Origin: an uncultured Alphaproteobacteria bacterium
Lineage (GTDB): Bacteria > Pseudomonadota > Alphaproteobacteria > Rs-D84
Assembly (NCBI GenBank): GCA_949082785.1
Contig: CARVLU010000004.1
Coordinates: 23,371-87,370 of the forward strand
DNA length: 64,000 bases
Direction of reading: 5' to 3'
The notes below the pieces were generated by a model. The model saw only the letters and a list, made by a program, of their open reading frames with translations. It was not told the origin of the DNA and did no database searches. Below, in pieces: positions 1 to 64,000 of this stretch. The translations under genes were made by a program, and so were the position numbers. Position 1 is the first letter of the stretch; each line of letters starts with the position of its first letter.

Positions 1-470
1 TCGACGGGATTTTTTCCAACCCACGACGCAACACCGAATAAAATGGCAATCTGACGTTTGGCAATATATTCGCCCAGTCCCAGCCACAGCATACGCATCA
101 CCAGGCCGTTTTCACGATACGCGGCATCAACGCATGCGCGTGACATTTCTGCGATGTTTCCCTGGGCCTTTTTAATCTTGGAAATATTAAATTCAGATTC
201 GGTATAAAACCCGCCCATTTTTTCGGCCGCATCGCGGTCGATGATACGATACGTTCCGACGATTTTGTCGCCATGAAACACCGCCATATATTCGGCGAAC
301 AAATCGAACGCGTCATATTCTTCGCGCAGACTTTTTTGTTCTTCGGTGGCGGACGCGCCTTCTTCTTCGACAAACACGGCATAGCGCAACGCGCGCACCT
401 GTCTGCGTTCTTCTTTGGTTCGGGTCAATCGCACTTCGTAATCGCGTACCTTGATAGCCATTTTATTTAA
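1..470 (-). CDS. GNAT-fold N-acyltransferase (OlsB/hemolysin-like), 3' end truncated by window edge
   Basis: Reading from ATG at 470-468 gives a coherent frame (MAIKVRDYEVRLTRTKEERRQVRALRYAVFVEEEG...GTYRIIDRD...) that runs off position 1 without a stop. Not listed in the ORF track because no stop falls inside the window. Confidence 0.55.
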
Positions 471-777
471 TCCTTTGTAGCATATATACCCAAAAGCGTA
501 TCAGACAAAGCCGCCATTATCAATCACTTTTATTTTCCTTGCTTCTGGGCAATGGATGATATAACCTGGGATTAAATGCAGACAATAAAATCTGTACCTT
601 GTCTTCAAACGCAAAGGGAATTTATCATGACAAAATCTTTGACTGCCAACTTGTGTAAATATAATTTCTTTATTATGCCTATAAATATGGGATTGTTTGC
701 GCTTGGAATATTGTCCTAGTGCGGACAGCGTCCATACAGTTTATAAACGTAAACGCACAGTACAGGAAAAAAGAGCA

Positions 778-1662
778 ATGAATACGCCAACAGTGTCCAT
801 CGTATTACCATGTTATAATGGCGCACGTTTTCTGGCCGCCAGCTTGGATTCAATTCTGGCCCAAACCTTTACCGATTGGGAATTAATCATCGTCAATGAT
901 CACAGCACCGATGCCAGCCCCCAAATCGCCAACCAATACGCCGCGCGCGACCCGCGCATCCGCGTTATCCACAATGAAACAAATCTGAAATTACCGGCCA
1001 GTTTGAATGTCGGTTTTGGTGCCGCCCGCGCCCCTTACCTGACATGGACCAGTGATGACAATATGGCAAAGCCCGACTGGCTGTCAACACTGGTCGAATA
1101 TTTAAACGCGCACCCCGACACCGACATGGTCTGCGCCGATATGGATTTGATTGACGAAGACGCCAACACATACGGCAAACTGTCGGACGGATGCGACCGC
1201 ACGGTGACCGAATTATCATATAAATCAAACGTTGGTGCCGCGTTTATGTACCGCCGCGCCATCGCCGACAAAATCGGCGGATACGACGAAGTCATGTTCT
1301 GTGCCGAAGATTATGATTACTGGGTCCGCATTGCATTGGCGGGGCGTCTGGATTATATCGACGCCAACATATACCGTTATCGTCAAAATCCGGGTTCCCT
1401 GACCGCGACCCAGCAACCACGCATCTGGGCAAAAACCACGGTCATTAAAAACAAGTATCACACCCGCTGGGGCGACCGGTTAAAACTGGGCTGGTGGGGA
1501 CGAAAAAAATTGGCATATCTGTGCCGCAACCCATATCCGCGCGCTGAATTCAGCCTGGTGGGCATGCGTCATCTGTTTGTGCGCCAAATCATCGGCCTGG
1601 TGTTCTGTTGGAATCCGAAGCTGCGCCGCCAAATAAAAAACAAATTCGAAGTCAAATTATAA
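778..1662 (+). CDS. family 2 glycosyltransferase
   Basis: VSIVLPCYNGARFLAASLDSILAQTFTDWELIIVNDHSTDAS is a typical GT2 N-terminus with a DxD-type motif. The ATG at 778 has an upstream aggaaaaaaga ribosome-binding site; the longer listed ORF start is probably an artefact. Confidence 0.8.
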   Translation: MNTPTVSIVLPCYNGARFLAASLDSILAQTFTDWELIIVNDHSTDASPQIANQYAARDPRIRVIHNETNLKLPASLNVGFGAARAPYLTWTSDDNMAKPDWLSTLVEYLNAHPDTDMVCADMDLIDEDANTYGKLSDGCDRTVTELSYKSNVGAAFMYRRAIADKIGGYDEVMFCAEDYDYWVRIALAGRLDYIDANIYRYRQNPGSLTATQQPRIWAKTTVIKNKYHTRWGDRLKLGWWGRKKLAYLCRNPYPRAEFSLVGMRHLFVRQIIGLVFCWNPKLRRQIKNKFEVKL

Positions 1663-1680
1663 AACACGGGGGAAATTACC

Positions 1681-2796
1681 ATGAAAAATATTATCGTCAT
1701 TTTGGGGACACGACCCGAAGCAATCAAGCTGGCTCCTGTCATCTTGGAACTGCGTAAAAATCCGAACAATCGCGTCTTTGTCTGCAACACCGAACAACAA
1801 AAAGAATTATCCAATCAGACACTGGGATTTTTCGGAATTCGGGCGGACTTTAACCTGGACGTGATGCGGCCCAATCAAACACTGGCCGGGGTCCAGTCAC
1901 GCATTTTAACCGCCCTGTCGGATGTGTATCAAAACAATCACTTTGACGCGACCATCGTCCAGGGTGACACCATGACCGTGTTCTGTGGGGCATTGGTATC
2001 GTTTTATAACCGCGTCCCGGTCTTTCATGTCGAAGCAGGCCTGCGTTCATACGACCTGTTCGAACCATTCCCCGAAGAAGCCATGCGCCAAATGACATCA
2101 CGCATCACGGACTTGCACTTTGCGCCGACACAACTGGCATACGATTCTTTAATCCGCGAAGGCATCAGCCCCGACAAAATCAAATTGACCGGTAACACGG
2201 TTATCGACGCGCTGTCGTGTCTGTCGGATGAAACGATTGATAACGCGTGCACGGCCATGCACAACCGCGGGGTACGTCTGGACGACAAACTGGTACTGGT
2301 GACGGCGCACCGCCGTGAAAACCATGGCCAGCGTCTGGACCAAATTTTGGATGCAGTTCAAACATTGACCGCCGAATTCCCCGACCATCAATTTGTGTTG
2401 CCGGTCCATCCCAATCCGAACGTTCATGACAAAGTCTATGCGGCACTGGACAAAATCCCGAACGTGATTTTGACGGCGCCATTGGATTATCCGGAACTGG
2501 TGTGCATCATGCGCAATACAAAACTGGTTCTGACCGATTCCGGCGGCATCCAAGAAGAAGCCCCCACATTCGGCGCCCCCGTTTTGGTCATGCGTTACGA
2601 AACCGAACGAACCGAAGGCGTCACCGCCGGCTTTGCCAAACTGGTGGGGGCCGACACGGATAAAATTTTGGAAAACGCACGTGCGGTTTTGGGGCGTGAC
2701 AAATCCGAAACACGCCTGGACGGTTCCAAAAATCCGTATGGCGACGGTAAATCGGCCCAGAAAATTGACACCGCAATAGGGGAATTTTGGAAATGA
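1681..2796 (+). CDS. wecB: UDP-N-acetylglucosamine 2-epimerase (non-hydrolysing)
   Basis: MKNIIVILGTRPEAIKLAPV...HVEAGLRS...TDSGGIQEEAP is the canonical WecB/MnaA pattern. Confidence 0.9.
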   Translation: MKNIIVILGTRPEAIKLAPVILELRKNPNNRVFVCNTEQQKELSNQTLGFFGIRADFNLDVMRPNQTLAGVQSRILTALSDVYQNNHFDATIVQGDTMTVFCGALVSFYNRVPVFHVEAGLRSYDLFEPFPEEAMRQMTSRITDLHFAPTQLAYDSLIREGISPDKIKLTGNTVIDALSCLSDETIDNACTAMHNRGVRLDDKLVLVTAHRRENHGQRLDQILDAVQTLTAEFPDHQFVLPVHPNPNVHDKVYAALDKIPNVILTAPLDYPELVCIMRNTKLVLTDSGGIQEEAPTFGAPVLVMRYETERTEGVTAGFAKLVGADTDKILENARAVLGRDKSETRLDGSKNPYGDGKSAQKIDTAIGEFWK

Positions 2797-3587
2797 CAAA
2801 CCCCCGCCTGATTGCCATTACAATTGTTCGCAATGAAACCGGAAACTATCTGACCGAATGGTTGAAAAATATCGGTTCGATTGCGGATTACCACGTGTTT
2901 CTGGACGACGCGTCGGACGATGATACGCCGGCCGTTATTTCACGACATCTGGAATCACATCCGGGCGAACTGCACCGGCGTAAAACATCACTGTTTCGTG
3001 AAAACGAACCGGCACTGCGCGGGCAACTGTGGGAACACGTGCGCCGCGTGGCGCGGCCGGGCGACTGGATTTTGATTGTGGATGCCGACGAATTTTACGA
3101 CCACAATTTGATGCGGTTAAAACCGCAACTGTTGGCCGACCGTTACCCCGACGTCGAAGTGGTTAAGGTATCCTGTCTGGACATGTGGAACAAAACATCG
3201 TACCGCACCGACGGTCTGTGGTCACCGGAATATGTGGACACGCGCATCATCCGGTATCACGATGTTCCGTTTGGCGCAACGGGGACTGAATTGCATTTGC
3301 CGCCGTATCCGGCATCGACCAACCTGGCCCAGAATTTAAAAATCTGGATTCCGAAAATCCATCTGGCATATCTGCGCAATGGGGACAAGATTCGCCGGTA
3401 TAATTTTTATACCACGAATGTATCGGCGGACACGGACCCGGTATCGCACCGGCATGCGATGTCGATTGCCGACACCGATGTCCAGTGCACACCGTATATA
3501 ACGCCAATGTATACATTGGCCGCGCATTTGCGCGGCCGGTGGCAAAATTTACACATCCGCCGCACCTTGAAAAAATATGGGAAATAA
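2793..3587 (+). CDS. putative GT-A fold glycosyltransferase
   Basis: IAITIVRNE...FLDDASDDDT...IVDADEF carries DxD-like acidic motifs. The ATG at 2793 overlaps the wecB stop (ATGA), so it is operonic with wecB. Confidence 0.5.
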   Translation: MTNPRLIAITIVRNETGNYLTEWLKNIGSIADYHVFLDDASDDDTPAVISRHLESHPGELHRRKTSLFRENEPALRGQLWEHVRRVARPGDWILIVDADEFYDHNLMRLKPQLLADRYPDVEVVKVSCLDMWNKTSYRTDGLWSPEYVDTRIIRYHDVPFGATGTELHLPPYPASTNLAQNLKIWIPKIHLAYLRNGDKIRRYNFYTTNVSADTDPVSHRHAMSIADTDVQCTPYITPMYTLAAHLRGRWQNLHIRRTLKKYGK

Positions 3588-3590
3588 AAA

Positions 3591-4808
3591 ATGACGATTA
3601 AAAAAGCATTCAAAAAAACATTTCGATTTGTTCGCGACGTTGTAACCGTCCGCCCGCTGCGTAAATATATCGGCCGGAAATTGGCCGCGCGCCAGTATCA
3701 GCGCATTGTATCCAACGTCGAATCACAATACGACGGCCGCCCCGTTTTGATATTCCAACACGCGATGTTCGATAACCGCGGGGAAAAATGTTATAACGGC
3801 GGCGCGGAACGCTATGTCACCGATTTGGCCGATATTTTACAGGGTCGCGGCTATACCCCCATTTTGATTCAGATGGGCGATGAAAAAGTCGGCCTGTGGG
3901 AACGCCGCGTCGGGAATTTGCGCATCTTTGGTTTGCCGGTGCGCGATTATCTGGCGACAATTGCGCTGTTTCGCAAATATGAATTTGTGATTTATTCCGG
4001 CGCCACGCATTGGGGTAAAAAATTGCATCCCAACATTTTGATTTCGCACGGCATTACATGGGACATTCATGGTTCCGACGTGAAAACCAACGACATCCTG
4101 GGGATGTTTGCGGGCGTTGATAAATTTGTATCGGTCGATACGAACACCATTTCGTGGCTGCGGACGACGTTTGCAAAGACACTGCGCCATTTTGATGCGA
4201 CATATGTGCCGAACTATGTTGACACATCGGTCTATAAGCCGGCACCCCGCAAGCCCGATGGCCACATTCAAATCACGTTCCCGCGCCGCGCGGCCCCCGA
4301 ACGGGGCTATTGGCTGATGTCGGCCGCACTGCCGCCCATTATGGAAAAATACCCGAATGTCTTGTTTGATTTTGTGGGTTTTGCGCACGGGGATGAAATC
4401 AACAACGACATCAAAAAATTGACCCATCGTTTTCCCGGCCGCGTGAAACACTATGTCTGCACGCCCGATGAAATGCCCGCGATTTATCAACGCGCAGACA
4501 TTTCCCTGGTCCCGACCATTTATGCCGAAGGCACGTCCCTGTCCTGTCTGGAAGCCCAGGCCACCGGCAACATCGTCATCGCGACCAACATCGGTGGATT
4601 GCCGAACCTGGTGCTGGACGGATACAACGGCCTGTTAATCAGTCCCGATGCCCACAGCCTGATGACGGCGCTGGACCGTGTTTTGGCGGACCCCAAATTA
4701 CAGAAAACTTTGTCGGCCAACGCGGTTGCCGTTGCCGCCGCATTTGACAAGAAAAATTGGATTCGCCGCTGGGGTGATATCGTTGATTCCATGAACGGGG
4801 GAAATTAA
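3591..4808 (+). CDS. GT1/GT4 family glycosyltransferase
   Basis: C-terminal EGTSLSCLEAQATGNIVIATNIGGLPNLVLDGYNGLL is the EX7E-type motif region of retaining GT4 enzymes. Confidence 0.8.
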   Translation: MTIKKAFKKTFRFVRDVVTVRPLRKYIGRKLAARQYQRIVSNVESQYDGRPVLIFQHAMFDNRGEKCYNGGAERYVTDLADILQGRGYTPILIQMGDEKVGLWERRVGNLRIFGLPVRDYLATIALFRKYEFVIYSGATHWGKKLHPNILISHGITWDIHGSDVKTNDILGMFAGVDKFVSVDTNTISWLRTTFAKTLRHFDATYVPNYVDTSVYKPAPRKPDGHIQITFPRRAAPERGYWLMSAALPPIMEKYPNVLFDFVGFAHGDEINNDIKKLTHRFPGRVKHYVCTPDEMPAIYQRADISLVPTIYAEGTSLSCLEAQATGNIVIATNIGGLPNLVLDGYNGLLISPDAHSLMTALDRVLADPKLQKTLSANAVAVAAAFDKKNWIRRWGDIVDSMNGGN

Positions 4809-4809
4809 A

Positions 4810-5619
4810 ATGCGCAATCCATTTCGCCGGCGGGTGCCCGAAACAGCCGACAATTCCATCGAAACATTTCTGACATGGTTTCAATCGGCCCGACCGCAAT
4901 CTTATAAACGCCTGGACAGCGAAGATTGGGCGGCCGCGCACGATGAACAGTGCGCCCAACTGCAATCGCAAATTCGCAACGACGCGTTTTTAAACGAATG
5001 GACGACGGAAATAGAACGCCTGACAATGCCGGGCGAAACGGTTTTGGAAATCGGATGCGCATTGGGCGCAACATCCCTGTATCTGGGGCGGCGCGGGCGC
5101 GTGGTCACGGGTCTGGATTATGCCCAGCGGATGTGTGACACATTTATCACAAACGCCGCCGCATTGGGGATTCGGGCCGACGCCATCTGCGCTGACATTA
5201 CGCGACCATTGCCGATTGCGGACAATGCGTATGACGTGGTGTGGCATGCGGGGGTGATTGAACATTTCACCAATGACGAAGCCCAATTTATCATCCGCGA
5301 AAACGCCCGCGTTGCGCGCCGGTGCGTGATATCAATGGCACCGAACGCCGCATCACTGGCATACCGGATTGGCAAAGAATACGCCGAACGCACAGGCGGA
5401 TGGCTGGCCGGCGAAGAACACCCGAAATACACGCAACAGGATTTGTTTATCAACGCGGGCCTGCGCAATATTCGCGAATATTCGATTGATATGAATTTCG
5501 CCCTGGCCTTTTTGCCACCGGGAAAATTGCGCGACACGCTGACAACCATTTATCAAAACCTGCCGACATCGGATGACATTCACCAAGGCTACCTGTTGGT
5601 CACCATCGGAGAAAAATAA
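4810..5619 (+). CDS. class I SAM-dependent methyltransferase
   Basis: VLEIGCALGATSLYLGRRGRVVTGLDY (motif I) and DVVWHAGVIEHF (motif post-II). Confidence 0.75.
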   Translation: MRNPFRRRVPETADNSIETFLTWFQSARPQSYKRLDSEDWAAAHDEQCAQLQSQIRNDAFLNEWTTEIERLTMPGETVLEIGCALGATSLYLGRRGRVVTGLDYAQRMCDTFITNAAALGIRADAICADITRPLPIADNAYDVVWHAGVIEHFTNDEAQFIIRENARVARRCVISMAPNAASLAYRIGKEYAERTGGWLAGEEHPKYTQQDLFINAGLRNIREYSIDMNFALAFLPPGKLRDTLTTIYQNLPTSDDIHQGYLLVTIGEK

Positions 5620-5620
5620 C

Positions 5621-6508
5621 ATGACCCACAAACCAATGATTTCCGTTATCATACCATTTTATAATGAATATAATTATCTAGAAAATGCGGTTTTATCTGT
5701 ATTATTCCAATCCTATAAAAATATAGAAGTTTTGGTTGTTGATGATTCCGGCACCCACAGCGCCCGTGACATCGTCAAAAATCTGAAAGACAAACGCGTC
5801 CGTTTATTGGATTATGGCGAAAATCGTGGCGTGTCCGCGGCCCGTAATTATGGTCTGGCCCATGCCAAGGGGGATTGGGTTTATTTTCTGGACAGTGATG
5901 ATTTTATCAGTTCAAACTTTCTGGACCGATGCCTGGCGGCGGCCCAGTATTCCAAATTACCCGTCGCGGGAATCATCCGGCACATCAACACCCCCGACAA
6001 ACTGATTGCCAAGTTTGGCAGTGACAGTTTGGATTTTGTGATTTTTTCAATCGAAGTAAACAGTGGTTCAAACGCAGCCGCAATGCACCATCAGTATATA
6101 TATTCCAAAAAATTTCTGGATACCAATAAAATCAGATTCTGCGAAGGCTTGGTTTTCGGCGAAGACCTGTTATTTCATTTATTGGTCGCCAGCTATGCGC
6201 GTTTTGTATGTTTAACCGGTGGCGCTTTTTATTATTTCCGCGCGCCCACCCCGGATAAAATTCGCCCATACACCGCCCAAGATTGTCAAAAATGGATTAT
6301 AACAAAACAAAAATTTGAATCTGAATATTCAAGAATTTTAACCTTGGGCAACCCCCGATTAAACAGTCAAGATGCCGAAACATTGATAAAAAATATGACT
6401 GATTTATCAACCCCGAAACAGCATGTATCGCGTACGGTTCGTGTTTTGGCATGCGTTATCCCTGTGCGAAAATGGCGGCGAAAATTTCGCAACCATTTTG
6501 CACATTAA
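5621..6508 (+). CDS. family 2 glycosyltransferase (AT-rich gene)
   Basis: MISVIIPFYNEYNYLENAVLSVLFQSYKNIEVLVVDDSG. The ATG at 5621 overlaps the methyltransferase stop. Base composition is visibly more AT-rich than flanking genes. Confidence 0.8.
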   Translation: MTHKPMISVIIPFYNEYNYLENAVLSVLFQSYKNIEVLVVDDSGTHSARDIVKNLKDKRVRLLDYGENRGVSAARNYGLAHAKGDWVYFLDSDDFISSNFLDRCLAAAQYSKLPVAGIIRHINTPDKLIAKFGSDSLDFVIFSIEVNSGSNAAAMHHQYIYSKKFLDTNKIRFCEGLVFGEDLLFHLLVASYARFVCLTGGAFYYFRAPTPDKIRPYTAQDCQKWIITKQKFESEYSRILTLGNPRLNSQDAETLIKNMTDLSTPKQHVSRTVRVLACVIPVRKWRRKFRNHFAH

Positions 6509-6512
6509 AACA

Positions 6513-7010
6513 TTATTCTGACATTCCGTGAATCATCCAGTCATATTTACTTTGCTGTGTACTGACCCCACCCCCATTCCAACGTACCTGCAAACTGAAT
6601 GACGTTGCGGTTTTGGACCCGACCAGCAAATTAATTGTCAGCGAACCAACGTTTTCATAACTACCAAATGCCTTGGGGATGGCGGTTATGGTATAATTTG
6701 TGTCTGCCATTGCAACAGGCAGTTTGACCGCCCCGGTTCCTTCGTTAATGCCGCCCTGTTCAATCCAACCGGATTGATATTTACGATACCATGTATAGTT
6801 ATTTTCGGCCGATGGCACCTGACAGTCCACCACAAAATCGATGCCATCGGGCAATGCCGGGGTCGCACCGATGGTATGCCCGCCCGGTGTTACACCATCA
6901 TGTAAACGCAGTGTCGTATTTGTTGTATCCATTGTTATTTCGCCAACCGCCCCGGTAAAAGATTCATGCTGGGCCGCGCTGCCGCGACGAATTTGAATTT
7001 GACGCGCCAT
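6513..7010 (-). CDS. phage tail-fibre-like protein with Mtd_N-type N-terminal motif
   Basis: N-terminus MARQIQIRRGSAAQHESFTGAVGEITMDTTNTTLRLHDGVTPGG matches the conserved IQ(I/F)RRG(S/T)AAQ...GE(I)..DT....L..HDG.T.GG N-terminal domain of phage receptor-binding/tail fibre proteins (Bordetella phage Mtd type). There is an aaggaa ribosome-binding site 8 nt upstream of the ATG. Confidence 0.55.
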   Translation of the reverse strand: MARQIQIRRGSAAQHESFTGAVGEITMDTTNTTLRLHDGVTPGGHTIGATPALPDGIDFVVDCQVPSAENNYTWYRKYQSGWIEQGGINEGTGAVKLPVAMADTNYTITAIPKAFGSYENVGSLTINLLVGSKTATSFSLQVRWNGGGVSTQQSKYDWMIHGMSE

Positions 7011-7034
7011 AATTAAATTCCTTTTGTTTGCATT

Positions 7035-7073
7035 AAAATGAAAATAAAATCAGCCGCCCAAAAAGGACGGCTG
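7035..7073 (-). terminator. intrinsic terminator-like hairpin (cagccgtcc ttttt gggcggctg + U-run) downstream of the transglycosylase gene
   Basis: Perfect 9 bp stem followed by attttatttt on the minus strand. Confidence 0.55.
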
Positions 7074-7112
7074 AATAATCTTATTATACCAGAATTTGGG
7101 ATAAAAATCAAC

Positions 7113-8177
7113 CTACTTCAATTCATCGGCCAGTGTTGCGACCGCAATCGCATACCAGTTGGAATTGTTCCATTTTTTTATCCGGTAAAAATTGGGATAC
7201 GTTAAATACGCAACAATGACCGGGCGCGGCGCAATATCGGTATCCGTGCCGTATTCGGATGCCGCATCGACCGTGGTGGCAGATTCCTGTAACGCATCCT
7301 GTCGCAAATCGGCAACCAAACCCGCCGCCATATCCGCAACCGGGATGGGCGTGCCATCGGGATTTGTAACCCCCATCGCGGCCCATTCGGTCAAATTTTT
7401 CCGCGTTTTACCATCGACCAGCGATAAATCAAAATCCGCCGGCAACGTCACGCGCCGCACAATACGTTGGGACGGGTCCCACCCCAGTTTATTCAAATAA
7501 TTGCCCGCGCTGAACATGGCGTCACCCACACTGTGGATAATATCGATTTTCCCGTCGCCATTGCCGTCCGCGCCGTATTGTTCCAGCGTTGTCGGGATAA
7601 ATTGGAAATGCCCCATCGCCCCGGCCCAGCTGCCGTGGATATCGGTGATATCCAGTTTATTTTTACTGGCAGTTTTCATCAGCGACAACAATTGCTTTTT
7701 AAAAAAAGTTTCACGCCGTCCTTCGTACATCAATGTTAAAAACGCATCCGTTAATTGATGTCGCGCCTTGACCGCGCCATAATTCGATTCCAATCCCCAA
7801 AAAGCCAAAATAACATGTGCCGGCACCCCGTATGTGGATTCCACGCGCCCCAGCATTGTTGGATAAACAGTGCGCATTTTTTGACCGTTGCTTATCCGGG
7901 TTTGATTAATCATGCGGCCCAAATATTGGTCCAGTGTTAATTTAAATTCGGATTGATTGGCGTCACTGCGCACAATCGACGGGATAAAGTTCGGCGACCG
8001 CAATGTTGCCTTTATCGTATCGGCATCCACGCCCGCCGCGGTTGCGGACGTGCGCACATCGGCCAAAATCGCGTCCCAGCGTTCCATGTCAAAGCATCCC
8101 CGGTCGGCGCACATTCCCGCCCCCGGCACCAGCGCAATCGCCACCAGCCCGCACAAACGTGACATAAATTTATTCAT
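7113..8177 (-). CDS. lytic murein transglycosylase (MltB family) with C-terminal peptidoglycan-binding domain
   Basis: Signal peptide. GVPAHVILAFWGLESNYG...GAMGHFQFIPTTLEQYGADGNGDGKIDI is the MltB/Slt family 3 catalytic region. Confidence 0.85.
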   Translation of the reverse strand: MNKFMSRLCGLVAIALVPGAGMCADRGCFDMERWDAILADVRTSATAAGVDADTIKATLRSPNFIPSIVRSDANQSEFKLTLDQYLGRMINQTRISNGQKMRTVYPTMLGRVESTYGVPAHVILAFWGLESNYGAVKARHQLTDAFLTLMYEGRRETFFKKQLLSLMKTASKNKLDITDIHGSWAGAMGHFQFIPTTLEQYGADGNGDGKIDIIHSVGDAMFSAGNYLNKLGWDPSQRIVRRVTLPADFDLSLVDGKTRKNLTEWAAMGVTNPDGTPIPVADMAAGLVADLRQDALQESATTVDAASEYGTDTDIAPRPVIVAYLTYPNFYRIKKWNNSNWYAIAVATLADELK

Positions 8178-8201
8178 ATCATCAACCTTGGTTAAAAAAA
8201 C

Positions 8202-9683
8202 TTAAAACGCGTACTTTACACCGATGTGCAAACCGAACGATTGCCATGTGGCGTATTTCAAAGAATTTGAAACATCTTCGGTATGCGCGGGAACCGTTTC
8301 CAAAATCGGCAGATTATTATCGTCCAAGATATACTGGCCATTTTCATCGACCAAATAATGGCTGTATTCTGCGATATATAATTTACCCGGGATGTTGCCC
8401 ACGTGGAAACAGTTTGTGTCAACCTTTAACGACAACTGCAACCGGTCGGACAATCTGTAATTGTATTCCATTTCTGCAATGTACGAATATGCACCCTTGC
8501 TTCCTTCGTCCAAGAAACTGGGGTTTTGTTGCCAATCGGTACGGTTGGGCCAAATCCCTTCGGATGAATATTTGGGCAAACCAAACTGGACATAGAAACG
8601 CAGCTTGTCGTTCAGTGTCATTTGCTTTTCCACCTCCAATCCGACGTAAAATCCAGACCACGTTGTGTTGTAAATATGGGTTGTCCCATCGATACGGACC
8701 ATGCCATCGCCACCGATGATGACGCAATCGCCCGGTTCCACGCCCCACGGAATGGTTCCCATCGCCGGGTCGTAATCACCGGTCACCAATTGATTCCCCA
8801 ATTCAAAGAACCCACTGCCGGGCGCCTGGACCAACTTGATATCTTCGGGCGACATACAGACCTGGTACCAATCGTCGGGTGCGGCGGTACCGACCGGCAA
8901 CGTATAATAATACCCGTTGGCGTCGCCATAGACATAATCCCCCTTGTCCGTCATTAATGGCAGATAAATCCCCGGATTGGGATAAATATGGTCGGACATT
9001 TCCAGATTATGCTTAAAGATTTCATAACCAATCGACGGCGACAATTTCCATCCGCCGATGTCCCACACATGATGGGCGCCCAAACCGATGCGCAAATGAT
9101 TGCTGCGCCCGGACATTTCCCCCATGGAAATGGTAAAAATCCCTTCGGCTGGTTTGGCGTGGTCAAACGGTTCCAAATCGTAATCCATGGACAACCCGCC
9201 ATGGTTTAAATCACCGTACGTGTATTCCCCGTATGCGAACAAATCGAAATTACGAATGGAAAAGTTATGGCGTGCACCGACCGTCAATTCGTTAAAGACC
9301 ATGTCATCCCATTCCAGGATGGAATTAACGCCGGTTTTAAATTGAAAATCCGCAAAGCGGCGCGAATACCCGGCATAGATGCTGGGGCCCTTTTCGGCAT
9401 CCGGCGGCAACGCAATGCCGTTGGTGGTCATGGTGCCGGCGATAATTGCCGATTGCGCGACGGGGCGCGGCACTTCGTACGATTGGCTGCGCGTACCGAC
9501 AACCTGTTTCTGGCCGGATTGACCCACATATTTGGTGTACCCCTGGCTGGCATACTGGCCATACCCCATCTGATTGGCGTTCTGGGTCTGGGTTTGATAG
9601 TAAACGGGCACCCCTTCCTGGGCGGCGATGGCGCCCCCAGACATCAGGATTATGGACAAGATTGCAAAAAAACGTGTATTCAT
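8202..9683 (-). CDS. outer-membrane beta-barrel protein (putative porin/major OMP)
   Basis: N-terminal signal peptide MNTRFFAILSIILMSGGAIAA, alternating amphipathic segments and C-terminal ...GLHIGVKYAF with terminal Phe, typical of OM beta-barrels. No specific family recognised. Confidence 0.5.
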   Translation of the reverse strand: MNTRFFAILSIILMSGGAIAAQEGVPVYYQTQTQNANQMGYGQYASQGYTKYVGQSGQKQVVGTRSQSYEVPRPVAQSAIIAGTMTTNGIALPPDAEKGPSIYAGYSRRFADFQFKTGVNSILEWDDMVFNELTVGARHNFSIRNFDLFAYGEYTYGDLNHGGLSMDYDLEPFDHAKPAEGIFTISMGEMSGRSNHLRIGLGAHHVWDIGGWKLSPSIGYEIFKHNLEMSDHIYPNPGIYLPLMTDKGDYVYGDANGYYYTLPVGTAAPDDWYQVCMSPEDIKLVQAPGSGFFELGNQLVTGDYDPAMGTIPWGVEPGDCVIIGGDGMVRIDGTTHIYNTTWSGFYVGLEVEKQMTLNDKLRFYVQFGLPKYSSEGIWPNRTDWQQNPSFLDEGSKGAYSYIAEMEYNYRLSDRLQLSLKVDTNCFHVGNIPGKLYIAEYSHYLVDENGQYILDDNNLPILETVPAHTEDVSNSLKYATWQSFGLHIGVKYAF

Positions 9684-9781
9684 ACCTAAATAATATCACA
9701 TGCATTATAACATAAAAAAACGCCCGGCAAAAGCGTTAATTATTCCGTGACAATTGGCGCACGTGCGTCTATGATGGAATC

Positions 9782-10840
9782 ATGTCAACACCGCATAATC
9801 TGTATATTCACGTCCCCTTTTGCATGTCAAAGTGTAATTATTGCGCCTTTTTCTCGCACGCGCGGCCCGCACCGGACTGGGACGCGTACGCGGCGGGGAT
9901 TTGCGACGAAATCAAATATTGGGGCGCGCGCCTGGGGGGAACAAATGTGCCAACCATCTTTTTCGGGGGCGGCACGCCGTCATTGATGCCGACCGCCACG
10001 TTCGGCCAAATCATGGATTGCATGTCGCGCCACTTTCATATCGACAGCGATGCGGAAATCACACTGGAATCCAATCCCGGCACACTGGATACGGCGCGAC
10101 TGGGCGAATTTATGGCGCGCGGCGTCAACCGTTTATCCGTTGGCGTGCAAAGCCTGAATGACGACGCCCTGCGCTTTTTGGGGCGACGCCACACGGCGGC
10201 GGACGCATTGGCATTGATTGATGCGGCGCATAGAATGGGGCTGCACGTGTCGGCGGATTTTATATACGGATTACCGCACCAAACGACGGCCCATGTGCGC
10301 GATCTATGCCGCGATATCAACGCCATCGGATTGCGCCATTGTTCGATGTATGAATTGACCATCGAACCGGACACCCCGTTTGGCAAAATGAATTTAACCA
10401 TGCCATCCAACGAAGAAATGGCGGACATGTACGCCGCGATTGGCGAAACGTTGGCATTGCCCCGATACGAAGTGTCCAATTACGCCACCGCACATACGCA
10501 ATGCCGCCACAATGCGAACATCTGGGCCGGGGGCGCGTACGTGGGATTGGGCCGCGGCGCGGCGGGTCGGCCATTGATTGATGGCGTTTGGTACGACCAG
10601 ATGGGCGCGGCCCAGCGATGCACCCCCATGACATCGCACGACCGCGCAACGGAAAAAATCATCACCGGCATGCGCACGATGCGCGGCGTTGAATTGACCG
10701 ACGATGTGCGCGCGGCGCTGGACTGGGACGCGGTTGCCAATTGCGCGGGCGACGTCATACAAACACCGGACGGATTTCTGGCCCCGACGGAAAAAGCCAT
10801 ATTGATTTTGGACAATTTACTGGTAAAATTAATTCGATAA
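9782..10840 (+). CDS. hemW: radical SAM family haem chaperone HemW (coproporphyrinogen III oxidase-like)
   Basis: LYIHVPFCMSKCNYCAF is a CxxxCxxC radical-SAM motif with a HemN-like fold. Length 352 aa fits HemW rather than HemN. Confidence 0.8.
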   Translation: MSTPHNLYIHVPFCMSKCNYCAFFSHARPAPDWDAYAAGICDEIKYWGARLGGTNVPTIFFGGGTPSLMPTATFGQIMDCMSRHFHIDSDAEITLESNPGTLDTARLGEFMARGVNRLSVGVQSLNDDALRFLGRRHTAADALALIDAAHRMGLHVSADFIYGLPHQTTAHVRDLCRDINAIGLRHCSMYELTIEPDTPFGKMNLTMPSNEEMADMYAAIGETLALPRYEVSNYATAHTQCRHNANIWAGGAYVGLGRGAAGRPLIDGVWYDQMGAAQRCTPMTSHDRATEKIITGMRTMRGVELTDDVRAALDWDAVANCAGDVIQTPDGFLAPTEKAILILDNLLVKLIR

Positions 10841-10843
10841 AAA

Positions 10844-12829
10844 ATGGAAAGCAAATTCTGGAACATCATCGGCGTTATTGCGGTTGCGGCCGCCGTCGTC
10901 ATTGCATTTTTTGTATCAAAGGAAACACATATGACCACAGGCATCAAAACAGAAAACATGGATTTCAGCATTCGCCCCGGCGACGACTTTTACGATTACG
11001 CCACACTGGGCTGGCAACGGGCCAACCCCATCCCCGATGATTACACACGTTACGGATCATTTGACGTTCTGCGCGACCAGAATTTGGAACGCGTCCGCGA
11101 AATCGCGCAATCCGACGGGGGTAAAATCGGCACCCTGTACCGCGTTGCGATGAATGCGGACAAATTGAACACCGACGGGACTGCGCCGGTCCAACCGTAT
11201 TTGGCGGAAATCGACGCAATTACGTCCCGCGACCAATTGGCGGCATTTTTGGGTAAAATGCACCATCATGCAACGGCATTCTGGGGCGACTGGGTTGCAC
11301 TGGACGAAATGGACAGCGAACACTTCCTGTATAACATTGGCCAGGGTGCAATCGGTCTGACGCGCGATTATTATTTTGACGACGACGAAAAATCCCGTGA
11401 AATCCGCACCAAATATAAAAAATACATCACGGACCAAATGGCGAATTTTGGCATTGCGGTGGACGCAGATAAACTCTATGCATTCGAAGAACGCATGGCA
11501 AAATCTTTTCATACCAAGGAAAAGCTGCGCGACCCCCACGCCAATTATCACAAGATGTCGCTGGCGCAAATCCGCGCCGAATATCCGGACTTTGATTGGG
11601 ATGCGTTTTTGGCGGCGCGCGGCGCAAATCCCGAATTTATCAACATTGCACAACCAGATGCCATTTCCGAATCCATCAAAATCATGCACGACACCGATTT
11701 GGATTTGATAAAGACTTATTTAAAATGGCGCATGATTAATTCTGGCGTGTCGTTGTTGGACGACAAAACATACGAAATCGCATTTGATTTTTACAACCGC
11801 ACCATGTCGGGACAACCCACGCCCAAGGCACGGTGGAAACGCGCGGTATATTTGCTGGACGATTCCCTGGGCGAAGAAATCGGCCGTCTGTACGTTGAAA
11901 AATACTTTTCCCCCGCGGCGAAACAGCGCATGCAGCAATTGGTTCAGAATCTGCAACGTGCATATAAAATGCGGATTGAAAAACTGGAATGGATGTCGAT
12001 TGCTACCAAAGAAAAAGCCCTGGAAAAACTGTCCACATTCCGTGCAAAAATCGGATACCCCGACCGTTGGCGTGATTATTCCAAATTGGAAATCCGTGAT
12101 GATTCCCTGTGGGACAACATGGTGCGCGTCGCCGAATTCCAGGACCGCTTTTGGTTGGAAAAAATCGGCGGTCCGAACGACCCGTCGCTGTGGTATATGA
12201 ACGCACACGAAGTCAATGCGTATTACGACCCGTCAACAAATGAAATTTGTTTCCCGGCCGGCATTCTGCAATACCCGTTCTTTGACATGAATGCGGACGA
12301 CGCGTTTAATTATGGCGCAATCGGGTCCACAATCGGACACGAAATGACACATGGGTTTGATGACACCGGACGCAAATTTGACCGCGATGGCAACCTGCGC
12401 GATTGGTGGACGGCGGACGATGGCGCGCGCTTTGACGCACGGGCAAACGTCCTGCGCAAATTCTTTGACAATATTTTGGTGGCGCCAAACACGCATGCAA
12501 ACGGCGAATTCACACTGGGCGAAAATCTGGCCGATTACGGCGGCGTTACAATCGCGTTCACCGCGTACCAGAATTTTGCCACACCCGCCGCAACCGATGA
12601 ACACGGCATGACCGGCGACATGCGTTTCTTTGTCGCCTATGCCGGAACCGAAGCCGGCAACATCCGCGACGACGCGATTTTATTGCGGACAAAAACCGAC
12701 GAACATTCACTGTCACGCTGGCGCGTGAACGGCATATTACCGCACATTGACGCGTGGTATGACGCGTTCCACATCACAGAAAACGACAAACTGTATGTGG
12801 CCCCAGAAAACCGCATTAAATTGTGGTAA
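10844..12829 (+). CDS. pepO: M13 family metalloendopeptidase (PepO/neprilysin-like)
   Basis: N-terminal membrane anchor. HEMTHGFD zincin motif (HExxH) and ENLADYGG (ExxxD) are diagnostic of M13 peptidases. Confidence 0.85.
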   Translation: MESKFWNIIGVIAVAAAVVIAFFVSKETHMTTGIKTENMDFSIRPGDDFYDYATLGWQRANPIPDDYTRYGSFDVLRDQNLERVREIAQSDGGKIGTLYRVAMNADKLNTDGTAPVQPYLAEIDAITSRDQLAAFLGKMHHHATAFWGDWVALDEMDSEHFLYNIGQGAIGLTRDYYFDDDEKSREIRTKYKKYITDQMANFGIAVDADKLYAFEERMAKSFHTKEKLRDPHANYHKMSLAQIRAEYPDFDWDAFLAARGANPEFINIAQPDAISESIKIMHDTDLDLIKTYLKWRMINSGVSLLDDKTYEIAFDFYNRTMSGQPTPKARWKRAVYLLDDSLGEEIGRLYVEKYFSPAAKQRMQQLVQNLQRAYKMRIEKLEWMSIATKEKALEKLSTFRAKIGYPDRWRDYSKLEIRDDSLWDNMVRVAEFQDRFWLEKIGGPNDPSLWYMNAHEVNAYYDPSTNEICFPAGILQYPFFDMNADDAFNYGAIGSTIGHEMTHGFDDTGRKFDRDGNLRDWWTADDGARFDARANVLRKFFDNILVAPNTHANGEFTLGENLADYGGVTIAFTAYQNFATPAATDEHGMTGDMRFFVAYAGTEAGNIRDDAILLRTKTDEHSLSRWRVNGILPHIDAWYDAFHITENDKLYVAPENRIKLW

Positions 12830-12862
12830 CAAAAACCCCGGCGATGGCCGGGGATTTTTTTG
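12830..12862 (+). terminator. intrinsic terminator after pepO
   Basis: ccccggcgatggccgggg hairpin followed by tttttttgg. Confidence 0.6.
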
Positions 12863-13087
12863 GCGTTTGGTGAAAAAAATCCATGCCGGGTGCAACGGCA
12901 TGGCCCCCGCGGGAATCCGCCGCACGCGCCATAAAAAAATACCGCCAAAATAAACGGTCATTTATTTTAGTGGTATTTTTTCTTGCCCTGTGACCCCATT
13001 ATATCACCGTTTCCGCCGCCCCGTCAATCGGAAAGATTGCCCAATCCAAACCACCGGTTGGGCCCGGCAAATTAACGGGGGGAATTT

Positions 13088-13876
13088 ATGAAACACATCA
13101 TGATACGAATTGCCGGCGGCATGGTTGCGGCGTTTGGAATTATTGTCAATCGCGGTCATGCAGACGTGAATAATTGCACCACGTGGACGAACGAAACCGC
13201 GGGTAATTTAAATTACAAAAAATGTTCATACAACAGCGACGGCGGCGGGTATCGATACTTTGCCAGCTGGTCCAGTGTCCCCACCGGCAGCAATGCCTTG
13301 GCGCCGGCGCGCGAAACATGTATGAACGCCATGGGGACCATTGATTATCCGGGCTGCAAAAGTGGTCGCTGTAATCAGACCGGCATTGTCTGCGAAGATA
13401 CGGGGCTGCTGTTTTCTGTGGGCTGTTGCCTGGCCAGTCCGTCGTACGGCCAGCCCGGCGCATGCGCCACCAATGCCACGGGATGCCGCGTCCAGGTTAT
13501 GCCGATAGAGGCCGCAAATTACACCTACTATCGTTTTAACAGTTGTGCGAACGGTTATTACACCCCGACGAATTTGGGCGGGACATGCACCGGAACGTAT
13601 TCATCGTTGGAATCAATTACCGCCTGTTGCGCGCAATGTTCGGGATACCAAAACATCAACGGCCAATGGGTCACGGTCAACGGGGCGTCGGGATCAACAT
13701 CCGGCATATTTATCAATACGTCCACCACACCGGGCATGGGGATTACAACATGTTTGGCGTCAATGTCCCTGGGGCCCATCACCGCCAAAGACAACAGTGG
13801 CACGTACGATTTGATGGGATTTGTGGATGCAAACAACCCCGGTACATATACCAGTGGTTGTTATTATTCCGAATAA
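13088..13876 (+). CDS. secreted cysteine-rich protein (paralog family A)
   Basis: Signal peptide MKHIMIRIAGGMVAAFGIIVNRGHA; more than 20 Cys in CxxC / C...GYY arrangements; ends ...SGCYYSE. Ribosome-binding site ggggg 6 nt upstream. Confidence 0.6.
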   Translation: MKHIMIRIAGGMVAAFGIIVNRGHADVNNCTTWTNETAGNLNYKKCSYNSDGGGYRYFASWSSVPTGSNALAPARETCMNAMGTIDYPGCKSGRCNQTGIVCEDTGLLFSVGCCLASPSYGQPGACATNATGCRVQVMPIEAANYTYYRFNSCANGYYTPTNLGGTCTGTYSSLESITACCAQCSGYQNINGQWVTVNGASGSTSGIFINTSTTPGMGITTCLASMSLGPITAKDNSGTYDLMGFVDANNPGTYTSGCYYSE

Positions 13877-13910
13877 AAAAACCGGCGTTTGCCGGGTTTT
13901 TATTTTTCAT
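13875..13910. terminator. bidirectional intrinsic terminator between cysteine-rich gene (+) and HTH gene (-)
   Basis: aaaaaaa ccggcgtttgccgg tttttattttt: stem flanked by A-run and T-run. Confidence 0.6.
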
Positions 13911-14154
13911 GTCCCGCGTCGGGCAATGGGGTTGGAATAAACTTGGCAAAATCGTCCATGCGGGCACCGGTGGACGCCAAAATTTTGGACAGACTGTGCA
14001 TGGACGGCCAACGGGGCTTGCCTTCTTTGGACCAGCGTTTGCTGCGATTAAACGTCGTCGGATCCAGACCGCTGCACTTGGCCAATCCCGAACAAGACAT
14101 TTTGTGTTCGCTGGCAAAGCGTTCAATGGCATTCCAAATATCTTCGTGTGTCAT
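13900..14154 (-). CDS. small HTH-type DNA-binding protein (phage-repressor-like N-terminal domain)
   Basis: MTHEDIWNAIERFASEHKMSCSGLAKCSGLDPTTFNRSKR resembles the HTH of phage repressor/XRE-like regulators. ATG at 14154. Confidence 0.45.
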   Translation of the reverse strand: MTHEDIWNAIERFASEHKMSCSGLAKCSGLDPTTFNRSKRWSKEGKPRWPSMHSLSKILASTGARMDDFAKFIPTPLPDAGHEK

Positions 14155-14269
14155 TTCTCTCTCCTGTTGCTGAAACTGAATTACCAATACATAAATCATT
14201 GGATGGCGAACCGCCCCCATCTTTCAGCCCCCAGGGTAGAATACAACGTCAATAAATGGTACAGGTTTG

Positions 14270-14719
14270 TTATCCTGCCACCCGCAGATTGGGGCGCAGC
14301 GTGCGCAAATTATCCAGGGATTTTTCCTGGGCCGCGCGGAATGCCGCCGGGTTCCAGATTTGAAAACTGTTGCCGCGGCCGACAAAAACGGCACTGTCGG
14401 TGATACCGGCATGCTGTAACAATTCGGCGGGGATGACAATACGGCCCGTCACATCGAACATCAGCGGCCGCGCATCGGCAAACAGCATGGCCGACAAATC
14501 ATCCAGTTCGCTGTCAAAGACGCCCATTTGGTCGGTTGCCGCCGCCAATTTTTCCATGCGCGCCATGGTCATGCCTTCGATACAATTATGGGTGAACGAC
14601 CGGTATAAAACGACGCCTGCAAATGCGTCACCGGCCACCGAAGCGCGGAAAGACGCCGGGACGGAAATGCGTCCCTTTGTATCCAAACGGTTTTCATAAG
14701 ATGAGAGAAACAATGACAT
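14270..14719 (-). CDS. mraZ: transcriptional regulator MraZ
   Basis: 149 aa with two MraZ repeats (LDTKGRISVPASFR and DVTGRIVIPAELLQ, i.e. the DxxxR motifs) and SpoVT/AbrB-like fold. No rsmH/ftsL follow it in this window. Confidence 0.85.
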   Translation of the reverse strand: MSLFLSSYENRLDTKGRISVPASFRASVAGDAFAGVVLYRSFTHNCIEGMTMARMEKLAAATDQMGVFDSELDDLSAMLFADARPLMFDVTGRIVIPAELLQHAGITDSAVFVGRGNSFQIWNPAAFRAAQEKSLDNLRTLRPNLRVAG

Positions 14720-15088
14720 TTCAGTGTTCCGTGTGGGGCGCGTGCCCGTGCATCCTTCTGGCTTCTGATGTTACCGTAGCACGGGCATTTATGGTTGTCA
14801 ATGACATTGTATAATCAATTCATGGGATTTCATGGTTTTCTAAGTAAAATTTCATATTTTTGAAATAAAATGCCAGTAAATACATTTTTCGCTTGACCAT
14901 CGATTCGTTTTTGTTCTATGATTCGTGTATAGACAACCAAGAAACCAACAAAAAGCCCAGAAAACCGCCCAAAAACCGGAATTCTGGTAAAAACGAAAGC
15001 GAAACAAAAAATTTAACTCAGGAATTTGTAAATACAAACTCTGGCTTGGATTTTTGATTTCAATCAAAAGAAAGGGGGGAACCGCATC

Positions 15089-15421
15089 ATGCAAAAGAAT
15101 ATCAAAGAAATTATGATTGCCCTGAACAAAGTCCTGACGACAACTGTTTGGGTCAACGAAGACCGCCAAATCGTATCGCTGGGTGACGAACTGCAAATCG
15201 GCCACAATAACGCGCCGCGTTCAATCGAAGATTTGTCCCGTCCGTCACTGGTTGGTGCATACGTATCGTTACAGATTCGCACGGATAATTTCGACGTCGC
15301 GGCCGAAAGCATGGATACCAAGGCCTTGGCACTGCGCGTCAAAGAAATGGTCTTTGCCGAAGCGAAAAAGATTATGGATGCGGGCGACGCCACATCCGAC
15401 AAGTTTGCCATGGCGGCATAA
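15089..15421 (+). CDS. hypothetical protein
   Basis: ORF of 110 aa with a strong ribosome-binding site (aaagaaagggggg, 9 nt upstream). No recognisable domain. Confidence 0.4.
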   Translation: MQKNIKEIMIALNKVLTTTVWVNEDRQIVSLGDELQIGHNNAPRSIEDLSRPSLVGAYVSLQIRTDNFDVAAESMDTKALALRVKEMVFAEAKKIMDAGDATSDKFAMAA

Positions 15422-15496
15422 CAGTTTCCGGTCATCCGGAAGGAAGGGAGCACTGTCGGGACATCTGTCCCGACAGTTTTTTATCATCACGACCAT

Positions 15497-15601
15497 TTCC
15501 CTGGATTGCCACGCCACTGACGTGGCTCGCAATGACAAAGGAGATACAGTGCCAGGCAATTCAACACCCTTGTCATTGCGAGCCATCGGCGAAGCAATCC
15601 A
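15497..15601. repeat. MITE-like palindromic element, copy A (9 bp TIR ctggattgc/gcaatccag; internal ctcgcaatgacaa / ttgtcattgcgag arms)
   Basis: ctggattgccacgccactgacgtggctcgcaatgacaaagg...cccttgtcattgcgagccatcggcgaagcaatccag. A second copy is at 19818-19925. Confidence 0.55.
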
Positions 15602-15637
15602 GTAAAAAAAATCCCCACACCAATAAATTTAAATTCC

Positions 15638-15666
15638 TTGAAACTTCGCGCGGGGTGCGATATACT
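15638..15666 (+). promoter_or_regulatory. sigma70-type promoter TTGAAA-17-TATACT driving leader RNA copy 1
   Basis: ttgaaa(15638-43), 17 nt spacer, tatact(15661-66). The identical promoter is present in the inverted copy at 19754-19782. Confidence 0.5.
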
Positions 15667-15672
15667 GGATTC

Positions 15673-15848
15673 GCATTGGGAAACCGGTGTAGGCTTCAAA
15701 ACCTAATAGTACTGTCAGTGATGACATTAAACTATCTCCAACTTTAATCGGTTGGGGGGCTGTGAATATATTGAATAAACAGCGCTATTGTACTAATAGT
15801 TTTGAACCTCCAACCGCCCACAATGTTGTCGGGCGGTGTTTTTTTGCT
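15673..15848 (+). ncRNA. structured leader RNA, copy 1 (outer helix ttcaaaac..gtac/gtac..ttttgaa; long-range ggttggggg/cctccaacc pairing; intrinsic terminator ccgccc..gggcgg-U8)
   Basis: Predicted transcription start ~7 nt after the -10. GGTTGGGGGGCTGTGAATATATTGAATA...CCTCCAACC followed by a terminator ending 24 nt before the ATG at 15872. Family members are at 17244-17417 (-), 19578-19747 (-) and 54058-54160 (+). Confidence 0.45.
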
Positions 15849-15871
15849 TAAAAAAAATAAGGAGTCAAACT

Positions 15872-16099
15872 ATGGCAAAATTATTAATCGACGCAAACTA
15901 TTACGGCAGTGTGATGCGTCATGCGCGCGAACATTTGAAAATCAGTGTTTCCGACGCGGCAAAATTACTGAAAATGAACAAGAAAGATTATCAGAAATGT
16001 GAACGTGGCCAGGCGCTGTTTGATATCGGGATACTGCGCCGTTTCTTTCACGGGGCGTTTGCACTGCTGGTGATAAAACGCAGCCGCGATAATTTGTAG
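15872..16099 (+). CDS. small XRE/Cro-type HTH protein (75 aa), copy A
   Basis: MAKLLIDANYYGSVMRHAREHLKISVSDAAKLLKMNKKDYQKCERGQ is a helix-turn-helix. aaggag ribosome-binding site 8 nt upstream. A near-identical paralog is at 19334-19561 (-). Confidence 0.7.
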   Translation: MAKLLIDANYYGSVMRHAREHLKISVSDAAKLLKMNKKDYQKCERGQALFDIGILRRFFHGAFALLVIKRSRDNL

Positions 16100-16175
16100 C
16101 GCGCATCCGCGTGGCAATCCAGGAATAGGGCATTGTGCGCGTTATGGGATGCCAAAAGGGGACAAAGTGACATAA

Positions 16176-16207
16176 CAAAAACCCCGGCGGTTGCCGGGGA
16201 TTTTATT
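16176..16207. terminator. bidirectional intrinsic terminator
   Basis: aaaaa ccccggcggttgccgggg attttatttc. Confidence 0.6.
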
Positions 16208-16370
16208 TCGCCTTTTTCAGGGACGGTTTGCGGGGGCGGCATTTGTATGCGTTTTTGTCCGCAATCGACAGGGCAATCGCCACCGCCTGTTTCTGGGGGC
16301 GGCCGGCGTGGACTTCGGCGCGGATGTTTTCGGATATGGTTTTGCGGGTGCAACCTTGTTTCAGGGGCAT
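16203..16370 (-). CDS. small basic hypothetical protein (55 aa)
   Basis: MPLKQGCTRKTISENIRAEVHAGRPQKQAVAIALSIADKNAYKCRPRKPSLKKAK. Ribosome-binding site aaagg 8 nt upstream of the ATG at 16370. Confidence 0.4.
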   Translation of the reverse strand: MPLKQGCTRKTISENIRAEVHAGRPQKQAVAIALSIADKNAYKCRPRKPSLKKAK

Positions 16371-16443
16371 GATATAACCTTTCTGTTTCTGGGGACATTG
16401 TATCACAGCGATGGCGCAAAATATACAGGATGAAAATCCAGCC

Positions 16444-17229
16444 TTAGTCAGACAGGTGATACGTTTGGTCGTTGTATCGCACGTTGATTGATGCGGCCGC
16501 GCCCGACTTTAACACGCCATAGCATGTTTTGCCGCCATATCCAATGCGCAATGAAGGCGTGGTATATGCCACCGGATACAAATTAAACGTGCGCCCATTT
16601 CCGGTTTTTATTTTCCCAATTCCGGCCCCGCACAGGGGCACGCATGTGCCATCGTGATTGCCATAACCCGCGTCGCATTCCCATGGACAGTCGTTGGTCG
16701 GCGAACTGTCGGATTGTGCGGGCGTGCCGGCCCCGGTATAATGCGCATGTTCCGGCAGATTTGTGCATGGCCGGGCGTATCGGTACCACGTGTGCCATGT
16801 TGTCCCCACATATTGGGCCAAATAATATCCGGGGTTGGCCCGGTACCATAAAAATGCGGATTGGCCATTCCAGTAATCGGTGCCATTATACCAGCTTTCG
16901 ATATACAGTTCCCCATATGGGCTGGATATAAAGACACCTGCGAAACAATGTGCCGGCCAGATGGCCCCGTTTGTCGATGAACCGGGGTTCCACGACATCA
17001 GCCATGATTGTTGCGTCACCCGGTCCACCGGGTACAGTGTCGATACGAATCCGTACCAATCGGTCGTGTCCGTCGGACATGGATGTTGCGTGTCGTCACC
17101 GGGACAATAATACCCATCGACGCATTTTTCGCATGTGGTGCCGTTTAAATACATCCCCCCATCGCATACGCCCCATGCCACCGCCGGCATTCCCATCACG
17201 CACGCAATTGTCCATAAAACAAATTTCAT
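16444..17229 (-). CDS. secreted cysteine-rich protein (paralog family B)
   Basis: Signal peptide MKFVLWTIACVMGMPAVAWG from the ATG at 17229. Motifs CEKCVDGYYCPGDDTQHPCP and CPWECDAGYGNHDGTCVPLCG; W/Y-rich middle. Confidence 0.6.
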   Translation of the reverse strand: MKFVLWTIACVMGMPAVAWGVCDGGMYLNGTTCEKCVDGYYCPGDDTQHPCPTDTTDWYGFVSTLYPVDRVTQQSWLMSWNPGSSTNGAIWPAHCFAGVFISSPYGELYIESWYNGTDYWNGQSAFLWYRANPGYYLAQYVGTTWHTWYRYARPCTNLPEHAHYTGAGTPAQSDSSPTNDCPWECDAGYGNHDGTCVPLCGAGIGKIKTGNGRTFNLYPVAYTTPSLRIGYGGKTCYGVLKSGAAASINVRYNDQTYHLSD

Positions 17230-17243
17230 TGTTAACCCCGAAC

Positions 17244-17417
17244 AAAAAATAAAACCACCAGAAACGTTTCGGGTGGTTGGAGTTTTACAACAATTGAACG
17301 AATTGCGCGGTTTATTCAATGTATTCACCACACTCCAACCGACAAGATTGGAATGTTTATCGTCACACGGACGCGTTCAACGGGTTGTAAAGCCCCATGG
17401 CGCCATCGGCCACCACG
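17244..17417 (-). ncRNA. structured leader RNA, copy 2 (promoter GTGACA-17-TATAAT at 17424-17452; ggttggag/ctccaacc; terminator ccaccc..ggtgg-U)
   Basis: Minus-strand ggttggagtgtggtgaatacattgaataaaccgcgc...aaactccaaccacccgaaacgtttctggtggttttatttttt ending 15 nt before the start codon of the cysteine-rich gene. Confidence 0.45.
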
Positions 17418-17506
17418 GGGTATATTATAACGCAAGTTTTGAAAATTGTCACCCCATTATTTTGGGGCGATAAATGAAAAACGGGGGCGGGCCCCGTTTT
17501 GTTTTA

Positions 17507-17833
17507 TTAATGCGCCATCAGATGTAAAATCACACTGGTGATAAAAATCAGGGTGATGATGCCCAAAATAAATTTCTGGGGTTTGTGGCCGTCATTGCCG
17601 TGGCAATGGTCGCATTCGCATCGGCAATCACGCACCACCAACACCCACGACAGACCCAACATCCCGGCGGAAAACACGAACAGCCACGGTTCCAGCCATT
17701 GCGGAATAATATGCAGATGCGCAGATTCCGGCGCAATCAATCCCACAATCGACAGCGCAATCGGCAGACCGCAACAAAAGACATGCGGCAACAATGACGC
17801 CGCGATTCCAATTTTAACAGCTTTGTTTTTCAT
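17507..17833 (-). CDS. MerT-like metal transport membrane protein
   Basis: VFCCGLPIALSIVGLI (Cys pair in TM1) and LEPWLFVFSAGMLGLSW resemble MerT. Loop DCRCECDHCHGNDGH is metal-binding-like. The ATG at 17833 is 7 nt after a TATAAT (near-leaderless). Confidence 0.55.
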   Translation of the reverse strand: MKNKAVKIGIAASLLPHVFCCGLPIALSIVGLIAPESAHLHIIPQWLEPWLFVFSAGMLGLSWVLVVRDCRCECDHCHGNDGHKPQKFILGIITLIFITSVILHLMAH

Positions 17834-17886
17834 GATGTATATTATACGCAATTTTGCGCCAAACGCCAAAAAATTTTTTATTCAGT

Positions 17887-17962
17887 TGGTATCCCCAGAC
17901 GGAATCGAACCGCCATTTAATTCTTAGGAGGAATTTGTTCTATCCGATTGAACTATGGGGAC
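17887..17962 (-). tRNA. tRNA-Arg (anticodon CCU)
   Basis: Cloverleaf folded by hand: acceptor GTCCCCA/TGGGGAT, anticodon loop CTCCTAA, T-loop GGTTCGATTCC, 3' CCA. Confidence 0.85.
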
Positions 17963-18049
17963 GTGTTCCTTATATCTTATTCGCTGGATTTTAATATTGC
18001 AAGTTATTATCCGCCAGACTATAATGTTCAAACAATATGGAGAAAAAGT

Positions 18050-18988
18050 ATGGGTAGCAGACTGGTTGGGTACGGGTCATATTTGCCTGAAAAAATTATG
18101 ACCAATCAAGATTTTGAAAAAATTATGGATACATCCGATGAATGGATTGTGCAACGCACCGGGATGCGCGAACGTCACTTTGCACGCGATGACGAAACCG
18201 TTGTTGATATGGGCGTCATTGCCGCACAGCGGGCGTTGGAACGCGCAAATTTAACCATCGATGATATCGATATGGTCGTGGTTGCAACAACGACATCTGA
18301 ATTGGATTTCCCGTCGGTCGGGGTCCAGATTCTGGGGAAATTGGGCGCCACCCGGGACCAGCCCGGATTTGACGTGCGCGGGGCATGTACGGGATATATT
18401 TATGCGCTGCATTGCGCGCGCGCGTTCTTTACCGCGGGGATGTACCGCCGCATCATGGTTATCGGCGCGGAAAAAATGTCCCGCTTTATCAATTGGGACG
18501 ACCGCAGCACCGCCGTATTGTTCGGCGATGGGGCGGGCGCGCTGATTTTCGAACATTCCACGTCCAGTTATTCCGGGATTATCGATACGGTCGTGATGGG
18601 TGACGGGAAATCGTTCGACATGCTGCACGGGACACCCGACCACAAGATTTCCATGAACGGACCCGAAACGTATAAAAAGGCCGTGACATTAATGCCCGAA
18701 GCCGCCAGTTACATCATGGAACATGCGGGCATCACGGCGGACAACGTCGATTGGATTATCCCGCACCAGGCAAATCTGCGCATTATCAACAGTGGCGCGG
18801 AAAGACTGGGGTTCCCGTTGGAAAAGATTTTGGTCACCGTGGACAAGCATGCAAACACCAGCGGCGCGTCGGGCGTATTGGCGTTGGCGTATGGGATGGA
18901 CAACGGTTTGATTAAACAGGGTCAGTTAATCTTGTACCCCGCATTTGGCAGTGGTCTGACATGGGGTGCGGCGTTAATCAGGGTGTAA
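18050..18988 (+). CDS. fabH: 3-oxoacyl-ACP synthase III
   Basis: MGSRLVGYGSYLPEKIMTNQDFEKIMDTSDEWIVQRTGMRERHFA...GACTGYIYALHCA (active-site Cys) ...HQANLRII...GNTSGAS. The listed ORF starts at an upstream TTG; the ATG at 18050 is preferred. Confidence 0.9.
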   Translation: MGSRLVGYGSYLPEKIMTNQDFEKIMDTSDEWIVQRTGMRERHFARDDETVVDMGVIAAQRALERANLTIDDIDMVVVATTTSELDFPSVGVQILGKLGATRDQPGFDVRGACTGYIYALHCARAFFTAGMYRRIMVIGAEKMSRFINWDDRSTAVLFGDGAGALIFEHSTSSYSGIIDTVVMGDGKSFDMLHGTPDHKISMNGPETYKKAVTLMPEAASYIMEHAGITADNVDWIIPHQANLRIINSGAERLGFPLEKILVTVDKHANTSGASGVLALAYGMDNGLIKQGQLILYPAFGSGLTWGAALIRV

Positions 18989-18992
18989 ACAC

Positions 18993-19274
18993 ATGGCAAC
19001 AATTACCAGAATGGATTTTGCAAACAAATTGCGTGAACAGTTCGGTCTGACCACGACGGATTCGTACAAACTGGTGGATGTGATTTTCGGGGAAATCCAG
19101 GAATCATTAATCCACGGCGAAGAAGTCAAGTTTGCGGGTCTGGGCAGTTTCAAGATTTTGGACAAGGCCCCACGTATGGGCCGCAACCCGAAAACGGGCG
19201 CGCCGGCGATTATTTCTGCGCGTCGCGTGGCAACATTCCGCCCCAGCACCGAATTCAGAAAACGTGTTGCGTAA
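18993..19274 (+). CDS. ihfA: integration host factor subunit alpha
   Basis: MATITRMDFANKLREQFGLTTTDSYKLVDVIFGEIQESLIHGEEVKFAGLGSFKILDKAPRMGRNPKTGAP is HU/IHF family, directly after fabH as in alphaproteobacteria. Confidence 0.85.
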   Translation: MATITRMDFANKLREQFGLTTTDSYKLVDVIFGEIQESLIHGEEVKFAGLGSFKILDKAPRMGRNPKTGAPAIISARRVATFRPSTEFRKRVA

Positions 19275-19280
19275 ATCATT

Positions 19281-19310
19281 AAAAACACCGGTAAATACCG
19301 GTGTTTTTTA
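19281..19310. terminator. bidirectional intrinsic terminator between ihfA (+) and HTH copy B (-)
   Basis: aaaaa caccggtaaataccggtg tttttta. Confidence 0.6.
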
Positions 19311-19333
19311 TTGGTTGCATCCCAGGATTGGTG

Positions 19334-19561
19334 TTACAAATTGTCGCGGCTGCGTTTTATCACCAGCAGTGCAAACGCCCCGTGAAAGAAACGACGCAGT
19401 ATCCCGATATCAAACAGCGCCTGCCCACGTTCACATTTCTGATAATCTTTCTTGTTCATTTTCAATAATTTTGCCGCGTCGGCAACACTGATTTTCAAAT
19501 GTTCGCGCGCATGACGCATCACGCTGCCATAGTAATTGGCGTCGATTAATAATTTAGCCAT
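19334..19561 (-). CDS. small XRE/Cro-type HTH protein (75 aa), copy B
   Basis: MAKLLIDANYYGSVMRHAREHLKISVADAAKLL... has one amino-acid difference and several silent differences from the copy at 15872-16099. Confidence 0.7.
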   Translation of the reverse strand: MAKLLIDANYYGSVMRHAREHLKISVADAAKLLKMNKKDYQKCERGQALFDIGILRRFFHGAFALLVIKRSRDNL

Positions 19562-19577
19562 AGTTTTAACTCCTTTA

Positions 19578-19747
19578 TAAAAACACCACCCAAGACATTT
19601 GGGTGGTTGGAGGTTCAAAACTATTAGTACAATAGCGCTGTTTATTCAATATATTCACAGCCCCCCAACCGATTAAAGTTGGAGATAGTTTAATGTCATC
19701 ACTGACAGTACTATTAGGTTTTGAAGCCTACACCGGTTTCCCAATGC
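19578..19747 (-). ncRNA. structured leader RNA, copy 1b (inverted paralog of 15673-15848; promoter at 19754-19782)
   Basis: Same architecture as copy 1. The terminator ccaccc..gggtgg differs from ccgccc..gggcgg by a compensatory G-C to A-T change. Confidence 0.45.
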
Positions 19748-19817
19748 GAATCCAGTATATCGCACCCCGCGCGAAGTTTCAAGAATTATATCACGCCAGG
19801 TGTGTTGGTTTATTGAC

Positions 19818-19925
19818 TGGATTGCCGCGCCACTATCGTGGCTCGCAATGACAAGGGTGATAAAGTTCCTGGAAATTAGACACCATTGTCATTGCGAAGG
19901 AGTGAAACGACTGCGGCAATCCAGT
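19818..19925. repeat. MITE-like palindromic element, copy B
   Basis: ctggattgccgcgccactatcgtggctcgcaatgacaaggg...ccattgtcattgcgaaggag...gcaatccag, same TIR as copy A. Confidence 0.55.
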
Positions 19926-19983
19926 GAATAAAATCCCCGCCATGGGCGGGGCGCAAACAAAAAATCCCCCATACGGGGGATGA

Positions 19984-21048
19984 TTATTGTTCGGCCATTA
20001 ATTCAGCCTTGATCGGTGCCAGCGCATCCACATGCGCACTGATTTTATGATACACATCCGATTTGGTTAAATTCAGTGCACTGCGTATCGCGTTTGCGAA
20101 CGCCAATGCGTCACTGTTGCCGTGTGTTTTAATCGCAAACCCACGCAGCCCCAAGAACATCGCCCCCGCATATGAACGCGGGTCAATTTTATGTTTCAAA
20201 CGCTTGAACACATGGACCAAGAAAAATGCCCCGACAACCGCCAGCACAGATTTTTTCAAATTTTCCATCAACACGCGCTTAATCAATTTTGCGGTGCCTT
20301 CCACCGTTTTCAAAACGATGTTACCGGTGAACCCGTCGGTGACGACAACCTGGACGTTACCGGCGCTGATATCGGTCCCTTCGACAAAGCCGATATATTC
20401 ATACGGCAATTGGTCACGATGCGCCATCAGCAATTTGTTCAAACGTTGCAGGGTTTCGTTCCCCTTGGTGTCTTCTTCACCGATATTCAAAACACCCAAT
20501 TTCGGATGGGGCATATGACCGATAACGTCGGCATAAACACTGCCCAGGATGGCAAAATCGAACAGATTTTCCGCATCACACCGAACATTGGCCCCCAAAT
20601 CCAGCATGACAACGCGCGAATCCCCGCCGCCCGACGGCAACATGGTTGTGATTGCCGGACGCGAAATCCCATCGACCGTTTTCAGTGCCAATTTCGACAG
20701 CGCCATCAACACGCCGGTGTTACCCGCACTGATGACGGCGGTGGAATTACCTTCGCGGACATCTTTGATGGCCATATACATGGATGTATTCTGGGCATGG
20801 CGGATGACATCGCGCACCTTGTCCGTGCCACGGATAACATCGGGCGCATGGATGATTTCACAATTGCGCGCGACGCGCGGATATTTGTTCATCATCTTGC
20901 GCAGACGTTTTTCATCGCCAAACACACGAAAGAATACCGTATCTTCGCCATTCTGGTACAGGAACTGGTTCATTCCACCCAACACGGCCCCGGGCGCCTT
21001 ATCCCCGCCCATTGCATCAATTGAAATAATTTGTTTTTCGCTGGACAT
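19984..21048 (-). CDS. plsX: phosphate acyltransferase PlsX
   Basis: MSSEKQIISIDAMGGDKAPGAVLGG...GNTGVLMA...VTDGFTGNIVLKTVEG. Two tandem hairpin terminators follow at 19925-19983. Confidence 0.9.
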   Translation of the reverse strand: MSSEKQIISIDAMGGDKAPGAVLGGMNQFLYQNGEDTVFFRVFGDEKRLRKMMNKYPRVARNCEIIHAPDVIRGTDKVRDVIRHAQNTSMYMAIKDVREGNSTAVISAGNTGVLMALSKLALKTVDGISRPAITTMLPSGGGDSRVVMLDLGANVRCDAENLFDFAILGSVYADVIGHMPHPKLGVLNIGEEDTKGNETLQRLNKLLMAHRDQLPYEYIGFVEGTDISAGNVQVVVTDGFTGNIVLKTVEGTAKLIKRVLMENLKKSVLAVVGAFFLVHVFKRLKHKIDPRSYAGAMFLGLRGFAIKTHGNSDALAFANAIRSALNLTKSDVYHKISAHVDALAPIKAELMAEQ

Positions 21049-21116
21049 AGCACATAAAAAAAGCAGAAGGCACAATTAAATGAACCGCCCCTTCTGCCAA
21101 TATATCTTGTTACAGA

Positions 21117-21266
21117 TTATTTAGACCCGCAAGCCGCGCAAACGTGATGCGGGCGTTTCTTTTCGCCGCATGCCTTGCAAACGGTGGACGGCATGATATT
21201 CAGCGCATCATGGGAACGACGCTGTGCGGAACGTGCTTTGCTTGTTTTACTTTTTGGCGTTGCCAT
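21117..21266 (-). CDS. rpmF: 50S ribosomal protein L32
   Basis: Unlisted 50 aa ORF MATPKSKTSKARSAQRRSHDALNIMPSTVCKACGEKKRPHHVCAACGSK with RRSHDAL core and C4 zinc ribbon. Located upstream of plsX as expected. Confidence 0.8.
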   Translation of the reverse strand: MATPKSKTSKARSAQRRSHDALNIMPSTVCKACGEKKRPHHVCAACGSK

Positions 21267-21441
21267 TTTACAATCCTTTTATAATTTACAATTGGACATT
21301 TTATTAAAATCTTGCGGATATGCAAGAAAAACTTTACGTCGATGTCCGGTCCATGGGAATGCGACCACCCCCATCAGATTTCGCACCGTCTGCGCCCGGC
21401 CCATCATTGGGTCATCGGGCGCAATCGGTACCACTGGGTCC

Positions 21442-24400
21442 TTAGATATCCAGCAACTGTTGCTGAACATTACCTTCGCGGGCCAATTTTTCCGCTTTTT
21501 CTTCTTCCTTGGCGATTTCGCGCACGCGGCGGACATATGCCCCGGTTCCAATCGGAATCAAACGACCCACAATCAGGTTTTCGTTAATCCCGACCAGTTT
21601 ATCGGTCGCACCGCTGATGGCGGCATCAACCAACACCTTGGTCGTCTGTTGGAACGACGCGTTGGAAATGAACGAACGTGATGTCAGGGATGCGCGGGTC
21701 AAACCGACCAAGACCTGGGATGCTTCGGCCGCTTTGCCGCCATCGCGGATAACGCGTGCATTTTCTTCTTCGAAATCGACGCGGTCAACCACTTGGCCCA
21801 TCAAGAAGCCCGTATCGCCCGGATTGGTGATTTCCACACGGCGTGTCATTTCACGAATCAAGATTTCAATATGTTTGTCGTTGATGATAACGCCCTGCAA
21901 ACGGTAAACCTGCTGGATCTGTTCGACCATAAATGTCGCCAATGCTTTCTGGCCCAAGATGCGCAGAATATCCTGCGGCACGGGGTCGCCATCGACCAGC
22001 TTTTCCGCCTTTTTCACGGTATCGCCGCTGCGCACCAACAGGTTTGTTCCCTTTGGCACGGCGTATTCGACCGGTGCGGTACCGTCATCGGGTTCGATAC
22101 GGATGATGATTTTGGACTTGGCGTCTTCCAGTTCGATTGTCCCGTCAACTTCGGCCAGCAATGCCGGGTTGGTCGGGCGGCGGACTTCCAACAGCGCTTC
22201 GACGCGCGGCAGACCGCCAGTAATGTCGCTGGTACGTTTTGTCTGAACCGGGATGCGGGCCAAGATGTCGCCGGCGGCAACGCGGTCGCCGTTGGCCACA
22301 TTCAGTACCGAATAAATCGGCAACAGATATTCCGCAATCTTTTTCCCGCCCAGGGAAACCACATTCCCCTTGTCATCAACCAATGTTACCGCGGGCTTCA
22401 ACGCCTTTTTGGTATTGGTCTTCCAATTGATAACCTTGCGCGAAACGATACCGGTTACGGCGTCAACTTCTTCTTGGAACGAAACGTTTTCAACCAAATC
22501 GTTAAAGTTCACAATACCATCTTTTTCCGCGATGATGGTGTTGGAATACGGATCCCATTCGGCCACCTTGGCGCCCTTTTCAACACTGTCGCCGTCATTG
22601 ACAATCAGCATTGACGCATACGGCAACGCCGCCGTGAACAGTTTGTCCCCCTTGTCATCGACAACGGACAATTCGCCGTTACGGGACAGCACCACAATAC
22701 GGCCCACCGAATTTTTAATCGTGTTGACACCCGACAATTTGATGGTCCCGGACACCGGCACTTCGATAAAGTGGCTTTCTGCGCCCCCGGACGCAATCCC
22801 CCCAATGTGGAAGGTACGCAGCGTCAACTGGGTCCCGGGTTCACCAATCGATTGCCCCGCGATAACACCGACCGCTTCGCCGACGTGGGCCAACGACCCG
22901 CGCGACAAATCCATACCATAACATTTGGCGCACAGACCGTCACTGCAACACGTCAAAACGCTGCGGACGTCAACGGACGGGATACCGGCTTCGTTAATCT
23001 TTTTGGCGGCGGATTTGGTGACCAATTCACCGGCCGGCACAATAACTTCTTTGGTAATGGGATGAACGATGTCATGCGCCGCCGTACGGCCCAAAACAAC
23101 ATCCCCCAGCGCAACCGACAGGCTTGACCCCTGGTACACAGGTTTGGCTGTGATGTATTCGGTTGTACCGCAATCGTGTTCGGTAATAACGGTATTCTGG
23201 GCCAATTCCACCAAACGACGGGTCAAATAACCCGCTTCGGCGGTTTTCAACGCCGTATCCGACATCCCCTTACGCGCACCGTGGGTGGACGTAAAGTATT
23301 CGGACATGGTCAGCCCTTCTTTAAAGTTCGAGATAATCGGAACTTCGATAATAGAACCGTCGGGTTTCTGCATCATACCACGCATACCGGCCAACTGCTG
23401 AATCTGACCCTTGGACCCACGGGCACCGGACAACGCCATCATCAGAACGGAATTCCAATTGTCGCCTTCGGTCTTGCCCAACGCGGCATATGCCAAATCC
23501 CCCAGTTTATCGGTGGTTTTCTGCCACAAGTCAATCAACTTGTTATATCTTTCGCCATGGGACAGCAACCCATTCTGGTACTGCTGTTCGATTTCTTCGG
23601 CGGCTTTTTCCGCACCAGCAATCATTTCTTTCTTTTCTTCGGGGATGACGATATCGTCAAAACCGATGGAAATACCACTGCGCGCGGCCTGTTCGAACCC
23701 GGTGTTCTTTAAGGCGTCGGCCAACAGAATCATATCTTTGTCGCCGCAACGTTCGTATGTTGTCGCCAACAGATTCTTGATTTCTTTCTTGGAAAATACT
23801 TTGTTGACCAAATCGAACGGCATGTTGTCTTTCTTGGGCAACAGTTCACCCAAAATCATGCGACCGGCGGTTGTTTTGTATGTCTTGCCATTGATACGCG
23901 CAACAATCGGTGTGTGCAGCGTGATGGTCTTGTTTTCCAGCGCCAGTTTGACTTCGTCCATATTGGCAAAGCGCGGTGATTTTTCCGTATGTTCGCCATT
24001 AATCAGCGAAATATAGTAAATCCCCAACACCATGTCCTGGGACAATTCAATCATGGGTTCGCCGTTCGCGGGCGACAGAACGTTATTGGACGACAACATC
24101 AATGTGCGCGCTTCCAATTGCGCTTCCAGCGAAATGGGCACGTGCACGGACATCTGGTCACCGTCAAAGTCGGCATTAAATCCCTTACACACCAACGGGT
24201 GCAAACGGATAGCCTTGCCTTCGATCAAGACGGGTTCAAACGCCAACAGGGACAAACGGTGCAATGTCGGCGCACGGTTCAACAGAACCGGATGCTGGTA
24301 AATAACCTTTTCCAGGATTTCCCAAACGATTTCTTCGCCGTTTTCAACCATCTTGCGGGCGGTCTTTAACGTGTTGGCATAATCCCCCGCCAACAGACGC

Positions 24401-25551
24401 GCAAACACGAACGGTTTGAACAATTCCAACGCCATTGTCTTGGGCAGCCCCACCTGGTGCAGTTTCAACGACGGCCCCGACACAATAACACTACGGCCGG
24501 AATAATCCACACGCTTACCCAACATGTTCATACGGAAACGACCGGATTTCCCGCGCAACGAATCCGACAGAGATTTCAGCGGGCGGCGGTTTTGGGACAC
24601 CATCGGGCGTGCCTTGTGACCGTTGTCAAACAGGGAATCAACGGCTTCCTGTAACATGCGCTTTTCATTGCGGACGATGATTTCCGGCGCGTGCATGTCA
24701 ATAAATCTTTTCAAACGGTTGTTACGGATAATCACGCGACGATACAAATCGTTCAAATCGGACGCCGCAACGTGGCCCGCATCCAGTGTGACCAGCGGAC
24801 GCATATCTGGCGGAATAACCGGCAGAATATCCGGCAACATCCATGCCGGGTCGGTCTTGGATTCCAGGAATGCTTCGACCAGTTTCAATTGTTTGATTAA
24901 CGCCTTGCGTTTGGCTTCGGATTTGGTTTCGGCCAATTCCGCGCGCAGACGGCGGCGTTCGTCACCCATATCCAGGTTGGCGATAATATTGCGCACGCCT
25001 TCGGCACCGATGCCGACATGGAACGCATCCGCGCCAAATTCTTCGACGGCGGCCTGGTATTCATCTTCGCTGATGACGTCGTACATTTTCAAAGACGTCA
25101 GCCCCGGTTCCGTCACGATATAGGCATCGTAATAGATAACCTGTTCCAGTTTTTTCTGGGGCAGATTATTCAACAGTGTTGCGATTTTGCCTTCGCGCAT
25201 GAACCAAGTATGGGACACCGGCATGGCCAGTTTGATGTGCCCCATGCGTTCACGACGCACCGACGACGCGCCAATTTCCACGCCGCAACGTTCGCAGACC
25301 ACGCCGCGGAACTTGATGCGTTTATATTTGCCGCACGCGCATTCATAATCTTTGACCGGTCCAAAAATCTGCTGACAGAACAACCCGTCTGCTTCTGGTT
25401 TCAAAGAATGATAGTTAATTGTTTCCGGCTTTTTAACTTCGCCATGGGACCAAGACAGGATTTCTTCGGGCGATGCGATTGTGATTCGCAGGGCGTCGAA
25501 CTGTTCTTTGGTTTCGATTTGTCCAAATATCTTTTGCAACATATTGGTCAT
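21442..25551 (-). CDS. rpoC: DNA-directed RNA polymerase subunit beta'
   Basis: MTNMLQKIFGQIETKEQFDALRITIASPEEILSWSHGEVKKPETINY..., NADFDGDQM active site, ~1369 aa. Start chosen by alignment to RpoC N-termini. Confidence 0.95.
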   Translation of the reverse strand: MTNMLQKIFGQIETKEQFDALRITIASPEEILSWSHGEVKKPETINYHSLKPEADGLFCQQIFGPVKDYECACGKYKRIKFRGVVCERCGVEIGASSVRRERMGHIKLAMPVSHTWFMREGKIATLLNNLPQKKLEQVIYYDAYIVTEPGLTSLKMYDVISEDEYQAAVEEFGADAFHVGIGAEGVRNIIANLDMGDERRRLRAELAETKSEAKRKALIKQLKLVEAFLESKTDPAWMLPDILPVIPPDMRPLVTLDAGHVAASDLNDLYRRVIIRNNRLKRFIDMHAPEIIVRNEKRMLQEAVDSLFDNGHKARPMVSQNRRPLKSLSDSLRGKSGRFRMNMLGKRVDYSGRSVIVSGPSLKLHQVGLPKTMALELFKPFVFARLLAGDYANTLKTARKMVENGEEIVWEILEKVIYQHPVLLNRAPTLHRLSLLAFEPVLIEGKAIRLHPLVCKGFNADFDGDQMSVHVPISLEAQLEARTLMLSSNNVLSPANGEPMIELSQDMVLGIYYISLINGEHTEKSPRFANMDEVKLALENKTITLHTPIVARINGKTYKTTAGRMILGELLPKKDNMPFDLVNKVFSKKEIKNLLATTYERCGDKDMILLADALKNTGFEQAARSGISIGFDDIVIPEEKKEMIAGAEKAAEEIEQQYQNGLLSHGERYNKLIDLWQKTTDKLGDLAYAALGKTEGDNWNSVLMMALSGARGSKGQIQQLAGMRGMMQKPDGSIIEVPIISNFKEGLTMSEYFTSTHGARKGMSDTALKTAEAGYLTRRLVELAQNTVITEHDCGTTEYITAKPVYQGSSLSVALGDVVLGRTAAHDIVHPITKEVIVPAGELVTKSAAKKINEAGIPSVDVRSVLTCCSDGLCAKCYGMDLSRGSLAHVGEAVGVIAGQSIGEPGTQLTLRTFHIGGIASGGAESHFIEVPVSGTIKLSGVNTIKNSVGRIVVLSRNGELSVVDDKGDKLFTAALPYASMLIVNDGDSVEKGAKVAEWDPYSNTIIAEKDGIVNFNDLVENVSFQEEVDAVTGIVSRKVINWKTNTKKALKPAVTLVDDKGNVVSLGGKKIAEYLLPIYSVLNVANGDRVAAGDILARIPVQTKRTSDITGGLPRVEALLEVRRPTNPALLAEVDGTIELEDAKSKIIIRIEPDDGTAPVEYAVPKGTNLLVRSGDTVKKAEKLVDGDPVPQDILRILGQKALATFMVEQIQQVYRLQGVIINDKHIEILIREMTRRVEITNPGDTGFLMGQVVDRVDFEEENARVIRDGGKAAEASQVLVGLTRASLTSRSFISNASFQQTTKVLVDAAISGATDKLVGINENLIVGRLIPIGTGAYVRRVREIAKEEEKAEKLAREGNVQQQLLDI

Positions 25552-25632
25552 GTATTTTTGCTCCTTATCGTCGCTAAAAGTGCTAGTGGCAAGTGTGACC
25601 GACAGCATCATCGGTCACGAATGCCCCCGCCA

Positions 25633-28600
25633 CTAATCAATTTTCTTCGGTGTCATGGCCAGCCCCAGCCCGCGCAATTCACGTACAAATACGTTAAAGG
25701 CTTCTGGTGTGCCGGTTTGGATGTCGTTGCTGCCGGAAATGATGGATTCGTACATCTTGTTTCGGCCCGCGATGTCGTCCGATTTGACGGTCAACATTTC
25801 GCGCAACAAGTGTGCGGCGCCATGCGCTTCCAACGCCCAAACTTCCATTTCCCCCAGTCGCTGACCACCCATGTGGGCTTTACCGGACAACGGCTGTTGT
25901 GTAACCAGGGAATAATTACCAATCGAACGTGCGTGAATCTTTTCATCAACAAAGTGATGCAGTTTCAGCATGTACATCACGCCAACGGTTACCGGACGTG
26001 CAAACTTTTCACCCGTCATCCCGTCGTACAGGGTGAACTGACCGGTTTCCGGCAATTTTGCCAGTTTCAACATCCGACGAATATCTTCGGGTGTGGCCCC
26101 GTCGAACGTCGGTGTCGCCATCGGAACACCATTGCGTAACAAAGCGGCTTCGGCGCGGACATCGGTATCGGTCATTTTATCCAGTTTTTCGGATACATCT
26201 TTGCCATATACCTTGCCCATGACGCTGCGCAAATCATCTGTCACGGCACGTTTTTGTTTGACTTCTTCCAGAACATCGCCAATCTGCTGGCCCAGTGTAC
26301 GGGCGGCCATGCCCAAGTGGGTTTCCAGAATCTGACCAATGTTCATACGCGACGGTACCCCCAACGGGTTCAAGACCAAGTCAACCGGTGTCCCATCGGC
26401 CAGGTGCGGCATGTCTTCGATCGGGACAACCTTGGAAACAATACCCTTGTTCCCGTGACGACCGGCCATTTTATCCCCGGGCTGTAACTTCATCTTGTGC
26501 GCGATATAGACCTTGACTTCTTTCAAGACGCCTGCGTTCAACGAATTGCTTTCGGTTGCCTTGGCCACTTCGGCGTCGGCTTTTTCGTTCAACAGCTTTA
26601 ATTTAATAATATGCTGTTCGCGCAATTCATCGATACGTGTCTGCGCTTCTTTGTTGCGCACGACAATTTTCTTCATATCGGCGGGGCGGATACCTTCGAA
26701 CACTTCTTCGGTCAGCTTTTTCCCGACAAACGGTTTCAAGCTGCCTGTGCCGGCGTCAATAACGGCGCCTTCGGCGATTTGGAAGATTTGGTCGGCAAAG
26801 CCCTTTTCGATAATGGCGATTTCTTCTTCGCGGTCTTTGTTAATCTTTTCGATTTTTTGCAGTTCAATCATCTGGGTGCGTTCGTCTTTTTTGACACCAT
26901 GACGGGTCAAGACGTTCACGCCGATAACTGTCCCTTCTTCGTTCGGCCCCACGCGCAGCGATGTATCTTTGACATTCAATGCCTTTTCCCCAAAGATGTT
27001 GCGCAACAGCGCTTCTTCCGGGGTCAGCAGTGTTTCAGATTTCGGCGAAACACGACCGACCAAGATGTCGCCCTGTTTCACGCGTGCACCGACGTAAATA
27101 ATACCGGATTCGTCCAGATTTTTCAGTGCTTCTTCGCTGACGTTCGGGATGTCGCGGGTAAAGCTTTCCGGCCCCAACTGCGTATCACGAACCTTGAATT
27201 CTTTTTCAACGATTTTAACCGAAGTATAAACGTCGTCGCGGGAAATGCGTTCGGAAATAACGATAGAGTCTTCATAGTTATACCCACGCCACGGCATGAA
27301 CGCGACCAAAACGTTGCGTCCCAATGCCAATTCACCGTAATTCATCGACGAACCGTCGGCAATGATGTCGCCCGCGGAAATGCGGTCGCCCACCTTGACC
27401 AGGGGTTTCTGATGAATCAACGTTTCACTGTTGGACCGTTCGAATTTTTCCAGGTTGTAAATATCAACCCCGGTCACAACGTTGCGGCTGTTCATACATT
27501 TAACCACGATACGGTTTGCATCAACGGATTCAACGACACCGCTGTGTTTTGCAACCTTACCGGTGCGGGAATCACGCGCCACTTCGCGTTCGATACCGGT
27601 CCCGACCAGCGGGGCTTCGACGCGCAACAACGGCACGGCCTGGCGTTGCATGTTCGAACCCATCAACGCACGGTTGGCGTCGTCCGATTCAACGAACGGA
27701 ATCAAACCGGTTGCGATGGACATAACCTGACGCGGTTCAACGTCGATTAAATCGATTTCTTCTTTGGGCACCATGGTAAATTCGCCGTCAACGCGTGCGG
27801 TCACGACGTCTTCGGACAGAATGCCCGCGGCGGTTGTGGGTGTGTTACCCTGGGCGATTTTGTGGCCCAATTCTTCGTCCGCCGTCAGATAAACGATTTT
27901 ATCTGTAATTTTACTGTTTTCGACCACATAGTACGGTGTTTCAATAAATCCATACGGATTTACACGTGCATACGCGGCCAAATGGTTAATCAGCCCAATG
28001 TTGGCCCCTTCGGGGGTGTGGATGGGGCACAAACGGCCATAGTGTGTCGGGTGAACGTCGCGGACGTCGATACCGGCGCGATCGCGGTTCAACCCACCCG
28101 GCCCCAGGGCCGAAATACGACGCTTGTGTTCCAATTCTGCCAACGGGTTGTACGCGTCCATAAACTGGGACAATTGGGACGTGCCCAAGAATTCAGACAC
28201 CAGCGACATCAACGGTTTAACGTTAATGACATCCTGGGGCTGCATATTGGCAATATTCGGGCTGGACAGCGCTTCGCGGACCAGACGTTCGATACGAACC
28301 ATCCCGGTGCGGAAATTCTGTTCCAACAATTCGCCAACGGTGCGGACGCGACGGTTCGACAGATTGTCGATATCATCGACGACGTCTTTGCGATCGATAA
28401 TGTTGGTCAGTGTTTTCAACACGGCCAAGAAATCCGCCTTGGTCAACAAACGTTCATCTTCGGGCTTCTTGCCGGATTCGATTTTCAGACGCTTGTTCAT
28501 TTTAAAGCGGCCCACCGCCGACAAATCATAATACGCGGCTTCAAATCCCTGGCGCAGGAACAGATTGATGGCCGCTTCCAGTGTCGGACGTTCGCCCGGA

Positions 28601-29769
28601 CGGATAATGTTATAAATTTCAATCAACGCTTCTTCGCGGTTGGTGGTCTTGTCGGCCATCAAAGTGTTGCGGATATGCGCGCTGATGGTGGCATTGTCGA
28701 TGGAAATCAGGGAAATGTTTTTAATATCCCGCTTTTCCAAATCGGCCAAAACTTCTTCTGTGATTTCGGTACCGGCCGGGAACAACACTTCGTCGCCAAC
28801 CATAATCGGGTCGAACAGATATTCGCCAATCAGGGCATCTGTGGCCACGCCGAATTCTTTGGACGCGGCCATAATTTTGGCCAAACGTTTTGCATTCAAA
28901 CGGTCGCCCTTGGACGCCAAAACTTTCTTGTCCTTGGGGTTAACAATATCGTAATTCAGGCGATATTTATCCAACCCTTCGAATGTGGCGGTTTCACCAA
29001 CCCACAGTTTGCCGTCAAAGGCCAACGGGATACGCTGATAAAACGCGGACAAGATTTCAGTTTCACTCATCCCGCGGATGGATGTCTTGCGCGGGTCGGC
29101 CAACCATTTCTTTTCATCTTCGGCCGCCGGCAGACAACGCAACAACACCGTTGCCGGGATTTTGCGGCGACGGTCGATGCGGACATAGATAACGCCCTTG
29201 GCTTCTTCGAAATCAATCCAGCTGCCATGTTCGGGGATGATACGCGCTGTATACGTAACCGGGTTCCCAGCGACCTTGGATTCTTTGGTCGTACCGAACA
29301 CAACACCCTGGGCGCGGTGCATCTGGGAAACGATAACACGTTCGACGCCCGATGCGATAAAGCTGCCGCGTTCAGTCATCAGCGGCACTTCGCCCATAAA
29401 TATTTCTTGTTCCTTGATATCGCGCAAAGACTTCTTACCATCTTCTGCAACATCCCATAAAATCAATCTCAGCTTCAATTTCAGCTTGCTGGAATACGTC
29501 ATATTACGCAGCATGCATTCTTTTACGTTATAGACAGGCTTGTCCAAAGTATATTCGACAAATTCCAGGTCTGCGACGCCGGCATAATCCTTGATCGGAA
29601 ACATGGATGAAAATACATTCTGCAACCCAATATTTTTACGGTTTTGTGGGTCAACATCAGCCTGCAAGAAATCTTTGTAAGAATTATATTGAATTTCAAC
29701 TAAATCAGGAAGCGGAGTTTGCAAAAAACTTTTACCAAAAGATTTTCTAAGTTTCTGGATAACTGCCAT
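25633..29769 (-). CDS. rpoB: DNA-directed RNA polymerase subunit beta
   Basis: MAVIQKLRKSFGKSFLQTPLPDLVEIQYNSYKDFLQ...; 1378 aa; follows rplL. Confidence 0.95.
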   Translation of the reverse strand: MAVIQKLRKSFGKSFLQTPLPDLVEIQYNSYKDFLQADVDPQNRKNIGLQNVFSSMFPIKDYAGVADLEFVEYTLDKPVYNVKECMLRNMTYSSKLKLKLRLILWDVAEDGKKSLRDIKEQEIFMGEVPLMTERGSFIASGVERVIVSQMHRAQGVVFGTTKESKVAGNPVTYTARIIPEHGSWIDFEEAKGVIYVRIDRRRKIPATVLLRCLPAAEDEKKWLADPRKTSIRGMSETEILSAFYQRIPLAFDGKLWVGETATFEGLDKYRLNYDIVNPKDKKVLASKGDRLNAKRLAKIMAASKEFGVATDALIGEYLFDPIMVGDEVLFPAGTEITEEVLADLEKRDIKNISLISIDNATISAHIRNTLMADKTTNREEALIEIYNIIRPGERPTLEAAINLFLRQGFEAAYYDLSAVGRFKMNKRLKIESGKKPEDERLLTKADFLAVLKTLTNIIDRKDVVDDIDNLSNRRVRTVGELLEQNFRTGMVRIERLVREALSSPNIANMQPQDVINVKPLMSLVSEFLGTSQLSQFMDAYNPLAELEHKRRISALGPGGLNRDRAGIDVRDVHPTHYGRLCPIHTPEGANIGLINHLAAYARVNPYGFIETPYYVVENSKITDKIVYLTADEELGHKIAQGNTPTTAAGILSEDVVTARVDGEFTMVPKEEIDLIDVEPRQVMSIATGLIPFVESDDANRALMGSNMQRQAVPLLRVEAPLVGTGIEREVARDSRTGKVAKHSGVVESVDANRIVVKCMNSRNVVTGVDIYNLEKFERSNSETLIHQKPLVKVGDRISAGDIIADGSSMNYGELALGRNVLVAFMPWRGYNYEDSIVISERISRDDVYTSVKIVEKEFKVRDTQLGPESFTRDIPNVSEEALKNLDESGIIYVGARVKQGDILVGRVSPKSETLLTPEEALLRNIFGEKALNVKDTSLRVGPNEEGTVIGVNVLTRHGVKKDERTQMIELQKIEKINKDREEEIAIIEKGFADQIFQIAEGAVIDAGTGSLKPFVGKKLTEEVFEGIRPADMKKIVVRNKEAQTRIDELREQHIIKLKLLNEKADAEVAKATESNSLNAGVLKEVKVYIAHKMKLQPGDKMAGRHGNKGIVSKVVPIEDMPHLADGTPVDLVLNPLGVPSRMNIGQILETHLGMAARTLGQQIGDVLEEVKQKRAVTDDLRSVMGKVYGKDVSEKLDKMTDTDVRAEAALLRNGVPMATPTFDGATPEDIRRMLKLAKLPETGQFTLYDGMTGEKFARPVTVGVMYMLKLHHFVDEKIHARSIGNYSLVTQQPLSGKAHMGGQRLGEMEVWALEAHGAAHLLREMLTVKSDDIAGRNKMYESIISGSNDIQTGTPEAFNVFVRELRGLGLAMTPKKID

Positions 29770-29939
29770 GTTTTGAATCCTTTCTTTTTTGTGTTTTGCA
29801 AACGAAAAAGTTTGCGAATTATTCGCTGTCCCTTTTTACGCCTGTATGCCCGCCTGGGATATACAGCATCCCAAGCGGGCGGCGAAATCGCAAATTTGCG
29901 ATTTTACAGATTGGTGGGACCGAACCGGTCCCGGCAGAA
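29770..29939 (-). promoter_or_regulatory. rplL-rpoB intergenic attenuator region
   Basis: Minus-strand hairpins ccgggaccggttcggtcccacc, atcgcaaatttgcgat and cccgcttgggatgctgtatatcccaggcggg. Partial terminators at this position are conserved in bacteria. Confidence 0.4.
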
Positions 29940-30305
29940 TTATTTCAATTCCACCTTCGCGCCAGCGGCTTCCAAGGTCGCTTTCAGCTTTTCAGCTTCG
30001 TCCTTGCTGGCGGCTTCTTTGACAGCCTTCGGTGCGGATTCGACCAAAGCTTTCGCTTCGCCCAAGCCCAAACCTGTGATGTCTTTCACAGCCTTGATGA
30101 CAGCCAATTTGTTCGCACCGGCTTCAGCCAGGATAACGTCAAATTCTGTCTTTTCTTCTGCGGCGGCCGCTGCCGGACCTGCTGCAACTGCAACAGCTGC
30201 GGCGGCGCTAACGCCCCATGTTTCTTCCAACGCTTTGGACAGTTCAACAGCTTCCAAAACGGACAATTTGGACAATTCTTCAACCAATTTCTGAATGTCT
30301 GCCAT
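29940..30305 (-). CDS. rplL: 50S ribosomal protein L7/L12
   Basis: [37 protein letters not shown]... Confidence 0.95.
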
Positions 30306-30350
30306 TTTATACTCCTATTCGGGTGATTTGCAGAATGTTTCCATTCTGTA

Positions 30351-30848
30351 TTATTGTTCTTTTTTTCCATACTCTGCGGATACACGGGCCAGGCGCGACG
30401 CCGGTTCGACCAAGATACGCGCGATTGTGCCACGGATTTCCAACAGGGACGGAAGCTTGGATAATTGCATAACGCCGTCTGTATCCAGAAGTTCCGCGTC
30501 CATTTTACCACCAACGATGGTCAGATTAGGATGGGCTTCGGCAAATTTGGCCAAAACCTTGGTCACGGCCAGCGCGTCTGTCGCAACGGCGACGGCGGTG
30601 GGCCGCTTCATCAAATCGGAAACGGGTGCAAAGTCGGTGTCTTTCAACGCCAACTTCATCAAACGGTTTTTAACGACTTTGAACACAGAAACCAGGCCAC
30701 GCAATTCGTTACGCAGACCTTCCATTTCTTTAACGGTCAAGCCATGGTTTTCAACAACGAAAACCCCGTTCGCTTCTTTCAGGGACGACTGTAACGCTGA
30801 AATCAAATCTGATTTTTCTTCGCGTCTCATTTTGTCATTTTCCTTCAA
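30351..30848 (-). CDS. rplJ: 50S ribosomal protein L10
   Basis: L10 family. The true start may be the internal MRREEKSD (30830). Confidence 0.9.
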   Translation of the reverse strand: MKENDKMRREEKSDLISALQSSLKEANGVFVVENHGLTVKEMEGLRNELRGLVSVFKVVKNRLMKLALKDTDFAPVSDLMKRPTAVAVATDALAVTKVLAKFAEAHPNLTIVGGKMDAELLDTDGVMQLSKLPSLLEIRGTIARILVEPASRLARVSAEYGKKEQ

Positions 30849-31046
30849 GCTTCTTTGTTTAACTTTCCATCCCGGGTTGCCCCGGGGTGGGGCTGTGTCC
30901 CATCCGGTTTCGCGGACGGGGCTGGTTCCTGCCCCAAAGAATTTTTTCTTTGTCTATGATGGCGTTTTGTTTAAGCGTTTGACCGCACCATCAGTCTTGG
31001 ACAGAAATCTGTTTTACCATCCGGCGCATCCGCCGGATGGCATGGA
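30849..31046 (-). promoter_or_regulatory. rplJ (L10) leader region
   Basis: ~200 nt GC-rich structured untranslated region between rplA and rplJ, the position of the L10(L12)4 autoregulatory leader. Confidence 0.45.
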
Positions 31047-31721
31047 TTATTTCACATCGACTTTCAAGCCCGGGCCCTGGGTGGTCGCAACCGCGCAACC
31101 CAAGATGTACTGACCCTTGCTGGATGCCGGTTTGACCTTTTTCAGCTGTTCAATCAACGCGGTCGCGTTTTCAACCAGCTTTTGTGTGTCAAACGACATT
31201 TTACCGATACCGGCGTGGATGATACCTTTCTTTTCCGCACGGTATTCAATCTGCCCCGCCTTGGCTGTTGCAACAGCTTCGGCAACGTTGTTTGTAACCG
31301 TACCCAGTTTCGGGTTCGGCATCAAACCTTTGGGCCCCAAGATACGTGCAACCTTGGACATTTTCGGCATCATGTCGGGCGTTGCGATAACGCGGTCGAA
31401 ATTGATTTCGCCGGCCGCGACTTTTTCAATCAAATCTTCGCCACCAACGACATCGGCACCGGCCTTTTTGGCTTCGTCCTGGGAATTGGCGGTAAAGACC
31501 GCAACGCGGACAGTTTTACCCGTGCCATTCGGCAGGGACAACATACCACGGATGTTCTGGTCAGCCTTGGCTACATCGATGCCCAAACGGACGGCGATTT
31601 CCAAGCTTTCATCGAACTTCTTGGAACAATACGGACGCAACGCTTCGATTGCATCGGCGATGGACCAGACTTTATCTGTATCCAAATTTGCCCAAGTTTT
31701 TTGTCTTTTTGTAACTTTCAT
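31047..31721 (-). CDS. rplA: 50S ribosomal protein L1
   Basis: MKVTKRQKTWANLDTDKVWSIADAIEALR... Confidence 0.95.
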   Translation of the reverse strand: MKVTKRQKTWANLDTDKVWSIADAIEALRPYCSKKFDESLEIAVRLGIDVAKADQNIRGMLSLPNGTGKTVRVAVFTANSQDEAKKAGADVVGGEDLIEKVAAGEINFDRVIATPDMMPKMSKVARILGPKGLMPNPKLGTVTNNVAEAVATAKAGQIEYRAEKKGIIHAGIGKMSFDTQKLVENATALIEQLKKVKPASSKGQYILGCAVATTQGPGLKVDVK

Positions 31722-31724
31722 ATC

Positions 31725-32156
31725 TTATTCCCCCACCTTTACGCCCATGGAACGGCACTGACCGGCGACGATGTTCATCGCAGATTCAATGGTAGAGCAA
31801 TTCAAGTCCGGCATTTTCGCTTCGGCAATCTGTTTGATTTGGTCCTGGGAAATGGTCCCGACGAAATCACGGCCCGGTTTGTGGGACCCGATTTTCAGCT
31901 TCAACGCCTTTTTGATGTAATACGACACCGGCGGCAGCTTCATGATAAATTCAAAGCTGCGGTCTGTATAAACCGTGATGATGCACGGAATCGGCATGCC
32001 CGGTTCCTTGTCCGCGGTTTTGTCGTTAAACTGTTTGCAGAATTCGGCGATATTCACGCCGGCCGCACCCAACGCCGGCCCAATCGGAGGCGCAGGATTC
32101 GCTTGTTTTGCGGGAACGACCAGTTTGACCACTCCCTTTACTTCTTTTTTTGCCAT
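31725..32156 (-). CDS. rplK: 50S ribosomal protein L11
   Basis: [30 protein letters not shown]... Confidence 0.95.
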
Positions 32157-32414
32157 TTTTTCACTCCATTTGTTTGGTTCGTGTTGTGGTACGATGTGGC
32201 GCATCTACCACAGGTTTGCGATTTTTACAAAAACCGCACAAAAAACTCTTGTCCTACCCAGCGTTGCTTTGCCTTTAATCTGGCATAATATTCTGTAATC
32301 GCCTTTCGTGCCCAATCCGGATTTTTCGCCCTGAACCCGGATATGATGAATGCCACCGTAACCATATCTTTCAGCTTTTCTTTACACGGTGCAATCCACG
32401 TAAACTTTTTCATC

Positions 32415-32948
32415 TTATACTCTTTCAACCTGCGTAAAGTCCAATTCAACACTGGTTTCACGACCAAAGACCAAAATGGTCACGGTCATTTTTTGTTTCA
32501 AATTATCCACTTCGGACGCGATACCGTTAAAGTTCGCGAACGGTCCGTCGATAACATGAACTTCCTGGCCTACTTCGTATTCGACGTCATCCATGATAAC
32601 GGCGCCTTCTTCGACCTGCTTTTGCAGACGACGTGCTTCTTCTTCGCTGACGGCGATGGGCTTGTTTTTCTGGCCCAGGAACATAACCACCTGGGGCATT
32701 AATTTCACCAAAGAAAACGTTTCATTGGTCAACACCATCTGAACGACGATATAGCCCGGAAAAAACTTCTTTTCAGATTTAACGCGTTTGCCGGCTTTAA
32801 CTTCTGTGACTTCGCGTGTGGGAACCAAAATTTCCCCAAACAGCGCGTTCAAACGACGCTTGTCAATTTGTTCGCGCAAGCCGCGCGCAACCTTGTCTTC
32901 GCAGCCCGTATGAACATTCACGACAAACCACTGCATTTTGCCTTCCAT
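32415..32948 (-). CDS. nusG: transcription termination/antitermination factor NusG
   Basis: MEGKMQWFVVNVHTGCEDKV...FPGYIVVQM...KOW region GQEVHVIDGPFANFNG. The start may be 32936. Confidence 0.9.
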   Translation of the reverse strand: MEGKMQWFVVNVHTGCEDKVARGLREQIDKRRLNALFGEILVPTREVTEVKAGKRVKSEKKFFPGYIVVQMVLTNETFSLVKLMPQVVMFLGQKNKPIAVSEEEARRLQKQVEEGAVIMDDVEYEVGQEVHVIDGPFANFNGIASEVDNLKQKMTVTILVFGRETSVELDFTQVERV

Positions 32949-32967
32949 ATGCACTTCCTTTGCCCGT

Positions 32968-33147
32968 TTAGAAAATCCAACCAACAATCGCATTCAGCAG
33001 ACTGTCCACCAGAAAGAAGAACAGCGCCGCCAAACCAGAAAACACCAGAATCATAATAGTGGTACGCACAACAGTATCGCGCGACGGCCAAACAATTTTG
33101 AACCATTCGCTGCGGACTGATTTGATATATTCTAGCAATTTCTTCAT
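32968..33147 (-). CDS. secE: preprotein translocase subunit SecE
   Basis: MKKLLEYIKSVRSEWFKIVWPSRDTVVRTTIMILVFSGLAALFFFLVDSLLNAIVGWIF (59 aa). Lies between tRNA-Trp and nusG. Confidence 0.8.
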   Translation of the reverse strand: MKKLLEYIKSVRSEWFKIVWPSRDTVVRTTIMILVFSGLAALFFFLVDSLLNAIVGWIF

Positions 33148-33225
33148 AAATAAAAATCCGGTTTTTATCAGTATTCCTGGCGTTTTTTTTGCGACCACAT
33201 GACATCCAAATTCCACCCAGAAATT

Positions 33226-33299
33226 TGGCAGGGGCAGAAGGAATCGAACCCTCATCCGCGGTTTTGGAGACCGATATTCTACCGTTGAACTATGCCCCT
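33226..33299 (-). tRNA. tRNA-Trp (anticodon CCA)
   Basis: AGGGGCATAGTTCAACGGTAGAATATCGGTCTCCAAAACCGCGGATGAGGGTTCGATTCCTTCTGCCCCTGCCA aligns with bacterial tRNA-Trp. Conserved position upstream of secE. Confidence 0.85.
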
Positions 33300-33573
33300 G
33301 TTTTGTATCAGCGACAAATTCACACAGGCCCAAAAATCACCCGCACTTTATCTGTCCCCCATACCGCTTTACGCCAGTAGCCTGCGCTACAATAGCACAA
33401 ACATTCCAGAAATCAAGCGGAAAGTATTATAAGACTTTAATCGCCCCAGCGCAAGCGATTTTTCACATCCGCCGCAGAATTCGTTGCCCAAAATCGCATT
33501 TTTGCCACACTTTTCGCTTGCGCAGGCGCTTATTTTTTGGCTACAATCTTTTTAATAGAAGGGAGAACGCATC

Positions 33574-34233
33574 GTGGCCGATAGGATAGAGCCGCCAATT
33601 TTACTGTCCAGACTGATGACATTTGTCTTTGCCGCCGCGCTGGTCGTGGTGGTGGTTTTGGTGGTCACACTGGCCAAAATGTTTCCGCTGAACCGGCCCC
33701 AAATTTTCTTTTTGACGACGCAGCCGCGTTCTGATTTGGAAATCCGACTGTACCCCATGACGCCGCGCGACGAAAACGTCGATATTTACAAGCGCAGCTT
33801 TATCAAGGAATATATCAAGGCCCGCAACGAAATCATCCCGAACGTCGGCGTCATGCGGCGCAAGTGGTCAAATACCGACGACGGCATCGTGAACATGTGG
33901 TCCACGCCCGATGTTTATGCCGCCCTGACCCAGACGGATTTGTGGACCGCGTACATGAACGACGTGCCCGATACGGAATTCTATTGTCCGGTGGAATTTG
34001 CGCCCAATGCCATCGCACCGCGTTCCGACGACACCTATGCGGTCAGTTTTACGTATTTTTGTACAAATAATAATGGACAGACCGATAAAAAAGATTATAC
34101 AATCGTAATCAGATTGGAATCTGACGAAAATCCAACCATTAAATGGGGGGACCGCCTGAACAACCCGCTGGGGATTCGCGTGGCCGAATATACGGTCGAA
34201 TCCGGGAACGGCGACCCATTGGACTTTAAATAA
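33574..34233 (+). CDS. virB8: type IV secretion system protein VirB8
   Basis: GTG start with aagggag ribosome-binding site; N-terminal TM; C-terminal NTF2-like domain ending ...NNPLGIRVAEYTVESGNG, which matches the VirB8 signature NPLGFQVSEYR. Confidence 0.85.
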   Translation: MADRIEPPILLSRLMTFVFAAALVVVVVLVVTLAKMFPLNRPQIFFLTTQPRSDLEIRLYPMTPRDENVDIYKRSFIKEYIKARNEIIPNVGVMRRKWSNTDDGIVNMWSTPDVYAALTQTDLWTAYMNDVPDTEFYCPVEFAPNAIAPRSDDTYAVSFTYFCTNNNGQTDKKDYTIVIRLESDENPTIKWGDRLNNPLGIRVAEYTVESGNGDPLDFK

Positions 34234-34274
34234 TACCGGCACCGTCAGAAGACACAGTAAGGAAAGGGACCATA

Positions 34275-35810
34275 ATGACTTTTTCAAAAGCATTGAAATT
34301 AAACGTATCCGTGATTTGCCTGGGGGCGTTGTGCTGTGCAATGCCGGCGACGGCCGCCGAATACGGGGTTCAGTCGGCGTGGGACAATCCCAACGCAAAC
34401 ATGGCCGCCGGCAGTATTAAGCCCGGCTATGCCCAACTGGCGTGGTCCGCGGGTAATGTTTTACCGATTAAATTGCGCAACGGCATGGTGACAATGGTCA
34501 CATTGCCCAACGGCGAACAAATCGCCGACGCCCAGATTGGGAACGGGGGCCTGTTTGATATCCAGGCGACCCAGGGCGAACGCACCATGTTCATCAGCCC
34601 CATGCCGGACAACTTGGGGTCGGACACAAACCTGATTGTGATTGGCAAATCGGGCAACGTTTATACATTTTATCTGCGCAGCGAACCTTCGAATTCCAGT
34701 GAAATTACACATTCCCAGGTGGACGTCGTCCTGGACGGCAACGCCAGTTTGCCGATGGCATCCGCGGCCAGCACCACATCCGGCGGCGGCATGAATTCGC
34801 TGTTTAAAAAGAAATCATCCACCCCATCGACCGTCGGCGTTGACGGCGAAGATTACGGTTGGATTAAATCGATGAAAATCGACCCGTCGGAATTCCGCTT
34901 TGACCTGGACATTTTTGTCCCCAATCCGGATGATTACGTCATTGCGCCCGAACGCGTATGGCGCGACCGCATTTTCACATACATTGATTTCGGGGACAAG
35001 GTTATTTCCATGACCCAGCGTCCCGTGGTATCCCTGTTGGTCGAAGGGGGCGAATCCCCGGTCGGATTCCGCACCGACGGCGAAGATGGGCGCCTGTTGA
35101 TTGTAGAAGCGGTGGGCGACATGGTCCTGCGCAGTGGCCAGCGTATTGTTTGCATTAAAAAGCGTGAAAAACCGTTCCTGATTGCGGATACCGCGTCCGT
35201 TATGGCCCTGGCAGAAGCGAACGTGGCCCAATCCATGATGTCCGGCCAATCGTTGAACAACATTGCATACAACGCCGACCTGGCCGCGATGAGTGGGTCT
35301 GTCAACAACTATACCACAACCCCGATGTTTTCTTACAACGGGGCGGCACCGCAACAAATGAACGCCGGCGTTTATGGCGGGTATTATGCGCCGACGGGAT
35401 ATAACGCACCGGCACCGACATCGTCTGGTGTTTCCATGTTGCCGACGCAACGCAACACGGCGGGCGCCTATTTACCCCAGACAAACATCCCATTGATTAC
35501 CAGCAACCAAACCGGCGTTGCGGTGGAATTGAAATCCGATACCTCGGTCAAGGCGTTAAATGATTACTGGACGGGTCTGCTGGCGAAATTCAGCGGCGAA
35601 GACGGCCAGGGTCTGCTGACCCCGTACAAAGACAGCGTATTCTTTGCTGTCGATGAACAGGGTGTGGGCGACCTGGGGGCGGATTCTTCGACGGCGCGCC
35701 TGTATCGTCTGCGCATTGGTCCGATGTCCGACATCGACACTGCCCAGCGTTTGTGCGACCAGATGCTGAAATTCAGCGGCACCAGCTGTCATGTCGTTCG
35801 CATCCAGTAA
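34275..35810 (+). CDS. virB9: VirB9/TrbG/CagX-family T4SS protein with ~230 aa C-terminal extension ending in a SPOR-like domain
   Basis: Signal peptide. VirB9 N-terminal domain (...VTMVTLPNGEQIADAQIGNGGLFDIQATQGERTMFISPM...TNLIVIGKSGNVYTFYL) and C-terminal beta-sandwich (...RIFTYIDFGD...GRLLIVEAVGDMVLRSGQRIVCI). Low-complexity N/Q/Y-rich linker, then ...VFFAVDEQG...RLYRLRIGPMSDIDTAQRLCDQMLKFSGTSCHVVRIQ (SPOR-like). Confidence 0.8.
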   Translation: MTFSKALKLNVSVICLGALCCAMPATAAEYGVQSAWDNPNANMAAGSIKPGYAQLAWSAGNVLPIKLRNGMVTMVTLPNGEQIADAQIGNGGLFDIQATQGERTMFISPMPDNLGSDTNLIVIGKSGNVYTFYLRSEPSNSSEITHSQVDVVLDGNASLPMASAASTTSGGGMNSLFKKKSSTPSTVGVDGEDYGWIKSMKIDPSEFRFDLDIFVPNPDDYVIAPERVWRDRIFTYIDFGDKVISMTQRPVVSLLVEGGESPVGFRTDGEDGRLLIVEAVGDMVLRSGQRIVCIKKREKPFLIADTASVMALAEANVAQSMMSGQSLNNIAYNADLAAMSGSVNNYTTTPMFSYNGAAPQQMNAGVYGGYYAPTGYNAPAPTSSGVSMLPTQRNTAGAYLPQTNIPLITSNQTGVAVELKSDTSVKALNDYWTGLLAKFSGEDGQGLLTPYKDSVFFAVDEQGVGDLGADSSTARLYRLRIGPMSDIDTAQRLCDQMLKFSGTSCHVVRIQ

Positions 35811-35856
35811 CGAATTTTTTGGGGACCGCGCGCACCGCGGCGGGGAACGGTAACAT

Positions 35857-38283
35857 ATGAATAAGATAGCCAAACAATTTTCCGACCTGCGTCAGACGAC
35901 GCCGAAACATATCCAGTGGTTATTGCTGGTGGCGGCGTTTGTGGTGGTGCTGATATTGTTGACGCTGTTGTTGCGTGGCCGCACGGAAAAAACGGACGTG
36001 GTGACGTTGCCCGATGACGAAAAATTAACACTGGCGGTGACCCCCGACAGTGTGGATTGGGCAAACACGACCGTCGGCACGAAAAAAACGCAAAAAATCA
36101 CGATTTCAACCACCGGCGCGGTAAAGATTGCGGCGGTGCGCCTGTCCCGGGAAGTTGCGGGCCTGGCCACGCCCAAAACGACATGCACCAACATGGGCGA
36201 AATCAATGACAAGATTTCATGCACCATCAGTTTGACGTACGAACCGACGGTCCCGATGGACACGACGGGCGTATCGTTGTTTGTGGATTGGCGCGGTGTG
36301 GACGCGCCGGACGGGATGACGCGCGCGGAAAAAATCCCGATGGCGCTGGGCGCGGTGTCGCCCACCCCGGTGATTCCACCGGCCCCAAAATCCGAACCGG
36401 CCCCCGCACCCGCGGCGCAGCCCGAACCCGACGTCGTCCCGGTTGTTGATATCGAACCGGCGCGCCCCCAGCCCAGCGCGCAGATTCAGCGTGACATCGA
36501 CACCATTGCGCCCCCGCTGCCCATGCTGGACAACAAATCGAATGCCAAACCCGCCCCCCAGGTTAATGCGGACGACGACATCACGGTGACAATATCTGAT
36601 GGCTGTTCTGATTTTTCATTCCCGGGCTATAACACATCGGGGCAACAGATTGGCTGGATTAAACCGGAACGCGGCGCGTATTATTTCTATCCCTTTGCCG
36701 ACCGCGAATGCAAAAACGCCACCGGGAAATATAATCCCGACAACGGCATTATCACGGCAATCAACAACCCGTCCCAGAAAATCGGCACGGACGCCGAACA
36801 CATTGGCCACACAACGATTTCGGGGGCCGCATTGCCCCAATTGTCCAACCCGGTTGCCAATTCAAACGTGAACCGTGCCCGCCAATTGACCAGTGCGGAA
36901 TTATCACAATCGATGTCGATGGGCACCGGCGCGGCCCAGGTTGCGCTGAAACCGGCGCCGGCATCTGATATTTTATACACGACATCCGACGCAAATGTGG
37001 TTGCATCGACCCAGCCGTACGACCGGTCGTTCATCCTGCGCCAATATAAACCGATTCCGGCCACAATCGTGTCCGATGTGCGCGCCGACACAACCCTGAT
37101 TAATGGCCAGCAATTCTTGCCCGTGCGCGCGACGGTGGACCGCAACGTGTATTCGGACAACGGTCGCACGGTTATCATCCCGACCGGGACATTGATGTTG
37201 GGGTATGTCACCGGCGAAGTGCCGGGCCCGTACAAGACCATTGGTCGTATGGAAATCAAATGGTACCAATTTGTTTTGCCCAATGGCGTTGAATTTAACT
37301 TTGGCGGCGCGACCGATCCGTTTTCCGGCGACGCCCAGGGTCGCATTGGCGTTCCCGGCCGGGGCAGTACGGATTACCTGGAACAATTCGTGATGCCGAT
37401 GCTGACCGCGATTGTGCCGGCGGCCGTCAATATGATTGCGCCCATTGCGGACAAATTCGTGAACCAAATCGATTTGGATAACAACACAGTTGTGCAATCG
37501 GGTACGGTCCGTTCGTCTGAATTGGCGAAAAATGAAATCATCACGGCCTGGAACCAGGTGGCCCAGAAATTAATGGTCGATATGATGGACAACACCACGC
37601 CCCCGTTCACGATTGCGGCCGGCACGCGCATTACGGTTTATTCGCCCCAGGATTTGGCGGTGGTCTGCATGGATAATTCCAAGAAATGTTCATTGCAACA
37701 TTTGAAAGAACAATCACCGACGGGCAACCCAATGCGTGCGACCCCATCGCCCAGCATTCGTGCGGCGGAAGACGATTCTTGGATTGGCCAGGTACGTTCG
37801 TTCAATTGGGCCGCCGAATACTGTTCGGATTACAAGGATGGTAAATTAAACCTGACCAACGCCCAGGTCCGAGAAATGAATTCCAAGGGGATTGATTACA
37901 ACACGGTTCTGTTCTATTGCCAGTCCAACCAGTACAAGGCGATTAACAACGCGAAACAGGACGCCGTCTTTAACAATCAACAGCAGACGTTCCAGAACAA
38001 TTACAACGTCAGCAACAACGGCACGGGTCTGACGGGGATATCGGGCGACCAAAGTTATAACGAAGATGTCTTGGGCTTGAAATACAATGACGACGGCACT
38101 ATACAAAATCCGTTCAACCAGACATTGCCCGTGGAAACACCGCCGGCAACCATCACCTGCGAAGATGGGACCAACCCGGATGCGAACGGTTGCTGTACGG
38201 GTGAAATATACACCGACATGGGGGACCAGGGATTTAACTGTTGTCCCGAAACCGGTGGCGACTGTTTTCCGCCGATATTATAA
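35857..38283 (+). CDS. virB10: VirB10/TrbI-family T4SS protein with ~180 aa C-terminal Cys/Asn-rich extension
   Basis: TM helix, Pro-rich region (PTPVIPPAPKSEPAPAPAAQPEPD). VirB10 core (IPATIVSDVRADTTLING..VRATVDRNVYSDNGRTVIIPTGTLMLGYV...GRMEIKWYQFVLPNGVEFNFGG...TRITVYSPQDLAV), then an extra tail ending CEDGTNPDANGCCTGEIYTDMGDQGFNCCPETGGDCFPPIL. Confidence 0.85.
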   Translation: MNKIAKQFSDLRQTTPKHIQWLLLVAAFVVVLILLTLLLRGRTEKTDVVTLPDDEKLTLAVTPDSVDWANTTVGTKKTQKITISTTGAVKIAAVRLSREVAGLATPKTTCTNMGEINDKISCTISLTYEPTVPMDTTGVSLFVDWRGVDAPDGMTRAEKIPMALGAVSPTPVIPPAPKSEPAPAPAAQPEPDVVPVVDIEPARPQPSAQIQRDIDTIAPPLPMLDNKSNAKPAPQVNADDDITVTISDGCSDFSFPGYNTSGQQIGWIKPERGAYYFYPFADRECKNATGKYNPDNGIITAINNPSQKIGTDAEHIGHTTISGAALPQLSNPVANSNVNRARQLTSAELSQSMSMGTGAAQVALKPAPASDILYTTSDANVVASTQPYDRSFILRQYKPIPATIVSDVRADTTLINGQQFLPVRATVDRNVYSDNGRTVIIPTGTLMLGYVTGEVPGPYKTIGRMEIKWYQFVLPNGVEFNFGGATDPFSGDAQGRIGVPGRGSTDYLEQFVMPMLTAIVPAAVNMIAPIADKFVNQIDLDNNTVVQSGTVRSSELAKNEIITAWNQVAQKLMVDMMDNTTPPFTIAAGTRITVYSPQDLAVVCMDNSKKCSLQHLKEQSPTGNPMRATPSPSIRAAEDDSWIGQVRSFNWAAEYCSDYKDGKLNLTNAQVREMNSKGIDYNTVLFYCQSNQYKAINNAKQDAVFNNQQQTFQNNYNVSNNGTGLTGISGDQSYNEDVLGLKYNDDGTIQNPFNQTLPVETPPATITCEDGTNPDANGCCTGEIYTDMGDQGFNCCPETGGDCFPPIL

Positions 38284-38308
38284 ACCCGCATCATGCGGGT
38301 TTATTTTT
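38284..38308 (+). terminator. intrinsic terminator after virB10
   Basis: acccgcatcatgcgggt hairpin + ttatttttgg. Confidence 0.5.
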
Positions 38309-38545
38309 GGATAACGTTTTTTTGACCATTAAAATTCGGGCACATTTATGTGCCCAAAATTTTATGGGCCGCTGGGCGGAATCTGGCACCGTGACGGCGC
38401 GATTCGACTGACCCGGATTAAATCAGCCCAGCGATATAGATTTCCGATTCGAACTTCAACCTTTGGTTGTAACGTTTTACAGGAAACTATTCTTAATCTA
38501 TATATTAAAAAGTCCGCAACATTTTTACCAACAAGGAGAGCAAGA

Positions 38546-38893
38546 ATGACACAACAAACCATGCAAACAACTATCCCGGCCGAAAAGTTTCAAAATGCGG
38601 AACAGCTGTGGTTTTGGTTTTTGTACGCACGCAGCGTACGAAACGGCTTTGTCCGGGGCCATATGACGTCCCAGCGTCGCATCTGCGAATTGCTGGACGT
38701 GGAAACATTGGTAACGAAACTGTATTTATCGGGCCGACTGACCGACGCCCAACTGTCCGTGATGAAGGAATTTGGTGACCGTCGCCGCGCCCCGCACCAA
38801 CACATCTGGGCCGAAAATAAAAAGGCAGAATTATGGCGCACCGCCATGTCCGTATTAAACGCCGCCGCCACGGCACGCGGTTGGATTGAATAA
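38546..38893 (+). CDS. hypothetical protein (115 aa)
   Basis: Strong ribosome-binding site aaggagag 7 nt upstream. MTQQTMQTTIPAEKFQNAEQLWFWFLYARSV... No family recognised. Confidence 0.45.
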   Translation: MTQQTMQTTIPAEKFQNAEQLWFWFLYARSVRNGFVRGHMTSQRRICELLDVETLVTKLYLSGRLTDAQLSVMKEFGDRRRAPHQHIWAENKKAELWRTAMSVLNAAATARGWIE

Positions 38894-38907
38894 ATCCGGG
38901 GGATAAC

Positions 38908-39252
38908 ATGATTATTATCGCATTTGCACAAAACACATCCCGCATATGGCCACGGATAATTTGCCGCAGATATCGCCATTGTGCGGTGATTGCACCCGCG
39001 GGGGACAAATTGGTACTGCACCAATTTACGCGCCGGGGCCAATGCACAACATTGACATTATCCGCGCGTGATATGCGCATTCTGGGACGCGGCGGCTGGG
39101 TGTTTATCTATCTGCCGGGAACACTGGCCGCGGATTTTGATGGCGCATCCGCCCGCACATGTGTCGCAATGGCCAAACATGCGGCACGCATCAGCGCCCC
39201 ATTTGTCCAGACGCCATTGGCGCTGTACAAATATCTGATGCGCCGCGCATAA
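38908..39252 (+). CDS. hypothetical protein (114 aa)
   Basis: ATG 14 nt after the previous stop; probably co-transcribed. No family recognised. Confidence 0.4.
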   Translation: MIIIAFAQNTSRIWPRIICRRYRHCAVIAPAGDKLVLHQFTRRGQCTTLTLSARDMRILGRGGWVFIYLPGTLAADFDGASARTCVAMAKHAARISAPFVQTPLALYKYLMRRA

Positions 39253-39363
39253 CCAATCCCGCCCCGGCGGGATTTTTAATTTATCGGGCACTTCACTTCT
39301 GTGGCACCGCATGGCGCGGCAATGGGGATGGATAAAAAAATCCCCGCGGATGCGGGGATAGTC

Positions 39364-40950
39364 TTATTTCCGGGTGGACCGTTTAATGATGTAAATCTGA
39401 CCGATACCGAACAAATTCGACACCGTCCAATACAGCACCAATCCCGCCGGCATCCACGCAAACATCACCGTGAACAACAGCGGCATCCATTTCATCATCC
39501 GCTGGGTCTGGGCGGCCATATCATTGCCGGCCGCACTGGCACCGGATTGCAGACGCTGTTGCCAATACATGGTTGCGCCCATCAAAATCGGCATAATAAA
39601 GTACGGATCCATCACGGCCAAATCAGAAATCCACAGGAAATGTGCACTGCGCATCTGAACGGAAATCAATAACGCTTTGTACAATGCAAAGAAAATTGGA
39701 ATCTGAATCAGCATCGGCAAACAACCCGACATCGGCGATGTTTTGTGCGTTTGATACAGACGCATCATTTCCATCTGCATGCGCGGTTTGTCATTCGCGT
39801 ACAGCTTTTGAATACGGGCCATTTCCGGCTGCATCTTTTGCATGGTCATCATCGATGTGTACGATTTGCGCGTCAACGGCCACAAAATCCCGCGCAGCAC
39901 CAACGTCAACAAAATAATCGCCACGCCGTAATTCATCACAATACCGTACAGCGCGTTCAACGCCCACAGCATCGGCCGTGCCAAGAACCAGAACCACCCG
40001 TAATCCATTGTTTTATCCACGCCCGGGATAACCGTCGCCGCATGGGACAATGTGCGCTGTTCACGCGGTCCCGCATACAGATGCGTGCGAATGGTTTCGG
40101 TCGCGCCATTGGCAATTGTGCGCGCACCGGCGGACGCGTCCGCCTGGTACCGGGCGACGTCATAATTGTCATCCAACTTTTTCATGCGAATCGTTTGGTC
40201 GGGCGAATCGACCGCGACAAACGTTTCCCAATATTGGTCGGCAAACCCGACAAAGCCGTTTGTGGTTGTGTACGCATATGCGCGGCGTGATAAATCATGC
40301 CAATCTTCGCGTTCGATATCGGAATTGGCGTATGCAATCGCACCGGTAAATACGCCCGCGGTTGATTTGCCGCCCGCGTCCCGCACGATGCGCGCATATG
40401 GCGAAACGGTGATGTCGCGACCACTGCGGTTTGTGATTTCGTCGGTCACGGTGATAATGTAATTGTCGGCCGTGACAACGCGGCGATACGACACGCCGTC
40501 GGCACTGCGCCATGTCATGGCGCCGTCCGCCCCCATGCGCCATACGGTGCCGACCGCCGGTGCCGTTGTGCCGGTGGCCAACAAACCAATTTCCGCAAAA
40601 TCATTATCACCGGCCAATAATGTCACGGGATGGCCCGCGTTATCGGATTTTTCCGATTGGGCAAAATCTTTTAACTGAATCTGATTGATGCGCAATCCCT
40701 GGACCCGGGCGGTGATATTATCCGTCGCGGTGTCAAACGCGGGCACCGCCGACAAATCGGCGACGGGCGCGGGCGCCGGGGCATTGTCCACATTTTTTTT
40801 CGGACCAAACCAGATTGAAACCAACCACCAAGAAATCAAAAATAAAATAATCCACCACAAAACGCCGGAAAAGCGCGGCTTTTTTCCCGCCGCGCTGTTA
40901 TTGGCATTCCATTGATTAAACCCAGAATTTTTATCCAAAAACTTTACCAT
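39364..40950 (-). CDS. yidC: membrane protein insertase YidC
   Basis: 528 aa; periplasmic domain plus C-terminal 5-TM core (...PLLFTVMFAWMPAGLVLYWTVSNLFGIGQIYII). Confidence 0.9.
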   Translation of the reverse strand: MVKFLDKNSGFNQWNANNSAAGKKPRFSGVLWWIILFLISWWLVSIWFGPKKNVDNAPAPAPVADLSAVPAFDTATDNITARVQGLRINQIQLKDFAQSEKSDNAGHPVTLLAGDNDFAEIGLLATGTTAPAVGTVWRMGADGAMTWRSADGVSYRRVVTADNYIITVTDEITNRSGRDITVSPYARIVRDAGGKSTAGVFTGAIAYANSDIEREDWHDLSRRAYAYTTTNGFVGFADQYWETFVAVDSPDQTIRMKKLDDNYDVARYQADASAGARTIANGATETIRTHLYAGPREQRTLSHAATVIPGVDKTMDYGWFWFLARPMLWALNALYGIVMNYGVAIILLTLVLRGILWPLTRKSYTSMMTMQKMQPEMARIQKLYANDKPRMQMEMMRLYQTHKTSPMSGCLPMLIQIPIFFALYKALLISVQMRSAHFLWISDLAVMDPYFIMPILMGATMYWQQRLQSGASAAGNDMAAQTQRMMKWMPLLFTVMFAWMPAGLVLYWTVSNLFGIGQIYIIKRSTRK

Positions 40951-40952
40951 AC

Positions 40953-41495
40953 TTATTTACCACCCTTTGTTTCGCACGCCGCCATGCAACGCCGTCTGTT
41001 CAGATACCAGTTCAATATATATAATCCGACGCCCACCGCAATACAAGTGTCGGCGACATTGAACGCCGGCCAGTGAATCCCGCCGATATGAAAGTCCAAG
41101 AAATCAATCACCGCGCCAAAACGCACCCGGTCAATCAGGTTCCCAATCGCCCCGCCCAGAATCAGCGCCAACGGCACGCGTTCATACGCGCACGCGCGGC
41201 ACGCCATGTAATGCGCGATAAACCCGACAATCGCCCCGGTAAAGATGACGATAATCAGCGGGGCCGTTTCACCCAACCCGCGCAGCAATGAAAACGACGC
41301 GCCCGGATTCCACGTGAACACAATGTTAAAGAAATTTGTCACCTGGTCCATCAGATACGGCACCGGCACCAAATCCCACGCGCCGCCAAACAACGGCACG
41401 CCCCCCGTCAACAGGTACAACAGATACCCCTTGGACAGTTGGTCCAGAACAATGACACCCAGAATAATTGCAAAATATTTTAAAATCTTTTTCAT
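40953..41495 (-). CDS. lspA: lipoprotein signal peptidase (signal peptidase II)
   Basis: MKKILKYFAIILGVIVLDQLSKGYLL...FNVADTCIAVGVGLYIL carries the LspA conserved Asp/Asn motifs. Confidence 0.85.
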   Translation of the reverse strand: MKKILKYFAIILGVIVLDQLSKGYLLYLLTGGVPLFGGAWDLVPVPYLMDQVTNFFNIVFTWNPGASFSLLRGLGETAPLIIVIFTGAIVGFIAHYMACRACAYERVPLALILGGAIGNLIDRVRFGAVIDFLDFHIGGIHWPAFNVADTCIAVGVGLYILNWYLNRRRCMAACETKGGK

Positions 41496-41610
41496 GAACT
41501 TTCCCCGTTGGATGCAATATAACAATTCGCCCCCGCAAAAGCAAATAAAATGTCCCCCATAAATCCTGTAATTCATGGGGAACAATTCCTGTGATTTACG
41601 ACGCGGGCAA

Positions 41611-43314
41611 TTATTTTTTTTCTTCGCCCGGGGCGACGCGCGCGTAATTGTTGGCGCGCATTTCTTGCAGCAACGCTTCTATCTTGCGTTCGGACACGCC
41701 CACGTTTTCCAGCACCCCGTACGCCAATCGGAACGAAGATTCGATGGTTTCTGGTTGCGCTTCGGTCACACCGCGGGCGACCAATTCCCGGGATTCGGCC
41801 AAATTGCGCGCCCGGGCAAAAATCTTGACACGCGGGGCGATTGAATGCACGGACCGCACGGTGTTGTGTGCCGTCGTCGAATTGTCCAGCGCAACCACCA
41901 CCGCACGCGTTTTGCGAGGTGCCAACCCAAAATCGCGCAGCACGGTTTCACTGCTGGTATCGCCATAGTAAACATTATACCCGCGGTCGCGCCCAATCAT
42001 CACCGCGTCCACATTTAAATCCAGCGCAACATAACTGATGTTTTCCGCGTCCAGCATTTGCGCCACAATCTGGCCCACGCGCCCAAACCCACAAATAATC
42101 ACATCGGGTTTTTGTTGCGGCAGATTTTTATTCACCTGTTTCTGGCGCCAATGTGAAAACAGACGCCCCGATTTTTGCAACCGGTCATAAATCGCCAACA
42201 GTATCGGCGTCGCAATCATCGACAGAATAATAATGGCGGTCAAAATTTCTTCGTGCAGAACGGGGATGGCTTCGATTCCGCTGTTCTTCATTGTTTGCAG
42301 TATCAGCAGACCGAATTCCCCCCCCTGGGCCAGTATCAGGGCAATCATGGCGGCATCTTGGGACAATACGCCGCGCACGCGCGCCACGATATAAATCGCC
42401 GCAAATTTCAAGAACACCAACCCCATCAGCCCCATCGCCACAATCAGCCAGTTATCGACCAAGAACGGAATATTCAACCCCATCCCCAGCGATACGAAAA
42501 ACAGCGCGATAAACAGCATCGCATACGGCCCGATTTCCGCCCGAATTTGATGGCGATAAATCGTTTCCGACATCAGCATCCCGCCCAAAAACGCCCCCAG
42601 CGCTGGCGGCAGCCCAAACATATCCATCACCACCGCCCACACAATGATGTTCAGCATGATGGCCAGCAAAAAAGCTTCTTTGGACCGCAGACGTGCGACC
42701 ATGCGCATGACCGGATTTAAAATTAACCGCGCGACAATCATCACCCCCAGCACCAGGCCCACCGACATCACCAAAACATCAATGACCGTCGCCCCCAGGT
42801 TAAATGATTTACCCGCCAACACCGGCAACATCGCCAACAGCGGGATTGCCAGCAAATCTTGGAACAACAAAATCGAAAACGTCTGGCGGCCCATATTGGT
42901 TGATAATTCATTGCGGTCGGCCAGCAATTGCAGATCTTCGGACGCGCTGGACATCGCCAGTATCAGGGCCACCATCACGCACCCCATAATCGTCCACGAC
43001 GTCAATCCGAACAACACCGGGAATAAAACCGCCACCACCATCAACACCTGGGCCGCGCCAAATCCGAAAATGGTGTGCTTCATCTGCCACAAACGCTTGA
43101 TATTCAGTTCCAGCCCGATATTAAACCACAAGAACATTATCCCCAGTTCCCCCAGGAATGTCCACGTGTCGGTTAATTGAAACAGGTTCAACAGATACGG
43201 CCCCGACAAAATCCCCGCAAACAAAAACGCCAGCAACGTCCCCACCCGCGCCAGACGCAATACAAACACCAAAACAAATGCGATTCCAAAAAACGCCAAC
43301 ACAGACAACGGCAT
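41611..43314 (-). CDS. CPA2 family monovalent cation:proton antiporter (Kef-type) with C-terminal TrkA-N/RCK domain
   Basis: 12-13 TM N-terminal domain, then ...VIICGFGRVGQIVAQML (Rossmann GxGxxG of RCK). Confidence 0.8.
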   Translation of the reverse strand: MPLSVLAFFGIAFVLVFVLRLARVGTLLAFLFAGILSGPYLLNLFQLTDTWTFLGELGIMFLWFNIGLELNIKRLWQMKHTIFGFGAAQVLMVVAVLFPVLFGLTSWTIMGCVMVALILAMSSASEDLQLLADRNELSTNMGRQTFSILLFQDLLAIPLLAMLPVLAGKSFNLGATVIDVLVMSVGLVLGVMIVARLILNPVMRMVARLRSKEAFLLAIMLNIIVWAVVMDMFGLPPALGAFLGGMLMSETIYRHQIRAEIGPYAMLFIALFFVSLGMGLNIPFLVDNWLIVAMGLMGLVFLKFAAIYIVARVRGVLSQDAAMIALILAQGGEFGLLILQTMKNSGIEAIPVLHEEILTAIIILSMIATPILLAIYDRLQKSGRLFSHWRQKQVNKNLPQQKPDVIICGFGRVGQIVAQMLDAENISYVALDLNVDAVMIGRDRGYNVYYGDTSSETVLRDFGLAPRKTRAVVVALDNSTTAHNTVRSVHSIAPRVKIFARARNLAESRELVARGVTEAQPETIESSFRLAYGVLENVGVSERKIEALLQEMRANNYARVAPGEEKK

Positions 43315-43355
43315 TGAATCCCCCCTACTCTCTGCTTATGCAATACTTGGTTTTA

Positions 43356-44192
43356 TTATATCAAAATATTCGCCGCCAATTCAGCAAATTTTTCGGGCGA
43401 CAATTCTTCGGCGCGTTCCATCCCCGTCAAGCCAAAGCGCCCCCAGTCCACGCCCGAAATAATGCCGCGAATCATTTTACGCCGCTGGCCAAACAAACGG
43501 GCCGTCATGGCGGAAATACGCGACAAATCGCCGATGGCGGCAATCTTGGCTGGGTTTGGAATAATTTGCACAACGGCCGATTCCACCTTGGGCCGGGGGA
43601 CAAATGCGGTGGACGGCACATCAAACAAAATCCGCGCATCCGCAATCAGTGATGTCAACACCCCCAGCCGGCCATATTGCGCATCCCCGGGGCGTGCGAC
43701 GATACGCTGGGCAACTTCCCTTTGGAACATCAGCGTCAATGACTGAATACCGCGCCCATCGGGCTGGGCCGCAATTTTCTGCAACCAGTGGATCAGCAAT
43801 TCCGTCCCGACATTGTACGGCAAATTGGAACAAATCGCATATTTATCCAGATTCAGTTCCGATGTATCGACCCGCAACGCATCACCAAAAATAATTTCCA
43901 TGCGCCCCGCCGCCGCATCCGCAATGCGGTTTAAAATTGGGGCTGTGGTGGCATCCTTTTCAATGACGATTAATCGCGGGGCGCCGGCCATCAATAATGC
44001 GCGCGTCAAACCGCCCGGGCCGGGGCCCACTTCGACAACGGGCATCTGTTCAATATCGGGAACACTGCGCGCGATACGCCCCGTCAGATTCAAATCAAAC
44101 AGAAAATTTTGGCCCAATTGCTTTTTGGGTTCCAAACCGCAATCACGCATCATAACCGATACCGGCGGCAAAGATTCCACAGTCATTGTCAT
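43356..44192 (-). CDS. rsmA: 16S rRNA (adenine1518/1519-N6)-dimethyltransferase
   Basis: KKQLGQNFLFDLNLTGRIARSV...VVEVGPGPGGLTRALL is the KsgA/RsmA signature. Confidence 0.85.
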   Translation of the reverse strand: MTMTVESLPPVSVMMRDCGLEPKKQLGQNFLFDLNLTGRIARSVPDIEQMPVVEVGPGPGGLTRALLMAGAPRLIVIEKDATTAPILNRIADAAAGRMEIIFGDALRVDTSELNLDKYAICSNLPYNVGTELLIHWLQKIAAQPDGRGIQSLTLMFQREVAQRIVARPGDAQYGRLGVLTSLIADARILFDVPSTAFVPRPKVESAVVQIIPNPAKIAAIGDLSRISAMTARLFGQRRKMIRGIISGVDWGRFGLTGMERAEELSPEKFAELAANILI

Positions 44193-44788
44193 AATGTTTT
44201 TCGCCCCCCGAACGCCAATGTCAACGTGCCATCGTCCAAGTAATCCAAATCCCCGCCCAGCGGCACACCGGACGCCAGTTCGGAATACGTCACATCATCG
44301 CGCGCGCCGACAACCGACATAACATAGTGCTGGGTTGTTTTCCCTTCGACTGTGTTGGGTAATGCGAAAATAATTTCCGTGATTTTTTCGTCTGTGATGC
44401 GCGCGGGCAGTGATGCGATATTCAAATCATCGGGGGTGACACCCGCCACACCGGACAATTGCCCGCCCAAAATGTGATAGCGTCCCTGAAACACCGCAGA
44501 TTTTTCCAGCGTCCACACGTCTGCCAAATCACGCACCACGGCAATCTGGCCGGTGGCGCGCGCGCCGTCACGACAAAATTCGCATTTATCCGCCGACGCA
44601 TCCGTCAACATGCCGCACACCGGGCATGGCGCAATATTTTCCGCCGCGTCCATCAACGCCACCGCCAATGACGACGCGCGTCCGGTCTTGTCCTGTAACA
44701 GGGCCAACACAATACGCTGTGCTGCGCGGTTGCCGACCCGCGGCAACTTGGCAAATTGTTTGATTAACTTTTCAATTTTCGAATTCAT
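44189..44788 (-). CDS. recR: recombination protein RecR
   Basis: MNSKIEKLIKQFAKLPRVGNRAAQRIVLALL (HhH), CPVCGMLTDASADKCEFC zinc finger, Toprim domain. Confidence 0.9.
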   Translation of the reverse strand: MNSKIEKLIKQFAKLPRVGNRAAQRIVLALLQDKTGRASSLAVALMDAAENIAPCPVCGMLTDASADKCEFCRDGARATGQIAVVRDLADVWTLEKSAVFQGRYHILGGQLSGVAGVTPDDLNIASLPARITDEKITEIIFALPNTVEGKTTQHYVMSVVGARDDVTYSELASGVPLGGDLDYLDDGTLTLAFGGRKTL

Positions 44789-44799
44789 GATATCAGACT

Positions 44800-45912
44800 T
44801 TAATGAAATATATAGCAATCGATTCCGACGCCCGCCGCGCGTGATTTCAAATTGGCGGCAGACGCATCCGACAAATTATTGACGCGGACACGAAACATGC
44901 CGTTGGGCGCGGGTTCAATGGTGGCCGTGACATTTAACGCACTGCGCACACGCGCAACCTGGGTCTGGGCGGCGTCACGCGATGCAAACGCGCCGAATTG
45001 AACGCCCGCATTGCCCGGCGTGTGGGTGGTCGGCGGCGCCGTGACGGCCGATGCGCGCACGGGCGCGGCGTATGTTGGGGCCGGTGTCTTGGTCGTTTGG
45101 ACCGTTACCGGCGCGGTGCCATTGTCCAGCATCGCGAACCCCTTGTTCAGCATGTTTGTCGATACCGCCGCGCGCACATCTTTGTTTTCCGCCCCCAGCA
45201 CGACGGAAATCAAGCGGCGGTTTCCCCGCTTTGCCGTCGCCACCAGCGAATATTTGGATTTGTTGGTAAATCCGGTCTTCATCCCGTCGCACCCCGGATA
45301 CATCCCCAACAACCGGTTGCCGTTGGTATATGTTTTGCCGTTATACGTCCACGATTTAATGCCGAAATATTTCCAATACTGGGGAAAATGTTTATACACC
45401 GCCATCGACAACAACGCGATATCGCGCGCGGTTGATAACTGGTCATCATTGGGCAACCCGGATGAATTTTCAAAATTGGTTTTCGACAATCCGATTTCGG
45501 TTGCCACCCGCGTCATCAGGGATGCAAAGTTCCCTTCCTTGCCACCCTTTAAATTTTCGGCCAACACGCGGGCGATGTCATTGGCGCTAAGCACGGCGAC
45601 GGCCTTAATCGCATCTTCGACACTAATCTTGCTGCCGGCGGCAACGCCCAGTTTGACCGGTGACGCATTCGCGGCCGATTGCGATACAATCAGATAATCA
45701 TCCAGATGCAGCCGCCCGTGTTCCAACGCATCAAACGTCAGATACAGCGTCATAATTTTGGTCAAACTTGCCGGATAATTTAAATCGCCCGCATTTTCAG
45801 AATACAGCACGCGCCCAGTGTCCATATCGGCGACCAACGCGGCGCGATACCCGCCGGCGTGCGCCGCGCCACACAAACACACCAATAAAAAGGCAAGACA
45901 GCCAAATCTCAT
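44800..45912 (-). CDS. D-alanyl-D-alanine carboxypeptidase (PBP5/6 type) with C-terminal SPOR domain
   Basis: Signal peptide; SLTKIMT (SxxK) and SGL (SxN-like) motifs; C-terminal ...GVQFGAFASRDAAQTQVARVRSALNVTATIEP..FRVRVNNLSDASAANLKSRAAGVGIDCYIFH is SPOR-like. Confidence 0.8.
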   Translation of the reverse strand: MRFGCLAFLLVCLCGAAHAGGYRAALVADMDTGRVLYSENAGDLNYPASLTKIMTLYLTFDALEHGRLHLDDYLIVSQSAANASPVKLGVAAGSKISVEDAIKAVAVLSANDIARVLAENLKGGKEGNFASLMTRVATEIGLSKTNFENSSGLPNDDQLSTARDIALLSMAVYKHFPQYWKYFGIKSWTYNGKTYTNGNRLLGMYPGCDGMKTGFTNKSKYSLVATAKRGNRRLISVVLGAENKDVRAAVSTNMLNKGFAMLDNGTAPVTVQTTKTPAPTYAAPVRASAVTAPPTTHTPGNAGVQFGAFASRDAAQTQVARVRSALNVTATIEPAPNGMFRVRVNNLSDASAANLKSRAAGVGIDCYIFH

Positions 45913-45978
45913 ACCCGAAATAATACAAAAAATCCGCCCCCGTGGTCAAGGGCGGATATCACCATCACTGGGGCAAAA

Positions 45979-47349
45979 TTATCCCAATTTACGCAGGGAA
46001 ATTTTTTCACCATCAACGATGACCAGAATACCAGATTCCAGACCGAAATGTTTCGCAGCTGCAACAGCGTCACGGGCATCGAACATTTTGTCATCACAAA
46101 CGGAAAATACGCCGCGTGACAGGCACAGCTGGTTTGCAACAACCGCTTCGCGGGCAACGGCATAAACCGGCACATCCGGACGACGGCAAGAAATCCAAGT
46201 CGCCGCGCGTGTGTCATTTGCAAAGACAACAATCGCCGCCGCCTTGTTCAATTCGGCCATCAACGTTACGGACAACGCCCAATCATTTTCCGGCAATTCT
46301 TCGGCATCGGACCAATCCTGGCCGTTTTCGATGGAATCTTCGTCGGCATGCTTTAACACCTTGGCCATGGTTTCGACCACGAACGCCGGGTTATTGCTGA
46401 TGGTTGTTTCTTCGGATGTCATTGTGGAATCGACATGCAGATACGCCGCCGTCGCGATATCGGAAATTTCCGCGCGGGTCGGGAATTCACTGCTGACCAT
46501 CGACCCCAACATCTGTGTCGCCATGATAACTGGTTTGTTCTTTTCACGGCACAGACGGATAATACGACGGGAAATGGCCGGAACCTGTTCGAACGGCACT
46601 TCGACCGCCAAGTCGCCACGGGCAATCATGATGCCGTCTGCAACTTCGACGATGGCATCGATTTTTTCGACCGCCTGGGGGCGTTCAATTTTGGCAATGA
46701 TTTTAACCGGGTGCGATGTGCGGGCCTGGATAAATTCGCGTGTTTCAATGACATCTTCGGGTTTCTGGACGAACGAAATCGCAACGAAATCCGGGTTTTT
46801 GGTCAACACATATTCCAGGTCGGCGCGGTCTTTTGCCGTCAGAACGGATGTCGCAACTTCTGTATCGGGCAAATTGAACCCACGGCGGGACCAGATTTCC
46901 GTCCCGCGGATAACGGTCGCTTCGATGCTGTCGGGGTTAACCTTTTCCACCTTCATTTCAATTTTACCGTCGTTCAGCAAAACGCGGTCACCGGGCTTTA
47001 ACGAATGGATAACATCCAAATCCGGCAACTGAACGCGGTTGGAATTGCCCGGTGTCGGGTCGCTGTCAAAGACGAATTTTTGACCGGCAACAATCGGGAA
47101 TTTATCTTCTGTTTCGAAAACGCCGATACGGTGTTTCGGCCCCTGCAAATCGGCCAGAACCGCAACCGGGGAACCAGTTTCGGCGGAAATTTCACGAATG
47201 ATGTCGATTTTTTTACCCTGGGCATCGCCAACGTCATGGCTAAAATTCAGGCGGCACACGTTCACGCCGGCGGCAATCATTTTAGACAAGACTTCTTTGC
47301 TTTCGCTGTTCGGTCCGATGGACGAAGTGATTTTTGTAAATTTTTTCAT
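45979..47349 (-). CDS. pyk: pyruvate kinase
   Basis: MKKFTKITSSIGPNSESKEVLSKMIAAGVNVCRLNFSHD...; the listed longer ORF start is upstream of the conserved N-terminus. Confidence 0.9.
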   Translation of the reverse strand: MKKFTKITSSIGPNSESKEVLSKMIAAGVNVCRLNFSHDVGDAQGKKIDIIREISAETGSPVAVLADLQGPKHRIGVFETEDKFPIVAGQKFVFDSDPTPGNSNRVQLPDLDVIHSLKPGDRVLLNDGKIEMKVEKVNPDSIEATVIRGTEIWSRRGFNLPDTEVATSVLTAKDRADLEYVLTKNPDFVAISFVQKPEDVIETREFIQARTSHPVKIIAKIERPQAVEKIDAIVEVADGIMIARGDLAVEVPFEQVPAISRRIIRLCREKNKPVIMATQMLGSMVSSEFPTRAEISDIATAAYLHVDSTMTSEETTISNNPAFVVETMAKVLKHADEDSIENGQDWSDAEELPENDWALSVTLMAELNKAAAIVVFANDTRAATWISCRRPDVPVYAVAREAVVANQLCLSRGVFSVCDDKMFDARDAVAAAKHFGLESGILVIVDGEKISLRKLG

Positions 47350-47415
47350 TTTTGTTTCCTTGATTTTTGCGTTTATTGATATATCATAAACTTTTGAAAT
47401 AAACAAGGGGAAATC

Positions 47416-47670
47416 TTGATGATGAAAAATCCAAATCACGGTGCCATTGACAACGAACAATTGGTCAGCATTATCGAACGTATCGAAAAACTGAACGAAG
47501 ACACGGCGTCCATCGCCGCCGATATCAAGGAAATTTACAGCGAAGCGAAAAGTGCCGGCTTTGACCCGAAATACATCCGCCAGATGATCCGCCTGCGCAA
47601 GCTGGATCCGGATGAACTGGACGAAGCGGACGAATTAACCAAAATGTACCGCAACGCGTTGGGGATTTAA
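47416..47670 (+). CDS. gapR: DUF2312/GapR-family nucleoid-associated protein
   Basis: ...NEQLVSIIERIEKLNEDTASIAADIKEIYSEAKSAGFDPKYIRQMIRLRKLDPDELDEADEL is the characteristic GapR sequence of alphaproteobacteria. Confidence 0.75.
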   Translation: MMMKNPNHGAIDNEQLVSIIERIEKLNEDTASIAADIKEIYSEAKSAGFDPKYIRQMIRLRKLDPDELDEADELTKMYRNALGI

Positions 47671-47984
47671 TGAAATCCTTTACCCGTAAAATCGAAGATT
47701 TTGACTGCGCCCATTGCGGCGCAGTCGTTCATGGCAACGGATACACCAACCATTGCCCCAATTGTCTGTGGTCGCGTCACGTGGACAACAACCCGGGCGA
47801 CCGCGCGGCCACGTGCCACGGGATGATGCCGCCCATTTCTGCCCAGCCCGAATCCGACCATTTTATCATCACCCACAAATGCGAAAAATGTGGCAAGATA
47901 AAGCGGCAACGAACCACCGACGCCGACAACATGGACGCCATTATCGCATTAATGTCGGACAATACTTTTATTTTTGGCAAATAA
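47670..47984 (+). CDS. RNHCP domain-containing protein
   Basis: FDCAHCGAVVHGNGYTNHCPNCLWSRHVD...CHGMM contains the RNHCP motif with zinc-ribbon cysteines. Confidence 0.6.
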   Translation: MKSFTRKIEDFDCAHCGAVVHGNGYTNHCPNCLWSRHVDNNPGDRAATCHGMMPPISAQPESDHFIITHKCEKCGKIKRQRTTDADNMDAIIALMSDNTFIFGK

Positions 47985-47987
47985 TCA

Positions 47988-49979
47988 TTGCATGGAATGG
48001 ATATAAATTCCTATACTTTATCCATGCGGGAATTTATCAGCGAACAATTTCAAAACCGTTTTCTGTGGGCGCCGTTTCTGATGGCGTTTGGTGCGGCGCT
48101 GTATTTCACGTTGAACGGTGAACCGCCACTGCCGTGCCCGGTGCTGTTTGCGATTGCGATGCTGGCGGGTGCATTCGCGCCACGCGTGCCGACATTGTTG
48201 CGTGGCATTTTACTGTTGGGGTTTGGATTTTGTTATGCGGCGGCGTTCACGCATGTTATCGACACACCGCAAATCACACGCAATTTGCGCGACCTGGAAA
48301 TTTCCGGTACAATCACAAAAATTGATTACACCGATACGAAAACACGCATCTATATCCGTATTCCGGCCAACCTGATTAACCGCGATATTTCCGAAAACCG
48401 CACGGCAACGGTTCGGGTGTCAATGTCTGAAATCCCGACGCCCGTGCACATCGGCGACACAATTGATGCGCGCGTCACACTGTTTCGTCCCGCATCCAGT
48501 TACATGCCCGAAACATTCGATTATGCCCGTTGGGCGTATTTCAACGGATTGTCCGCAACCGGCTTTGTCCAGGATTATTCGATTACATCCACACGCACAT
48601 ACAATATAAACACACTGCGCGATTATATTCACGGGAAATCCGATTCATTTCTGGCCGACACGCTGGTTCTGGGATATAAATCCGCATTACCGGATGACGA
48701 CCGCACAATTTGGACGACAAACGGTGTGGGTCACGTCTGGTCCATCAGTGGATTTCACATGACACTGGTGTCGGGTTGGTTGTTCGCATTCTTTTACCTA
48801 ATCTTTCGCACTATTGCACCCATAACGCGGCGCGTACCCGCACGGATTCCCGCCATGATTTGCGCATGGTTCGGACTGTTGTTTTATTTGTTCATATCGG
48901 GCGGCGGGATTGCGACCATTCGCGCGTTCTTGATGACGTCATTGGTATTTGCCGCATTTGTGTCGGGCCGCGAAGCCCTGTCGATGCGCAACATTTGCCT
49001 GGCGTTTTGTTTGATATTCCTGATTAATCCGCACTATGTGATGCAACCGGGATTTCAATTATCGTTTTCCGCGGTGTTCGGTTTGATTTGGTATTTCAGA
49101 AATTCCACATATCAAAAGCGCACAGTGATTCAGCGTATCCGTCGCGCCATCGCCGCCGCCGCAATGACATCCATTATCGCAACAATCTTTACCACGCCGT
49201 TTGTGGCCGCACATTTCTATCAATTCCCGACATATTCGTTGGTGGGTAATCTGATTTTGTTGCCACTGTTTTCAGTGGCGATTATGCCGCTGGTCATGCT
49301 GGGGACGGTGACGGCGACACTGGGATGGACGGGACCATTAATGTTGGCTGAAATGATTTATCACGGGGCGTTGGCGGTTGCGACGAAAATCGCGGCACTG
49401 CCACTGGCCGTCATTTTGACGCCACATATTCCAAACATCGCCATTGTGTTTATGATTGTGGGATTTCTGTGTTTGATGTTTATCCGCGCGACGCGTCCAA
49501 AAATAAATTACATCCTGTGCGCGTCATTTATCGGCATTGGTGTGGTGATAACCGCCCTGGCACCGCGGCCGATATTCTTTGCCACGCACGACCACGAATT
49601 AATCGCATTTGTTGCACCCGACGGCAAACTGGAATTTAACAAAGCCCGCGCATCCAACCACTTCTTTGCGTTCGACACGTGGAAGCAAATAAACACAGAA
49701 CCAACCGCAACACCAAATCGTCGCCGTAAATGCGTACGCGGTGTTTGCATATTTGAAACCCAAAATTGGACACTGGCATATACCCAGAAATTTGTGCCCA
49801 CCATGAACAACATTGCAAAATTCTGTCGTGACGAATCGATTGATTACATTGTGTCGTACTTTGACATCGACGCGCCGGGTTGCAATCACAAAATTTTGCG
49901 TGGCGCATTTTCAATTTACAAATCTGGTCGCGTGAAGTATCACGTTACGCGTCGGCCGTGGCATAATCCGCGCCGATAA
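47988..49979 (+). CDS. comEC: ComEC/Rec2 family competence protein (no metallo-beta-lactamase domain evident)
   Basis: DUF4131-like N-terminus plus competence domain (multi-TM; NGVGHVWSISGFHMTLVSGW). Confidence 0.8.
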   Translation: MHGMDINSYTLSMREFISEQFQNRFLWAPFLMAFGAALYFTLNGEPPLPCPVLFAIAMLAGAFAPRVPTLLRGILLLGFGFCYAAAFTHVIDTPQITRNLRDLEISGTITKIDYTDTKTRIYIRIPANLINRDISENRTATVRVSMSEIPTPVHIGDTIDARVTLFRPASSYMPETFDYARWAYFNGLSATGFVQDYSITSTRTYNINTLRDYIHGKSDSFLADTLVLGYKSALPDDDRTIWTTNGVGHVWSISGFHMTLVSGWLFAFFYLIFRTIAPITRRVPARIPAMICAWFGLLFYLFISGGGIATIRAFLMTSLVFAAFVSGREALSMRNICLAFCLIFLINPHYVMQPGFQLSFSAVFGLIWYFRNSTYQKRTVIQRIRRAIAAAAMTSIIATIFTTPFVAAHFYQFPTYSLVGNLILLPLFSVAIMPLVMLGTVTATLGWTGPLMLAEMIYHGALAVATKIAALPLAVILTPHIPNIAIVFMIVGFLCLMFIRATRPKINYILCASFIGIGVVITALAPRPIFFATHDHELIAFVAPDGKLEFNKARASNHFFAFDTWKQINTEPTATPNRRRKCVRGVCIFETQNWTLAYTQKFVPTMNNIAKFCRDESIDYIVSYFDIDAPGCNHKILRGAFSIYKSGRVKYHVTRRPWHNPRR

Positions 49980-50691
49980 AATACAGCCCCGATGCCGGCG
50001 CCGTCGGCCCGGCCGCCGACCGCGCGCGCGCCGCAAAGATTTCATCAATATCAAACGGTTTGCCCAATCCAATTTCGACCAGTGTACCGACCATATTGCG
50101 CACCATGTGGTGCAGGAAAGATTGTGCGGAAAATTCAAAAATAATTTCATCCCCCCGACGCGTAACGCGGGCCACATCCAATGTTTTCATGGGGCTTTTC
50201 GCCTGGCACTGGCTGGCGCGGAAACTGGTGAAATCATGCGCACCGATTAATTTTTCAGCGGCCCGTTCCATCGCATCCACATCCAATTCGCGCGGCACCC
50301 ACCACACGCGATTTTTATTCAACACCGCCGGCGCGCGACGATTTAAAACAACATATCTGTAATGACGCCCGCGACATGAAAACCGCGCATGGAAATCATC
50401 GGGAACAACCGCGCAATCCAAAACCACGACCGGCCGCCCCACCAGATAGAAATTCAGTGCCCGCATAACGGTATCCGGACCATATCCGCCATCAATATCG
50501 ACGTGCGCCACCATGGCGGTGGCATGCACCCCCGCGTCCGTGCGCCCGGCCGCAACAACATCGGCATCAGCCCCACAGAATGATTTTATCGCATCCTGTA
50601 ACAGCGATTGCACGGACGGCCCCTGGTGGTTTTGCTGCCACCCGATTAAATCCGTTCCGTCATATTCCAAAATCAGTTTGTAACGCGTCAT
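49945..50691 (-). CDS. truA: tRNA pseudouridine(38-40) synthase
   Basis: MTRYKLILEYDGTDLIGWQ...RTDAGVHA active-site Asp motif. Confidence 0.9.
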   Translation of the reverse strand: MTRYKLILEYDGTDLIGWQQNHQGPSVQSLLQDAIKSFCGADADVVAAGRTDAGVHATAMVAHVDIDGGYGPDTVMRALNFYLVGRPVVVLDCAVVPDDFHARFSCRGRHYRYVVLNRRAPAVLNKNRVWWVPRELDVDAMERAAEKLIGAHDFTSFRASQCQAKSPMKTLDVARVTRRGDEIIFEFSAQSFLHHMVRNMVGTLVEIGLGKPFDIDEIFAARARSAAGPTAPASGLYFIGADYATADA

Positions 50692-51500
50692 TATTGTCCG
50701 TATTTAATTTCTGCCCCGCGCAGTCCATTGACAAAGCTTTTCCAATCCATGGGCTTTTTCCCGGCGGGCTGAATCTGGATGATTTCCAGATGCCCGTCCG
50801 CATTAACGCGGGTCTGCAAAATCTTGACATCCATACCGTTGATTTTTGTCCGCCCCGCGCCCAAGGCCCGAATTTGATTATGAATATCGCGCGCGCTGCG
50901 CGACCAATCAATAATTTCGTCGTCGCCGGTAAATTTGCGCGTAAATGTGGGCGCGCCCACCTGTGGGACGGCGCCATACGCCGCGGGATTGCCCAGATAT
51001 TCGGTCAGCATTTGCGCCCCGATTTCCGACACGCGCCGTTCAATGTCTGCGTTGGTGTCATCTTCGCCGATATCAAAGGGCACCCGCATATAAACATCAC
51101 CCGCATCCATTTCGGCCGTCACCTGCATCAGACAGATTTCAGATGACGCGTCGCCATTATACAACGCGGTGCGTATCGGCGACGGCCCACGGTATTTGGG
51201 CAATGCACTTGGGTGAATATTCACGCACGGCGCCGAATTCAAAACATTGTCGCGCAAAATTACCCCATATGAAATGACAACCACCATATCGGGATTGTAA
51301 TTATATTGGCGAATGCTGGTATGAACGGTCAACCCATGGGCATCGGCCCATTGGTGCACCGGCGATTGGGTCAAGACCTGTTTCCGGCCGACGGGTTTGG
51401 GCGCGCGCGTGAACACCGCAACAATTTCATGACCCGCGCAGCGAACGGCGTCAAAAATCGGCACGACAAAATCGTTTGTTCCCATTAATACCAGTTTCAT
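50691..51500 (-). CDS. fmt: methionyl-tRNA formyltransferase
   Basis: MKLVLMGTNDFVVPIFDAV...NIHPSALPKYRGPSPI (formyltransferase SLLP motif). Shorter than usual at 269 aa; the C-terminal domain is reduced. Confidence 0.85.
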   Translation of the reverse strand: MKLVLMGTNDFVVPIFDAVRCAGHEIVAVFTRAPKPVGRKQVLTQSPVHQWADAHGLTVHTSIRQYNYNPDMVVVISYGVILRDNVLNSAPCVNIHPSALPKYRGPSPIRTALYNGDASSEICLMQVTAEMDAGDVYMRVPFDIGEDDTNADIERRVSEIGAQMLTEYLGNPAAYGAVPQVGAPTFTRKFTGDDEIIDWSRSARDIHNQIRALGAGRTKINGMDVKILQTRVNADGHLEIIQIQPAGKKPMDWKSFVNGLRGAEIKYGQ

Positions 51501-52003
51501 GATTTGCGTCTCCGAACCTTGCGCATTAACATTTCGCGTTTAATGGGCGACAGATAATCAATAAACAGTTTGCCATCCAGATGGTCGGTTTCATGCTGGA
51601 CAATGCGGGCGGGCATGCCCGACATTTGGGCGCGCATTTTTTTGCCCGTTTCGTCCGTCCATTCGACGTCCACACATTTGGGGCGCACCACATTGGAATA
51701 CACCGGCAGATTATCCGCCCCCAGCACCGACAGACACCCTTCTTCCATGACGCACGTGTCGGCGCTGCGCCGTGTGATAACGGGGTTCAACATTTTAAAG
51801 ACCGTATTGGTATCCGGGTCCATCATGACCAAGAACCGCTGTAATAATCCCACCTGGGGGGCGGCCAACCCGACGCCGTTTTGGGCGTGCATCATGCGGA
51901 CCATTTCGTCCAGCGTATCCAAAATTTCCGGGGTGATTTTATCGATTGGCGTGCATACCGACCGCAACACCAAATCCCCGCAAAGTTTCATTTGCAACAT
52001 CAA
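51497..52003 (-). CDS. def: peptide deformylase
   Basis: GVGLAAPQVG, EGCLSV, HETDHLDG: the three Def motifs. Confidence 0.9.
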   Translation of the reverse strand: MMLQMKLCGDLVLRSVCTPIDKITPEILDTLDEMVRMMHAQNGVGLAAPQVGLLQRFLVMMDPDTNTVFKMLNPVITRRSADTCVMEEGCLSVLGADNLPVYSNVVRPKCVDVEWTDETGKKMRAQMSGMPARIVQHETDHLDGKLFIDYLSPIKREMLMRKVRRRKS

Positions 52004-52042
52004 TAATTCCTTTTATAATGGATTTTATCAAAGGATTGGGAA

Positions 52043-52912
52043 ATGACAACTTATATTTTAATCTTGCTGGTGGTGATTGTGGTGCTGTTGATTGCGGTGC
52101 TGATGCGGCCCGTAACGGTGGATTTATCGGCCCTGCGCGAAGATAACAGCCGTCTGCGCGAACGACTGGCTGAACGTCTGGGGGCATTGGCGCAAAACGC
52201 CACGGAATTAAAGAATATCAGTGCCGACATCGCGAATTTCAAAAACATCCTGATGGGCAACAAACAGGCCCGCGGCACATTCGGCGAACGCCAACTGGAA
52301 GATATTGTGGCCGACATCATGCCGCCGGAAACATACGCGTTTCAGTGCGTACTGGAAACGGGCGTGCGGCCGGACTGCGTCATTCGTCTGCCATATCCGC
52401 CGGGGGACATGATAATCGACAGCAAATTCCCGTTGGAAAGTTACGCCCGCCTGCACGAAGACAATATTTATCGCAAACAATTTGAACTGGACGTGCGCAA
52501 GCATATTGACGCCATCGCGGAAAAATATATTATCCCGGGCCGCACCGCGGAATCGGCGATGATGTTTATCGCATCGGAATCAATTTTCGAAACATTGCAC
52601 CGTGAATTTCCGGGCGCGGTGGATTACGCCGCACGCAAACGGGTTTTTATTGTATCCCCATCCACACTGTGGGCGACATTGAACACCATCCGCGCGGTAT
52701 TGTCGGACATCAAAATTAAACGCGTCGCCGCGCAAATCAAAAAAGAATTGGATTACCTGTTAACAGACCTGGGGCGGTTGGCGGACCGGGCGGGCAATTT
52801 ACAGCGTCACTTTGACCAAACCACGTCGGACATCGACCAATTGCAAACATCTATTAAAAAAATTACGCCGCGCGCGGAAAAATTGCGGGAACTGGATTTC
52901 GGCGAAGAATAA
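52043..52912 (+). CDS. rmuC: DNA recombination protein RmuC
   Basis: N-terminal TM and coiled coil, then RmuC domain (...GTFGERQLEDIV...DCVIRLP..DMIIDSKFPLESY...). Confidence 0.85.
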   Translation: MTTYILILLVVIVVLLIAVLMRPVTVDLSALREDNSRLRERLAERLGALAQNATELKNISADIANFKNILMGNKQARGTFGERQLEDIVADIMPPETYAFQCVLETGVRPDCVIRLPYPPGDMIIDSKFPLESYARLHEDNIYRKQFELDVRKHIDAIAEKYIIPGRTAESAMMFIASESIFETLHREFPGAVDYAARKRVFIVSPSTLWATLNTIRAVLSDIKIKRVAAQIKKELDYLLTDLGRLADRAGNLQRHFDQTTSDIDQLQTSIKKITPRAEKLRELDFGEE

Positions 52913-52942
52913 AAATACCGGCATTTGCCGGTGTTTTTATTT
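52911..52942. terminator. bidirectional intrinsic terminator
   Basis: aaaaa taccggcatttgccggtg tttttatttc. Confidence 0.6.
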
Positions 52943-53245
52943 CTTTTTTGTGGTGCGTTTTCTGCGTGCGGGCGCGGGTTCAGTTGCACCGCCCCCCGCC
53001 AGAATTTGCATCTGCATTTGCATGATTGTTTTTTGATTTTGTTGAATTAAATTTTCTTTGTCCCGGATAACATCCAACAACCGATCGTTTTCCAATTGCA
53101 CCTTTTGCAATTCGCGGCGCCCCAGAACAATCTGGTCGGACATTTGACGGCGGCGGCCCCGGTTAAACAGCGACGTTACCACCGCGCCAACCAACGCCCC
53201 GCTGGCCGCACTGATTAAATCAAACAAAGTATCTATCAAAGGCAT
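52937..53245 (-). CDS. hypothetical small membrane-anchored coiled-coil protein
   Basis: MPLIDTLFDLISAASGALVGAVVTSLF then Q/M-rich coiled coil. Weak call. Confidence 0.35.
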   Translation of the reverse strand: MPLIDTLFDLISAASGALVGAVVTSLFNRGRRRQMSDQIVLGRRELQKVQLENDRLLDVIRDKENLIQQNQKTIMQMQMQILAGGGATEPAPARRKRTTKKK

Positions 53246-53285
53246 GCCCCCATATTATCATGGGGGCATCCTGTTTTCATTCGGA

Positions 53286-53894
53286 TTATTTTCCGCCGCC
53301 GGCTCTCAGACCCGTTTTGCGGTCCACCCAAACCTGTTCGTCGGCGATTTCCATCACCGGCATGTCGGACCGGCTGTCGGAATACGACCGCACGACCCGC
53401 GGAACGTATTTATGTTCCTTGGCCCATTCGTCCAGCGCAATAACCTTGTTCGCCCCCCAGCACAAGAAATCAAATTTCCACGGCGCACGCTTGTCCATAA
53501 CCGAACACATCACGGCGTCGAATTTGATATCACGCACCAATTGCGGCACCAAATAATCCGGCCCGGCAGAAATCAAAACAACCTTGCGTCCGGCACTGCG
53601 TTCGGCGTCCACCTGTTCGCGTGCCCAGCCAAAGCGTTCCCGGCGATGCTGCTTAATAAACGCGGGCGCAAATTTTTTAACCATTTCCGGCGTCATAAAT
53701 CGGCGCGCATTTTGCCGCCACCAAATGCCGTTTGGTTTAAAATATCTGCACATCATCGCCACCCCAATCAGCGGCAAAAACAGCCACGGACGGACCGAAT
53801 GGCGAAAACAGTATTTTGCGAATTCCATATTGCAGTCGCGCGCGGACAATGTCCCGTCGAAATCAAAAACTACAACGTCAACTTTTCTTAACAT
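53286..53894 (-). CDS. HAD-IB family hydrolase
   Basis: VVVFDFDGTLS (motif I DxDGT) from the ATG at 53894; 203 aa. Confidence 0.7.
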   Translation of the reverse strand: MLRKVDVVVFDFDGTLSARDCNMEFAKYCFRHSVRPWLFLPLIGVAMMCRYFKPNGIWWRQNARRFMTPEMVKKFAPAFIKQHRRERFGWAREQVDAERSAGRKVVLISAGPDYLVPQLVRDIKFDAVMCSVMDKRAPWKFDFLCWGANKVIALDEWAKEHKYVPRVVRSYSDSRSDMPVMEIADEQVWVDRKTGLRAGGGK

Positions 53895-54057
53895 GATATC
53901 CCTTTTGTTACTTTGCGGGGGCATTATAACAACGTTTTGCTTGCACCGCAAATTTTATATTGTTATGATGAAAATGTTATCGGGCGTTCCGATAACGGGG
54001 TTTAGCGACCCATTCTTGTACGCCGGCATACACGCGTCATGGTATGCGCTTTTTTCT

Positions 54058-54160
54058 ATCTCCAACTATTGGGTTGGAGGGTGTGGAAATATATTCGAAT
54101 ACCACCACTATTTACAAGATAGTCGCTAACCTCCAACCGCCTGTTTCTGGCGGTTTTTCG
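54058..54160 (+). ncRNA. structured leader RNA, copy 3 (outer helix ctatct/agatag; ggttggagg/cctccaacc; terminator ccgcc..ggcgg-U5)
   Basis: atctccaactattgggttggagggtgtggaaatatattcgaatacc...ctaacctccaaccgcctgtttctggcggttttt ends 28 nt before the ATG at 54189. A candidate promoter TTGCAC-17-TATGAT lies at 53941-53969. Confidence 0.45.
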
Positions 54161-54188
54161 TACACGAAAAACAAACGGAGGTTAGAAA

Positions 54189-54653
54189 ATGAAACATAAA
54201 TCAGTCTGGGTCGGGGTTGCGCTGTTGATACCGACCGGCATCCACGGGGCCACCTGGGTTACACCATCGTGTTGCAGCGAGAATACAATTGCGCCATCCA
54301 CCATCAAATGCAAAAGCGTCACCCGCAAAGTGGAATGCGGCGGCATAACAATCGTTGATTGCGGCGAATGCCAATCGGGATACAGCCCGTACCAGGCCAA
54401 AAAAACCGTTTGCAGCGGCGCCGCCCAACAAACCATCACATACCAGGATTGTATGCAAAACGTTGTCGTTTCGTGCAGCGTTGGTGAATACCAGGACGGA
54501 ATGCTGTGCGCCAAATGCCCGGACGGTGGAAAATCCGATATTGGCGCCACGTCCATCACCCAGTGTTATAAACCCAAATACGAAAACACGTTTTCCGATT
54601 CCACCGGCAGCGGGGTTACGGGGATGGATAATAACTGTTATTACACGAAATAA
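54189..54653 (+). CDS. secreted cysteine-rich protein (paralog family C)
   Basis: Signal peptide MKHKSVWVGVALLIPTGIHG; motifs CGECQSGYSPY and CAKCPDGG; ends NNCYYTK. ggagg ribosome-binding site. Confidence 0.6.
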   Translation: MKHKSVWVGVALLIPTGIHGATWVTPSCCSENTIAPSTIKCKSVTRKVECGGITIVDCGECQSGYSPYQAKKTVCSGAAQQTITYQDCMQNVVVSCSVGEYQDGMLCAKCPDGGKSDIGATSITQCYKPKYENTFSDSTGSGVTGMDNNCYYTK

Positions 54654-54682
54654 AAATGCCGGGATTTACCGGCATTTTTTTA
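54652..54682. terminator. bidirectional intrinsic terminator
   Basis: aaaaa tgccgggatttaccggca ttttttta. Confidence 0.6.
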
Positions 54683-57600
54683 ATTCTTGCGCTTTTTAGA
54701 CTTGCGTTTGAATTTCTGGCGCATCCCTTCCAACAAGAAGAACAGCGCCGGCGTCAATGTGAATGTCCAAATCAAACTGGCCAACATACCGCCAATCATA
54801 ACCGCGGCCATGGCGACCTTGGTTCCATCGGTACTCCACATCTGGGGCAACATCCCGGTGATAACCGCAATCGACGTCATCAGAACCATGTTCTTTTTTT
54901 CCGTCAATTCCGTCCACAGCGCCACGCGCGGCACCGCGCCATTGGCAATGCGGGCGATTGTCGGTTCCAACACCAGAATGTTGTTGTTCACAACCAACCC
55001 AACCAACATAACGAACGCCATCATCGCGCCGACATTCATCGTCGCCCCCGACAGGAACATGATAATAAACACGCCTGCGAAACTGGTGATAATCGATGTT
55101 GCAATGGTGAACGGATGAACCAAAGAATTCAAAATCGCCGCCAACAACATGAATGTCAATATGGTCGCCAGCAAGAACGCCTTGCCGATTTCACCGGCGG
55201 TTTCGCTTTGCGTTTCCGACATCCCGCCAAATTCGGCGTGGTAACCCGGTTTCCAATCCATCGCGTCCAATCCGGCCTGAATCTTTTGCTGGACCGGGCC
55301 CATGGTGGATTTACCGATATTGATATCGATTTCAGTAATACGCGTTTTGTTCAAACGGTTGATGTTTGGTGTTGCGGGCAAACTTTTGATTTCACCCAAT
55401 TGCGACAATGCAACCATCCCCTTTTGCGAATTGACATAGACGTTGTCAAACATCGACGCGTTTTTGAACGATTTGTCGAATTCCAAAACAATGGGATATT
55501 CTTCGCCGCGTTCTTTGTACTTGTAATCATCATTGCCGTACAGTGCCGCGCGCAGTGTTGCCCCCGCGTACGAATTCTGGACACCCCACGAATTCATTTT
55601 CGCCTGGTCGGGGATGAACTGAATTTCATCATTGGGTGATGGAACCGCCAGAACGGCCGTCTGAACTTCTGGGATTTGGTTAATCATATCCAGAATCTGG
55701 GCCGCGTACGCGTCACGCGTCGCATCATCATCGCCATAGATGTTCAACACCATATCCGATGTCTGGGACGAAGACATGCCCGCCCCGGCCTTTATCTGGA
55801 ATTCGGCATCGGGAATTTCCGACAGTTTCGGCAAAATCTGGCGCGCCAATTCTTTGTCGGATGTTCGGCGCGGATTACCCAAATCGGCCAATTCCAATTT
55901 AACGGTGATGTTTTGCAAACCGCGTTCCCCGATTTTGACGGTGGTCGCCGTGACATCCGGGAATTCTTTCAAAACATCTTCGACCTGGGCCGCGATAGAC
56001 ACAGATTTTTCATATGTCGCCCCCATCGGCGCACGCGCCGTGATGGTGATTTCGTTGGTGTCGGTTGCCGGCGAAAATTCGTTACCCACGAATTTCATCA
56101 GCATCGACGACGCAATCAGAATCGCAAACGCCCCCAACACCACGCGACCGGGATGGCGGAACTGATAATCGAACCACTGGCGCAGCGGGGTTTTATCCAC
56201 GACAACGGTCTGGGTGGTGTCGATTTTCTGGGGCTTGGGTTCACGAATGCGCAAGAATTGTGCAATCATCATCGGCGCCAGTGTGAACGAAAACATCAGC
56301 GACAACAATGTCAGATACACAACGGTCATCCCGAATTGCGACATGAACTGGCCGGCAATCCCGCCCATAAACGCCAACGGCAAGAACACAACGACGTTGG
56401 TCCCGACGCCCGCCAAAACGGAAACGGCAACCTTTTTCGTACCGTCAACCGCCGCGCGCTGCGGATTTTTCCCGTTGTTCATTTCCTGTAACGCGGATTC
56501 GATTAAGATAATCGCATTGGACACCAACGTCCCCAGTGCCGACGAATACGCCAGCAAAGTCATCGCATTAATGGTGAACCCACTGCCGTCCATGAAAAAG
56601 AATCCCGCAATCAACGACGCCGGAATCACCGCGCCCGCGATAATTGTGGACCGCCAGTTGCGTGTAAAGACCAGCAACACCAAAACCGTAAAGATAATCC
56701 CCAGGATGATGCCGTAAATGGTGCTGTACGTTTCTTCGGCGATGGATGTGGACGAATCCGACACAATCGACATTTCCGCACCCGGGAAACGGGATTGCAT
56801 ATCGGCCTGGAACGCGGGCAATTTTTCGCGCAGTGCGGACGAAATCTTAATCGCGTTACCGTCGTCTGCCTTGACCACGGATGCAACGACGACATCTTCA
56901 CCCTTGTACCGGGCGCCGTTTTCAATATCGCGCGCGGCATCCACCACGGTTGCAATATCGGAAATGCGGAATTTTTGCCCTTCCATTGTGACGATTTGCA
57001 AATTGCGAATGTCATCGACCGATGCGAATTCCCCGATAAAGCGTACGTTGGACGACGTCACCGCGCTTTCGATTTTACCGCCCGGCACGTTCAAATTCTT
57101 GCTGCCCAGCGCAGACACCACGTCCATAATCGTCACGCCGCGCGCCGCCATCAGTTCCGGGTCCATCTGGATACGAACCGCACGTTCGCGCCCACCGAAC
57201 ACGGACACACTGGCAACCCCGTTGATGGCGGTGATTTTATTCGACAGATTGTTGTCCACATATTCTTCCAAATCACGTGCATCGGCGCCGCGCAACACGA
57301 TATCGACAACCGATTCCTGTAACGGATTTAATTTTTCAACAACGGGCTGCTTTAACGCGTCGGGAAATTCGGACCCCAATGCGTCAATTTTGGTTTTGAC
57401 TTCGGCGGCCTTGTCATTAACATTGACCCCCAGGTTAAATTCAGCCATCACATACCCGCCGTTTTCGAACGCCTGGGACGTGATTTTTTTCAAACCGGCG
57501 ACTTCGGAAATGGCGTCTTCAGCTTTCTTAATGACCTGGGATTCGATTTCGGACGGCGCCGCACCCGGATACACAAAGTTCGCCGTCACCATCGGGAAAT

Positions 57601-57715
57601 CCAGCGACGGGGTTCGTTCAATGTTCATCTTTGGGAACGATACCAGCCCCAACACAACCCAGAACATAACAAACATCAGGGTTGTAATCGGTCTGCGTAC
57701 AAAAAAGTTTAACAT
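54680..57715 (-). CDS. RND (HAE1) multidrug efflux permease, AcrB/MexB-like
   Basis: 1011 aa, 12 TM with two large periplasmic loops; MLNFFVRRPITTLMFVMFWVVLGLVSF N-terminus typical of AcrB family. Confidence 0.9.
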   Translation of the reverse strand: MLNFFVRRPITTLMFVMFWVVLGLVSFPKMNIERTPSLDFPMVTANFVYPGAAPSEIESQVIKKAEDAISEVAGLKKITSQAFENGGYVMAEFNLGVNVNDKAAEVKTKIDALGSEFPDALKQPVVEKLNPLQESVVDIVLRGADARDLEEYVDNNLSNKITAINGVASVSVFGGRERAVRIQMDPELMAARGVTIMDVVSALGSKNLNVPGGKIESAVTSSNVRFIGEFASVDDIRNLQIVTMEGQKFRISDIATVVDAARDIENGARYKGEDVVVASVVKADDGNAIKISSALREKLPAFQADMQSRFPGAEMSIVSDSSTSIAEETYSTIYGIILGIIFTVLVLLVFTRNWRSTIIAGAVIPASLIAGFFFMDGSGFTINAMTLLAYSSALGTLVSNAIILIESALQEMNNGKNPQRAAVDGTKKVAVSVLAGVGTNVVVFLPLAFMGGIAGQFMSQFGMTVVYLTLLSLMFSFTLAPMMIAQFLRIREPKPQKIDTTQTVVVDKTPLRQWFDYQFRHPGRVVLGAFAILIASSMLMKFVGNEFSPATDTNEITITARAPMGATYEKSVSIAAQVEDVLKEFPDVTATTVKIGERGLQNITVKLELADLGNPRRTSDKELARQILPKLSEIPDAEFQIKAGAGMSSSQTSDMVLNIYGDDDATRDAYAAQILDMINQIPEVQTAVLAVPSPNDEIQFIPDQAKMNSWGVQNSYAGATLRAALYGNDDYKYKERGEEYPIVLEFDKSFKNASMFDNVYVNSQKGMVALSQLGEIKSLPATPNINRLNKTRITEIDINIGKSTMGPVQQKIQAGLDAMDWKPGYHAEFGGMSETQSETAGEIGKAFLLATILTFMLLAAILNSLVHPFTIATSIITSFAGVFIIMFLSGATMNVGAMMAFVMLVGLVVNNNILVLEPTIARIANGAVPRVALWTELTEKKNMVLMTSIAVITGMLPQMWSTDGTKVAMAAVMIGGMLASLIWTFTLTPALFFLLEGMRQKFKRKSKKRKN

Positions 57716-57752
57716 TTATTTTCTCCTATCCTTGGGATACTGATACACAGAT

Positions 57753-58373
57753 TTATTTTTTCAGACGGACTTTGTCGCCATCGGCCACCTGGGTCGTGAT
57801 GACGATATCACCGTCATGAATACCGTCGGTTACAATGGCGTTTTCATTGTCGCGGCGTCCAACGGTCACGCGCACGGCGCGCGCCACACCATTGTCATAC
57901 ACCATGACCGCGTTGCCATGAATGGCGTGCACCGGAACAAAGTGGCCGGTCACCCGATATTCGACAAAATTCAGACCATCGGCCACGCCGCGCGTGCGCA
58001 CCACGTGCATCCCGGTGTCCAGGTCGATATTCTGGGCGACCGACACGATGACACCATCGCCCACGGATTGCCCCGGCTTAAAATGCGACAAACGGGCACC
58101 CGACACCAACGCGCGGTTGTTTTTGACAGTCAACGGTTCACGCAGTACGTCCGCCCGGCGTTCCATTTTAACCGTGTCCACAACAACACCGTTTGTCGCC
58201 GCGTCGCGCGCCGGATTAAACACGACCATTCGGTTTTGCACCCCAACCATGGCAAAGCGGAAAATCACCCACGCCGCCAGCAAGACCACGCCCGCCGCAT
58301 ACATTCTTTTTTTGGTGCGCGGACGGCGAATCCACACACTGAAACGTTTTAATTTTTCCTGAAAATCATTCAT
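57753..58373 (-). CDS. short RND periplasmic adaptor-like protein (membrane anchor + beta-barrel/MP domains only)
   Basis: 206 aa. N-terminal TM, then sequence resembling the C-terminal beta-barrel and membrane-proximal domains of AcrA/HlyD-type adaptors. No coiled-coil hairpin or lipoyl segment. Confidence 0.6.
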   Translation of the reverse strand: MNDFQEKLKRFSVWIRRPRTKKRMYAAGVVLLAAWVIFRFAMVGVQNRMVVFNPARDAATNGVVVDTVKMERRADVLREPLTVKNNRALVSGARLSHFKPGQSVGDGVIVSVAQNIDLDTGMHVVRTRGVADGLNFVEYRVTGHFVPVHAIHGNAVMVYDNGVARAVRVTVGRRDNENAIVTDGIHDGDIVITTQVADGDKVRLKK

Positions 58374-58376
58374 GAC

Positions 58377-59708
58377 TTATTCCCCTATTTTCTTTACCGA
58401 TTCCGCGGCCATGACAATTTTGTATTTCGAATTCAGCAACGCCATATCCAACTGATACAGCCCCGCCGACGCTTCGGACAGTTCGATGGCAGATGTCTGA
58501 CCGGCGGCAAAACGTTCCTGGGAAAATCTGTACGCTTTGGCGGCCAAATTGCGCGCTTCTTGTAATTTGTCCATGTTCCCGCGCAAATGGTTATAAGACA
58601 AAACCGCGTTGTTATATTCTTCGGTTTTTAACTTCTTGGACTTGTCCAAATCCTGGCGGGCGGCTTCGGCATCCATGGCGTCAATGGTTGCATTTGCACG
58701 CACGGCACCACCGCTGAAAATCGGCAATTGCAGTGCCAGCCCCCAGTATGCAGATTGCGACCCACTGCGTTCGAACATGGTATCATATTCGGGCCCCATC
58801 GCGATAAAGCTGTACGATGCGGTCGCCGCCAACGTCGGCAGATAACCCGCACGTGACGATTTCGCCTTGGCTTCGTACATTTTAATCTGCTGGTTTAAAA
58901 TGTCCCATTCGGGCGTGTTCTTTAACCCGCCCGCATTCAGCGCCCCAAACGACGCCGGGAAATTGTCGGTCAATGTGATGTCCGTATCCATATCAATCCC
59001 GGCCAGAATTTTCAGCATTCTGTACGCGGTGTCGCGATTAAATTCGGCATCGGACAAATTGATTTCTTTGGCCGCGATATCCGATTCAATTTTGACCAGA
59101 TTGGCACGCGATGCACGCCCCGCCGCCCCCAAATTGCGCCGCGCGTCACGGGCATCACGCAAATCGGCCGCAGAAATGCGAACGATTTCGTCGGTCATTT
59201 TGGCGGTCCAATAAACGTTGGCCGCACTGTAACGCACTTCGCGTAATGTCAATTCACGGCTGGATTCCGACATTTTGATGGCGGATTTCACACTTTTGAC
59301 CGCGTTGCCGATTTTGCCGAATGTATAAATCGGCTGGGACACACTGACGCCCATCATCAAGATGTTGTCGGGAATTTCAATATGCACCGATTGATTTTTC
59401 AACGTATCAGAAATCAGCCCCCCCAACGCCGGCGGCAAATCCACCCCGGACGATTTGGATGGGTTTTCAACGTTAATCATGTTCATGTACGTGGCCGACC
59501 CATCGATTTTAAACCACCGATTGGCATTTGCGGCGGTCAGTTGGGCCTGGGCCTTTTTCAAATTGGCGTCGGCCTTTTTCATATCTTGGGATTCGGCGAC
59601 AATTTTATCAATCGCGTCATTCAAAGACAAATCCAGCGCATATGCCCCCGGGCACACAAACACCGCCCCCAGCATTCCCATCATTGTCCAGCTTTTTAAA
59701 TTAAGCAT
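58377..59708 (-). CDS. TolC-family outer membrane efflux protein
   Basis: Signal peptide; two tandem repeats of the outer membrane factor coiled-coil/beta structure; 443 aa. Confidence 0.85.
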   Translation of the reverse strand: MLNLKSWTMMGMLGAVFVCPGAYALDLSLNDAIDKIVAESQDMKKADANLKKAQAQLTAANANRWFKIDGSATYMNMINVENPSKSSGVDLPPALGGLISDTLKNQSVHIEIPDNILMMGVSVSQPIYTFGKIGNAVKSVKSAIKMSESSRELTLREVRYSAANVYWTAKMTDEIVRISAADLRDARDARRNLGAAGRASRANLVKIESDIAAKEINLSDAEFNRDTAYRMLKILAGIDMDTDITLTDNFPASFGALNAGGLKNTPEWDILNQQIKMYEAKAKSSRAGYLPTLAATASYSFIAMGPEYDTMFERSGSQSAYWGLALQLPIFSGGAVRANATIDAMDAEAARQDLDKSKKLKTEEYNNAVLSYNHLRGNMDKLQEARNLAAKAYRFSQERFAAGQTSAIELSEASAGLYQLDMALLNSKYKIVMAAESVKKIGE

Positions 59709-60150
59709 TATCCAACTCCATCTTTTGTAATACTTCCTTTAATGCTCGCAGCGCCGATGTCAACTTGACCTCTTCGGCGTCCGGCAAATTCGAAAACAGT
59801 TGTTCAATATGACTTTGGAAATTTTCCATGGCGACAACGGCGACCTTTTCCCCCTTGGGCGTGACGGCGTACCACACGTTGCGGCGGTCATTTTCATCAA
59901 TTTCGCGCACCAGTAATCCGTCACGTTCCAGTTTACGAAACGCGGCGCACAAATTCGGCGCAGACACCATTTCACGACGTGCGATATCTTTTAATCGGCC
60001 CCGCCCCCCCATGTGCACACGCATCAATATTCGCAGCAACTGGCGCGGATAGCCCGACAGATGCGTCGGTTCAATACGCATTTTGCCCGCCAACCGGTCC
60101 AGTGTGATGATATTGTCTTGCATCAAATGAATAAATTCCTTGCGCGGCAT
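59701..60150 (-). CDS. MarR family transcriptional regulator
   Basis: Winged HTH (...LSGYPRQLLRILMRVHMGGRGRLKDIARREMVSAPNLCAAFRKLERDGLLVRE..). First gene of the efflux operon. Confidence 0.8.
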   Translation of the reverse strand: MPRKEFIHLMQDNIITLDRLAGKMRIEPTHLSGYPRQLLRILMRVHMGGRGRLKDIARREMVSAPNLCAAFRKLERDGLLVREIDENDRRNVWYAVTPKGEKVAVVAMENFQSHIEQLFSNLPDAEEVKLTSALRALKEVLQKMELDNA

Positions 60151-60322
60151 TTAAATCTCCTTTATAATAAGAGAGTCCTAATAATTATTAAAAACGCGAA
60201 TAATTATATATTTTAATGATTTAAATGCAAGCGGAAATTTGAATAAATTTCTATTTTTTTAACGGGCGGCAATTTTTGTTATTGCAAAACCGGGACAAAT
60301 AATTATAATCATTGATGCTTTT

Positions 60323-60396
60323 TGGGGTGTCGTCTAATGGTAGGACAAGAGATTTTGGTTCTCTTTATCATGGTTCGAATCCGTGCGCCCCAACCA
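60323..60396 (+). tRNA. tRNA-Gln (anticodon UUG)
   Basis: TGGGGTGTCGTCTAATGGTAGGACAAGAGATTTTGGTTCTCTTTATCATGGTTCGAATCCGTGCGCCCCAACCA folds as cloverleaf; 5' U as in bacterial tRNA-Gln. Confidence 0.85.
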
Positions 60397-60404
60397 GTTT
60401 TATA

Positions 60405-60431
60405 AAAATCGCCCCGTTGGGGCGTTTTTTA
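60405..60431 (+). terminator. intrinsic terminator after tRNA-Gln
   Basis: aaaaa tcgccccgttggggcg tttttt. Confidence 0.6.
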
Positions 60432-60679
60432 TAAAATGATGCGCCACGCGGATTGTAATCGTCCGTTTCACACGATTACTGCAAAACGTTATTAACGTTT
60501 TGTACGTGTTTGGCAAAACCTATGATTTTCCCAAACACTAGTGGGGACATCCCCACTCCCCTGTGTGCGCCCCAACCAATAATTCAACCGGCGGTTCTGC
60601 CGGTTTAATTTTTGGAATCGGGGGCTTAGACGACAAACACAATAAAATTAATACCGCACGTCGGCGGTTGTAATTTTAT

Positions 60680-60754
60680 TGGCAGTCCCAACGGGAATCG
60701 AACCCGTGTTATCAGGATGAGAACCTGGTGTCCTGACCGCTAGACGATGGGACC
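60680..60754 (-). tRNA. tRNA-Glu (anticodon CUC)
   Basis: GGTCCCATCGTCTAGCGGTCAGGACACCAGGTTCTCATCCTGATAACACGGGTTCGATTCCCGTTGGGACTGCCA. One C-A mismatch in the anticodon stem. Confidence 0.8.
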
Positions 60755-60775
60755 AAAAGAACGTTTGTTATTTTA

Positions 60776-61513
60776 TCACTTTTTCTGGGACGCATCATAT
60801 AATTTTTTGTATTCCGCGCGCACCGCCGCCATCAATTCACGCGCCGGGCTGCGTTGGTCCCAATCCAGCAAATGCGAAAAATCACCGAACGCGCAATCTT
60901 CCCAATCGATAAAGGCAACGATGTCCCACGTTTTCAGATTGATGATAAAGTTATCGCAAATATCCCCCTGGCACCAGCCGCACATGTACCCGGGCCGCAT
61001 ATTGGGCCGGGGCTTTAAATCACGGATTTCGACCGGGTCACAACGCGCGACATCAAACAGGAACCGTGCCACCTGGCGGGCCAATTTGTTTTTGTGGCGC
61101 AACACATCCGCCACCGGCAATTGACGCATTGTCTTGCCCGGGATTAAATCATATTTACGCACCAGCATCCCGTTGTGGTTCAACATTTCAACGTTCGGGA
61201 TATACAGCGGCGACACCGACCGCAGCGCATCCGTCACGCGTTTTTCACGCATGGCCAATTCACGATAATTATCGCGCCGCAATGGAAATTTATAGATATA
61301 TTTGTCATTAACACCAATCAACAGACTGCGGGCCTGGTACCCGATAAATGTCCGAAACCGCCGGATTTTGACGCCCAAATCCGCCCGGACAAAGCGCAAA
61401 TACGACATCACCGGCGAATTCAGCAACACACGCAGTTTTTTGCGGTCATCTTTGTTATAGACGCATCCACAGATAATATTTGTAACAAAATGTCTGATGG
61501 GTTGTTTTGACAT
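60776..61513 (-). CDS. aminoglycoside/choline-kinase-like phosphotransferase family protein
   Basis: GWCQGDICDNFII resembles the HGDxxxxN catalytic loop of APH/ChoK-type kinases; ...IDWEDCAFGD is a DxD-like metal site. ATG at 61513. Confidence 0.6.
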   Translation of the reverse strand: MSKQPIRHFVTNIICGCVYNKDDRKKLRVLLNSPVMSYLRFVRADLGVKIRRFRTFIGYQARSLLIGVNDKYIYKFPLRRDNYRELAMREKRVTDALRSVSPLYIPNVEMLNHNGMLVRKYDLIPGKTMRQLPVADVLRHKNKLARQVARFLFDVARCDPVEIRDLKPRPNMRPGYMCGWCQGDICDNFIINLKTWDIVAFIDWEDCAFGDFSHLLDWDQRSPARELMAAVRAEYKKLYDASQKK

Positions 61514-61629
61514 AGCACGTTCAGCGTACCCCACATTTATCCCCCCCGCAAGGAAAACTTTCATCACCCAAAAATAAAAGATTGCGCATTAAAATCTTTG
61601 AATTATAGTACAGCCAAAGGATTAAGCCA

Positions 61630-62178
61630 ATGACAACACCGCAAAAATTACTGCTGACATGGGCGCTGCTGATTATGGGGTCGTGCGGGCACAAATCGGA
61701 TGCCCAGACGAATTTGTCCGATGTGAACGACCAAATCGCCCTGACGCGCACGAACATCCGCGCCATCCGCGATGCAAACCGGCGCGGGATTGCACGCACA
61801 CTGGACAGAAATTCGGATTACAAATACACGGTTGAAAACCGCACGCGGGTGGACAGTCTGCGCACGGCAAACGCCGATATTATCCGACGCGCATGCCAGT
61901 GTGCACGCGCCACCGCGGTATTTACCATTGTACCGAACAATTCCATGGTCTTTCACCAATATTCCCACGTGCCGTCCGTTCGCAGTTTGCGCACATCATA
62001 CGAATTGAACCAGGACGACATCAAAAGATACGAACGCCACGCGTCCAAGACCGACGGTTTTGAACGCCGCGTAAAAAATCATTACGACAGCATTATGTAC
62101 GCCGACCTGGCGGTGGCGCATGCGCGGTTGGATTCACTGTTGAATGTAAAGCATCAATTAATCATTAATTCCCGTTAA
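61630..62178 (+). CDS. hypothetical lipoprotein
   Basis: Lipobox LLIMGSCG after an N-terminal hydrophobic segment. No family recognised. Confidence 0.5.
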   Translation: MTTPQKLLLTWALLIMGSCGHKSDAQTNLSDVNDQIALTRTNIRAIRDANRRGIARTLDRNSDYKYTVENRTRVDSLRTANADIIRRACQCARATAVFTIVPNNSMVFHQYSHVPSVRSLRTSYELNQDDIKRYERHASKTDGFERRVKNHYDSIMYADLAVAHARLDSLLNVKHQLIINSR

Positions 62179-62204
62179 AAAAACGCCCCGTTGGGCGTTT
62201 TTTA
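62177..62204. terminator. bidirectional intrinsic terminator
   Basis: aaaaaaa cgccccgttgggcg ttttttatt, nearly the same hairpin as at 60405-60431. Confidence 0.6.
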
Positions 62205-62612
62205 TTATGACAGCAAACGTTGCGCCGATTCCAGCAATCCAATTGCGCGGTTGATTTCCGCGACGTCGGCGCGGGGCGCCGGGGCGGCCGGGACGATTGG
62301 TGCAACCGGACCCACCGGCGAATCATTTGCAACGTCCGGGCGGCGCAACAAATCGGACGCATTTTCCGGGAAATTCCCATCACGCAGCAATTTTTTCACA
62401 CCCGCGATTGTCATCCCATGACTGTACAGCAATTCTTTGATAACGGTCAGACGCGCGACCGTTTCCGCGCGGTAATACCGGCGCCCACCCGCCCCCGTCG
62501 TGGGCCGAATGGCGACCGGGAATTGCTTTTCCCAGTAACGCAACGTATGTGCCGGCACCCCCAGTTGGACCGACACATCGTTAATAGATGAAAAAAATTC
62601 ATTATTGTTCAT
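62205..62612 (-). CDS. MerR family transcriptional regulator
   Basis: N-terminal MerR-type HTH (FSSINDVSVQLGVPAHTLRYWEKQFPVAIRPTTGAGGRRYYRAETV). Confidence 0.8.
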   Translation of the reverse strand: MNNNEFFSSINDVSVQLGVPAHTLRYWEKQFPVAIRPTTGAGGRRYYRAETVARLTVIKELLYSHGMTIAGVKKLLRDGNFPENASDLLRRPDVANDSPVGPVAPIVPAAPAPRADVAEINRAIGLLESAQRLLS

Positions 62613-64000
62613 CTGTCACCTGTTGATTTTCGGCCATCGCATCGGCATCCGTATCCACGACATCGGCTTCTGCGGCGCTGTCGTCGCGCACGATGGAAAT
62701 GGCGGACACAACCTTTTCATTTTCGGCCGTCCGGAACAGTGTTACCCCCGCCGTTGCGCGACCCGCAATGCGAACGTCACCCACGGGCGTGCGAATAATC
62801 TTGCCCCCGTCGGTTACCATAATGATATCCTGGTCGTCTGTCACTGGGAAAGAACCCGCAACGGCCGTGTTTTTCCCGCCCAGTTTAATGTTGGTGAACC
62901 CGCCGCCCCCACGATGGGTGATGCGGTATTCATAACTGCTGGTGCGTTTGCCATATCCGTTTTCAGAAATGGTCAAGATGAACTGTTCGGCCGCGGCCAT
63001 TTCGGCCATCTTGGCATCGTCCAGGGTCAGTGTTGTTGCTTCTTCTTCTCCGTCGGCTTCTTCTTCGATTCCGGTCGCCGCGCGGCGCAGTGCGCGTGAT
63101 TGTTTTATATACGCACTGCGGACTGCGGAATCGGCTTCGCCATGGTTCAGCATGGCCATACCGATGATGCGGTCATCCGCCCCCAGTGTCATCCCGCGCA
63201 CCCCGGTCGAATTACGTCCGGCAAAGATACGAATTTCCGGCACCGGGAAACGGATGCACCGCCCGCGATATGTTGACAGGAACACATCCTGGTCTTCGCT
63301 GCACGGCAATACGGAAATCAGACTGTCGCCTTCGTCCAGTTTCATGGCGATTTTCCCGTTTGTGCGGATGGAATCGAAATCAGACATACGGTTGCGGCGC
63401 ACGGTCCCGGACGCGGTTGCAAACATCAAGAAATGTTCTTTGCCCGATTCTGCGACGCGCTGCATATCTTCGTCCGACACCGGCAGAATAGCTGTAATTA
63501 CCTCTCCGTTTTCCAGCGGCAACAAATTGACCAGCGGGCGCCCCTTGGCTGCGGCGGCAGCTTCGGGTAATTTATATGTTTTTAATTTGTAACAAATCCC
63601 CTTGGAACTGAAAAACAGCAACGGCGTGTGGGTATTTGCAACGAACACCTGCACGACATAGTCATCGTCTTTGGTGCTCATGGCGTTGCGTCCCTTGCCG
63701 CCGCGTTTCTGCGCGCGATATGTATCCAGGGATACGCGTTTGATATAACCTGTGTTGGTGACGGTGACGACCATGTCTTCGCGCGCAATCAAGTCTTCGA
63801 TATCGATATCGATTTCCGCATCGGAAATTTCTGTGCGGCGATCACTGGCCCAGCTGTCGCGGACGGCGGCGGTTTCATCGCGGATGATTTGAACGATGCG
63901 TTCATAACTGCCCAAAATATCCAACAGATCTTTGATAACCGCGCCCAAATCGACCAAGTCATTATGAATCTTGTCGCGTTCCAACCCAGTCAGTCTGTGC
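62602..64000 (-). CDS. gyrA: DNA gyrase subunit A, C-terminal portion (5' end beyond window)
   Basis: ...ERDKIHNDLVDLGAVIKDLLDILGSYERIVQIIRDE.. (end of the coiled-coil/tower), then beta-pinwheel C-terminal domain repeats and an acidic tail (DTDADAMAENQQVTDEQ). Confidence 0.8.
   Translation of the reverse strand, partial: HRLTGLERDKIHNDLVDLGAVIKDLLDILGSYERIVQIIRDETAAVRDSWASDRRTEISDAEIDIDIEDLIAREDMVVTVTNTGYIKRVSLDTYRAQKRGGKGRNAMSTKDDDYVVQVFVANTHTPLLFFSSKGICYKLKTYKLPEAAAAAKGRPLVNLLPLENGEVITAILPVSDEDMQRVAESGKEHFLMFATASGTVRRNRMSDFDSIRTNGKIAMKLDEGDSLISVLPCSEDQDVFLSTYRGRCIRFPVPEIRIFAGRNSTGVRGMTLGADDRIIGMAMLNHGEADSAVRSAYIKQSRALRRAATGIEEEADGEEEATTLTLDDAKMAEMAAAEQFILTISENGYGKRTSSYEYRITHRGGGGFTNIKLGGKNTAVAGSFPVTDDQDIIMVTDGGKIIRTPVGDVRIAGRATAGVTLFRTAENEKVVSAISIVRDDSAAEADVVDTDADAMAENQQVTDEQ

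What the first reader, a model, noticed from the sequence alone, without database searches (positions are those of the whole stretch)
33574..38283. Stand-alone T4SS core module virB8-virB9-virB10 with no virB11/virD4 (or virB3/4/6) in the vicinity
Rickettsiales-type T4SS loci carry virB8-virB9-virB10-virB11-virD4 as a unit. Here the block stops at virB10 with a terminator (38284-38308). It is followed by two unknown small ORFs and then the convergent yidC.
Upstream it starts directly after tRNA-Trp-secE. Either the ATPases are encoded elsewhere (a split system), or this is a remnant or repurposed outer-membrane core complex.
Basis: partly seen in the sequence, partly recalled or inferred. Interest (0 to 1): 0.6.

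Follow-up and report, generated by a model that had tools for sequence, protein, structure and literature searches.

The report
Orphan secretion-channel operon, strongly conserved
A tiny-genome gut bacterium (Candidatus Enterousia) keeps only the channel-forming three genes (virB8-virB9-virB10) of a type IV secretion machine, under very strong selection. I could not find the motor ATPases next to them or in a targeted database search, so this is either a scattered system or a secretion channel working without its usual motor.

Summary
Window 33574-38283 holds three co-directional genes with VirB8, VirB9 and VirB10 domains, and a hairpin terminator follows at 38280-38304. The window is chromosomal DNA of uncultured Candidatus Enterousia (order Rs-D84), whose genomes are under 1 Mb.

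The order secE/tRNA-Trp | virB8-9-10 | terminator | orfA-orfB | yidC recurs in about 149 independent loci, so it is not a misassembly. It is not a remnant either. VirB9 residues 201-320 are 98.7% identical across about 58 species whose ribosomal protein L1 is only 86% identical, while synonymous sites have diverged.

VirB9 carries an extra C-terminal SPOR (peptidoglycan-binding) domain. VirB10 (808 aa) has an added PapD-like domain and a cysteine-rich tail.

Related uncultured Alphaproteobacteria keep the full set in one cluster: virB2-B3-B4 ... virB8-virB7-virB8-virB9-virB10-virB11, with virD4 in one case. Enterousia has none of these partners within 10 kb.

A search with the closest available VirB4 found the relatives' genes but none on 259 known Enterousia contigs. 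I could not scan a whole genome, so 'scattered system' versus 'ATPase-less channel' stays open, roughly even.

The parts
33300..33573 (+). Intergenic region between tRNA-Trp and virB8; presumed promoter of the operon. It contains no VirB7-like lipoprotein ORF.
   Evidence: Only short ORFs (46 aa or less) without a lipobox lie here. The VirB7-like lipoproteins of relatives L074, L070, L075, L161 and L162 have no tblastn match in the window or in 149 Enterousia loci. The promoter itself was not identified.
33574..34233 (+). virB8: bitopic inner-membrane protein with a cytoplasmic tail of about 13 aa, one TM helix and a periplasmic VirB8/NTF2-like domain.
   Evidence: Pfam VirB8 9e-14 over aa 3-208. 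Median identity is 52% across 58 species. The N-terminal tail plus TM helix (aa 1-40) is its most conserved part at 62-72%. The tail is shorter than in relatives, where it is about 20-47 aa.
34275..35810 (+). virB9: signal peptide, VirB9 N-terminal domain (aa ~40-155), VirB9 C-terminal domain (aa ~200-300), disordered linker, and a C-terminal SPOR domain (aa ~414-510).
   Evidence: CagX 4e-21; TIGR02781 VirB9 4e-14. AlphaFold model pLDDT is 76 overall and about 95 in the three domains. Foldseek matches: Xanthomonas VirB9 6gyb_B 9e-17, R388 TrwF 8rt6_B and 7o3t_B, TraO 2ofq.
34875..35234 (+). Hyper-conserved segment of VirB9 (aa 201-320: the C-terminal domain plus the following helix).
   Evidence: 98.7% amino-acid identity across about 58 species. 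Only 48.6% of the identical residues use the same codon, so the constraint is on the protein, not the DNA. For comparison, RplA and NusG are 86% identical.
35514..35804 (+). SPOR-type (peptidoglycan glycan-strand binding) domain fused to the C-terminus of VirB9.
   Evidence: Pfam SPOR 6e-4, 20.5 bits against a cutoff of 21. Orthologous domains in relatives L070 and L072 score 21.7 and 22.2 bits, above the cutoff. The model matches the RlpA SPOR domain 6i09_A with TM 0.72, probability 1.0. The domain is 82% identical within the lineage.
35857..38283 (+). virB10 (808 aa): 20-aa cytoplasmic tail, TM helix (aa 21-40), PapD/ASH-like Ig domain (59-167), Pro-rich linker, conserved beta domain (250-315), TrbI barrel (396-600) with a two-helix antenna (506-578), and a Cys-rich C-terminal extension (604-808).
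   Evidence: TrbI 1e-18; NF038091 T4SS_VirB10 6e-17; choice-of-anchor-D 4e-6. AlphaFold pLDDT is 56 overall and about 85 for aa 59-167 and 250-310. Foldseek matches the ASH/PapD-like domain 6fvi at 1e-5. Identity is 86% for aa 420-600 and 84% for the last 39 aa. Ten cysteines are invariant within aa 604-803.
37372..37590 (+). Predicted antenna helices of VirB10. In solved T4SS structures this element lines the outer-membrane pore.
   Evidence: Helices 506-541 and 554-578 appear in the model but with low pLDDT of about 50. Sequence identity is 86-96% across species. The pore role is taken from solved VirB10/TraF structures, which is my own knowledge, not tested here.
38280..38309 (+). Intrinsic-terminator-like hairpin plus T-run ending the virB8-10 operon.
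   Evidence: 11-bp stem with 5 GC pairs, then TTTTT. It is conserved in position, with compensatory stem changes, in at least 42 of 59 species.
38546..38893 (+). orfA (115 aa): cytoplasmic, function unknown, always follows virB10 in this lineage. Probably not a T4SS part.
   Evidence: RBS AAGGAGAG and the ATG at 38546 match the called gene. Median identity is 66% in 60 loci. No Pfam, PHROG or PDB-profile hit. Absent from relatives L070-L075. One homolog sits beside an integrase in Azospirillum.
38908..39252 (+). orfB (114 aa): function unknown, with invariant Cys19, His24 and Cys85. Followed by a terminator-like hairpin at 39255-39274.
   Evidence: Median identity is 45% in 58 loci. No family or structure hit.

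Best explanation
The three genes form a working, vertically inherited operon. It encodes the envelope-spanning channel scaffold of a P-type (VirB/rvh-like) type IV secretion system. VirB9 and VirB10 would form the outer-membrane core ring and pore. VirB10 would reach back to the inner membrane through its TM helix. VirB8 would be the inner-membrane-anchored periplasmic partner. The SPOR domain on VirB9 would fasten the ring to peptidoglycan. The operon arose by reduction of a complete, contiguous T4SS that related uncultured Alphaproteobacteria still carry. My preferred reading, held at about even odds, is that Enterousia has lost the cognate VirB4, VirB11, VirB7 and pilus genes. On that reading the trio works as a stripped-down, peptidoglycan-anchored conduit or docking structure for exchange with a partner cell, gated or powered by something other than the usual T4SS ATPases. 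Shown: domain identities, operon boundaries, lineage-wide synteny, strength of selection, the complete systems in relatives, and the absence of partners within 10 kb. Inferred: assembly into a ring, the pore, genome-wide absence of ATPases, and the biological role.
For: Functional constraint: VirB9 has a median identity of 76%, against 61% for YidC, 65% for KefB and 74% for RecR. VirB9 aa 200-320 is 98.7% identical and the VirB10 barrel 86%, with synonymous sites diverged. These genomes are under 1 Mb and show no pseudogene build-up (PMC12306168).

Reduction from a complete system: L162 carries virB2-virB4-(5 genes)-virB8II-virB7-virB8I-virB9(SPOR), with virB10-virB11 inferred further along the same 37,076-bp contig from the contig-length match to VirB11 hit P0315. 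L161 carries virB2-B3-B4-...-B7-B8-B9-B10-B11-virD4-relaxase, and its VirB9 is 45% identical to the window's. L070 and L074 keep virB7-B8-B9-B10-B11.

Absence of partners: tblastn with B2, B3, B4, B6-like, B7, B11 and D4 from L161, L162, L074, L070 and Agrobacterium gave zero hits in the window plus 149 Enterousia loci, 2.2 Mb in all.

The VirB4 test: a search of 5.8 billion proteins with L161 VirB4 returned only 179 hits at E <= 1e-20. The 120 listed are 53-61% identical. Several share contig lengths with the relatives' VirB9 and VirB11 genes (29655, 37076, 220698, 40894, 55610). None matches any of 259 Enterousia contig lengths, 14 of which are 300 kb or more and two of which (935 kb and 797 kb) are roughly whole genomes. 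Enterousia gave about 870 clusters for VirB10, so a lineage-wide VirB4 should have added hundreds of hits. Shared 5-mer counts indicate that a VirB4 down to about 35% identity would have been collected.

The VirB8 cytoplasmic tail is cut down to about 13 aa.

A sister lineage (L072/L073) also has virB8-9-10 alone, right after rpsB-tsf.
Against: Every characterised T4SS needs VirB4. No ATPase-less derivative is known to me, so the prior is low.

The absence test is indirect. Only 120 of the 179 VirB4 hits were visible. The candidate filter of the search tool works on shared 5-mers, and my sensitivity estimate for it is a calculation, not a control. I could not scan any whole Enterousia genome.

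Enterousia VirB8 and VirB10 are far more diverged from the relatives than VirB9 is (20% and 30% identity). A very diverged VirB4 could therefore have escaped.

The VirB8 tail and TM helix and the VirB10 tail and TM helix are well conserved (62-75%; invariant R12, P16, Q20). This points to a conserved inner-membrane or cytoplasmic partner.

I have no mechanism for gating or energising the channel.
Confidence: 0.45

Rival explanations
1. Split T4SS. The trio is the channel module of a complete secretion system, and its VirB4 (with VirB3, VirB6, VirB2 and perhaps VirB11 or VirD4) is encoded at other places in the Enterousia chromosome, as in the scattered rvh system of Rickettsiales. It would deliver effectors to, or take material from, a partner cell using ATP.
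For: In Rickettsia the rvh genes lie in 'an archipelago of five islets' and still form one system (PMC2653234). Relatives of this exact subfamily have VirB4 and VirB11. The cytoplasmic tails and TM helices of VirB8 and VirB10 are conserved, as expected if they touch inner-membrane partners. In solved R388 structures the VirB8 tails contact VirB4; that is my own knowledge. The strong constraint on the core fits a working multi-part machine. A partner-dependent lifestyle is predicted for these bacteria.
Against: No cognate VirB4 was seen on any of 259 Enterousia contigs. The total number of hits (179) is too small to include a lineage-wide Enterousia VirB4. Nothing lies within 10 kb in 149 loci or in 81 kb of the source contig. 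The only published genome survey I could read mentions no secretion system for Rs-D84, which is weak evidence.
Confidence: 0.4
2. ComB-like DNA-uptake conduit. The channel brings DNA across the outer membrane for ComEC, serving as a nucleotide source in a bacterium that cannot make nucleotides. This parallels Helicobacter comB6-10, which is encoded apart from comB2-4. It describes a function and could hold under either of the two readings above.
For: ComEC is encoded 10 kb downstream (47988-49979). In relative L074 comEC lies two genes after virB11. NCBIfam ComB10 matches at 1e-13. The published survey (PMC12306168) reports that these genomes lack nucleotide synthesis and standard uptake transporters.
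Against: The ComB10 score (51 bits) is far below its cutoff (300) and lower than the VirB10 score. ComEC is widespread and its closeness here may be old synteny, since pyk also lies near the cluster in L072. Enterousia also encodes large proteins with type-IV-pilin-like N-termini that could serve ComEC. ComB itself needs ComB4.
Confidence: 0.1
3. Decaying remnant of a lost T4SS or of an integrated mobile element, or an assembly artefact at 38.3 kb.
For: It is truncated relative to the relatives' clusters. The orfA homolog in Azospirillum sits beside an integrase.
Against: The reading frames are full length in about 60 species. Protein identity equals or exceeds that of housekeeping genes, with diverged synonymous sites. 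G+C and neighbours are chromosomal. The same junctions appear in 149 independent loci.
Confidence: 0.02

Closest known systems
Complete P-type T4SS of uncultured Alphaproteobacteria (loci L161 in GCA_964521375.1, L162 in Logan SRR31444215, L070, L074)
   Same: Same subfamily. VirB9 is 34-45% identical over the N- and C-terminal domains and carries the same C-terminal SPOR domain in L162, L070, L074 and L072. The gene order virB8-virB9-virB10 is the same. VirB10 has added periplasmic domains.
   Different: Those loci also carry virB2, B3, B4, several accessory genes, a VirB7 lipoprotein (motif SPCAC), a second virB8 and virB11. L161 additionally has virD4 and a relaxase. Enterousia has none of these nearby. 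Its VirB8 tail is shorter, and its VirB10 has its own Cys-rich tail.
Rickettsiales vir homolog (rvh) T4SS
   Same: Chromosomal, in reduced host-dependent Alphaproteobacteria. The genes are scattered. The relatives' layout virB8II-virB7-virB8I-virB9-virB10-virB11 mirrors the rvh islet (PMC2653234, PMC11077975).
   Different: The rvh hallmarks are duplicated VirB4, VirB8 and VirB9 and multi-copy VirB6. They were not seen here: there is a single VirB8 and a single VirB9 at the locus. The organism is Rs-D84, not Rickettsiales. I know of no report of a SPOR domain on rvh VirB9, and no paper pairs 'VirB9' with 'SPOR domain'.
Outer-membrane core complex of pKM101/R388/Xanthomonas T4SS (VirB7-VirB9-VirB10)
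   Same: The VirB9 N- and C-terminal domain folds match solved chains (6gyb_B, 8rt6_B, 7o3t_B, 3jqo_B, 2ofq). VirB10 has a TrbI barrel with predicted antenna helices.
   Different: No VirB7 lipoprotein is encoded nearby. There is a SPOR domain on VirB9. VirB10 is twice the usual size. Sequence identity to plasmid VirB10 is only about 28-30%.
Helicobacter pylori ComB DNA-uptake T4SS
   Same: The channel genes (comB6-10) form an operon apart from the ATPase operon (comB2-4). There is no VirB11 or VirD4. It works with ComEC. This description is my own knowledge.
   Different: ComB retains ComB4 and ComB7. The ComB10 model scores far below its cutoff here.

Membership tests
P-type (VirB/MPF-T) type IV secretion system | VirB4-family ATPase, the one component common to all T4SS | tested here: inconclusive
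   None in 81 kb of the source contig or in 2.2 Mb of Enterousia loci. The database search with the closest VirB4 gave no hit on 259 Enterousia contigs. No whole genome could be scanned.
P-type (VirB/MPF-T) type IV secretion system | VirB9 with N- and C-terminal beta-sandwich domains | tested here: met
   CagX 4e-21. Foldseek matches VirB9 chains down to 9e-17; per-domain TM-scores are 0.59-0.81.
P-type (VirB/MPF-T) type IV secretion system | VirB10: inner-membrane anchor plus C-terminal TrbI barrel with antenna | tested here: met
   TrbI 1e-18 and T4SS_VirB10 6e-17, the latter below NCBIfam's equivalog cutoff. A TM helix lies at aa 21-40. Two long helices sit inside the barrel region, though the barrel was modelled with low confidence.
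P-type (VirB/MPF-T) type IV secretion system | VirB8 bitopic protein with an NTF2-like periplasmic domain | tested here: met
   Pfam VirB8 9e-14 over aa 3-208, above the cutoff. The fold was not modelled.
P-type (VirB/MPF-T) type IV secretion system | VirB7 lipoprotein, VirB11 and VirD4 encoded with the channel genes | tested here: not met
   Present in relatives L070, L074, L161 and L162. Absent within 10 kb in 149 Enterousia loci.
Rickettsiales vir homolog (rvh) | Duplicated VirB8 and VirB9 | tested here: not met
   One copy of each at the locus. Relatives L070, L075 and L162 do have two or three VirB8 paralogs. Copies elsewhere in the genome were not testable.
Rickettsiales vir homolog (rvh) | Duplicated VirB4, multi-copy VirB6 and no VirB5 (PMC11077975) | not testable with these tools
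   This needs a whole genome.
ComB DNA-uptake T4SS | ComB10 equivalog | tested here: not met
   NF038092 scores 51 bits against a cutoff of 300, weaker than the VirB10 model.
SPOR domain (PF05036) | Beta-alpha-beta-beta-alpha-beta fold that binds denuded glycan strands | tested here: met
   20.5 bits against a cutoff of 21 in the window protein; 21.7 and 22.2 bits in orthologous domains of L070 and L072. The model has pLDDT of about 90 and matches RlpA SPOR with TM 0.72. Binding was not tested.

The most novel reading that the evidence does not exclude
A whole order of reduced-genome gut bacteria has kept only VirB8, VirB9 and VirB10 of a type IV secretion system, with no VirB4 or other T4SS ATPase anywhere in the genome. 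The trio would work as an autonomous, peptidoglycan-anchored envelope channel or cell-cell docking structure. That would be the first T4SS-derived machine without the ATPase that defines the family.
Probability: 0.45. Interest if true: 0.85.

Novelty: new variant of a known kind. Interest (0 to 1): 0.62.

Why it matters
Candidatus Enterousia is common in mammalian, bird and termite guts. It has under 1 Mb of DNA, no respiration and almost no biosynthesis, and nobody knows how it obtains what it needs or from whom. This operon is one of the most constrained stretches in the region studied, so it is a prime candidate for the interface with its partner.

If the ATPases are elsewhere, the result extends rvh-like scattered T4SS beyond Rickettsiales and adds a VirB9-SPOR architecture that I found no paper describing. 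If they are absent, it breaks the rule that every T4SS is built around VirB4. It would then offer a natural minimal system for asking what the core complex can do alone. Either outcome can be decided with genomes that already exist.

Tried and rejected
**Searches and scans that led nowhere**
- I looked for a VirB7-like lipoprotein in the 275-bp upstream gap and by tblastn. None was found.
- I tried to walk along the 114.5-kb source contig beyond the window.
- The VirB11 search with L074 was uninformative for Enterousia. Its top 120 hits were all 66-71% identical proteins that look like those of the RF32-like relatives. Two matches to Enterousia contig lengths (5223, 5324) were chance: L145 (5324 bp) holds no VirB11 by tblastn, and the 5223-bp contig could not be checked.
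- The metagenome scan with a VirB9 alignment returned only Enterousia loci, so it added no new distant contexts.
- The AFDB fold library was not available.
- Papers: the 2023 Enterousia description is not held, and the 2025 survey has no supplements held.

**Hypotheses tested and dropped**
- orfA and orfB have no hit in Pfam, NCBIfam, PHROGs or PDB profiles. They are absent from relatives and lie beyond a terminator, so I do not count them as T4SS parts.
- The 1089-aa protein upstream of virB7 in L075 is not a VirB6. It has one TM segment and no TrbL hit.
- The insertions between orfB and yidC in some species are housekeeping genes, not T4SS genes.
- The VirB10 model was too poor in the barrel to match solved VirB10 chains. 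Only the PapD-like domain matched.

**Idea not pursued**
- Large proteins with type-IV-pilin-like N-termini lie near the cluster in three lineages. I considered that they might cooperate with the channel, but the adjacency is explained at least partly by shared housekeeping synteny.


Full report
**What is there**

Three co-directional ORFs lie at 33574-34233, 34275-35810 and 35857-38283, separated by 41 and 46 bases.
- The first matches Pfam VirB8 (9e-14).
- The second matches CagX/VirB9 (4e-21).
- The third matches TrbI/VirB10 (1e-18).

All three are above Pfam's cutoffs. The NCBIfam VirB9, VirB10 and ComB10 models match but stay far below their equivalog cutoffs, so these are diverged family members.

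A GC-rich hairpin at 38280-38304 followed by a T-run overlaps the virB10 stop codon. Upstream lie tRNA-Trp, secE, nusG, rplKAJL and rpoBC on the minus strand. Downstream lie two small ORFs and then convergent yidC-lspA-kefB-ksgA-recR.

**Whose DNA it is**

The exact VirB10 protein occurs in 201 blocks of the metagenome collection. The window is part of a 114.5-kb contig from run ERR3199533.

Relatives in the species-representative genome set are labelled Candidatus Enterousia or unnamed Alphaproteobacteria, from mouse, human, chicken, ruminant and termite guts. Published work places Enterousia in order Rs-D84. Its genomes are 0.75-1.0 Mb with normal coding density. It has no respiration, no amino-acid, nucleotide or lipid synthesis, and a predicted partner-dependent life (PMC12306168). 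That paper mentions no secretion system.

**Neither artefact nor remnant**

tblastn with 16 window proteins shows the order secE | virB8-virB9-virB10 | orfA-orfB | yidC in nearly all of 65 species loci. Eighty further metagenome loci carry the same VirB9 at 69-100% identity. Where extra genes are inserted, they are housekeeping genes. The hairpin plus T-run after virB10 is kept in at least 42 of 59 species, with compensatory stem changes.

Median protein identity to the window:

| Protein | Median identity |
|---|---|
| VirB9 | 76% |
| VirB10 | 53% |
| VirB8 | 52% |
| RecR | 74% |
| KsgA | 72% |
| KefB | 65% |
| YidC | 61% |
| RplA, NusG | 86% |

Within VirB9, residues 201-320 are 98.7% identical. 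Only 48.6% of those identical residues use the same codon, the same saturation as elsewhere. The constraint is therefore on the protein. The VirB10 barrel (420-600) is 86% identical and its last 39 residues 84%.

**Anatomy of the proteins**

The VirB9 model (pLDDT 76) has three confident domains. The first two match VirB9 N- and C-terminal domains in solved core complexes from Xanthomonas, R388, pKM101, Dot/Icm and Cag. The third matches the RlpA SPOR domain with TM 0.72. Pfam SPOR scores 20.5 bits here and is above the cutoff in two orthologous domains of relatives.

VirB10 is 808 aa, with these parts in order:
- a short cytoplasmic tail
- a well-conserved TM helix
- a PapD/ASH-like Ig domain
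- a proline-rich linker
- a conserved beta domain
- the TrbI barrel with two long helices where the pore-forming antenna is expected
- a 200-aa extension with ten invariant cysteines

The VirB10 model is poor overall (pLDDT 56), so the barrel rests on sequence evidence only. VirB8 has an unusually short cytoplasmic tail of about 13 aa. That tail and the TM helix are its most conserved parts.

**Where it came from**

A phmmer search of 1.84 billion representative proteins with VirB9 gave only 513 hits at E <= 0.001, so this is a small, distinct VirB9 subfamily. I examined the genomic contexts of its non-Enterousia members.
- L070 and L074 carry a VirB7-like lipoprotein, virB8 (two copies in L070), virB9 with SPOR, a giant virB10 and then virB11.
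- L162 carries virB2, virB4, five unknown genes, virB8II, virB7, virB8I and virB9. It lies on a contig that, by its length fingerprint, also carries the VirB11 hit P0315.
- L161 (67% G+C) has the full conjugative set virB2 to virB11 plus virD4 and a relaxase. Its VirB9 is 45% identical to the window's.
- L072/L073 is the closest non-Enterousia lineage (VirB9 47-52% identical). It has the bare trio right after rpsB-tsf.

The Enterousia operon is therefore a cut-down descendant of a complete T4SS. The relatives' layout resembles the rvh islet of Rickettsiales (PMC2653234, PMC11077975).

**Are the missing parts elsewhere?**

I could not scan a genome. What I could do follows.
- Pfam annotation or my own Pfam scans over 81 kb of the source contig show no T4SS gene.
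- tblastn with every T4SS protein from Agrobacterium, L161, L162, L074 and L070 against 2.2 Mb of Enterousia-lineage loci finds only VirB8, VirB9 and VirB10.

The database tools report the longest contig for each protein cluster, so I used contig length as a fingerprint. It works for the relatives. VirB9, VirB11 and VirB4 clusters share the lengths 37076, 29655, 209303, 117008, 220698, 40894 and 55610.

The search with L161 VirB4 gave only 179 hits at E <= 1e-20. The 120 listed are 53-61% identical. None sits on any of 259 known Enterousia contigs, 14 of which are 300 kb or longer.

Shared 5-mer counts are 72-119 at 53-61% identity, 12 at 37% and 4 at 25%. My estimate is that a VirB4 of 35% identity or more would have been collected. 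Since Enterousia yields about 870 VirB10 clusters, a lineage-wide VirB4 should have added hundreds of hits.

This argues against a cognate VirB4, with three caveats:
- 59 hits were not shown.
- The filter behaviour is my estimate, not a measured control.
- Enterousia VirB8 and VirB10 are much more diverged than VirB9.

**Weighing the readings**

Knowledge of T4SS says VirB4 is indispensable, and scattering has a precedent in Rickettsiales. The conserved tails and TM helices also suggest inner-membrane partners. Against this stand the negative VirB4 test, the loss of VirB7 and VirB11 on both flanks, the shortened VirB8 tail, and a sister lineage with the same bare trio.

I put the ATPase-less reading at about 0.45 and the split system at about 0.40. 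A DNA-uptake role with ComEC is a possible function under either. Remnant and artefact are excluded.

**The two small ORFs**

orfA (real start 38546, with a ribosome-binding site) and orfB are conserved in the lineage (66% and 45% median identity). They lie beyond the terminator and are absent from the relatives. They have no family, phage-family or structure-profile hit. The only outside homolog of orfA sits next to an integrase in Azospirillum. I treat them as neighbours, not parts.

**Novelty**

I found no paper that describes a T4SS in Enterousia or Rs-D84, and none that pairs VirB9 with a SPOR domain. These searches cover open-access text only. As it stands, this is a new variant of a known kind. 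It would be more than that if whole-genome scans confirm that no VirB4 exists.

Noticed in passing
L011 18342-22209 (-), L015 12127-15994 (-); L071 6835-9535 (+); L070 12111-12704 (+): Large proteins (197-463 aa) have type-IV-pilin-like N-termini (for example RGSMLVELLL, HGASITEVLL). Three in a row occur in two Enterousia species about 6 kb from virB10. Homologs lie just upstream of virB9 in L071, and one directly follows virB11 in L070. Family hits are only weak (ComGD/ComGE/GspI, E about 0.01).
   Followed up: partly
window 44800-45912 (-): An S11 D-Ala-D-Ala carboxypeptidase also carries a weak SPOR domain. This is a second SPOR fusion within 10 kb of the VirB9-SPOR gene.
   Followed up: no
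window 47988-49979 (+); L074 18865-21015: ComEC has DUF4131 and Competence domains but no beta-lactamase domain. It lies 10 kb from the operon here and two genes after virB11 in relative L074.
   Followed up: partly
window 6513-9683 (-): A 165-aa protein with a phage Mtd_N (tropism determinant N-terminal) domain sits beside an MltB-type lytic transglycosylase (SLT_2) and a Pom-like outer-membrane protein.
   Followed up: no
window ~12900-17400: This stretch has ORFs with no Pfam match except one small HTH protein (15836-16099), and no Rfam match. The related strain L069 has different called genes after the M13 peptidase, so this may be a variable region.
   Followed up: no
L074 11563-16086; L070 4115-10939: VirB10 of the relatives is giant (1507 and 2274 aa), with Bflower_2/DUF3659-type repeats ahead of the TrbI barrel.
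   Followed up: no
L046 6665-7549 (also L050, L052): In three rumen species a 294-aa secreted protein is inserted between secE and virB8. It shares a 'TSKDYVD' N-terminal motif with a 200-aa protein in termite locus L066 (7129-7731).
   Followed up: no
window 35857-38283 versus L002 10001-12433: In the closest other species, VirB8 and VirB9 are 96-97% identical to the window but VirB10 only 81%. VirB10 changes faster than its partners at short range. The variable stretches are aa 41-60, 161-240, 341-380 and 601-680.
   Followed up: partly
L158 3971-5380 (Azospirillum argentinense p1): The only outside homolog of orfA (35% identity) is directly followed by a tyrosine recombinase and lies near a DNA methyltransferase and a transposase. 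This hints that the orfA family travels on mobile elements.
   Followed up: partly

What the first reader, a model, noticed from the sequence alone, without database searches (positions are those of the whole stretch)
37660..38283. VirB10 with a ~180 aa C-terminal Cys/Asn/Gln-rich extension beyond the conserved core
The VirB10 core ends near ...TRITVYSPQDLAV, where most homologs terminate. The remaining sequence is N/Q-rich, carries 10 cysteines, and ends in CEDGTNPDANGCCTGEIYTDMGDQGFNCCPETGGDCFPPIL.
Its composition echoes the cysteine-rich secreted proteins elsewhere in the window. It could be a surface-exposed or ligand-binding appendage of the channel protein, loosely comparable to CagY-type elaborations.
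Basis: partly seen in the sequence, partly recalled or inferred. Interest (0 to 1): 0.55.

Follow-up and report, generated by a model that had tools for sequence, protein, structure and literature searches.

The report
VirB10 channel protein with cysteine-knob tail
A secretion-channel protein (VirB10) of an uncultured, small-genome gut bacterium really does carry a conserved ~185-residue cysteine-rich tail, and its last 41 residues are an undescribed mini-domain that the same bacteria also attach to several unrelated envelope proteins, which suggests a shared docking knob rather than a one-off oddity.

Summary
ORF 35857-38283 (+) encodes an 808-aa VirB10/TrbI protein. Its conserved barrel ends at about aa 601, and canonical VirB10 proteins stop at about aa 623. 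The rest is in frame, ends at a terminator hairpin, and is not a frameshift. More than 120 full-length relatives, and 78 of 80 species-level genomes of Candidatus Enterousia-like gut Alphaproteobacteria, keep one continuous ORF. All 10 tail cysteines are conserved.

The tail is composite. Residues 602-767 occur only in VirB10. They hold a Cys loop, a GQVRSF motif, an N/Q-rich helical subdomain and a YNE...NPF motif. Residues 768-808 form a six-cysteine module, C-x10-CC-x14-CC-x6-C-FPP. It is the most conserved part of the protein (86% identity) and matches no Pfam or NCBIfam family.

The same module ends at least three other protein types in this lineage: bitopic inner-membrane proteins, signal-peptide proteins with 1-3 copies, and 60-135-aa proteins. 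Some are encoded in the same MAGs.

My best reading is inferred, not shown. The tail is a disulfide-stabilised periplasmic appendage, and its terminal knob docks the secretion-system outer-membrane core to a common envelope partner. Surface adhesin, sorting tag and metal-binding readings remain open. I rate it a new variant of a known kind, of moderate interest.

The parts
33574..34233 (+). virB8, the first gene of the three-gene operon
   Evidence: Pfam VirB8 PF04335, E 9e-14. The same order is seen in relatives L012 and L073.
34275..35810 (+). virB9/CagX-type gene of 511 aa, with a ~200-aa C-terminal extension ending in a SPOR-like domain
   Evidence: Pfam CagX PF03524, E 4e-21. SPOR hit at aa 471-509 scores 20.5 bits, just under the cutoff of 21. 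The L073 ortholog scores 21.3 bits.
35857..38283 (+). virB10 ORF, 808 aa plus stop codon
35857..35976 (+). N-terminal cytoplasmic helix and single transmembrane helix (aa 1-40)
   Evidence: AF2 predicts helices 2-14 and 17-40. The hydrophobic stretch WLLLVAAFVVVLILLTLLL is nearly invariant.
36025..36357 (+). Ig-like (ASH/PapD-like) beta-sandwich, aa 57-167, with conserved C110 and C122
   Evidence: pLDDT above 90. Foldseek hits CEP192/HYDIN ASH domains at E 7e-5 to 1e-4. Pfam ASH and NCBIfam choice-of-anchor D hits are below cutoff.
36358..36597 (+). Pro-rich linker, aa 168-247 (24% Pro)
   Evidence: Only 26% identity among relatives.
36598..36810 (+). Small conserved beta domain, aa 248-318, with invariant C250 and C285 and no known family
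   Evidence: pLDDT 85-91. 70% identity among relatives. No Pfam hit at E up to 10.
37012..37659 (+). TrbI/VirB10 beta-barrel with a two-helix antenna (helices at aa 504-539 and 553-578)
   Evidence: Pfam and NCBIfam hits, AF2 model, Foldseek hits to VirB10-family structures. 83% identity among relatives.
37660..38157 (+). VirB10-specific part of the tail, aa 602-767. It holds the Cys loop C604-C611, the GQVRSF motif (aa 644-649), a helical N/Q-rich subdomain (aa 650-716, with C656 and C688), a variable Gly-rich loop, the YNEDVLGLKY...NPF motif (aa 732-753) and a variable linker.
   Evidence: This part is found only together with a VirB10 core or in fragments of such genes.
38158..38280 (+). 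Terminal 41-aa six-cysteine module (aa 768-808): C-x10-CC-x14-CC-x6-C-FPPIL, net charge -8
   Evidence: pLDDT about 84, two beta-hairpins. 86% identity among relatives.
38280..38314 (+). Intrinsic-terminator-like hairpin (11-bp stem) followed by a T run, overlapping the stop codon. It marks the end of the virB8-9-10 transcription unit.

Best explanation
Shown: the tail is a real, vertically inherited part of VirB10 in a whole clade of uncultured gut Alphaproteobacteria with reduced genomes (Candidatus Enterousia and relatives). It is built from two pieces.

1. A VirB10-specific stretch of about 165 aa. It holds a Cys loop, the GQVRSF motif, a helical N/Q-rich subdomain with a probable C656-C688 disulfide, and the YNE...NPF motif.
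2. A 41-aa six-cysteine terminal module joined by a variable linker. The same module also ends at least three unrelated classes of extracytoplasmic proteins in the same lineage.

Inferred: all 14 cysteines of the protein lie beyond the membrane helix and come in an even number. I therefore take the tail to fold in the periplasm with five disulfides, as a stalk plus a small beta-hairpin knob. The knob would work as a generic docking module, functionally like a dockerin or the TonB/TolA C-terminal domain. It would attach whatever carries it to one common envelope partner. On VirB10, about 14 knobs would form an extra ring that anchors or braces the outer-membrane core complex. Other type IV systems give that role to separate subunits (VirB7 and its N0 domain, CagT/Cag3/CagM), and no such gene lies in this operon.

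My estimates: real composite architecture about 0.95; periplasmic location about 0.65; docking function about 0.4.
For: Continuity and conservation:
- There are 870 homologs, and the best 120 all cover 100% of the query at 780-850 aa.
- 78 of 80 GTDB species genomes have one frame holding both barrel and module.
- A terminator hairpin sits at the stop codon.
- GC3 of the tail is like the rest of the gene.

Cysteines:
- They are invariant across the alignments.
- C656 and C688 are lost only together, in the three most distant members.

Module promiscuity:
- A profile search of 1.84 billion representatives found 255 proteins. In most of them only the last ~45 profile positions match, at the extreme C-terminus.
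- The architectures fall into four classes, with the module ending 0-6 residues from the C-terminus and 1-3 copies per protein.
- Module proteins are encoded in the same MAGs as the tailed VirB10: JAIDWS01 (L007 and L088), JAZRJE01 (L028 and L090), and locus-tag prefix K2L94 (P0004 and P0275).

Predicted fold:
- The module has pLDDT about 84 with two hairpins. The helical subdomain has pLDDT about 77.

Conserved partner:
- The module is the most conserved region of the protein, at 0.86 identity against 0.83 for the barrel.
- Carriers include inner-membrane-anchored proteins with long acidic or Pro-rich linkers (class B and VirB10 itself), an architecture typical of periplasm-spanning tethers.

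Missing accessory genes:
- No VirB7-like gene lies upstream of virB8; the neighbours are tRNA-Trp, secE and nusG.
- VirB9 carries its own SPOR-like extension.
Against: - No partner was identified, and no interaction was tested.
- The position of the VirB10 C-terminus within the assembled ring was not checked against coordinates.
- AF2 confidence for most of the tail is modest (mean pLDDT 64-66), and only monomers were modelled.
- Disulfide formation is assumed. The lineage is reported to lack respiratory chains (PMC12306168), and no Dsb or VKOR gene was seen in the window. The cysteines could instead bind metal.
- Class D proteins (a membrane helix or signal peptide followed almost directly by the module) could not reach an outer-membrane partner if they stay anchored.
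- Module genes are not next to the T4SS genes in any of 80 genomes.
Whether the machine is complete is unknown.
Confidence: 0.45

Rival explanations
1. Surface-exposed adhesin or ligand-binding tip. The tails would reach the cell surface and bind a host or partner-cell ligand, serving cell-cell contact in a bacterium suspected to depend on a partner.
For: - The lineage has reduced genomes and a suspected partner-dependent lifestyle (PMC12306168).
- The knob weakly resembles eukaryotic-type extracellular mini-domains. The top Foldseek hits are granulin, EGF and knottin folds, all non-significant at E of 1.6 or more.
- The window also encodes other Cys-rich secreted proteins.
- The acidic D/E/N/G-rich loops could bind Ca2+ or a glycan.
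Against: - The tip is the most conserved part of the protein (86% identity), unlike typical exposed, host-facing tips.
- The chain leaves the barrel after the antenna helices. A route for 14 disulfide-bonded tails across the outer membrane is not evident.
- The module also sits on very short membrane-anchored proteins and on inner-membrane proteins.
Confidence: 0.2
2. C-terminal sorting or processing tag. A lineage-specific export or attachment machinery would recognise the module, as with T9SS CTDs, PEP-CTERM or GlyGly-CTERM, and might remove it.
For: - The module is almost always within 0-6 residues of the C-terminus, on proteins with unrelated N-terminal parts, and is restricted to one lineage.
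- Class C and D module genes always lie directly downstream of lolCE-lolD and a ~450-aa lipoprotein with a faint STN (secretin/TonB N-terminal) hit.
Against: - Tandem internal copies exist: 3 in P0137 and 2 in at least 13 other representatives.
- The module has no hydrophobic helix or basic tail.
- There are no NCBIfam or Pfam hits at E up to 1-10, and I expect those libraries to include the known sorting-signal models.
- VirB10 is a structural ring subunit.
- The ABC genes next to the module genes are the housekeeping Lol system (TIGR02212, 428 bits), so the linkage may be incidental.
Confidence: 0.1
3. Metal-binding or redox-sensing cysteine cluster. The CC pairs would coordinate Zn, Cu or Fe, or stay reduced, and would modulate channel gating rather than form structural disulfides.
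For: - The organisms are gut anaerobes reported to lack respiratory chains (PMC12306168), which makes DsbB-type oxidation uncertain.
- The CC-x14-CC spacing and flanking acidic residues are compatible with metal sites.
Against: - Cysteine numbers are even in every domain (2, 2, 2, 2, 6), and C656 and C688 are lost as a pair. Both are typical of disulfides.
- There are no His partners.
- The AF2 beta-hairpin stack and the weak granulin/EGF/knottin-like hits point to a disulfide-ladder mini-domain.
Confidence: 0.1
4. Artefact: a sequencing frameshift or assembly fusion joined VirB10 to an unrelated downstream ORF.
For: - Some database entries consist of the tail alone (P0123, P0127, P0131).
- One 1.26-kb contig (L087) has stop codons upstream of a tail-like ORF.
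Against: - Hundreds of independent assemblies give the same continuous ORF.
- 78 of 80 species genomes have one frame.
- The checked tail-only entry P0127 starts 45 nt from a contig end.
- Codon-position GC is continuous across the junction.
Confidence: 0.01

Closest known systems
Canonical VirB10/TrbI (A. tumefaciens VirB10, pKM101 TraF, R388 TrwE, X. citri VirB10, H. pylori ComB10)
   Same: - N-terminal cytoplasmic segment, one transmembrane helix and a Pro-rich linker.
- C-terminal beta-barrel with a two-helix antenna.
- Encoded after virB8 and virB9.
   Different: - About twice the length of a canonical VirB10.
- Two extra periplasmic domains before the barrel: an Ig-like ASH fold and a small Cys-containing beta domain.
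- About 185 aa after the point where canonical proteins stop.
- virB11 and virD4 do not follow.
- It scores far below the NCBIfam VirB10 equivalog cutoff, 61.8 against 220 bits.
CagY (H. pylori Cag T4SS VirB10 homolog)
   Same: It is also a VirB10 homolog greatly enlarged by lineage-specific additions. It gives the best PDB sequence and fold matches to the barrel.
   Different: - CagY's additions are repeat regions N-terminal to the VirB10 domain (PMC13507270). From my own knowledge, these are encoded by recombining DNA repeats.
- This tail is C-terminal and single-copy, with no DNA repeats and no sequence similarity to CagY outside the barrel.
Accessory decorations of T4SS core complexes supplied by other subunits (X. 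citri VirB7 C-terminal extension, VirB8 AQGP extension; Cag CagT/Cag3/CagM)
   Same: These are lineage-specific extra mass around the VirB7-9-10 outer-membrane core (PMC6536674, PMC13507270). This is the role I infer for the tail.
   Different: Those additions sit on separate proteins or on VirB7/VirB8, not at the VirB10 C-terminus. There is no sequence relation. The equivalence is functional inference only.
Docking modules at protein C-termini (dockerin-cohesin; TonB and TolA C-terminal domains)
   Same: A small C-terminal module, preceded by a flexible linker, is reused on many unrelated extracytoplasmic proteins of one organism. VirB10 is itself a TonB-like periplasm-spanning protein (established knowledge).
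   Different: There is no sequence or fold match. Dockerins are Ca-binding helical modules without disulfides. No cohesin-like partner is known here. This is an analogy of logic, not family membership.
Small disulfide-rich beta-hairpin domains (granulin, EGF-like, knottins)
   Same: The cysteine pattern C...CC...CC...C, the CCP motif and a predicted stack of beta-hairpins. These folds are the top Foldseek hits for the tail model.
   Different: All hits are non-significant (E of 1.6 or more, probability 0.16 or less). The cysteine spacing differs. The module is bacterial and lineage-restricted, and Pfam finds nothing.

Membership tests
VirB10/TrbI family (Pfam PF03743) | TrbI domain match above the curated cutoff | tested here: met
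   67.9 bits against a cutoff of 35, aa 396-600.
VirB10/TrbI family (Pfam PF03743) | Beta-barrel fold with a helical antenna, as in solved VirB10 structures | tested here: met
   AF2 model with helices at aa 504-539 and 553-578. Foldseek E 1.7e-7 to 3e-5 against CagY, TrwE, X. citri VirB10, ComB10 and TraF.
VirB10/TrbI family (Pfam PF03743) | Bitopic topology: N-terminal transmembrane helix followed by a Pro-rich periplasmic linker | tested here: met
   Helix at aa 17-40. Linker at aa 168-247 with 24% Pro.
VirB10/TrbI family (Pfam PF03743) | Encoded with virB8 and virB9 | tested here: met
   VirB8 and CagX/VirB9 lie directly upstream. The order is conserved in L012 and L073.
Complete P-type (VirB/D4) type IV secretion system | VirB4, VirB11 and VirD4 ATPases and VirB6, encoded with or near virB8-10 | tested here: not met
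   tblastn with the Agrobacterium proteins found none in the window or in 1.04 Mb of related loci. They may lie elsewhere in the genomes, which could not be searched.
NCBIfam T4SS_VirB10 equivalog (NF038091) | Score at or above the curated cutoff of 220 bits | tested here: not met
   61.8 bits. It is a divergent family member, not an equivalog.
CagY-type elaborated VirB10 | Large repeat regions N-terminal to the VirB10 domain, encoded by DNA repeats | tested here: not met
   No tandem repeats in 35800-38400 apart from a 19-nt chance match. The extension is C-terminal.
Known C-terminal sorting domains (T9SS CTD, PEP-CTERM, GlyGly-CTERM, LPXTG) | Match to the curated models; a single terminal copy; a hydrophobic helix plus basic tail for the sortase-like classes | tested here: not met
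   No NCBIfam or Pfam hit for the tail or for five other module proteins at E up to 1-10. That these libraries carry models for each named sorting domain is my expectation, not something I checked. The module is acidic, with no hydrophobic stretch. Tandem internal copies exist.
Granulin / EGF-like / knottin mini-domains | Significant sequence or fold match and the family's cysteine spacing | tested here: inconclusive
   Only weak Foldseek hits (E of 1.6 or more). No Pfam hit. Disulfide connectivity could not be read because no model coordinates are available.
New 'C-x10-CC-x14-CC-x6-C-[FY]PP' C-terminal module (defined here) | 41-aa six-Cys pattern within 0-6 residues of the C-terminus of an extracytoplasmic protein | tested here: met
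   The HMM built from 195 unique modules scores the window protein at E 5e-23. The pattern is present in all 120 VirB10 relatives and in about 125 non-VirB10 representatives.

The most novel reading that the evidence does not exclude
The 41-aa module would be a lineage-wide address tag of the dockerin type. It would assemble three things onto one common envelope or surface scaffold: the type IV secretion outer-membrane ring, a bitopic inner-membrane protein, and small secreted proteins encoded in the Lol operon. That scaffold would be a dedicated cell-contact organelle of these reduced-genome, probably partner-dependent gut bacteria. Acidic ('PD') and lysine-bearing ('PN-K') module subtypes might pair with each other.
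Probability: 0.15. Interest if true: 0.8.

Novelty: new variant of a known kind. Interest (0 to 1): 0.55.

Why it matters
VirB10 is the subunit that spans both membranes and gates type IV secretion channels. Known elaborations, such as CagY, sit before the barrel. I found no description of a conserved, cysteine-rich C-terminal domain after the barrel in the literature searches I ran.

Here the elaboration defines a whole order-level clade of very common but uncultured gut Alphaproteobacteria. Their genomes of 0.7-1.6 Mb lack respiration and many transporters, and they may live off partner cells (PMC12306168). That such small genomes keep an 808-aa VirB10 with three extra domains, in a fixed core-genome position, suggests the apparatus matters to their lifestyle.

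The terminal module is an undescribed protein domain with a clear, testable property: it should have a common partner. It gives a handle, as bait or epitope, for studying the envelope of organisms nobody has cultured.

Tried and rejected
- **Module copies elsewhere in the window.** I tried regular expressions and an HMM over all six frames and found none.
- **Family assignment for the tail.** Pfam at E up to 10 and NCBIfam at E up to 1 found nothing relevant. The only hit was an AbpA-like match at E 0.054, which I took as chance.
- **Fold search with the tail-only model.** Nothing was significant. The model itself has low confidence, pLDDT 64.
- **PDB sequence searches.** Only the barrel matches.
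- **A MacB-type exporter for module proteins.** I considered this because module genes follow an FtsX/MacB_PCD permease and an ABC ATPase. I rejected it as the main reading once NCBIfam identified them as LolCE/LolD.
- **Module genes or other T4SS genes near virB10 in 80 genomes.** None were found.
- **Tail-only database entries as evidence of a split gene.** P0127 is a contig-end fragment. P0131 (L087) has stop codons and AT-rich sequence upstream on a 1.26-kb contig, and I left it unresolved.
- **Literature.** Searches for a VirB10 C-terminal extension, for RF32/Rs-D84 T4SS, and for the position of the VirB10 C-terminus gave nothing usable.
- **Foreign origin of the tail.** GC3 gave no sign of it.
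- **dN/dS.** I did not attempt it because synonymous sites are saturated at 50-60% protein identity.
Full report
**1. What is in the sequence**

ORF 35857-38283 on the + strand is a single 808-codon frame. Pfam places a TrbI/VirB10 domain at aa 396-600, covering profile positions 4-186 of 188, at 67.9 bits against a cutoff of 35. NCBIfam gives VirB10, ComB10 and TrbI models as best hits, all well below their equivalog cutoffs.

The flagged interval 37660-38283 is aa 602-808. It holds 10 cysteines (604, 611, 656, 688, 768, 779, 780, 795, 796, 803). It is enriched in N (11.6%) and Q (7.2%) and ends with the quoted sequence.

A strong terminator-like hairpin (11-bp stem plus T run) lies at 38280-38304 and overlaps the stop codon. 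There are no tandem DNA repeats. GC3 of the tail (0.64, and 0.56 for the short module) is close to the rest of the gene (0.69-0.70). ORFs on the opposite strand are short and show nothing notable.

**2. Where canonical VirB10 ends**

A tblastn search against 72,556 plasmids gave 440 VirB10/TrbI matches. None covers the query beyond aa 638, and none covers more than 35% of it. In Agrobacterium plasmid pAtCFBP5499c, virB10 stops four codons after the residue aligned to query aa 619, and virB11 overlaps its end. PDB searches match only the barrel. The window protein therefore continues for about 185 residues beyond the usual stop.

**3. The tail is conserved, not an artefact**

The word-indexed search returned 870 homologs. 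The best 120 all cover 100% of the query at 776-848 aa and 55-98% identity. They come from gut metagenomes and from MAGs labelled Alphaproteobacteria.

A scan of GTDB species genomes with the tail profile found 343 relatives. The 80 best include many Candidatus Enterousia MAGs and 'uncultured Rickettsiales/Alphaproteobacteria' from human, mouse, ruminant, horse and chicken gut. In 78 of the 80 loci, a single stop-free frame of at least 700 aa holds both the barrel motif and the terminal module. The other two are contig-end fragments.

All 10 tail cysteines are invariant in a 29-sequence alignment. In a 67-sequence alignment reaching 44% identity, eight stay invariant. C656 and C688 are missing only in the three most distant members, and always together. 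That is the pattern expected of a disulfide pair.

Mean identity to the window protein by region:

| Region | Identity |
|---|---|
| Terminal module | 0.86 |
| Barrel | 0.83 |
| YNE...NPF motif | 0.73 |
| Middle beta domain | 0.70 |
| Rest of the tail | 0.29-0.52 |
| Pro-rich linker | 0.26 |

**4. Anatomy of the whole protein**

The full-length AF2 model used 67 sequences and has mean pLDDT 66.5. From N- to C-terminus it shows:

- A cytoplasmic helix and a transmembrane helix (aa 2-40).
- A confident beta-sandwich at aa 59-167 (pLDDT above 90). Foldseek matches it to ASH/PapD-like Ig domains.
- A disordered Pro-rich linker (aa 178-246).
- A confident small beta domain at aa 250-312, with invariant C250 and C285 and no known family.
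- A second disordered stretch.
- The barrel with two long antenna helices. Foldseek matches it at E 1e-7 to 3e-5 to CagY, TrwE, X. citri VirB10, ComB10 and TraF.
- The tail.

Within the tail the model shows a short hairpin at the C604-C611 loop, then a low-confidence stretch containing the invariant GQVRSF motif. Next come helices between aa 650 and 715 (pLDDT about 77), a variable Gly-rich loop, the conserved YNEDVLGL...NPF stretch and a variable linker. Finally there are two beta-hairpins at aa 783-797 inside the module (pLDDT about 84). The tail-only model agrees.

All 14 cysteines of the protein lie beyond the membrane helix, grouped as 2, 2, 2, 2 and 6.

**5. The key new finding: the last 41 residues are a promiscuous module**

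I searched 1.84 billion representative proteins with a profile of the tail. It found 255 hits at E up to 1e-3. For most of them, only profile positions ~160-206 match, and the match sits at the extreme C-terminus of proteins of very different sizes.

Inspection and classification of 149 representatives gives four architectures:

- **Class A:** VirB10 proteins.
- **Class B:** bitopic proteins of 635-850 aa. They have a large cytoplasmic coiled-coil region, one transmembrane helix at about aa 420-550, a long acidic or Pro-rich linker and the module.
- **Class C:** signal-peptide proteins of 170-285 aa. They have a conserved two-Cys helical hairpin and one to three modules.
- **Class D:** proteins of 60-135 aa, made of a hydrophobic N-terminus followed almost directly by the module.

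The consensus is C-x-D-G-x-x-P-[DN]-x-x-G-C-C-x-G-E-x-[YF]-[TK]-D-[ML]-G-x-x-x-F-x-C-C-P-x-x-G-G-[DE]-C-[FY]-P-P-[ILM]. It ends 0-6 residues from the C-terminus in all but two cases. By contrast, residues 602-767 occur only with a VirB10 core or in gene fragments.

Neither Pfam nor NCBIfam recognises the module. Foldseek with the tail model gives only non-significant hits, the best being granulin, EGF-like and knottin folds.

Two subtypes exist. A strongly acidic 'PD' type (net -6 to -8) is found on VirB10 and on classes B and D. A lysine-bearing 'PN-K' type (net -1 to -4) is typical of the last module of class C proteins.

**6. Genomic context**

In the window, virB8 (33574-34233), virB9 (34275-35810) and virB10 form a compact unit. 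On one side lie tRNA-Trp, secE, nusG, rplKAJL and two long ORFs that I take to be rpoB and rpoC from their size and position; I did not scan them. On the other side lie a 181-aa ORF with no family, yidC and lspA. This is core chromosome. The same placement is seen in distant relatives (L012 and L073).

There is no VirB7-like lipoprotein gene upstream.

The module genes are elsewhere:

- A class B gene sits next to gcrA (L001).
- All five class C and D genes I looked up lie in one conserved operon-like cluster: ftsQ-ftsA (opposite strand), a 107-aa gene, a ~450-aa lipoprotein gene, lolCE, lolD, a membrane-protein gene, then class C and/or class D genes.
- Two MAGs (JAIDWS01 and JAZRJE01) provide both a tailed VirB10 locus and such a cluster. 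The locus-tag prefix K2L94 links a third pair.

One genome therefore carries the module on several envelope proteins.

**7. The organisms**

A 2025 study describes Candidatus Enterousia and the order Rs-D84. It reports genomes of roughly 0.7-1.6 Mb without a TCA cycle, respiratory chains or standard nutrient transporters. It reports many hypothetical membrane proteins and a suspected partner-dependent lifestyle (PMC12306168). It does not mention secretion systems. I found no paper on a T4SS in this group or on a C-terminal extension of VirB10.

The window's own protein is 98% identical to a cluster seen on up to 75 contigs, so this is a common gut organism. Its exact placement within the clade was not determined.

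**8. Interpretation**

Shown:

- The tail is genuine, conserved and composite.
- Its tip is an undescribed module reused on other extracytoplasmic proteins of the same genomes.

Inferred:

- *Disulfides and compartment.* Even cysteine counts, the paired loss of C656 and C688, and a position beyond the membrane helix point to disulfide-bonded folding in the periplasm.
- *A conserved partner.* The tip is more conserved than the barrel and sits after a variable linker. That fits a knob binding a conserved partner better than a host-exposed tip.
- *A docking role.* Carriers include periplasm-spanning, membrane-anchored proteins. This recalls the logic of TonB/TolA C-terminal domains and of dockerins.
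- *An extra ring.* On a ~14-mer VirB10 ring the tails would add about 14 x 185 residues. They could provide in cis the bracing or anchoring that VirB7 and other accessory proteins provide in trans elsewhere. VirB9 here also has its own SPOR-like extension.

None of these steps was tested. The rivals remain open: surface adhesin, sorting tag, and metal or redox site. I give them about 0.2, 0.1 and 0.1. The artefact reading is effectively excluded.

**9. Verdict**

The finding is real and the observation accurate.

It is a new variant of a known kind: a VirB10 with an unprecedented C-terminal domain and a new small module. Interest is moderate (0.55). It would rise if the module proves to be a lineage-wide docking system tied to cell-cell contact.

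Noticed in passing
window 34275-35810 (+): VirB9/CagX is 511 aa, about 200 aa longer than usual. The extra C-terminal part ends in a SPOR-like (septal peptidoglycan-binding) domain. It scores 20.5 bits against a cutoff of 21 here and 21.3 bits in the L073 ortholog.
   Followed up: partly
window 36025-36357 and 36598-36810 (+), inside virB10: Two further lineage-specific periplasmic domains lie before the barrel. One is an ASH/PapD-like Ig fold (pLDDT above 90) with C110 and C122. The other is a small beta domain with invariant C250 and C285 and no known family.
   Followed up: partly
window 33574-38283 and flanks; L012, L073 and 78 other loci: virB8-9-10 is an isolated three-gene unit at a fixed core-genome site, between tRNA-Trp/secE/nusG and yidC. 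No VirB4, VirB6, VirB11 or VirD4 lies within reach in any of 80 genomes. Whether the rest of a T4SS exists elsewhere is unknown.
   Followed up: partly
L003 2166-9106; L088 4650-9555; L090, L091, L092: A conserved cluster lies next to ftsQA in relatives: a 107-aa gene, a ~450-aa lipoprotein gene (faint STN hit), lolCE, lolD, a Cys-containing membrane-protein gene, then one or two genes for proteins ending in the same six-Cys module. The cluster is not present in the 64-kb window.
   Followed up: partly
L001 8001-10160 (P0159) and about 25 related clusters: A family of ~700-aa bitopic proteins has a conserved cytoplasmic N-terminal and coiled-coil region, one transmembrane helix, a long acidic linker and the six-Cys module. 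It is encoded next to gcrA and has no known family.
   Followed up: no
window 13088-13876 (+), 16444-17331 (-), 54189-54653 (+): Three signal-peptide proteins are very rich in cysteine, up to 8.4%. One has a faint TNFR/furin-like repeat hit. They are unrelated to the VirB10 module and have no family assignment.
   Followed up: partly
window 8202-9683 (-): A 493-aa signal-peptide protein matches the Protochlamydia outer membrane protein (Pom) family at E 3e-11. This is unexpected for an alphaproteobacterium.
   Followed up: no
window 38348-38893 (+): A 181-aa ORF lies directly after the virB10 terminator, with no Pfam or NCBIfam match. Whether it is a real gene, or is conserved in relatives, was not checked.
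   Followed up: no
L087 1-1042: A 1.26-kb metagenome contig carries a tail-plus-module ORF preceded by AT-rich sequence with stop codons instead of a VirB10 barrel. It could be a misassembly, a pseudogene or a free-standing tail gene.
   Followed up: partly
window 47988-49979 (+): A ComEC competence-channel gene lies about 10 kb from the virB genes. The barrel also scores against the ComB10 (DNA-uptake T4SS) model at E 1e-13. A DNA-uptake role for the VirB8-10 proteins was not examined.
   Followed up: no

Follow-up and report, generated by a model that had tools for sequence, protein, structure and literature searches.

What does the leader in front of a cysteine-rich secreted-protein gene do, and how did the two come to lie between a HAD hydrolase gene and an RND efflux gene, both encoded on the minus strand, where the preliminary description had correctly placed them? 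Analysis of the window (the whole 64-kb stretch of DNA) and of related genomes indicates that the leader is likely a default-OFF transcription-termination switch on the mRNA of the gene that it precedes (the cargo gene), and that leader and gene belong to a portable cassette inserted recently between RND and HAD. The terminator switch, a pseudoknot and a relation to sRNA-Xcc1 had been overlooked in that description.

Identification of the leader family

The pattern GGTTGGNG-N50-75-YCCAACC was found at four window sites (8 matches over both strands, against 0.05 expected), and a covariance model of the core gave exactly four matches in the window; the leader is a repeat family, and chance is excluded. 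By the family core covariance model (scores in Table 1), the copy flagged here, between HAD and RND, was the most divergent and lowest-scoring member, and copy A′ was an inverted duplicate of copy A. What had been called leader copy 3 is a real leader, the sequence then quoted lying at 54057-54160 within 53941-54190, but it counts as copy four, with the third distinct sequence. Its cargo is cysteine-rich, as stated; it is not, however, the third such gene with a leader, as only two of the four copies precede cysteine-rich genes, the other two stand before XRE-type HTH genes of 75 aa, and the third cysteine-rich gene of the window (13088-13876) is without a leader.

Beyond the window, at least 119 further stretches bearing the leader were found in species-representative genomes, MAGs of Alphaproteobacteria from gut and rumen that go by the name Candidatus Enterousia or a related one, with 124 distinct cores; the family total of more than 130 copies, counted among the matches listed, is a lower bound. 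Invariance of P1 and of part of loop L2 is partly due to ascertainment, since those bases were fixed by the search pattern. Tandem copies were present at four loci (L057, L114, L085, L125), and an IMG/VR contig was found to bear a complete leader of identical layout. Across ~119 copies, the start codon of the downstream gene lay on the same strand at a median of ~49 nt past P1, leaving little space for a separate promoter; in the flagged copy the U-tract runs to 54158 and a Shine-Dalgarno sequence (SD) follows at 54177, again without space for another promoter.

An Rfam scan of the whole window at the gathering thresholds returned tRNAs only, and no riboswitch or leader family was matched by sequence or structure in the Rfam scans. 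A permissive scan gave a weak isrK-like match over 53976-54054 (H1, H2, P0; 19 bits, E 0.05), and an isrK identity was rejected, the match being judged a generic hairpin-hairpin-terminator resemblance. As far as the searches show, the family is apparently undescribed, its hosts being Candidatus Enterousia (order Rs-D84) and related MAGs; a literature search, with the original 2011 RNA Biology account of sRNA-Xcc1 outside its scope, found neither a description of the motif nor a proposed cis role for sRNA-Xcc1. The family is hosted by gut bacteria that are uncultured and have genomes below 1 Mb (PMC12306168). Four copies per 64 kb suggest a global RNA-based control layer, and the genes that it fronts, small regulators and secreted eukaryote-like cysteine-rich proteins, are plausible host- or partner-interaction factors.

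Architecture of the flagged leader

A complete leader of ~185 nt was delineated at 53964-54158, comprising a -10 box, three hairpins (H1, H2 and one more), a competitor strand, the P1/P2/P3 junction and a terminator, followed by the ribosome-binding site and the cargo gene (Table 1). The order is shared family-wide: a -10 box (~100 nt upstream of P1), a gap of ~6-8 nt, H1 of variable sequence, and then H2. The upstream hairpin previously taken as copy-specific is thus this copy's H1, a hairpin of variable sequence standing at the same place in the other copies. For the promoter, also described as copy-specific, this holds only for the -35 hexamer TTGCAC, as TATGAT stands at the family-typical position. 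A promoter scan by consensus left the flagged promoter uncalled, with TTGCAC matching at only 3 of 6 positions, and alignment of occupied versus empty sites (alignment A5) placed TTGCAC in ancestral DNA overlapping the HAD promoter and TATGAT in inserted DNA. An extended -10, TGnTATGAT, is the better reading of the candidate promoter.

The hairpin at the P0 position is atypical in the flagged copy; other copies have a hairpin of 4-5 bp and then an A-rich linker. Loop L2 is a direct repeat, GAAUA-N3-4-GAAUA, with highly conserved unpaired nucleotides, and carries a 1-nt insertion in the flagged copy. The intrinsic terminator was missed by a simple terminator scanner, its Ts having been consumed by stem extension. 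The low score, the L2 insertion, the weak -35 and the terminator-like hairpin with U-run at 54026-54055 suggest that the flagged copy may be leaky, doubly attenuated or decaying. SD/anti-SD mimicry was considered, as the P1 strands carry GGAGG and CCUCC and CUAACCUCC complements GGAGGUUAG of the cargo gene in this copy, but any strong SD complements CCUCC and the reading was set aside.

Table 1. Features of the flagged leader, its cassette and flanking genes, and the sister copies in the window
Feature	Coordinates	Strand	Description
Putative promoter	53941..53969	+	weak -35 TTGCAC 53941-46; TG 53961-62; -10 TATGAT 53964-69
H1 hairpin	53976..53996	+	GUUAUCGG-gcgu-UCCGAUAAC, 8 bp, 5′-terminal in leader
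H2 hairpin	53997..54011	+	GGGG-UUUAGCGA-CCC; GGGG-loop-CCC form family-wide
Pseudoknot 5′ strand	54002-54009	+	UUAGCGAC; H2 loop and stem bases, complementary to J3/1
Hairpin at P0 position	54026..54055	+	GCAUAC...GUAUGC 54026-54047, then U-run 54050-55
Competitor (anti-antiterminator)	54060..54067	+	CUCCAACU; pairs with P1 5′ strand 54072-54079 in MFE fold
Three-way-junction core	54072..54138	+	fold, 52.5-bit covariance-model match, covariation
P1	54072-80/54130-38	+	predicted fold
P2	54081-86/54102-06	+	loop L2 54087-54101 = AAAUAUAUUCGAAUA
P3	54107-13/54117-23	+	predicted fold
J3/1	54124-29	+	pseudoknot 3′ strand GUCGCUAA = 54122-29
Intrinsic terminator	54135..54158	+	AACCGCC-ugu uucu-GGCGGUU, then Us; 5′ arm shares 54135-38 (4 nt) with P1 3′ strand
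SD and cargo ORF	54177..54653	+	SD GGAGG 54177-81; ORF 54189-54653, 154 aa
Bidirectional terminator	54652..54679	.	11 pairs on both strands; common to cargo gene (+) and RND gene (-)
HAD gene	53286-53894	-	flanks cassette
RND pump gene	54680-57715	-	flanks cassette
Sister copy A	15630..15842	+	full leader; core 15750-15815, 88.3 bits; precedes 75-aa XRE-HTH gene 15872-16099
Sister copy B	17250..17440	-	full leader; core 17275-17340, 87.1 bits; precedes 261-aa Cys-rich secreted-protein gene 16444-17229
Sister copy A′	19578..19790	-	full leader; core 19605-19670, 88.3 bits; precedes 75-aa XRE-HTH gene ending at 19334

Covariation of the junction and pseudoknot

MAFFT with RNAalifold on full leaders misaligned P2 and P3, so that P1 and a portion of the terminator were all that emerged, and an Infernal alignment from an equal-length seed was used instead. 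In the junction, 97.3% of cells were paired, with double changes in 14 of 20 pairs; 264 cells were compensated, compared with 71 ± 11.5 after shuffling (0 of 500 shuffles reaching the observed value) and 11-27 in slid controls, and the covariation included G-U pairs and was of RNA type. A perfect upstream complement of at least 7 nt to the copy's own J3/1 was present in 114 of 125 copies, compared with 3.2% for mismatched partners, at fixed distances. Pairing at the seven central positions of the pseudoknot was 91-100%, with five of the positions at 100% and all four Watson-Crick types represented, and compensated cells numbered 176 against 37 ± 5 shuffled (0 of 500). By this pattern J3/1 pairs with the H2 loop in a predicted H-type pseudoknot, through which the junction would become a fully paired four-helix junction. 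A J3/1 complement downstream, as in canonical Xcc1, was absent, the complement length distribution matching that of the control. An 'address code' role of the pseudoknot for the downstream gene family was considered and rejected, a strict association being absent.

As comparative sequence evidence, the covariation is decisive for the junction, for the pseudoknot between the H2 loop and J3/1, and for both alternative pairings of the P1 5′ strand. It backs five predicted helices and a two-state switch, and the leader is among the better-supported candidate structured RNAs outside Rfam 15.

Function of the element at the level of DNA, as a dispersed repeat, a recombination or attC-like site, a protein operator or an embedded promoter (TTGAAT...TATAGT), is very improbable. 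The family is dispersed, multi-copy and tied to presence/absence cassettes, sRNA-Xcc1 is found in integron cassettes, and L2 and the P3 3′ strand resemble -35/-10 hexamers in some copies; however, the covariation with its G-U pairs is of RNA type and the orientation to genes is strand-specific. The embedded promoter was rejected by inspection, the distance between TTGAAT and the '-10' changing with the length of the P3 loop (17 to more than 22 nt), and any transcript initiated there being expected to terminate at once. By-eye reading of flanking sequence and ORF lists revealed neither attC-like R″/R′ core sites at the cassette ends nor an integrase-like gene near the copies, which also speaks against an integron cassette.

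Proposed transcription-termination switch

The P1 5′ strand (GGUUGGAG) is predicted to pair either with the competitor upstream of it (CUCCAAC) or, to the exclusion of that helix, with the P1 3′ strand (CUCCAACC), the final 4 nt of which double as the start of the intrinsic terminator. The competitor helix measures 7-10 bp in 108 of 124 copies, in 108 of 122 the terminator 5′ arm overlaps the P1 3′ strand by at least 4 nt, and forcing P1 in a constrained fold of the flagged copy truncated the terminator. In three independent variants of P1 (L017, L025, L036), the P1 3′ strand and the competitor have both changed to match. The OFF fold was the more stable in 105 of 125 copies (median -4.3 kcal/mol), with -31.4 kcal/mol versus -26.0 kcal/mol for the alternative P1 fold in the flagged copy, energies in which the pseudoknot was ignored. 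Two marks of a termination switch are present, namely a terminator that excludes a conserved alternative structure and a steady 5′ UTR position before a same-strand gene.

In the proposed mechanism, the competitor hairpin would form first by default, followed by the terminator, and transcription would end ~30 nt short of the start codon, leaving a short RNA. Stabilization of the fold comprising P1, junction and pseudoknot would disable the terminator and allow the gene to be transcribed, giving an ON switch, and the stabilizing signal would most likely act at the conserved L2 loop and the junction; transcription start site, termination and readthrough are all inferred in this model. The terminated leader could also act in trans, by analogy with the way in which the related sRNA-Xcc1 has been treated.

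That the leader is an independent gene for a trans-acting sRNA, as described for sRNA-Xcc1, with the terminator ending the sRNA and the downstream gene a mere neighbor or reached by incidental readthrough, is unlikely. The three-way covariation among competitor, P1 and terminator has no role in a plain sRNA gene, the spacing is tight (the median 49 nt from P1 to a same-strand start, and ~20-30 nt from U-tract to SD), and targets complementary to L2 or J3/1 were not found elsewhere in the window. On the other side, the default fold terminates, so a short RNA should accumulate, near-identical P1 strands among many copies could allow cross-talk, and the closest Rfam family is classed Gene/sRNA, its 88-nt transcript having been detected by Northern blot in Xanthomonas and treated as trans-acting (PMC2996969), a function for which the literature offers target predictions only. 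An sRNA gene would be compatible with a cis role.

The topology of alternative 1:2, 2:3 and 3:4 hairpins also raises a trp-type attenuator, in which a ribosome on a short ORF over the competitor would free the P1 5′ strand, and in copy A an 8-codon ORF ends between competitor and P1. An ATG ORF reaching the competitor was found in only 64 of 125 copies, however, across all three frames, and an SD-like sequence upstream of the ORF in only 7 of 125. With no conserved SD-preceded ORF and no consistent frame, leader-peptide attenuation is effectively refuted.

Within the termination switch, two kinds of signal were weighed. A metabolite- or ion-sensing riboswitch, in which a small ligand in a pocket of junction, L2 and pseudoknot turns transcription ON, is a specific version of the switch model and is considered possible, though less likely than not. 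Against it, the pseudoknotted junction leaves almost no unpaired nucleotides, the downstream regulators, antirepressors and surface proteins form no coherent metabolic or transport set, and the genes here (XRE-HTH regulators, secreted cysteine-rich proteins and assorted others) point to no metabolite from which a ligand could be inferred. It draws support from a conserved pseudoknotted sensor core joined to a variable platform (terminator and competitor here, a near-RBS hairpin in phage Xcc1), from the tandem copies, from the highly conserved unpaired nucleotides of L2 and from the default-OFF design. The other kind, a protein- or RNA-factor-controlled antiterminator, is entertained as a tentative possibility, in which a host factor would bind the L2 GAAUA half-sites or the four-helix junction, which is tRNA-like and bears a 3′ RCC. 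Such a factor could be an RNA-binding protein, a chaperone of the Hfq/ProQ type on the A-rich linker, or RNase P as for phage c4 and P4 CI RNAs. The L2 direct repeat, the A-rich linker after P0 and the RCC after P1 in both families are consistent with such a factor, as is the setting of canonical Xcc1, which on prophage contigs precedes antirepressor genes and has C4 RNAs nearby, and many copies in reduced genomes suit one global factor. Yet no candidate protein lies next to the leader with any consistency, the RCC can also be accounted for here as part of the GC-rich terminator arm, and canonical Xcc1 begins at P1, with 5′ processing unneeded.

Cargo gene and insertion history

The cargo protein has a signal-peptide-like N-terminus, 13 Cys (8.4%) and cysteine-rich repeats of the C-x2-C-P-x-G type, and clusters with 30 other leader-associated secreted cysteine-rich proteins. 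A Pfam search of the cargo proteins returned only sub-threshold matches to cysteine-rich repeats, DUF7630 being that for the flagged cargo.

Synteny with relatives was compared, as the preliminary description had suggested. Contigs L122-L124, with a HAD protein at 90% identity, have this leader and a gene of 154-155 aa at the corresponding position. At L125, L068 and L110 (HAD protein 80%, 75% and 64% identical), the interval corresponding to 53895-54680 is empty but for a terminator, the RND stop lying ~70-195 nt from the HAD start, and this RND terminator differs in sequence from that at 54652-54679. The left insertion edge was placed at ~53962. The proposal that leader, cargo and terminator were inserted as a unit is supported, in the form of a lineage-specific insertion or replacement, present in the 90% relatives and absent at 80%, 75% and 64%. 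Different leader-gene cassettes lie within a few hundred bases at L125, L068 and L110, which marks the neighborhood as a hotspot. From these comparisons, promoter, leader, gene and terminator appear to behave as a portable cassette, inserted between RND and HAD in the recent ancestry of this species, and such modules would move as units in this lineage.

Comparison with known systems

With ON-type riboswitches and antiterminators (adenine pbuE/ydhL, T-box, PyrR, LicT-type), the leader shares a closing helix of the sensor that competes with an intrinsic terminator, an anti-antiterminator layer, a default-OFF state and tandem arrangements, whereas the gene set here is non-metabolic. It shares with trp-type attenuators a four-segment logic, but has no conserved leader ORF, and its 2:3 helix encloses a conserved pseudoknotted junction.

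Like the P1/P7 c4 antisense RNA (RF01695) and the P4 CI RNA, it is a small junction-type RNA from an operon leader, with short co-varying complementary segments inside one leader. In P4, seqB has alternative partners upstream (seqA) and downstream (seqC) and brings about early termination. In the present leader the complementary segments pair within the molecule, as the pseudoknot and as P1 with the competitor, in contrast to the loop-to-RBS antisense pairing of c4/P4 CI, and no antirepressor operon lies downstream. Membership of the c4/P4-CI class is not indicated, as the Rfam scans gave no C4 (RF01695) match in the window, J3/1 and L2 have no downstream complement, and the cargo is not an antirepressor. 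C4 RNAs and canonical Xcc1 co-occur on prophage contigs.

The nearest Rfam family is sRNA-Xcc1 (RF02221), with the best copies at 29-35 bits against a gathering threshold of 53: copy 15750 scored 29.3 bits, L007 gave the sole match (35.1 bits) in a scan of 8 loci with many copies, and the flagged copy gave no match at E ≤ 10, while phage copies, as a positive control, scored 64-73 bits. The two families appear distantly related on sequence and predicted structure, the leader scoring below the gathering threshold of RF02221. The RF02221 architecture of a P1/P2/P3 three-way junction, a ~6-nt J3/1 and an RCC after P1 is present; a transcript start at P1 (~88-nt RNA) and a J3/1-complementary hairpin downstream are not. 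Both families have a 9-10-bp G-rich/C-rich P1 (GGCCGGGAGG vs GGUUGGAGG), a P3, a P2 with purine-rich unpaired strands AAUAYA...GAAnAA, a 6-7-nt J3/1 of the type GUUCUUAAC or GUUUCGAAC joined by a co-varying 7-8-bp helix to a hairpin loop, a same-orientation gene downstream, and a setting in mobile or accessory DNA. sRNA-Xcc1 was first identified, as an RNA of 88 nt, in an integron cassette of Xanthomonas campestris and is common on prophages and islands.

The differences lie in the permuted pseudoknot partner, upstream (H2) here and downstream in canonical Xcc1, in a conserved 5′ leader of ~90-100 nt (H1, H2, P0, competitor) before P1, at which canonical copies begin, and in a P2 without the inserted hairpin. 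The expression platform is a competitor and intrinsic terminator here and a hairpin near the RBS in phage Xcc1, and the downstream genes encode XRE-HTH and secreted cysteine-rich proteins here, versus Bro-N, KilA-N and Rha antirepressors or symE for canonical Xcc1.

sRNA-Xcc1 is annotated as trans-acting in many pathogen, integron and prophage genomes. Canonical copies keep a fixed distance to the antirepressor-type genes downstream of them and have a co-varying pairing between J3/1 and a hairpin loop, which makes a cis-regulatory role directly testable. It is conceivable, as a speculative extension, that the Enterousia family and canonical sRNA-Xcc1 together constitute a superfamily of orphan sensor RNAs, not trans-acting sRNAs, in which a pseudoknot-locked four-helix junction of tRNA-like topology, bearing an RCC on its 3′ side, senses a signal in the cell, either a small molecule or a host factor that is conserved, and controls accessory genes by way of exchangeable expression platforms. 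If so, the gated genes would be antirepressors and symE in phages, and dozens of XRE regulators and surface-protein genes in reduced-genome gut symbionts, possibly as a major regulatory system.

Leader copies in the window

The window was searched with the structural pattern GGTTGGNG-N50-75-YCCAACC, giving four sites (0.05 expected by chance), and with a covariance model of the core, the three-way junction of helices P1, P2 and P3, giving exactly the same four sites. Because of these pattern matches and model scores, the copy 5′ of the cargo ORF between the HAD and RND genes (copy C) is real, and the most divergent of the four. The leader sequence quoted for it in the preliminary description was found at 54057-54160, inside the interval 53941-54190 assigned there.

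Coordinates of leader elements and neighboring genes. Positions refer to the window, or, where an L-number is given, to that locus fetched from another genome or contig.
Feature	Position	Strand	Remark
Core, copy A	15750-15815	+	covariance model, 88.3 bits
Core, copy B	17275-17340	-	covariance model, 87.1 bits
Core, copy A′	19605-19670	-	covariance model, 88.3 bits
HAD-family gene	53286-53894	-	flanks copy C, divergent orientation
H1, copy C	53976-53996	+	
H2, copy C	53997-54011	+	
Pseudoknot, copy C	54002-09 with 54122-29	+	UUAGCGAC pairs with GUCGCUAA
Core, copy C	54072-54138	+	covariance model, 52.5 bits
Cargo ORF, 154 aa	54189-54653	+	3′ of copy C
RND pump gene	54680-57715	-	next after cargo ORF
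Leader in L068	5112-5177		HAD/p102-RmuC region
Leader in L110	3794-3863		HAD/p102-RmuC region
Two tandem leaders in L125	5207-5272, 5408-5475		HAD/p102-RmuC region
Canonical sRNA-Xcc1, L146	3671-3757		prophage contig (IMG/VR, L129-L192)
Canonical sRNA-Xcc1, L143	6262-6346		prophage contig (IMG/VR, L129-L192)

Genes 3′ of the four copies encode 75-aa XRE-type HTH proteins (two copies) or Cys-rich proteins with a signal-peptide-like N-terminus (two copies); the third Cys-rich gene of the window, 13088-13876, is without a leader. At 13040-13065, 5′ of this leaderless gene, CCAAUCCAAACC-acc-GGUUGGG resembles the hairpin of the P1 5′ strand and its upstream alternative partner (the competitor), has no junction behind it, and may be left over from a leader that has decayed. 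The two leader-plus-XRE-HTH cassettes (15630-16108 and 19325-19790) form the arms of an inverted duplication of ~480 bp, with 94-98% identity and ~3.2 kb between them. Several housekeeping-looking ORFs, a tRNA and the cassette of copy B lie in the enclosed segment, whose inversion the arms could mediate. An 81-nt repeat (15501-15581 and 19817-19897, 85% identical, CTGGATTGCCRCGCCACT..GTGGCTCGCAATGACAA...TTGTCATTGCGA) lies just 5′ of both cassettes; it contains internal inverted repeats and resembles a dispersed element, REP-type or palindromic. Similar strings ('attgcgag...ggcaatccag') were seen 5′ of leaders in other genomes (e.g. L007, L029, L060, L067).

Conserved structure

Cores were aligned using Infernal (117 matches, from an 11-sequence equal-length seed with explicit structure), and the alignment backed a three-way junction whose helices P1, P2 and P3 measure 9, 5 and 6 bp, respectively. 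Within these helices 97.3% of cells were paired, both-side changes occurred in 14 of 20 pairs, and 264 cells were compensated, compared with 71±11.5 after shuffling (0/500 shuffles reached 264) and 11-27 in partner-slid controls. Since the search pattern itself fixes part of P1 and AAUAYAUU, their near-invariance is partly built in. P2 closes a loop of 15-16 nt (L2), for which copies found by the covariance model rather than by pattern gave the less biased consensus GAAUA-N3-4-GAAUA(A/C); L2 of copy C, AAAUAUAUUCGAAUA, lies inside its range.

Upstream of the core, the leaders share a layout of a TATAAT-like -10 box, ~6-8 nt, hairpin H1 (sequence variable among copies), hairpin H2 (GGGG, 8-nt loop, CCC), a small hairpin P0 (missing in one subclass), an A-rich linker and the competitor. 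The upstream hairpin of copy C previously described as copy-specific is H1, and belongs to this layout. In the P0 position, copy C has a longer hairpin (54026-47) and then a U-run, which is atypical and terminator-like.

Between P3 and P1 runs the strand J3/1, to which the H2 loop is complementary. In 114/125 copies the upstream region matches that copy's J3/1 perfectly, in Watson-Crick pairs, over 7 nt or more, compared with 3.2% when J3/1 was swapped between copies, a control that guards against the bias of picking the register by best complement. The complement lies ~50-59 nt 5′ of P1 (~30-39 nt in the subclass lacking P0), and the first analysis, using a narrower window, gave 54 different paired 7-mers. 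In fixed-register extracts, the seven central pairs were 91-100% paired (five at 100%) with all four Watson-Crick pair types, and 176 cells were compensated, compared with 37.3±4.9 after shuffling (0/500); the covariation score was 0.712, compared with 0.157 shuffled, and slid controls did not exceed 0.144. No tracking of pseudoknot sequence with downstream gene family was found, and the pseudoknot therefore behaves as an ordinary co-varying helix. Once formed, it leaves J3/1 fully paired, turning the junction four-helix.

Alternative pairing and predicted termination

All four copies in the window have MFE folds in which the P1 5′ strand pairs with the upstream competitor CUCCAAC and a terminator hairpin and U-run follow, while forcing P1 truncated the terminator (copy C, -31.4 kcal/mol for the MFE fold and -26.0 kcal/mol with P1 forced). 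The two pairings are mutually exclusive, and across the family the terminator 5′ arm overlaps the P1 3′ strand. The competitor helix was 7-10 bp in 108/124 copies, with a loop mostly of 3-8 nt, and the OFF fold was more stable in 105/125 (median -4.3 kcal/mol, energies without the pseudoknot).

The strongest support for a switch comes from three independent copies with a deviant P1: L017 (P1 5′ strand GGCAGGAGG, P1 3′ strand CCUCCUGCC, competitor CCUUCUGCC), L025 (UGCAGGAGG, CCUCCUGCC and CCUUCUGC, respectively) and L036 (GUCAGGAGG, CCUCCUGAC and CUCCUGAC). Since both alternative partners of the P1 5′ strand carry matching changes, both helices are under selection, the defining mark of a switch.

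The leader of copy C is probably a cis-acting terminator switch. Transcription would start ~6-8 nt after TATGAT, the competitor hairpin would form first, and the terminator would fire by default, releasing an RNA of ~180 nt; stabilization of the fold comprising P1, junction and pseudoknot would give readthrough into the cargo gene. Candidates for the stabilizing input are a small ligand, folding kinetics, and a factor, protein or RNA, that acts on the A-rich linker or the GAAUA repeats; the terminated RNA may also be active in trans.

A leader-peptide mechanism was excluded, an SD-preceded ATG ORF reaching the competitor being present in only 7/125 copies, in inconsistent frame. J3/1 and the P1 3′ strand of copy C (54122-54134, CUAACCUCC) are a perfect complement of the cargo SD region (54177-54185, GGAGGUUAG); the P1 3′ strand and competitor are similar to the 16S anti-SD, and GGAGG lies within the P1 5′ strand.

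Cassette insertion

Leader and cargo gene had been proposed to be an insertion between HAD and RND, and synteny agrees. In L122-L124, where HAD is 90% identical to that of the window, this leader (52.5 bits) again lies between RND and HAD, together with a gene of 154-155 aa; the RND-HAD interval contains only a terminator in L125 (~70 nt, HAD 80% identical), L068 (~195 nt, 75%) and L110 (~150 nt, 64%). Occupied and empty sites are homologous as far as ~53961 (...CCGCAAATTTTAT), in a block that is the HAD promoter read on the minus strand (TTGCGG-17-TATAAT), and past this point the relatives' sequence passes straight into the RND terminator; this puts the cassette at about 53962-54680. Its -10 (TGnTATGAT) came with the insertion, as did a terminator unlike the ancestral one. 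The -35 TTGCAC, also put forward as copy-specific, belongs to the ancestral DNA and agrees with the consensus at only 3/6 positions. Different leader-gene cassettes occur between HAD/p102 and RmuC in L068, L110 and L125, which makes the neighborhood a hotspot. Inspected by eye, the cassette ends showed nothing resembling an attC site, and the ORFs listed around the copies included no integrase gene.

Distribution and downstream genes

A search of species-representative genomes with GGTTGGRG-N5-10-AATAYATT-N34-48-CTCCAACC gave at least 119 stretches of this leader family (the Enterousia family). Among the matches listed, there were 124 distinct cores. Almost all of these stretches come from MAGs of gut or rumen origin that carry the label Candidatus Enterousia, uncultured Alphaproteobacteria or 'Rickettsiales', and a single genome often has several. 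Ca. Enterousia belongs to order Rs-D84, with genomes <1 Mb (PMC12306168). Public assemblies contain the exact cargo sequence in 431 blocks, which marks the organism as common.

Leader copies hold a fixed 5′-UTR position and aim at a same-strand ORF; the median distance from core to ORF start is ~49 nt. The downstream proteins fall into one secreted Cys-rich family (n = 31) including both Cys-rich window cargos, two small XRE-type HTH families (n = 20 and n = 13; HTH_3 and HTH_31 matches), several more families with signal-peptide-like N-termini, and singletons. The secreted proteins of 54189-54653, 16444-17229 and 13088-13876 have eukaryote-like Cys-rich repeats (C-x2-C-P-x-G...), and Pfam gave weak TNFR/ELAPOR1-like and DUF7630 matches, below threshold. 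Two or three tandem leaders precede one gene in L057 (2806-3045), L114 (452-763), L085 (2362-2928) and L125 (5207-5475); those of L057 are without H2 and competitor and seem to begin at P1, like canonical Xcc1. Enterousia-type leaders also occur on three IMG/VR contigs classed as viral (L126, 12000-13164; L127; L128); in L126 a complete leader lies 5′ of a 316-aa gene with a signal-peptide-like N-terminus, near ORFs judged by eye as DNA methyltransferase-like and PLD-family-like.

Relation to sRNA-Xcc1

Rfam at gathering threshold found only tRNAs in the whole window, copy C had no relevant match even at E ≤ 10, and no description of the Enterousia family was found in the literature. Copy A, which is consensus-like, aligned end to end with RF02221 (sRNA-Xcc1; 29.3 bits, E 0.001-0.003, gathering threshold 53 bits), with the same P1/P2/P3 layout, J3/1 UUUUGA and RCC tail; in eight loci rich in copies, RF02221 gave E ≤ 1 for only one copy (35.1 bits).

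The literature regards sRNA-Xcc1 as an sRNA that acts in trans by an unknown mechanism (PMC2996969; PMC12189769). It is also on record from integron cassettes, where it lies 5′ of symE (bioRxiv 10.1101/2025.06.18.660453), and from APSE phage, where an ORF6N gene lies 3′ of it (bioRxiv 10.1101/2020.03.17.996009). A canonical-Xcc1 pattern matched 64 stretches on viral contigs; canonical copies tested with RF02221 scored 64-73 bits and share their contigs with C4 antisense RNAs. In 45/53 canonical copies, the loop of a hairpin farther downstream complements J3/1 perfectly over 7-8 nt and co-varies with it (control mostly 4 nt), RCC follows P1 in 47/53, and the gene start lies 61-68 nt downstream, its N-terminus typically of Bro-N, KilA-N or Rha (antirepressor) type as recognized by eye. 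The gene position and co-varying loop suggest a cis-regulatory or c4-like role, undescribed in the papers found.

Judged from these alignments, the Enterousia family is a distant relative of sRNA-Xcc1, scoring below threshold. J3/1 is of the same type in both (canonical GUUCUUAACCUCC, GUUUCGAACCUCC), whereas canonical RNAs begin at P1, directly after a promoter-like site, and have an extra hairpin in P2, and the Enterousia family has its pseudoknot partner permuted, carries a long extension at the 5′ side, and uses another expression platform and other cargo genes.
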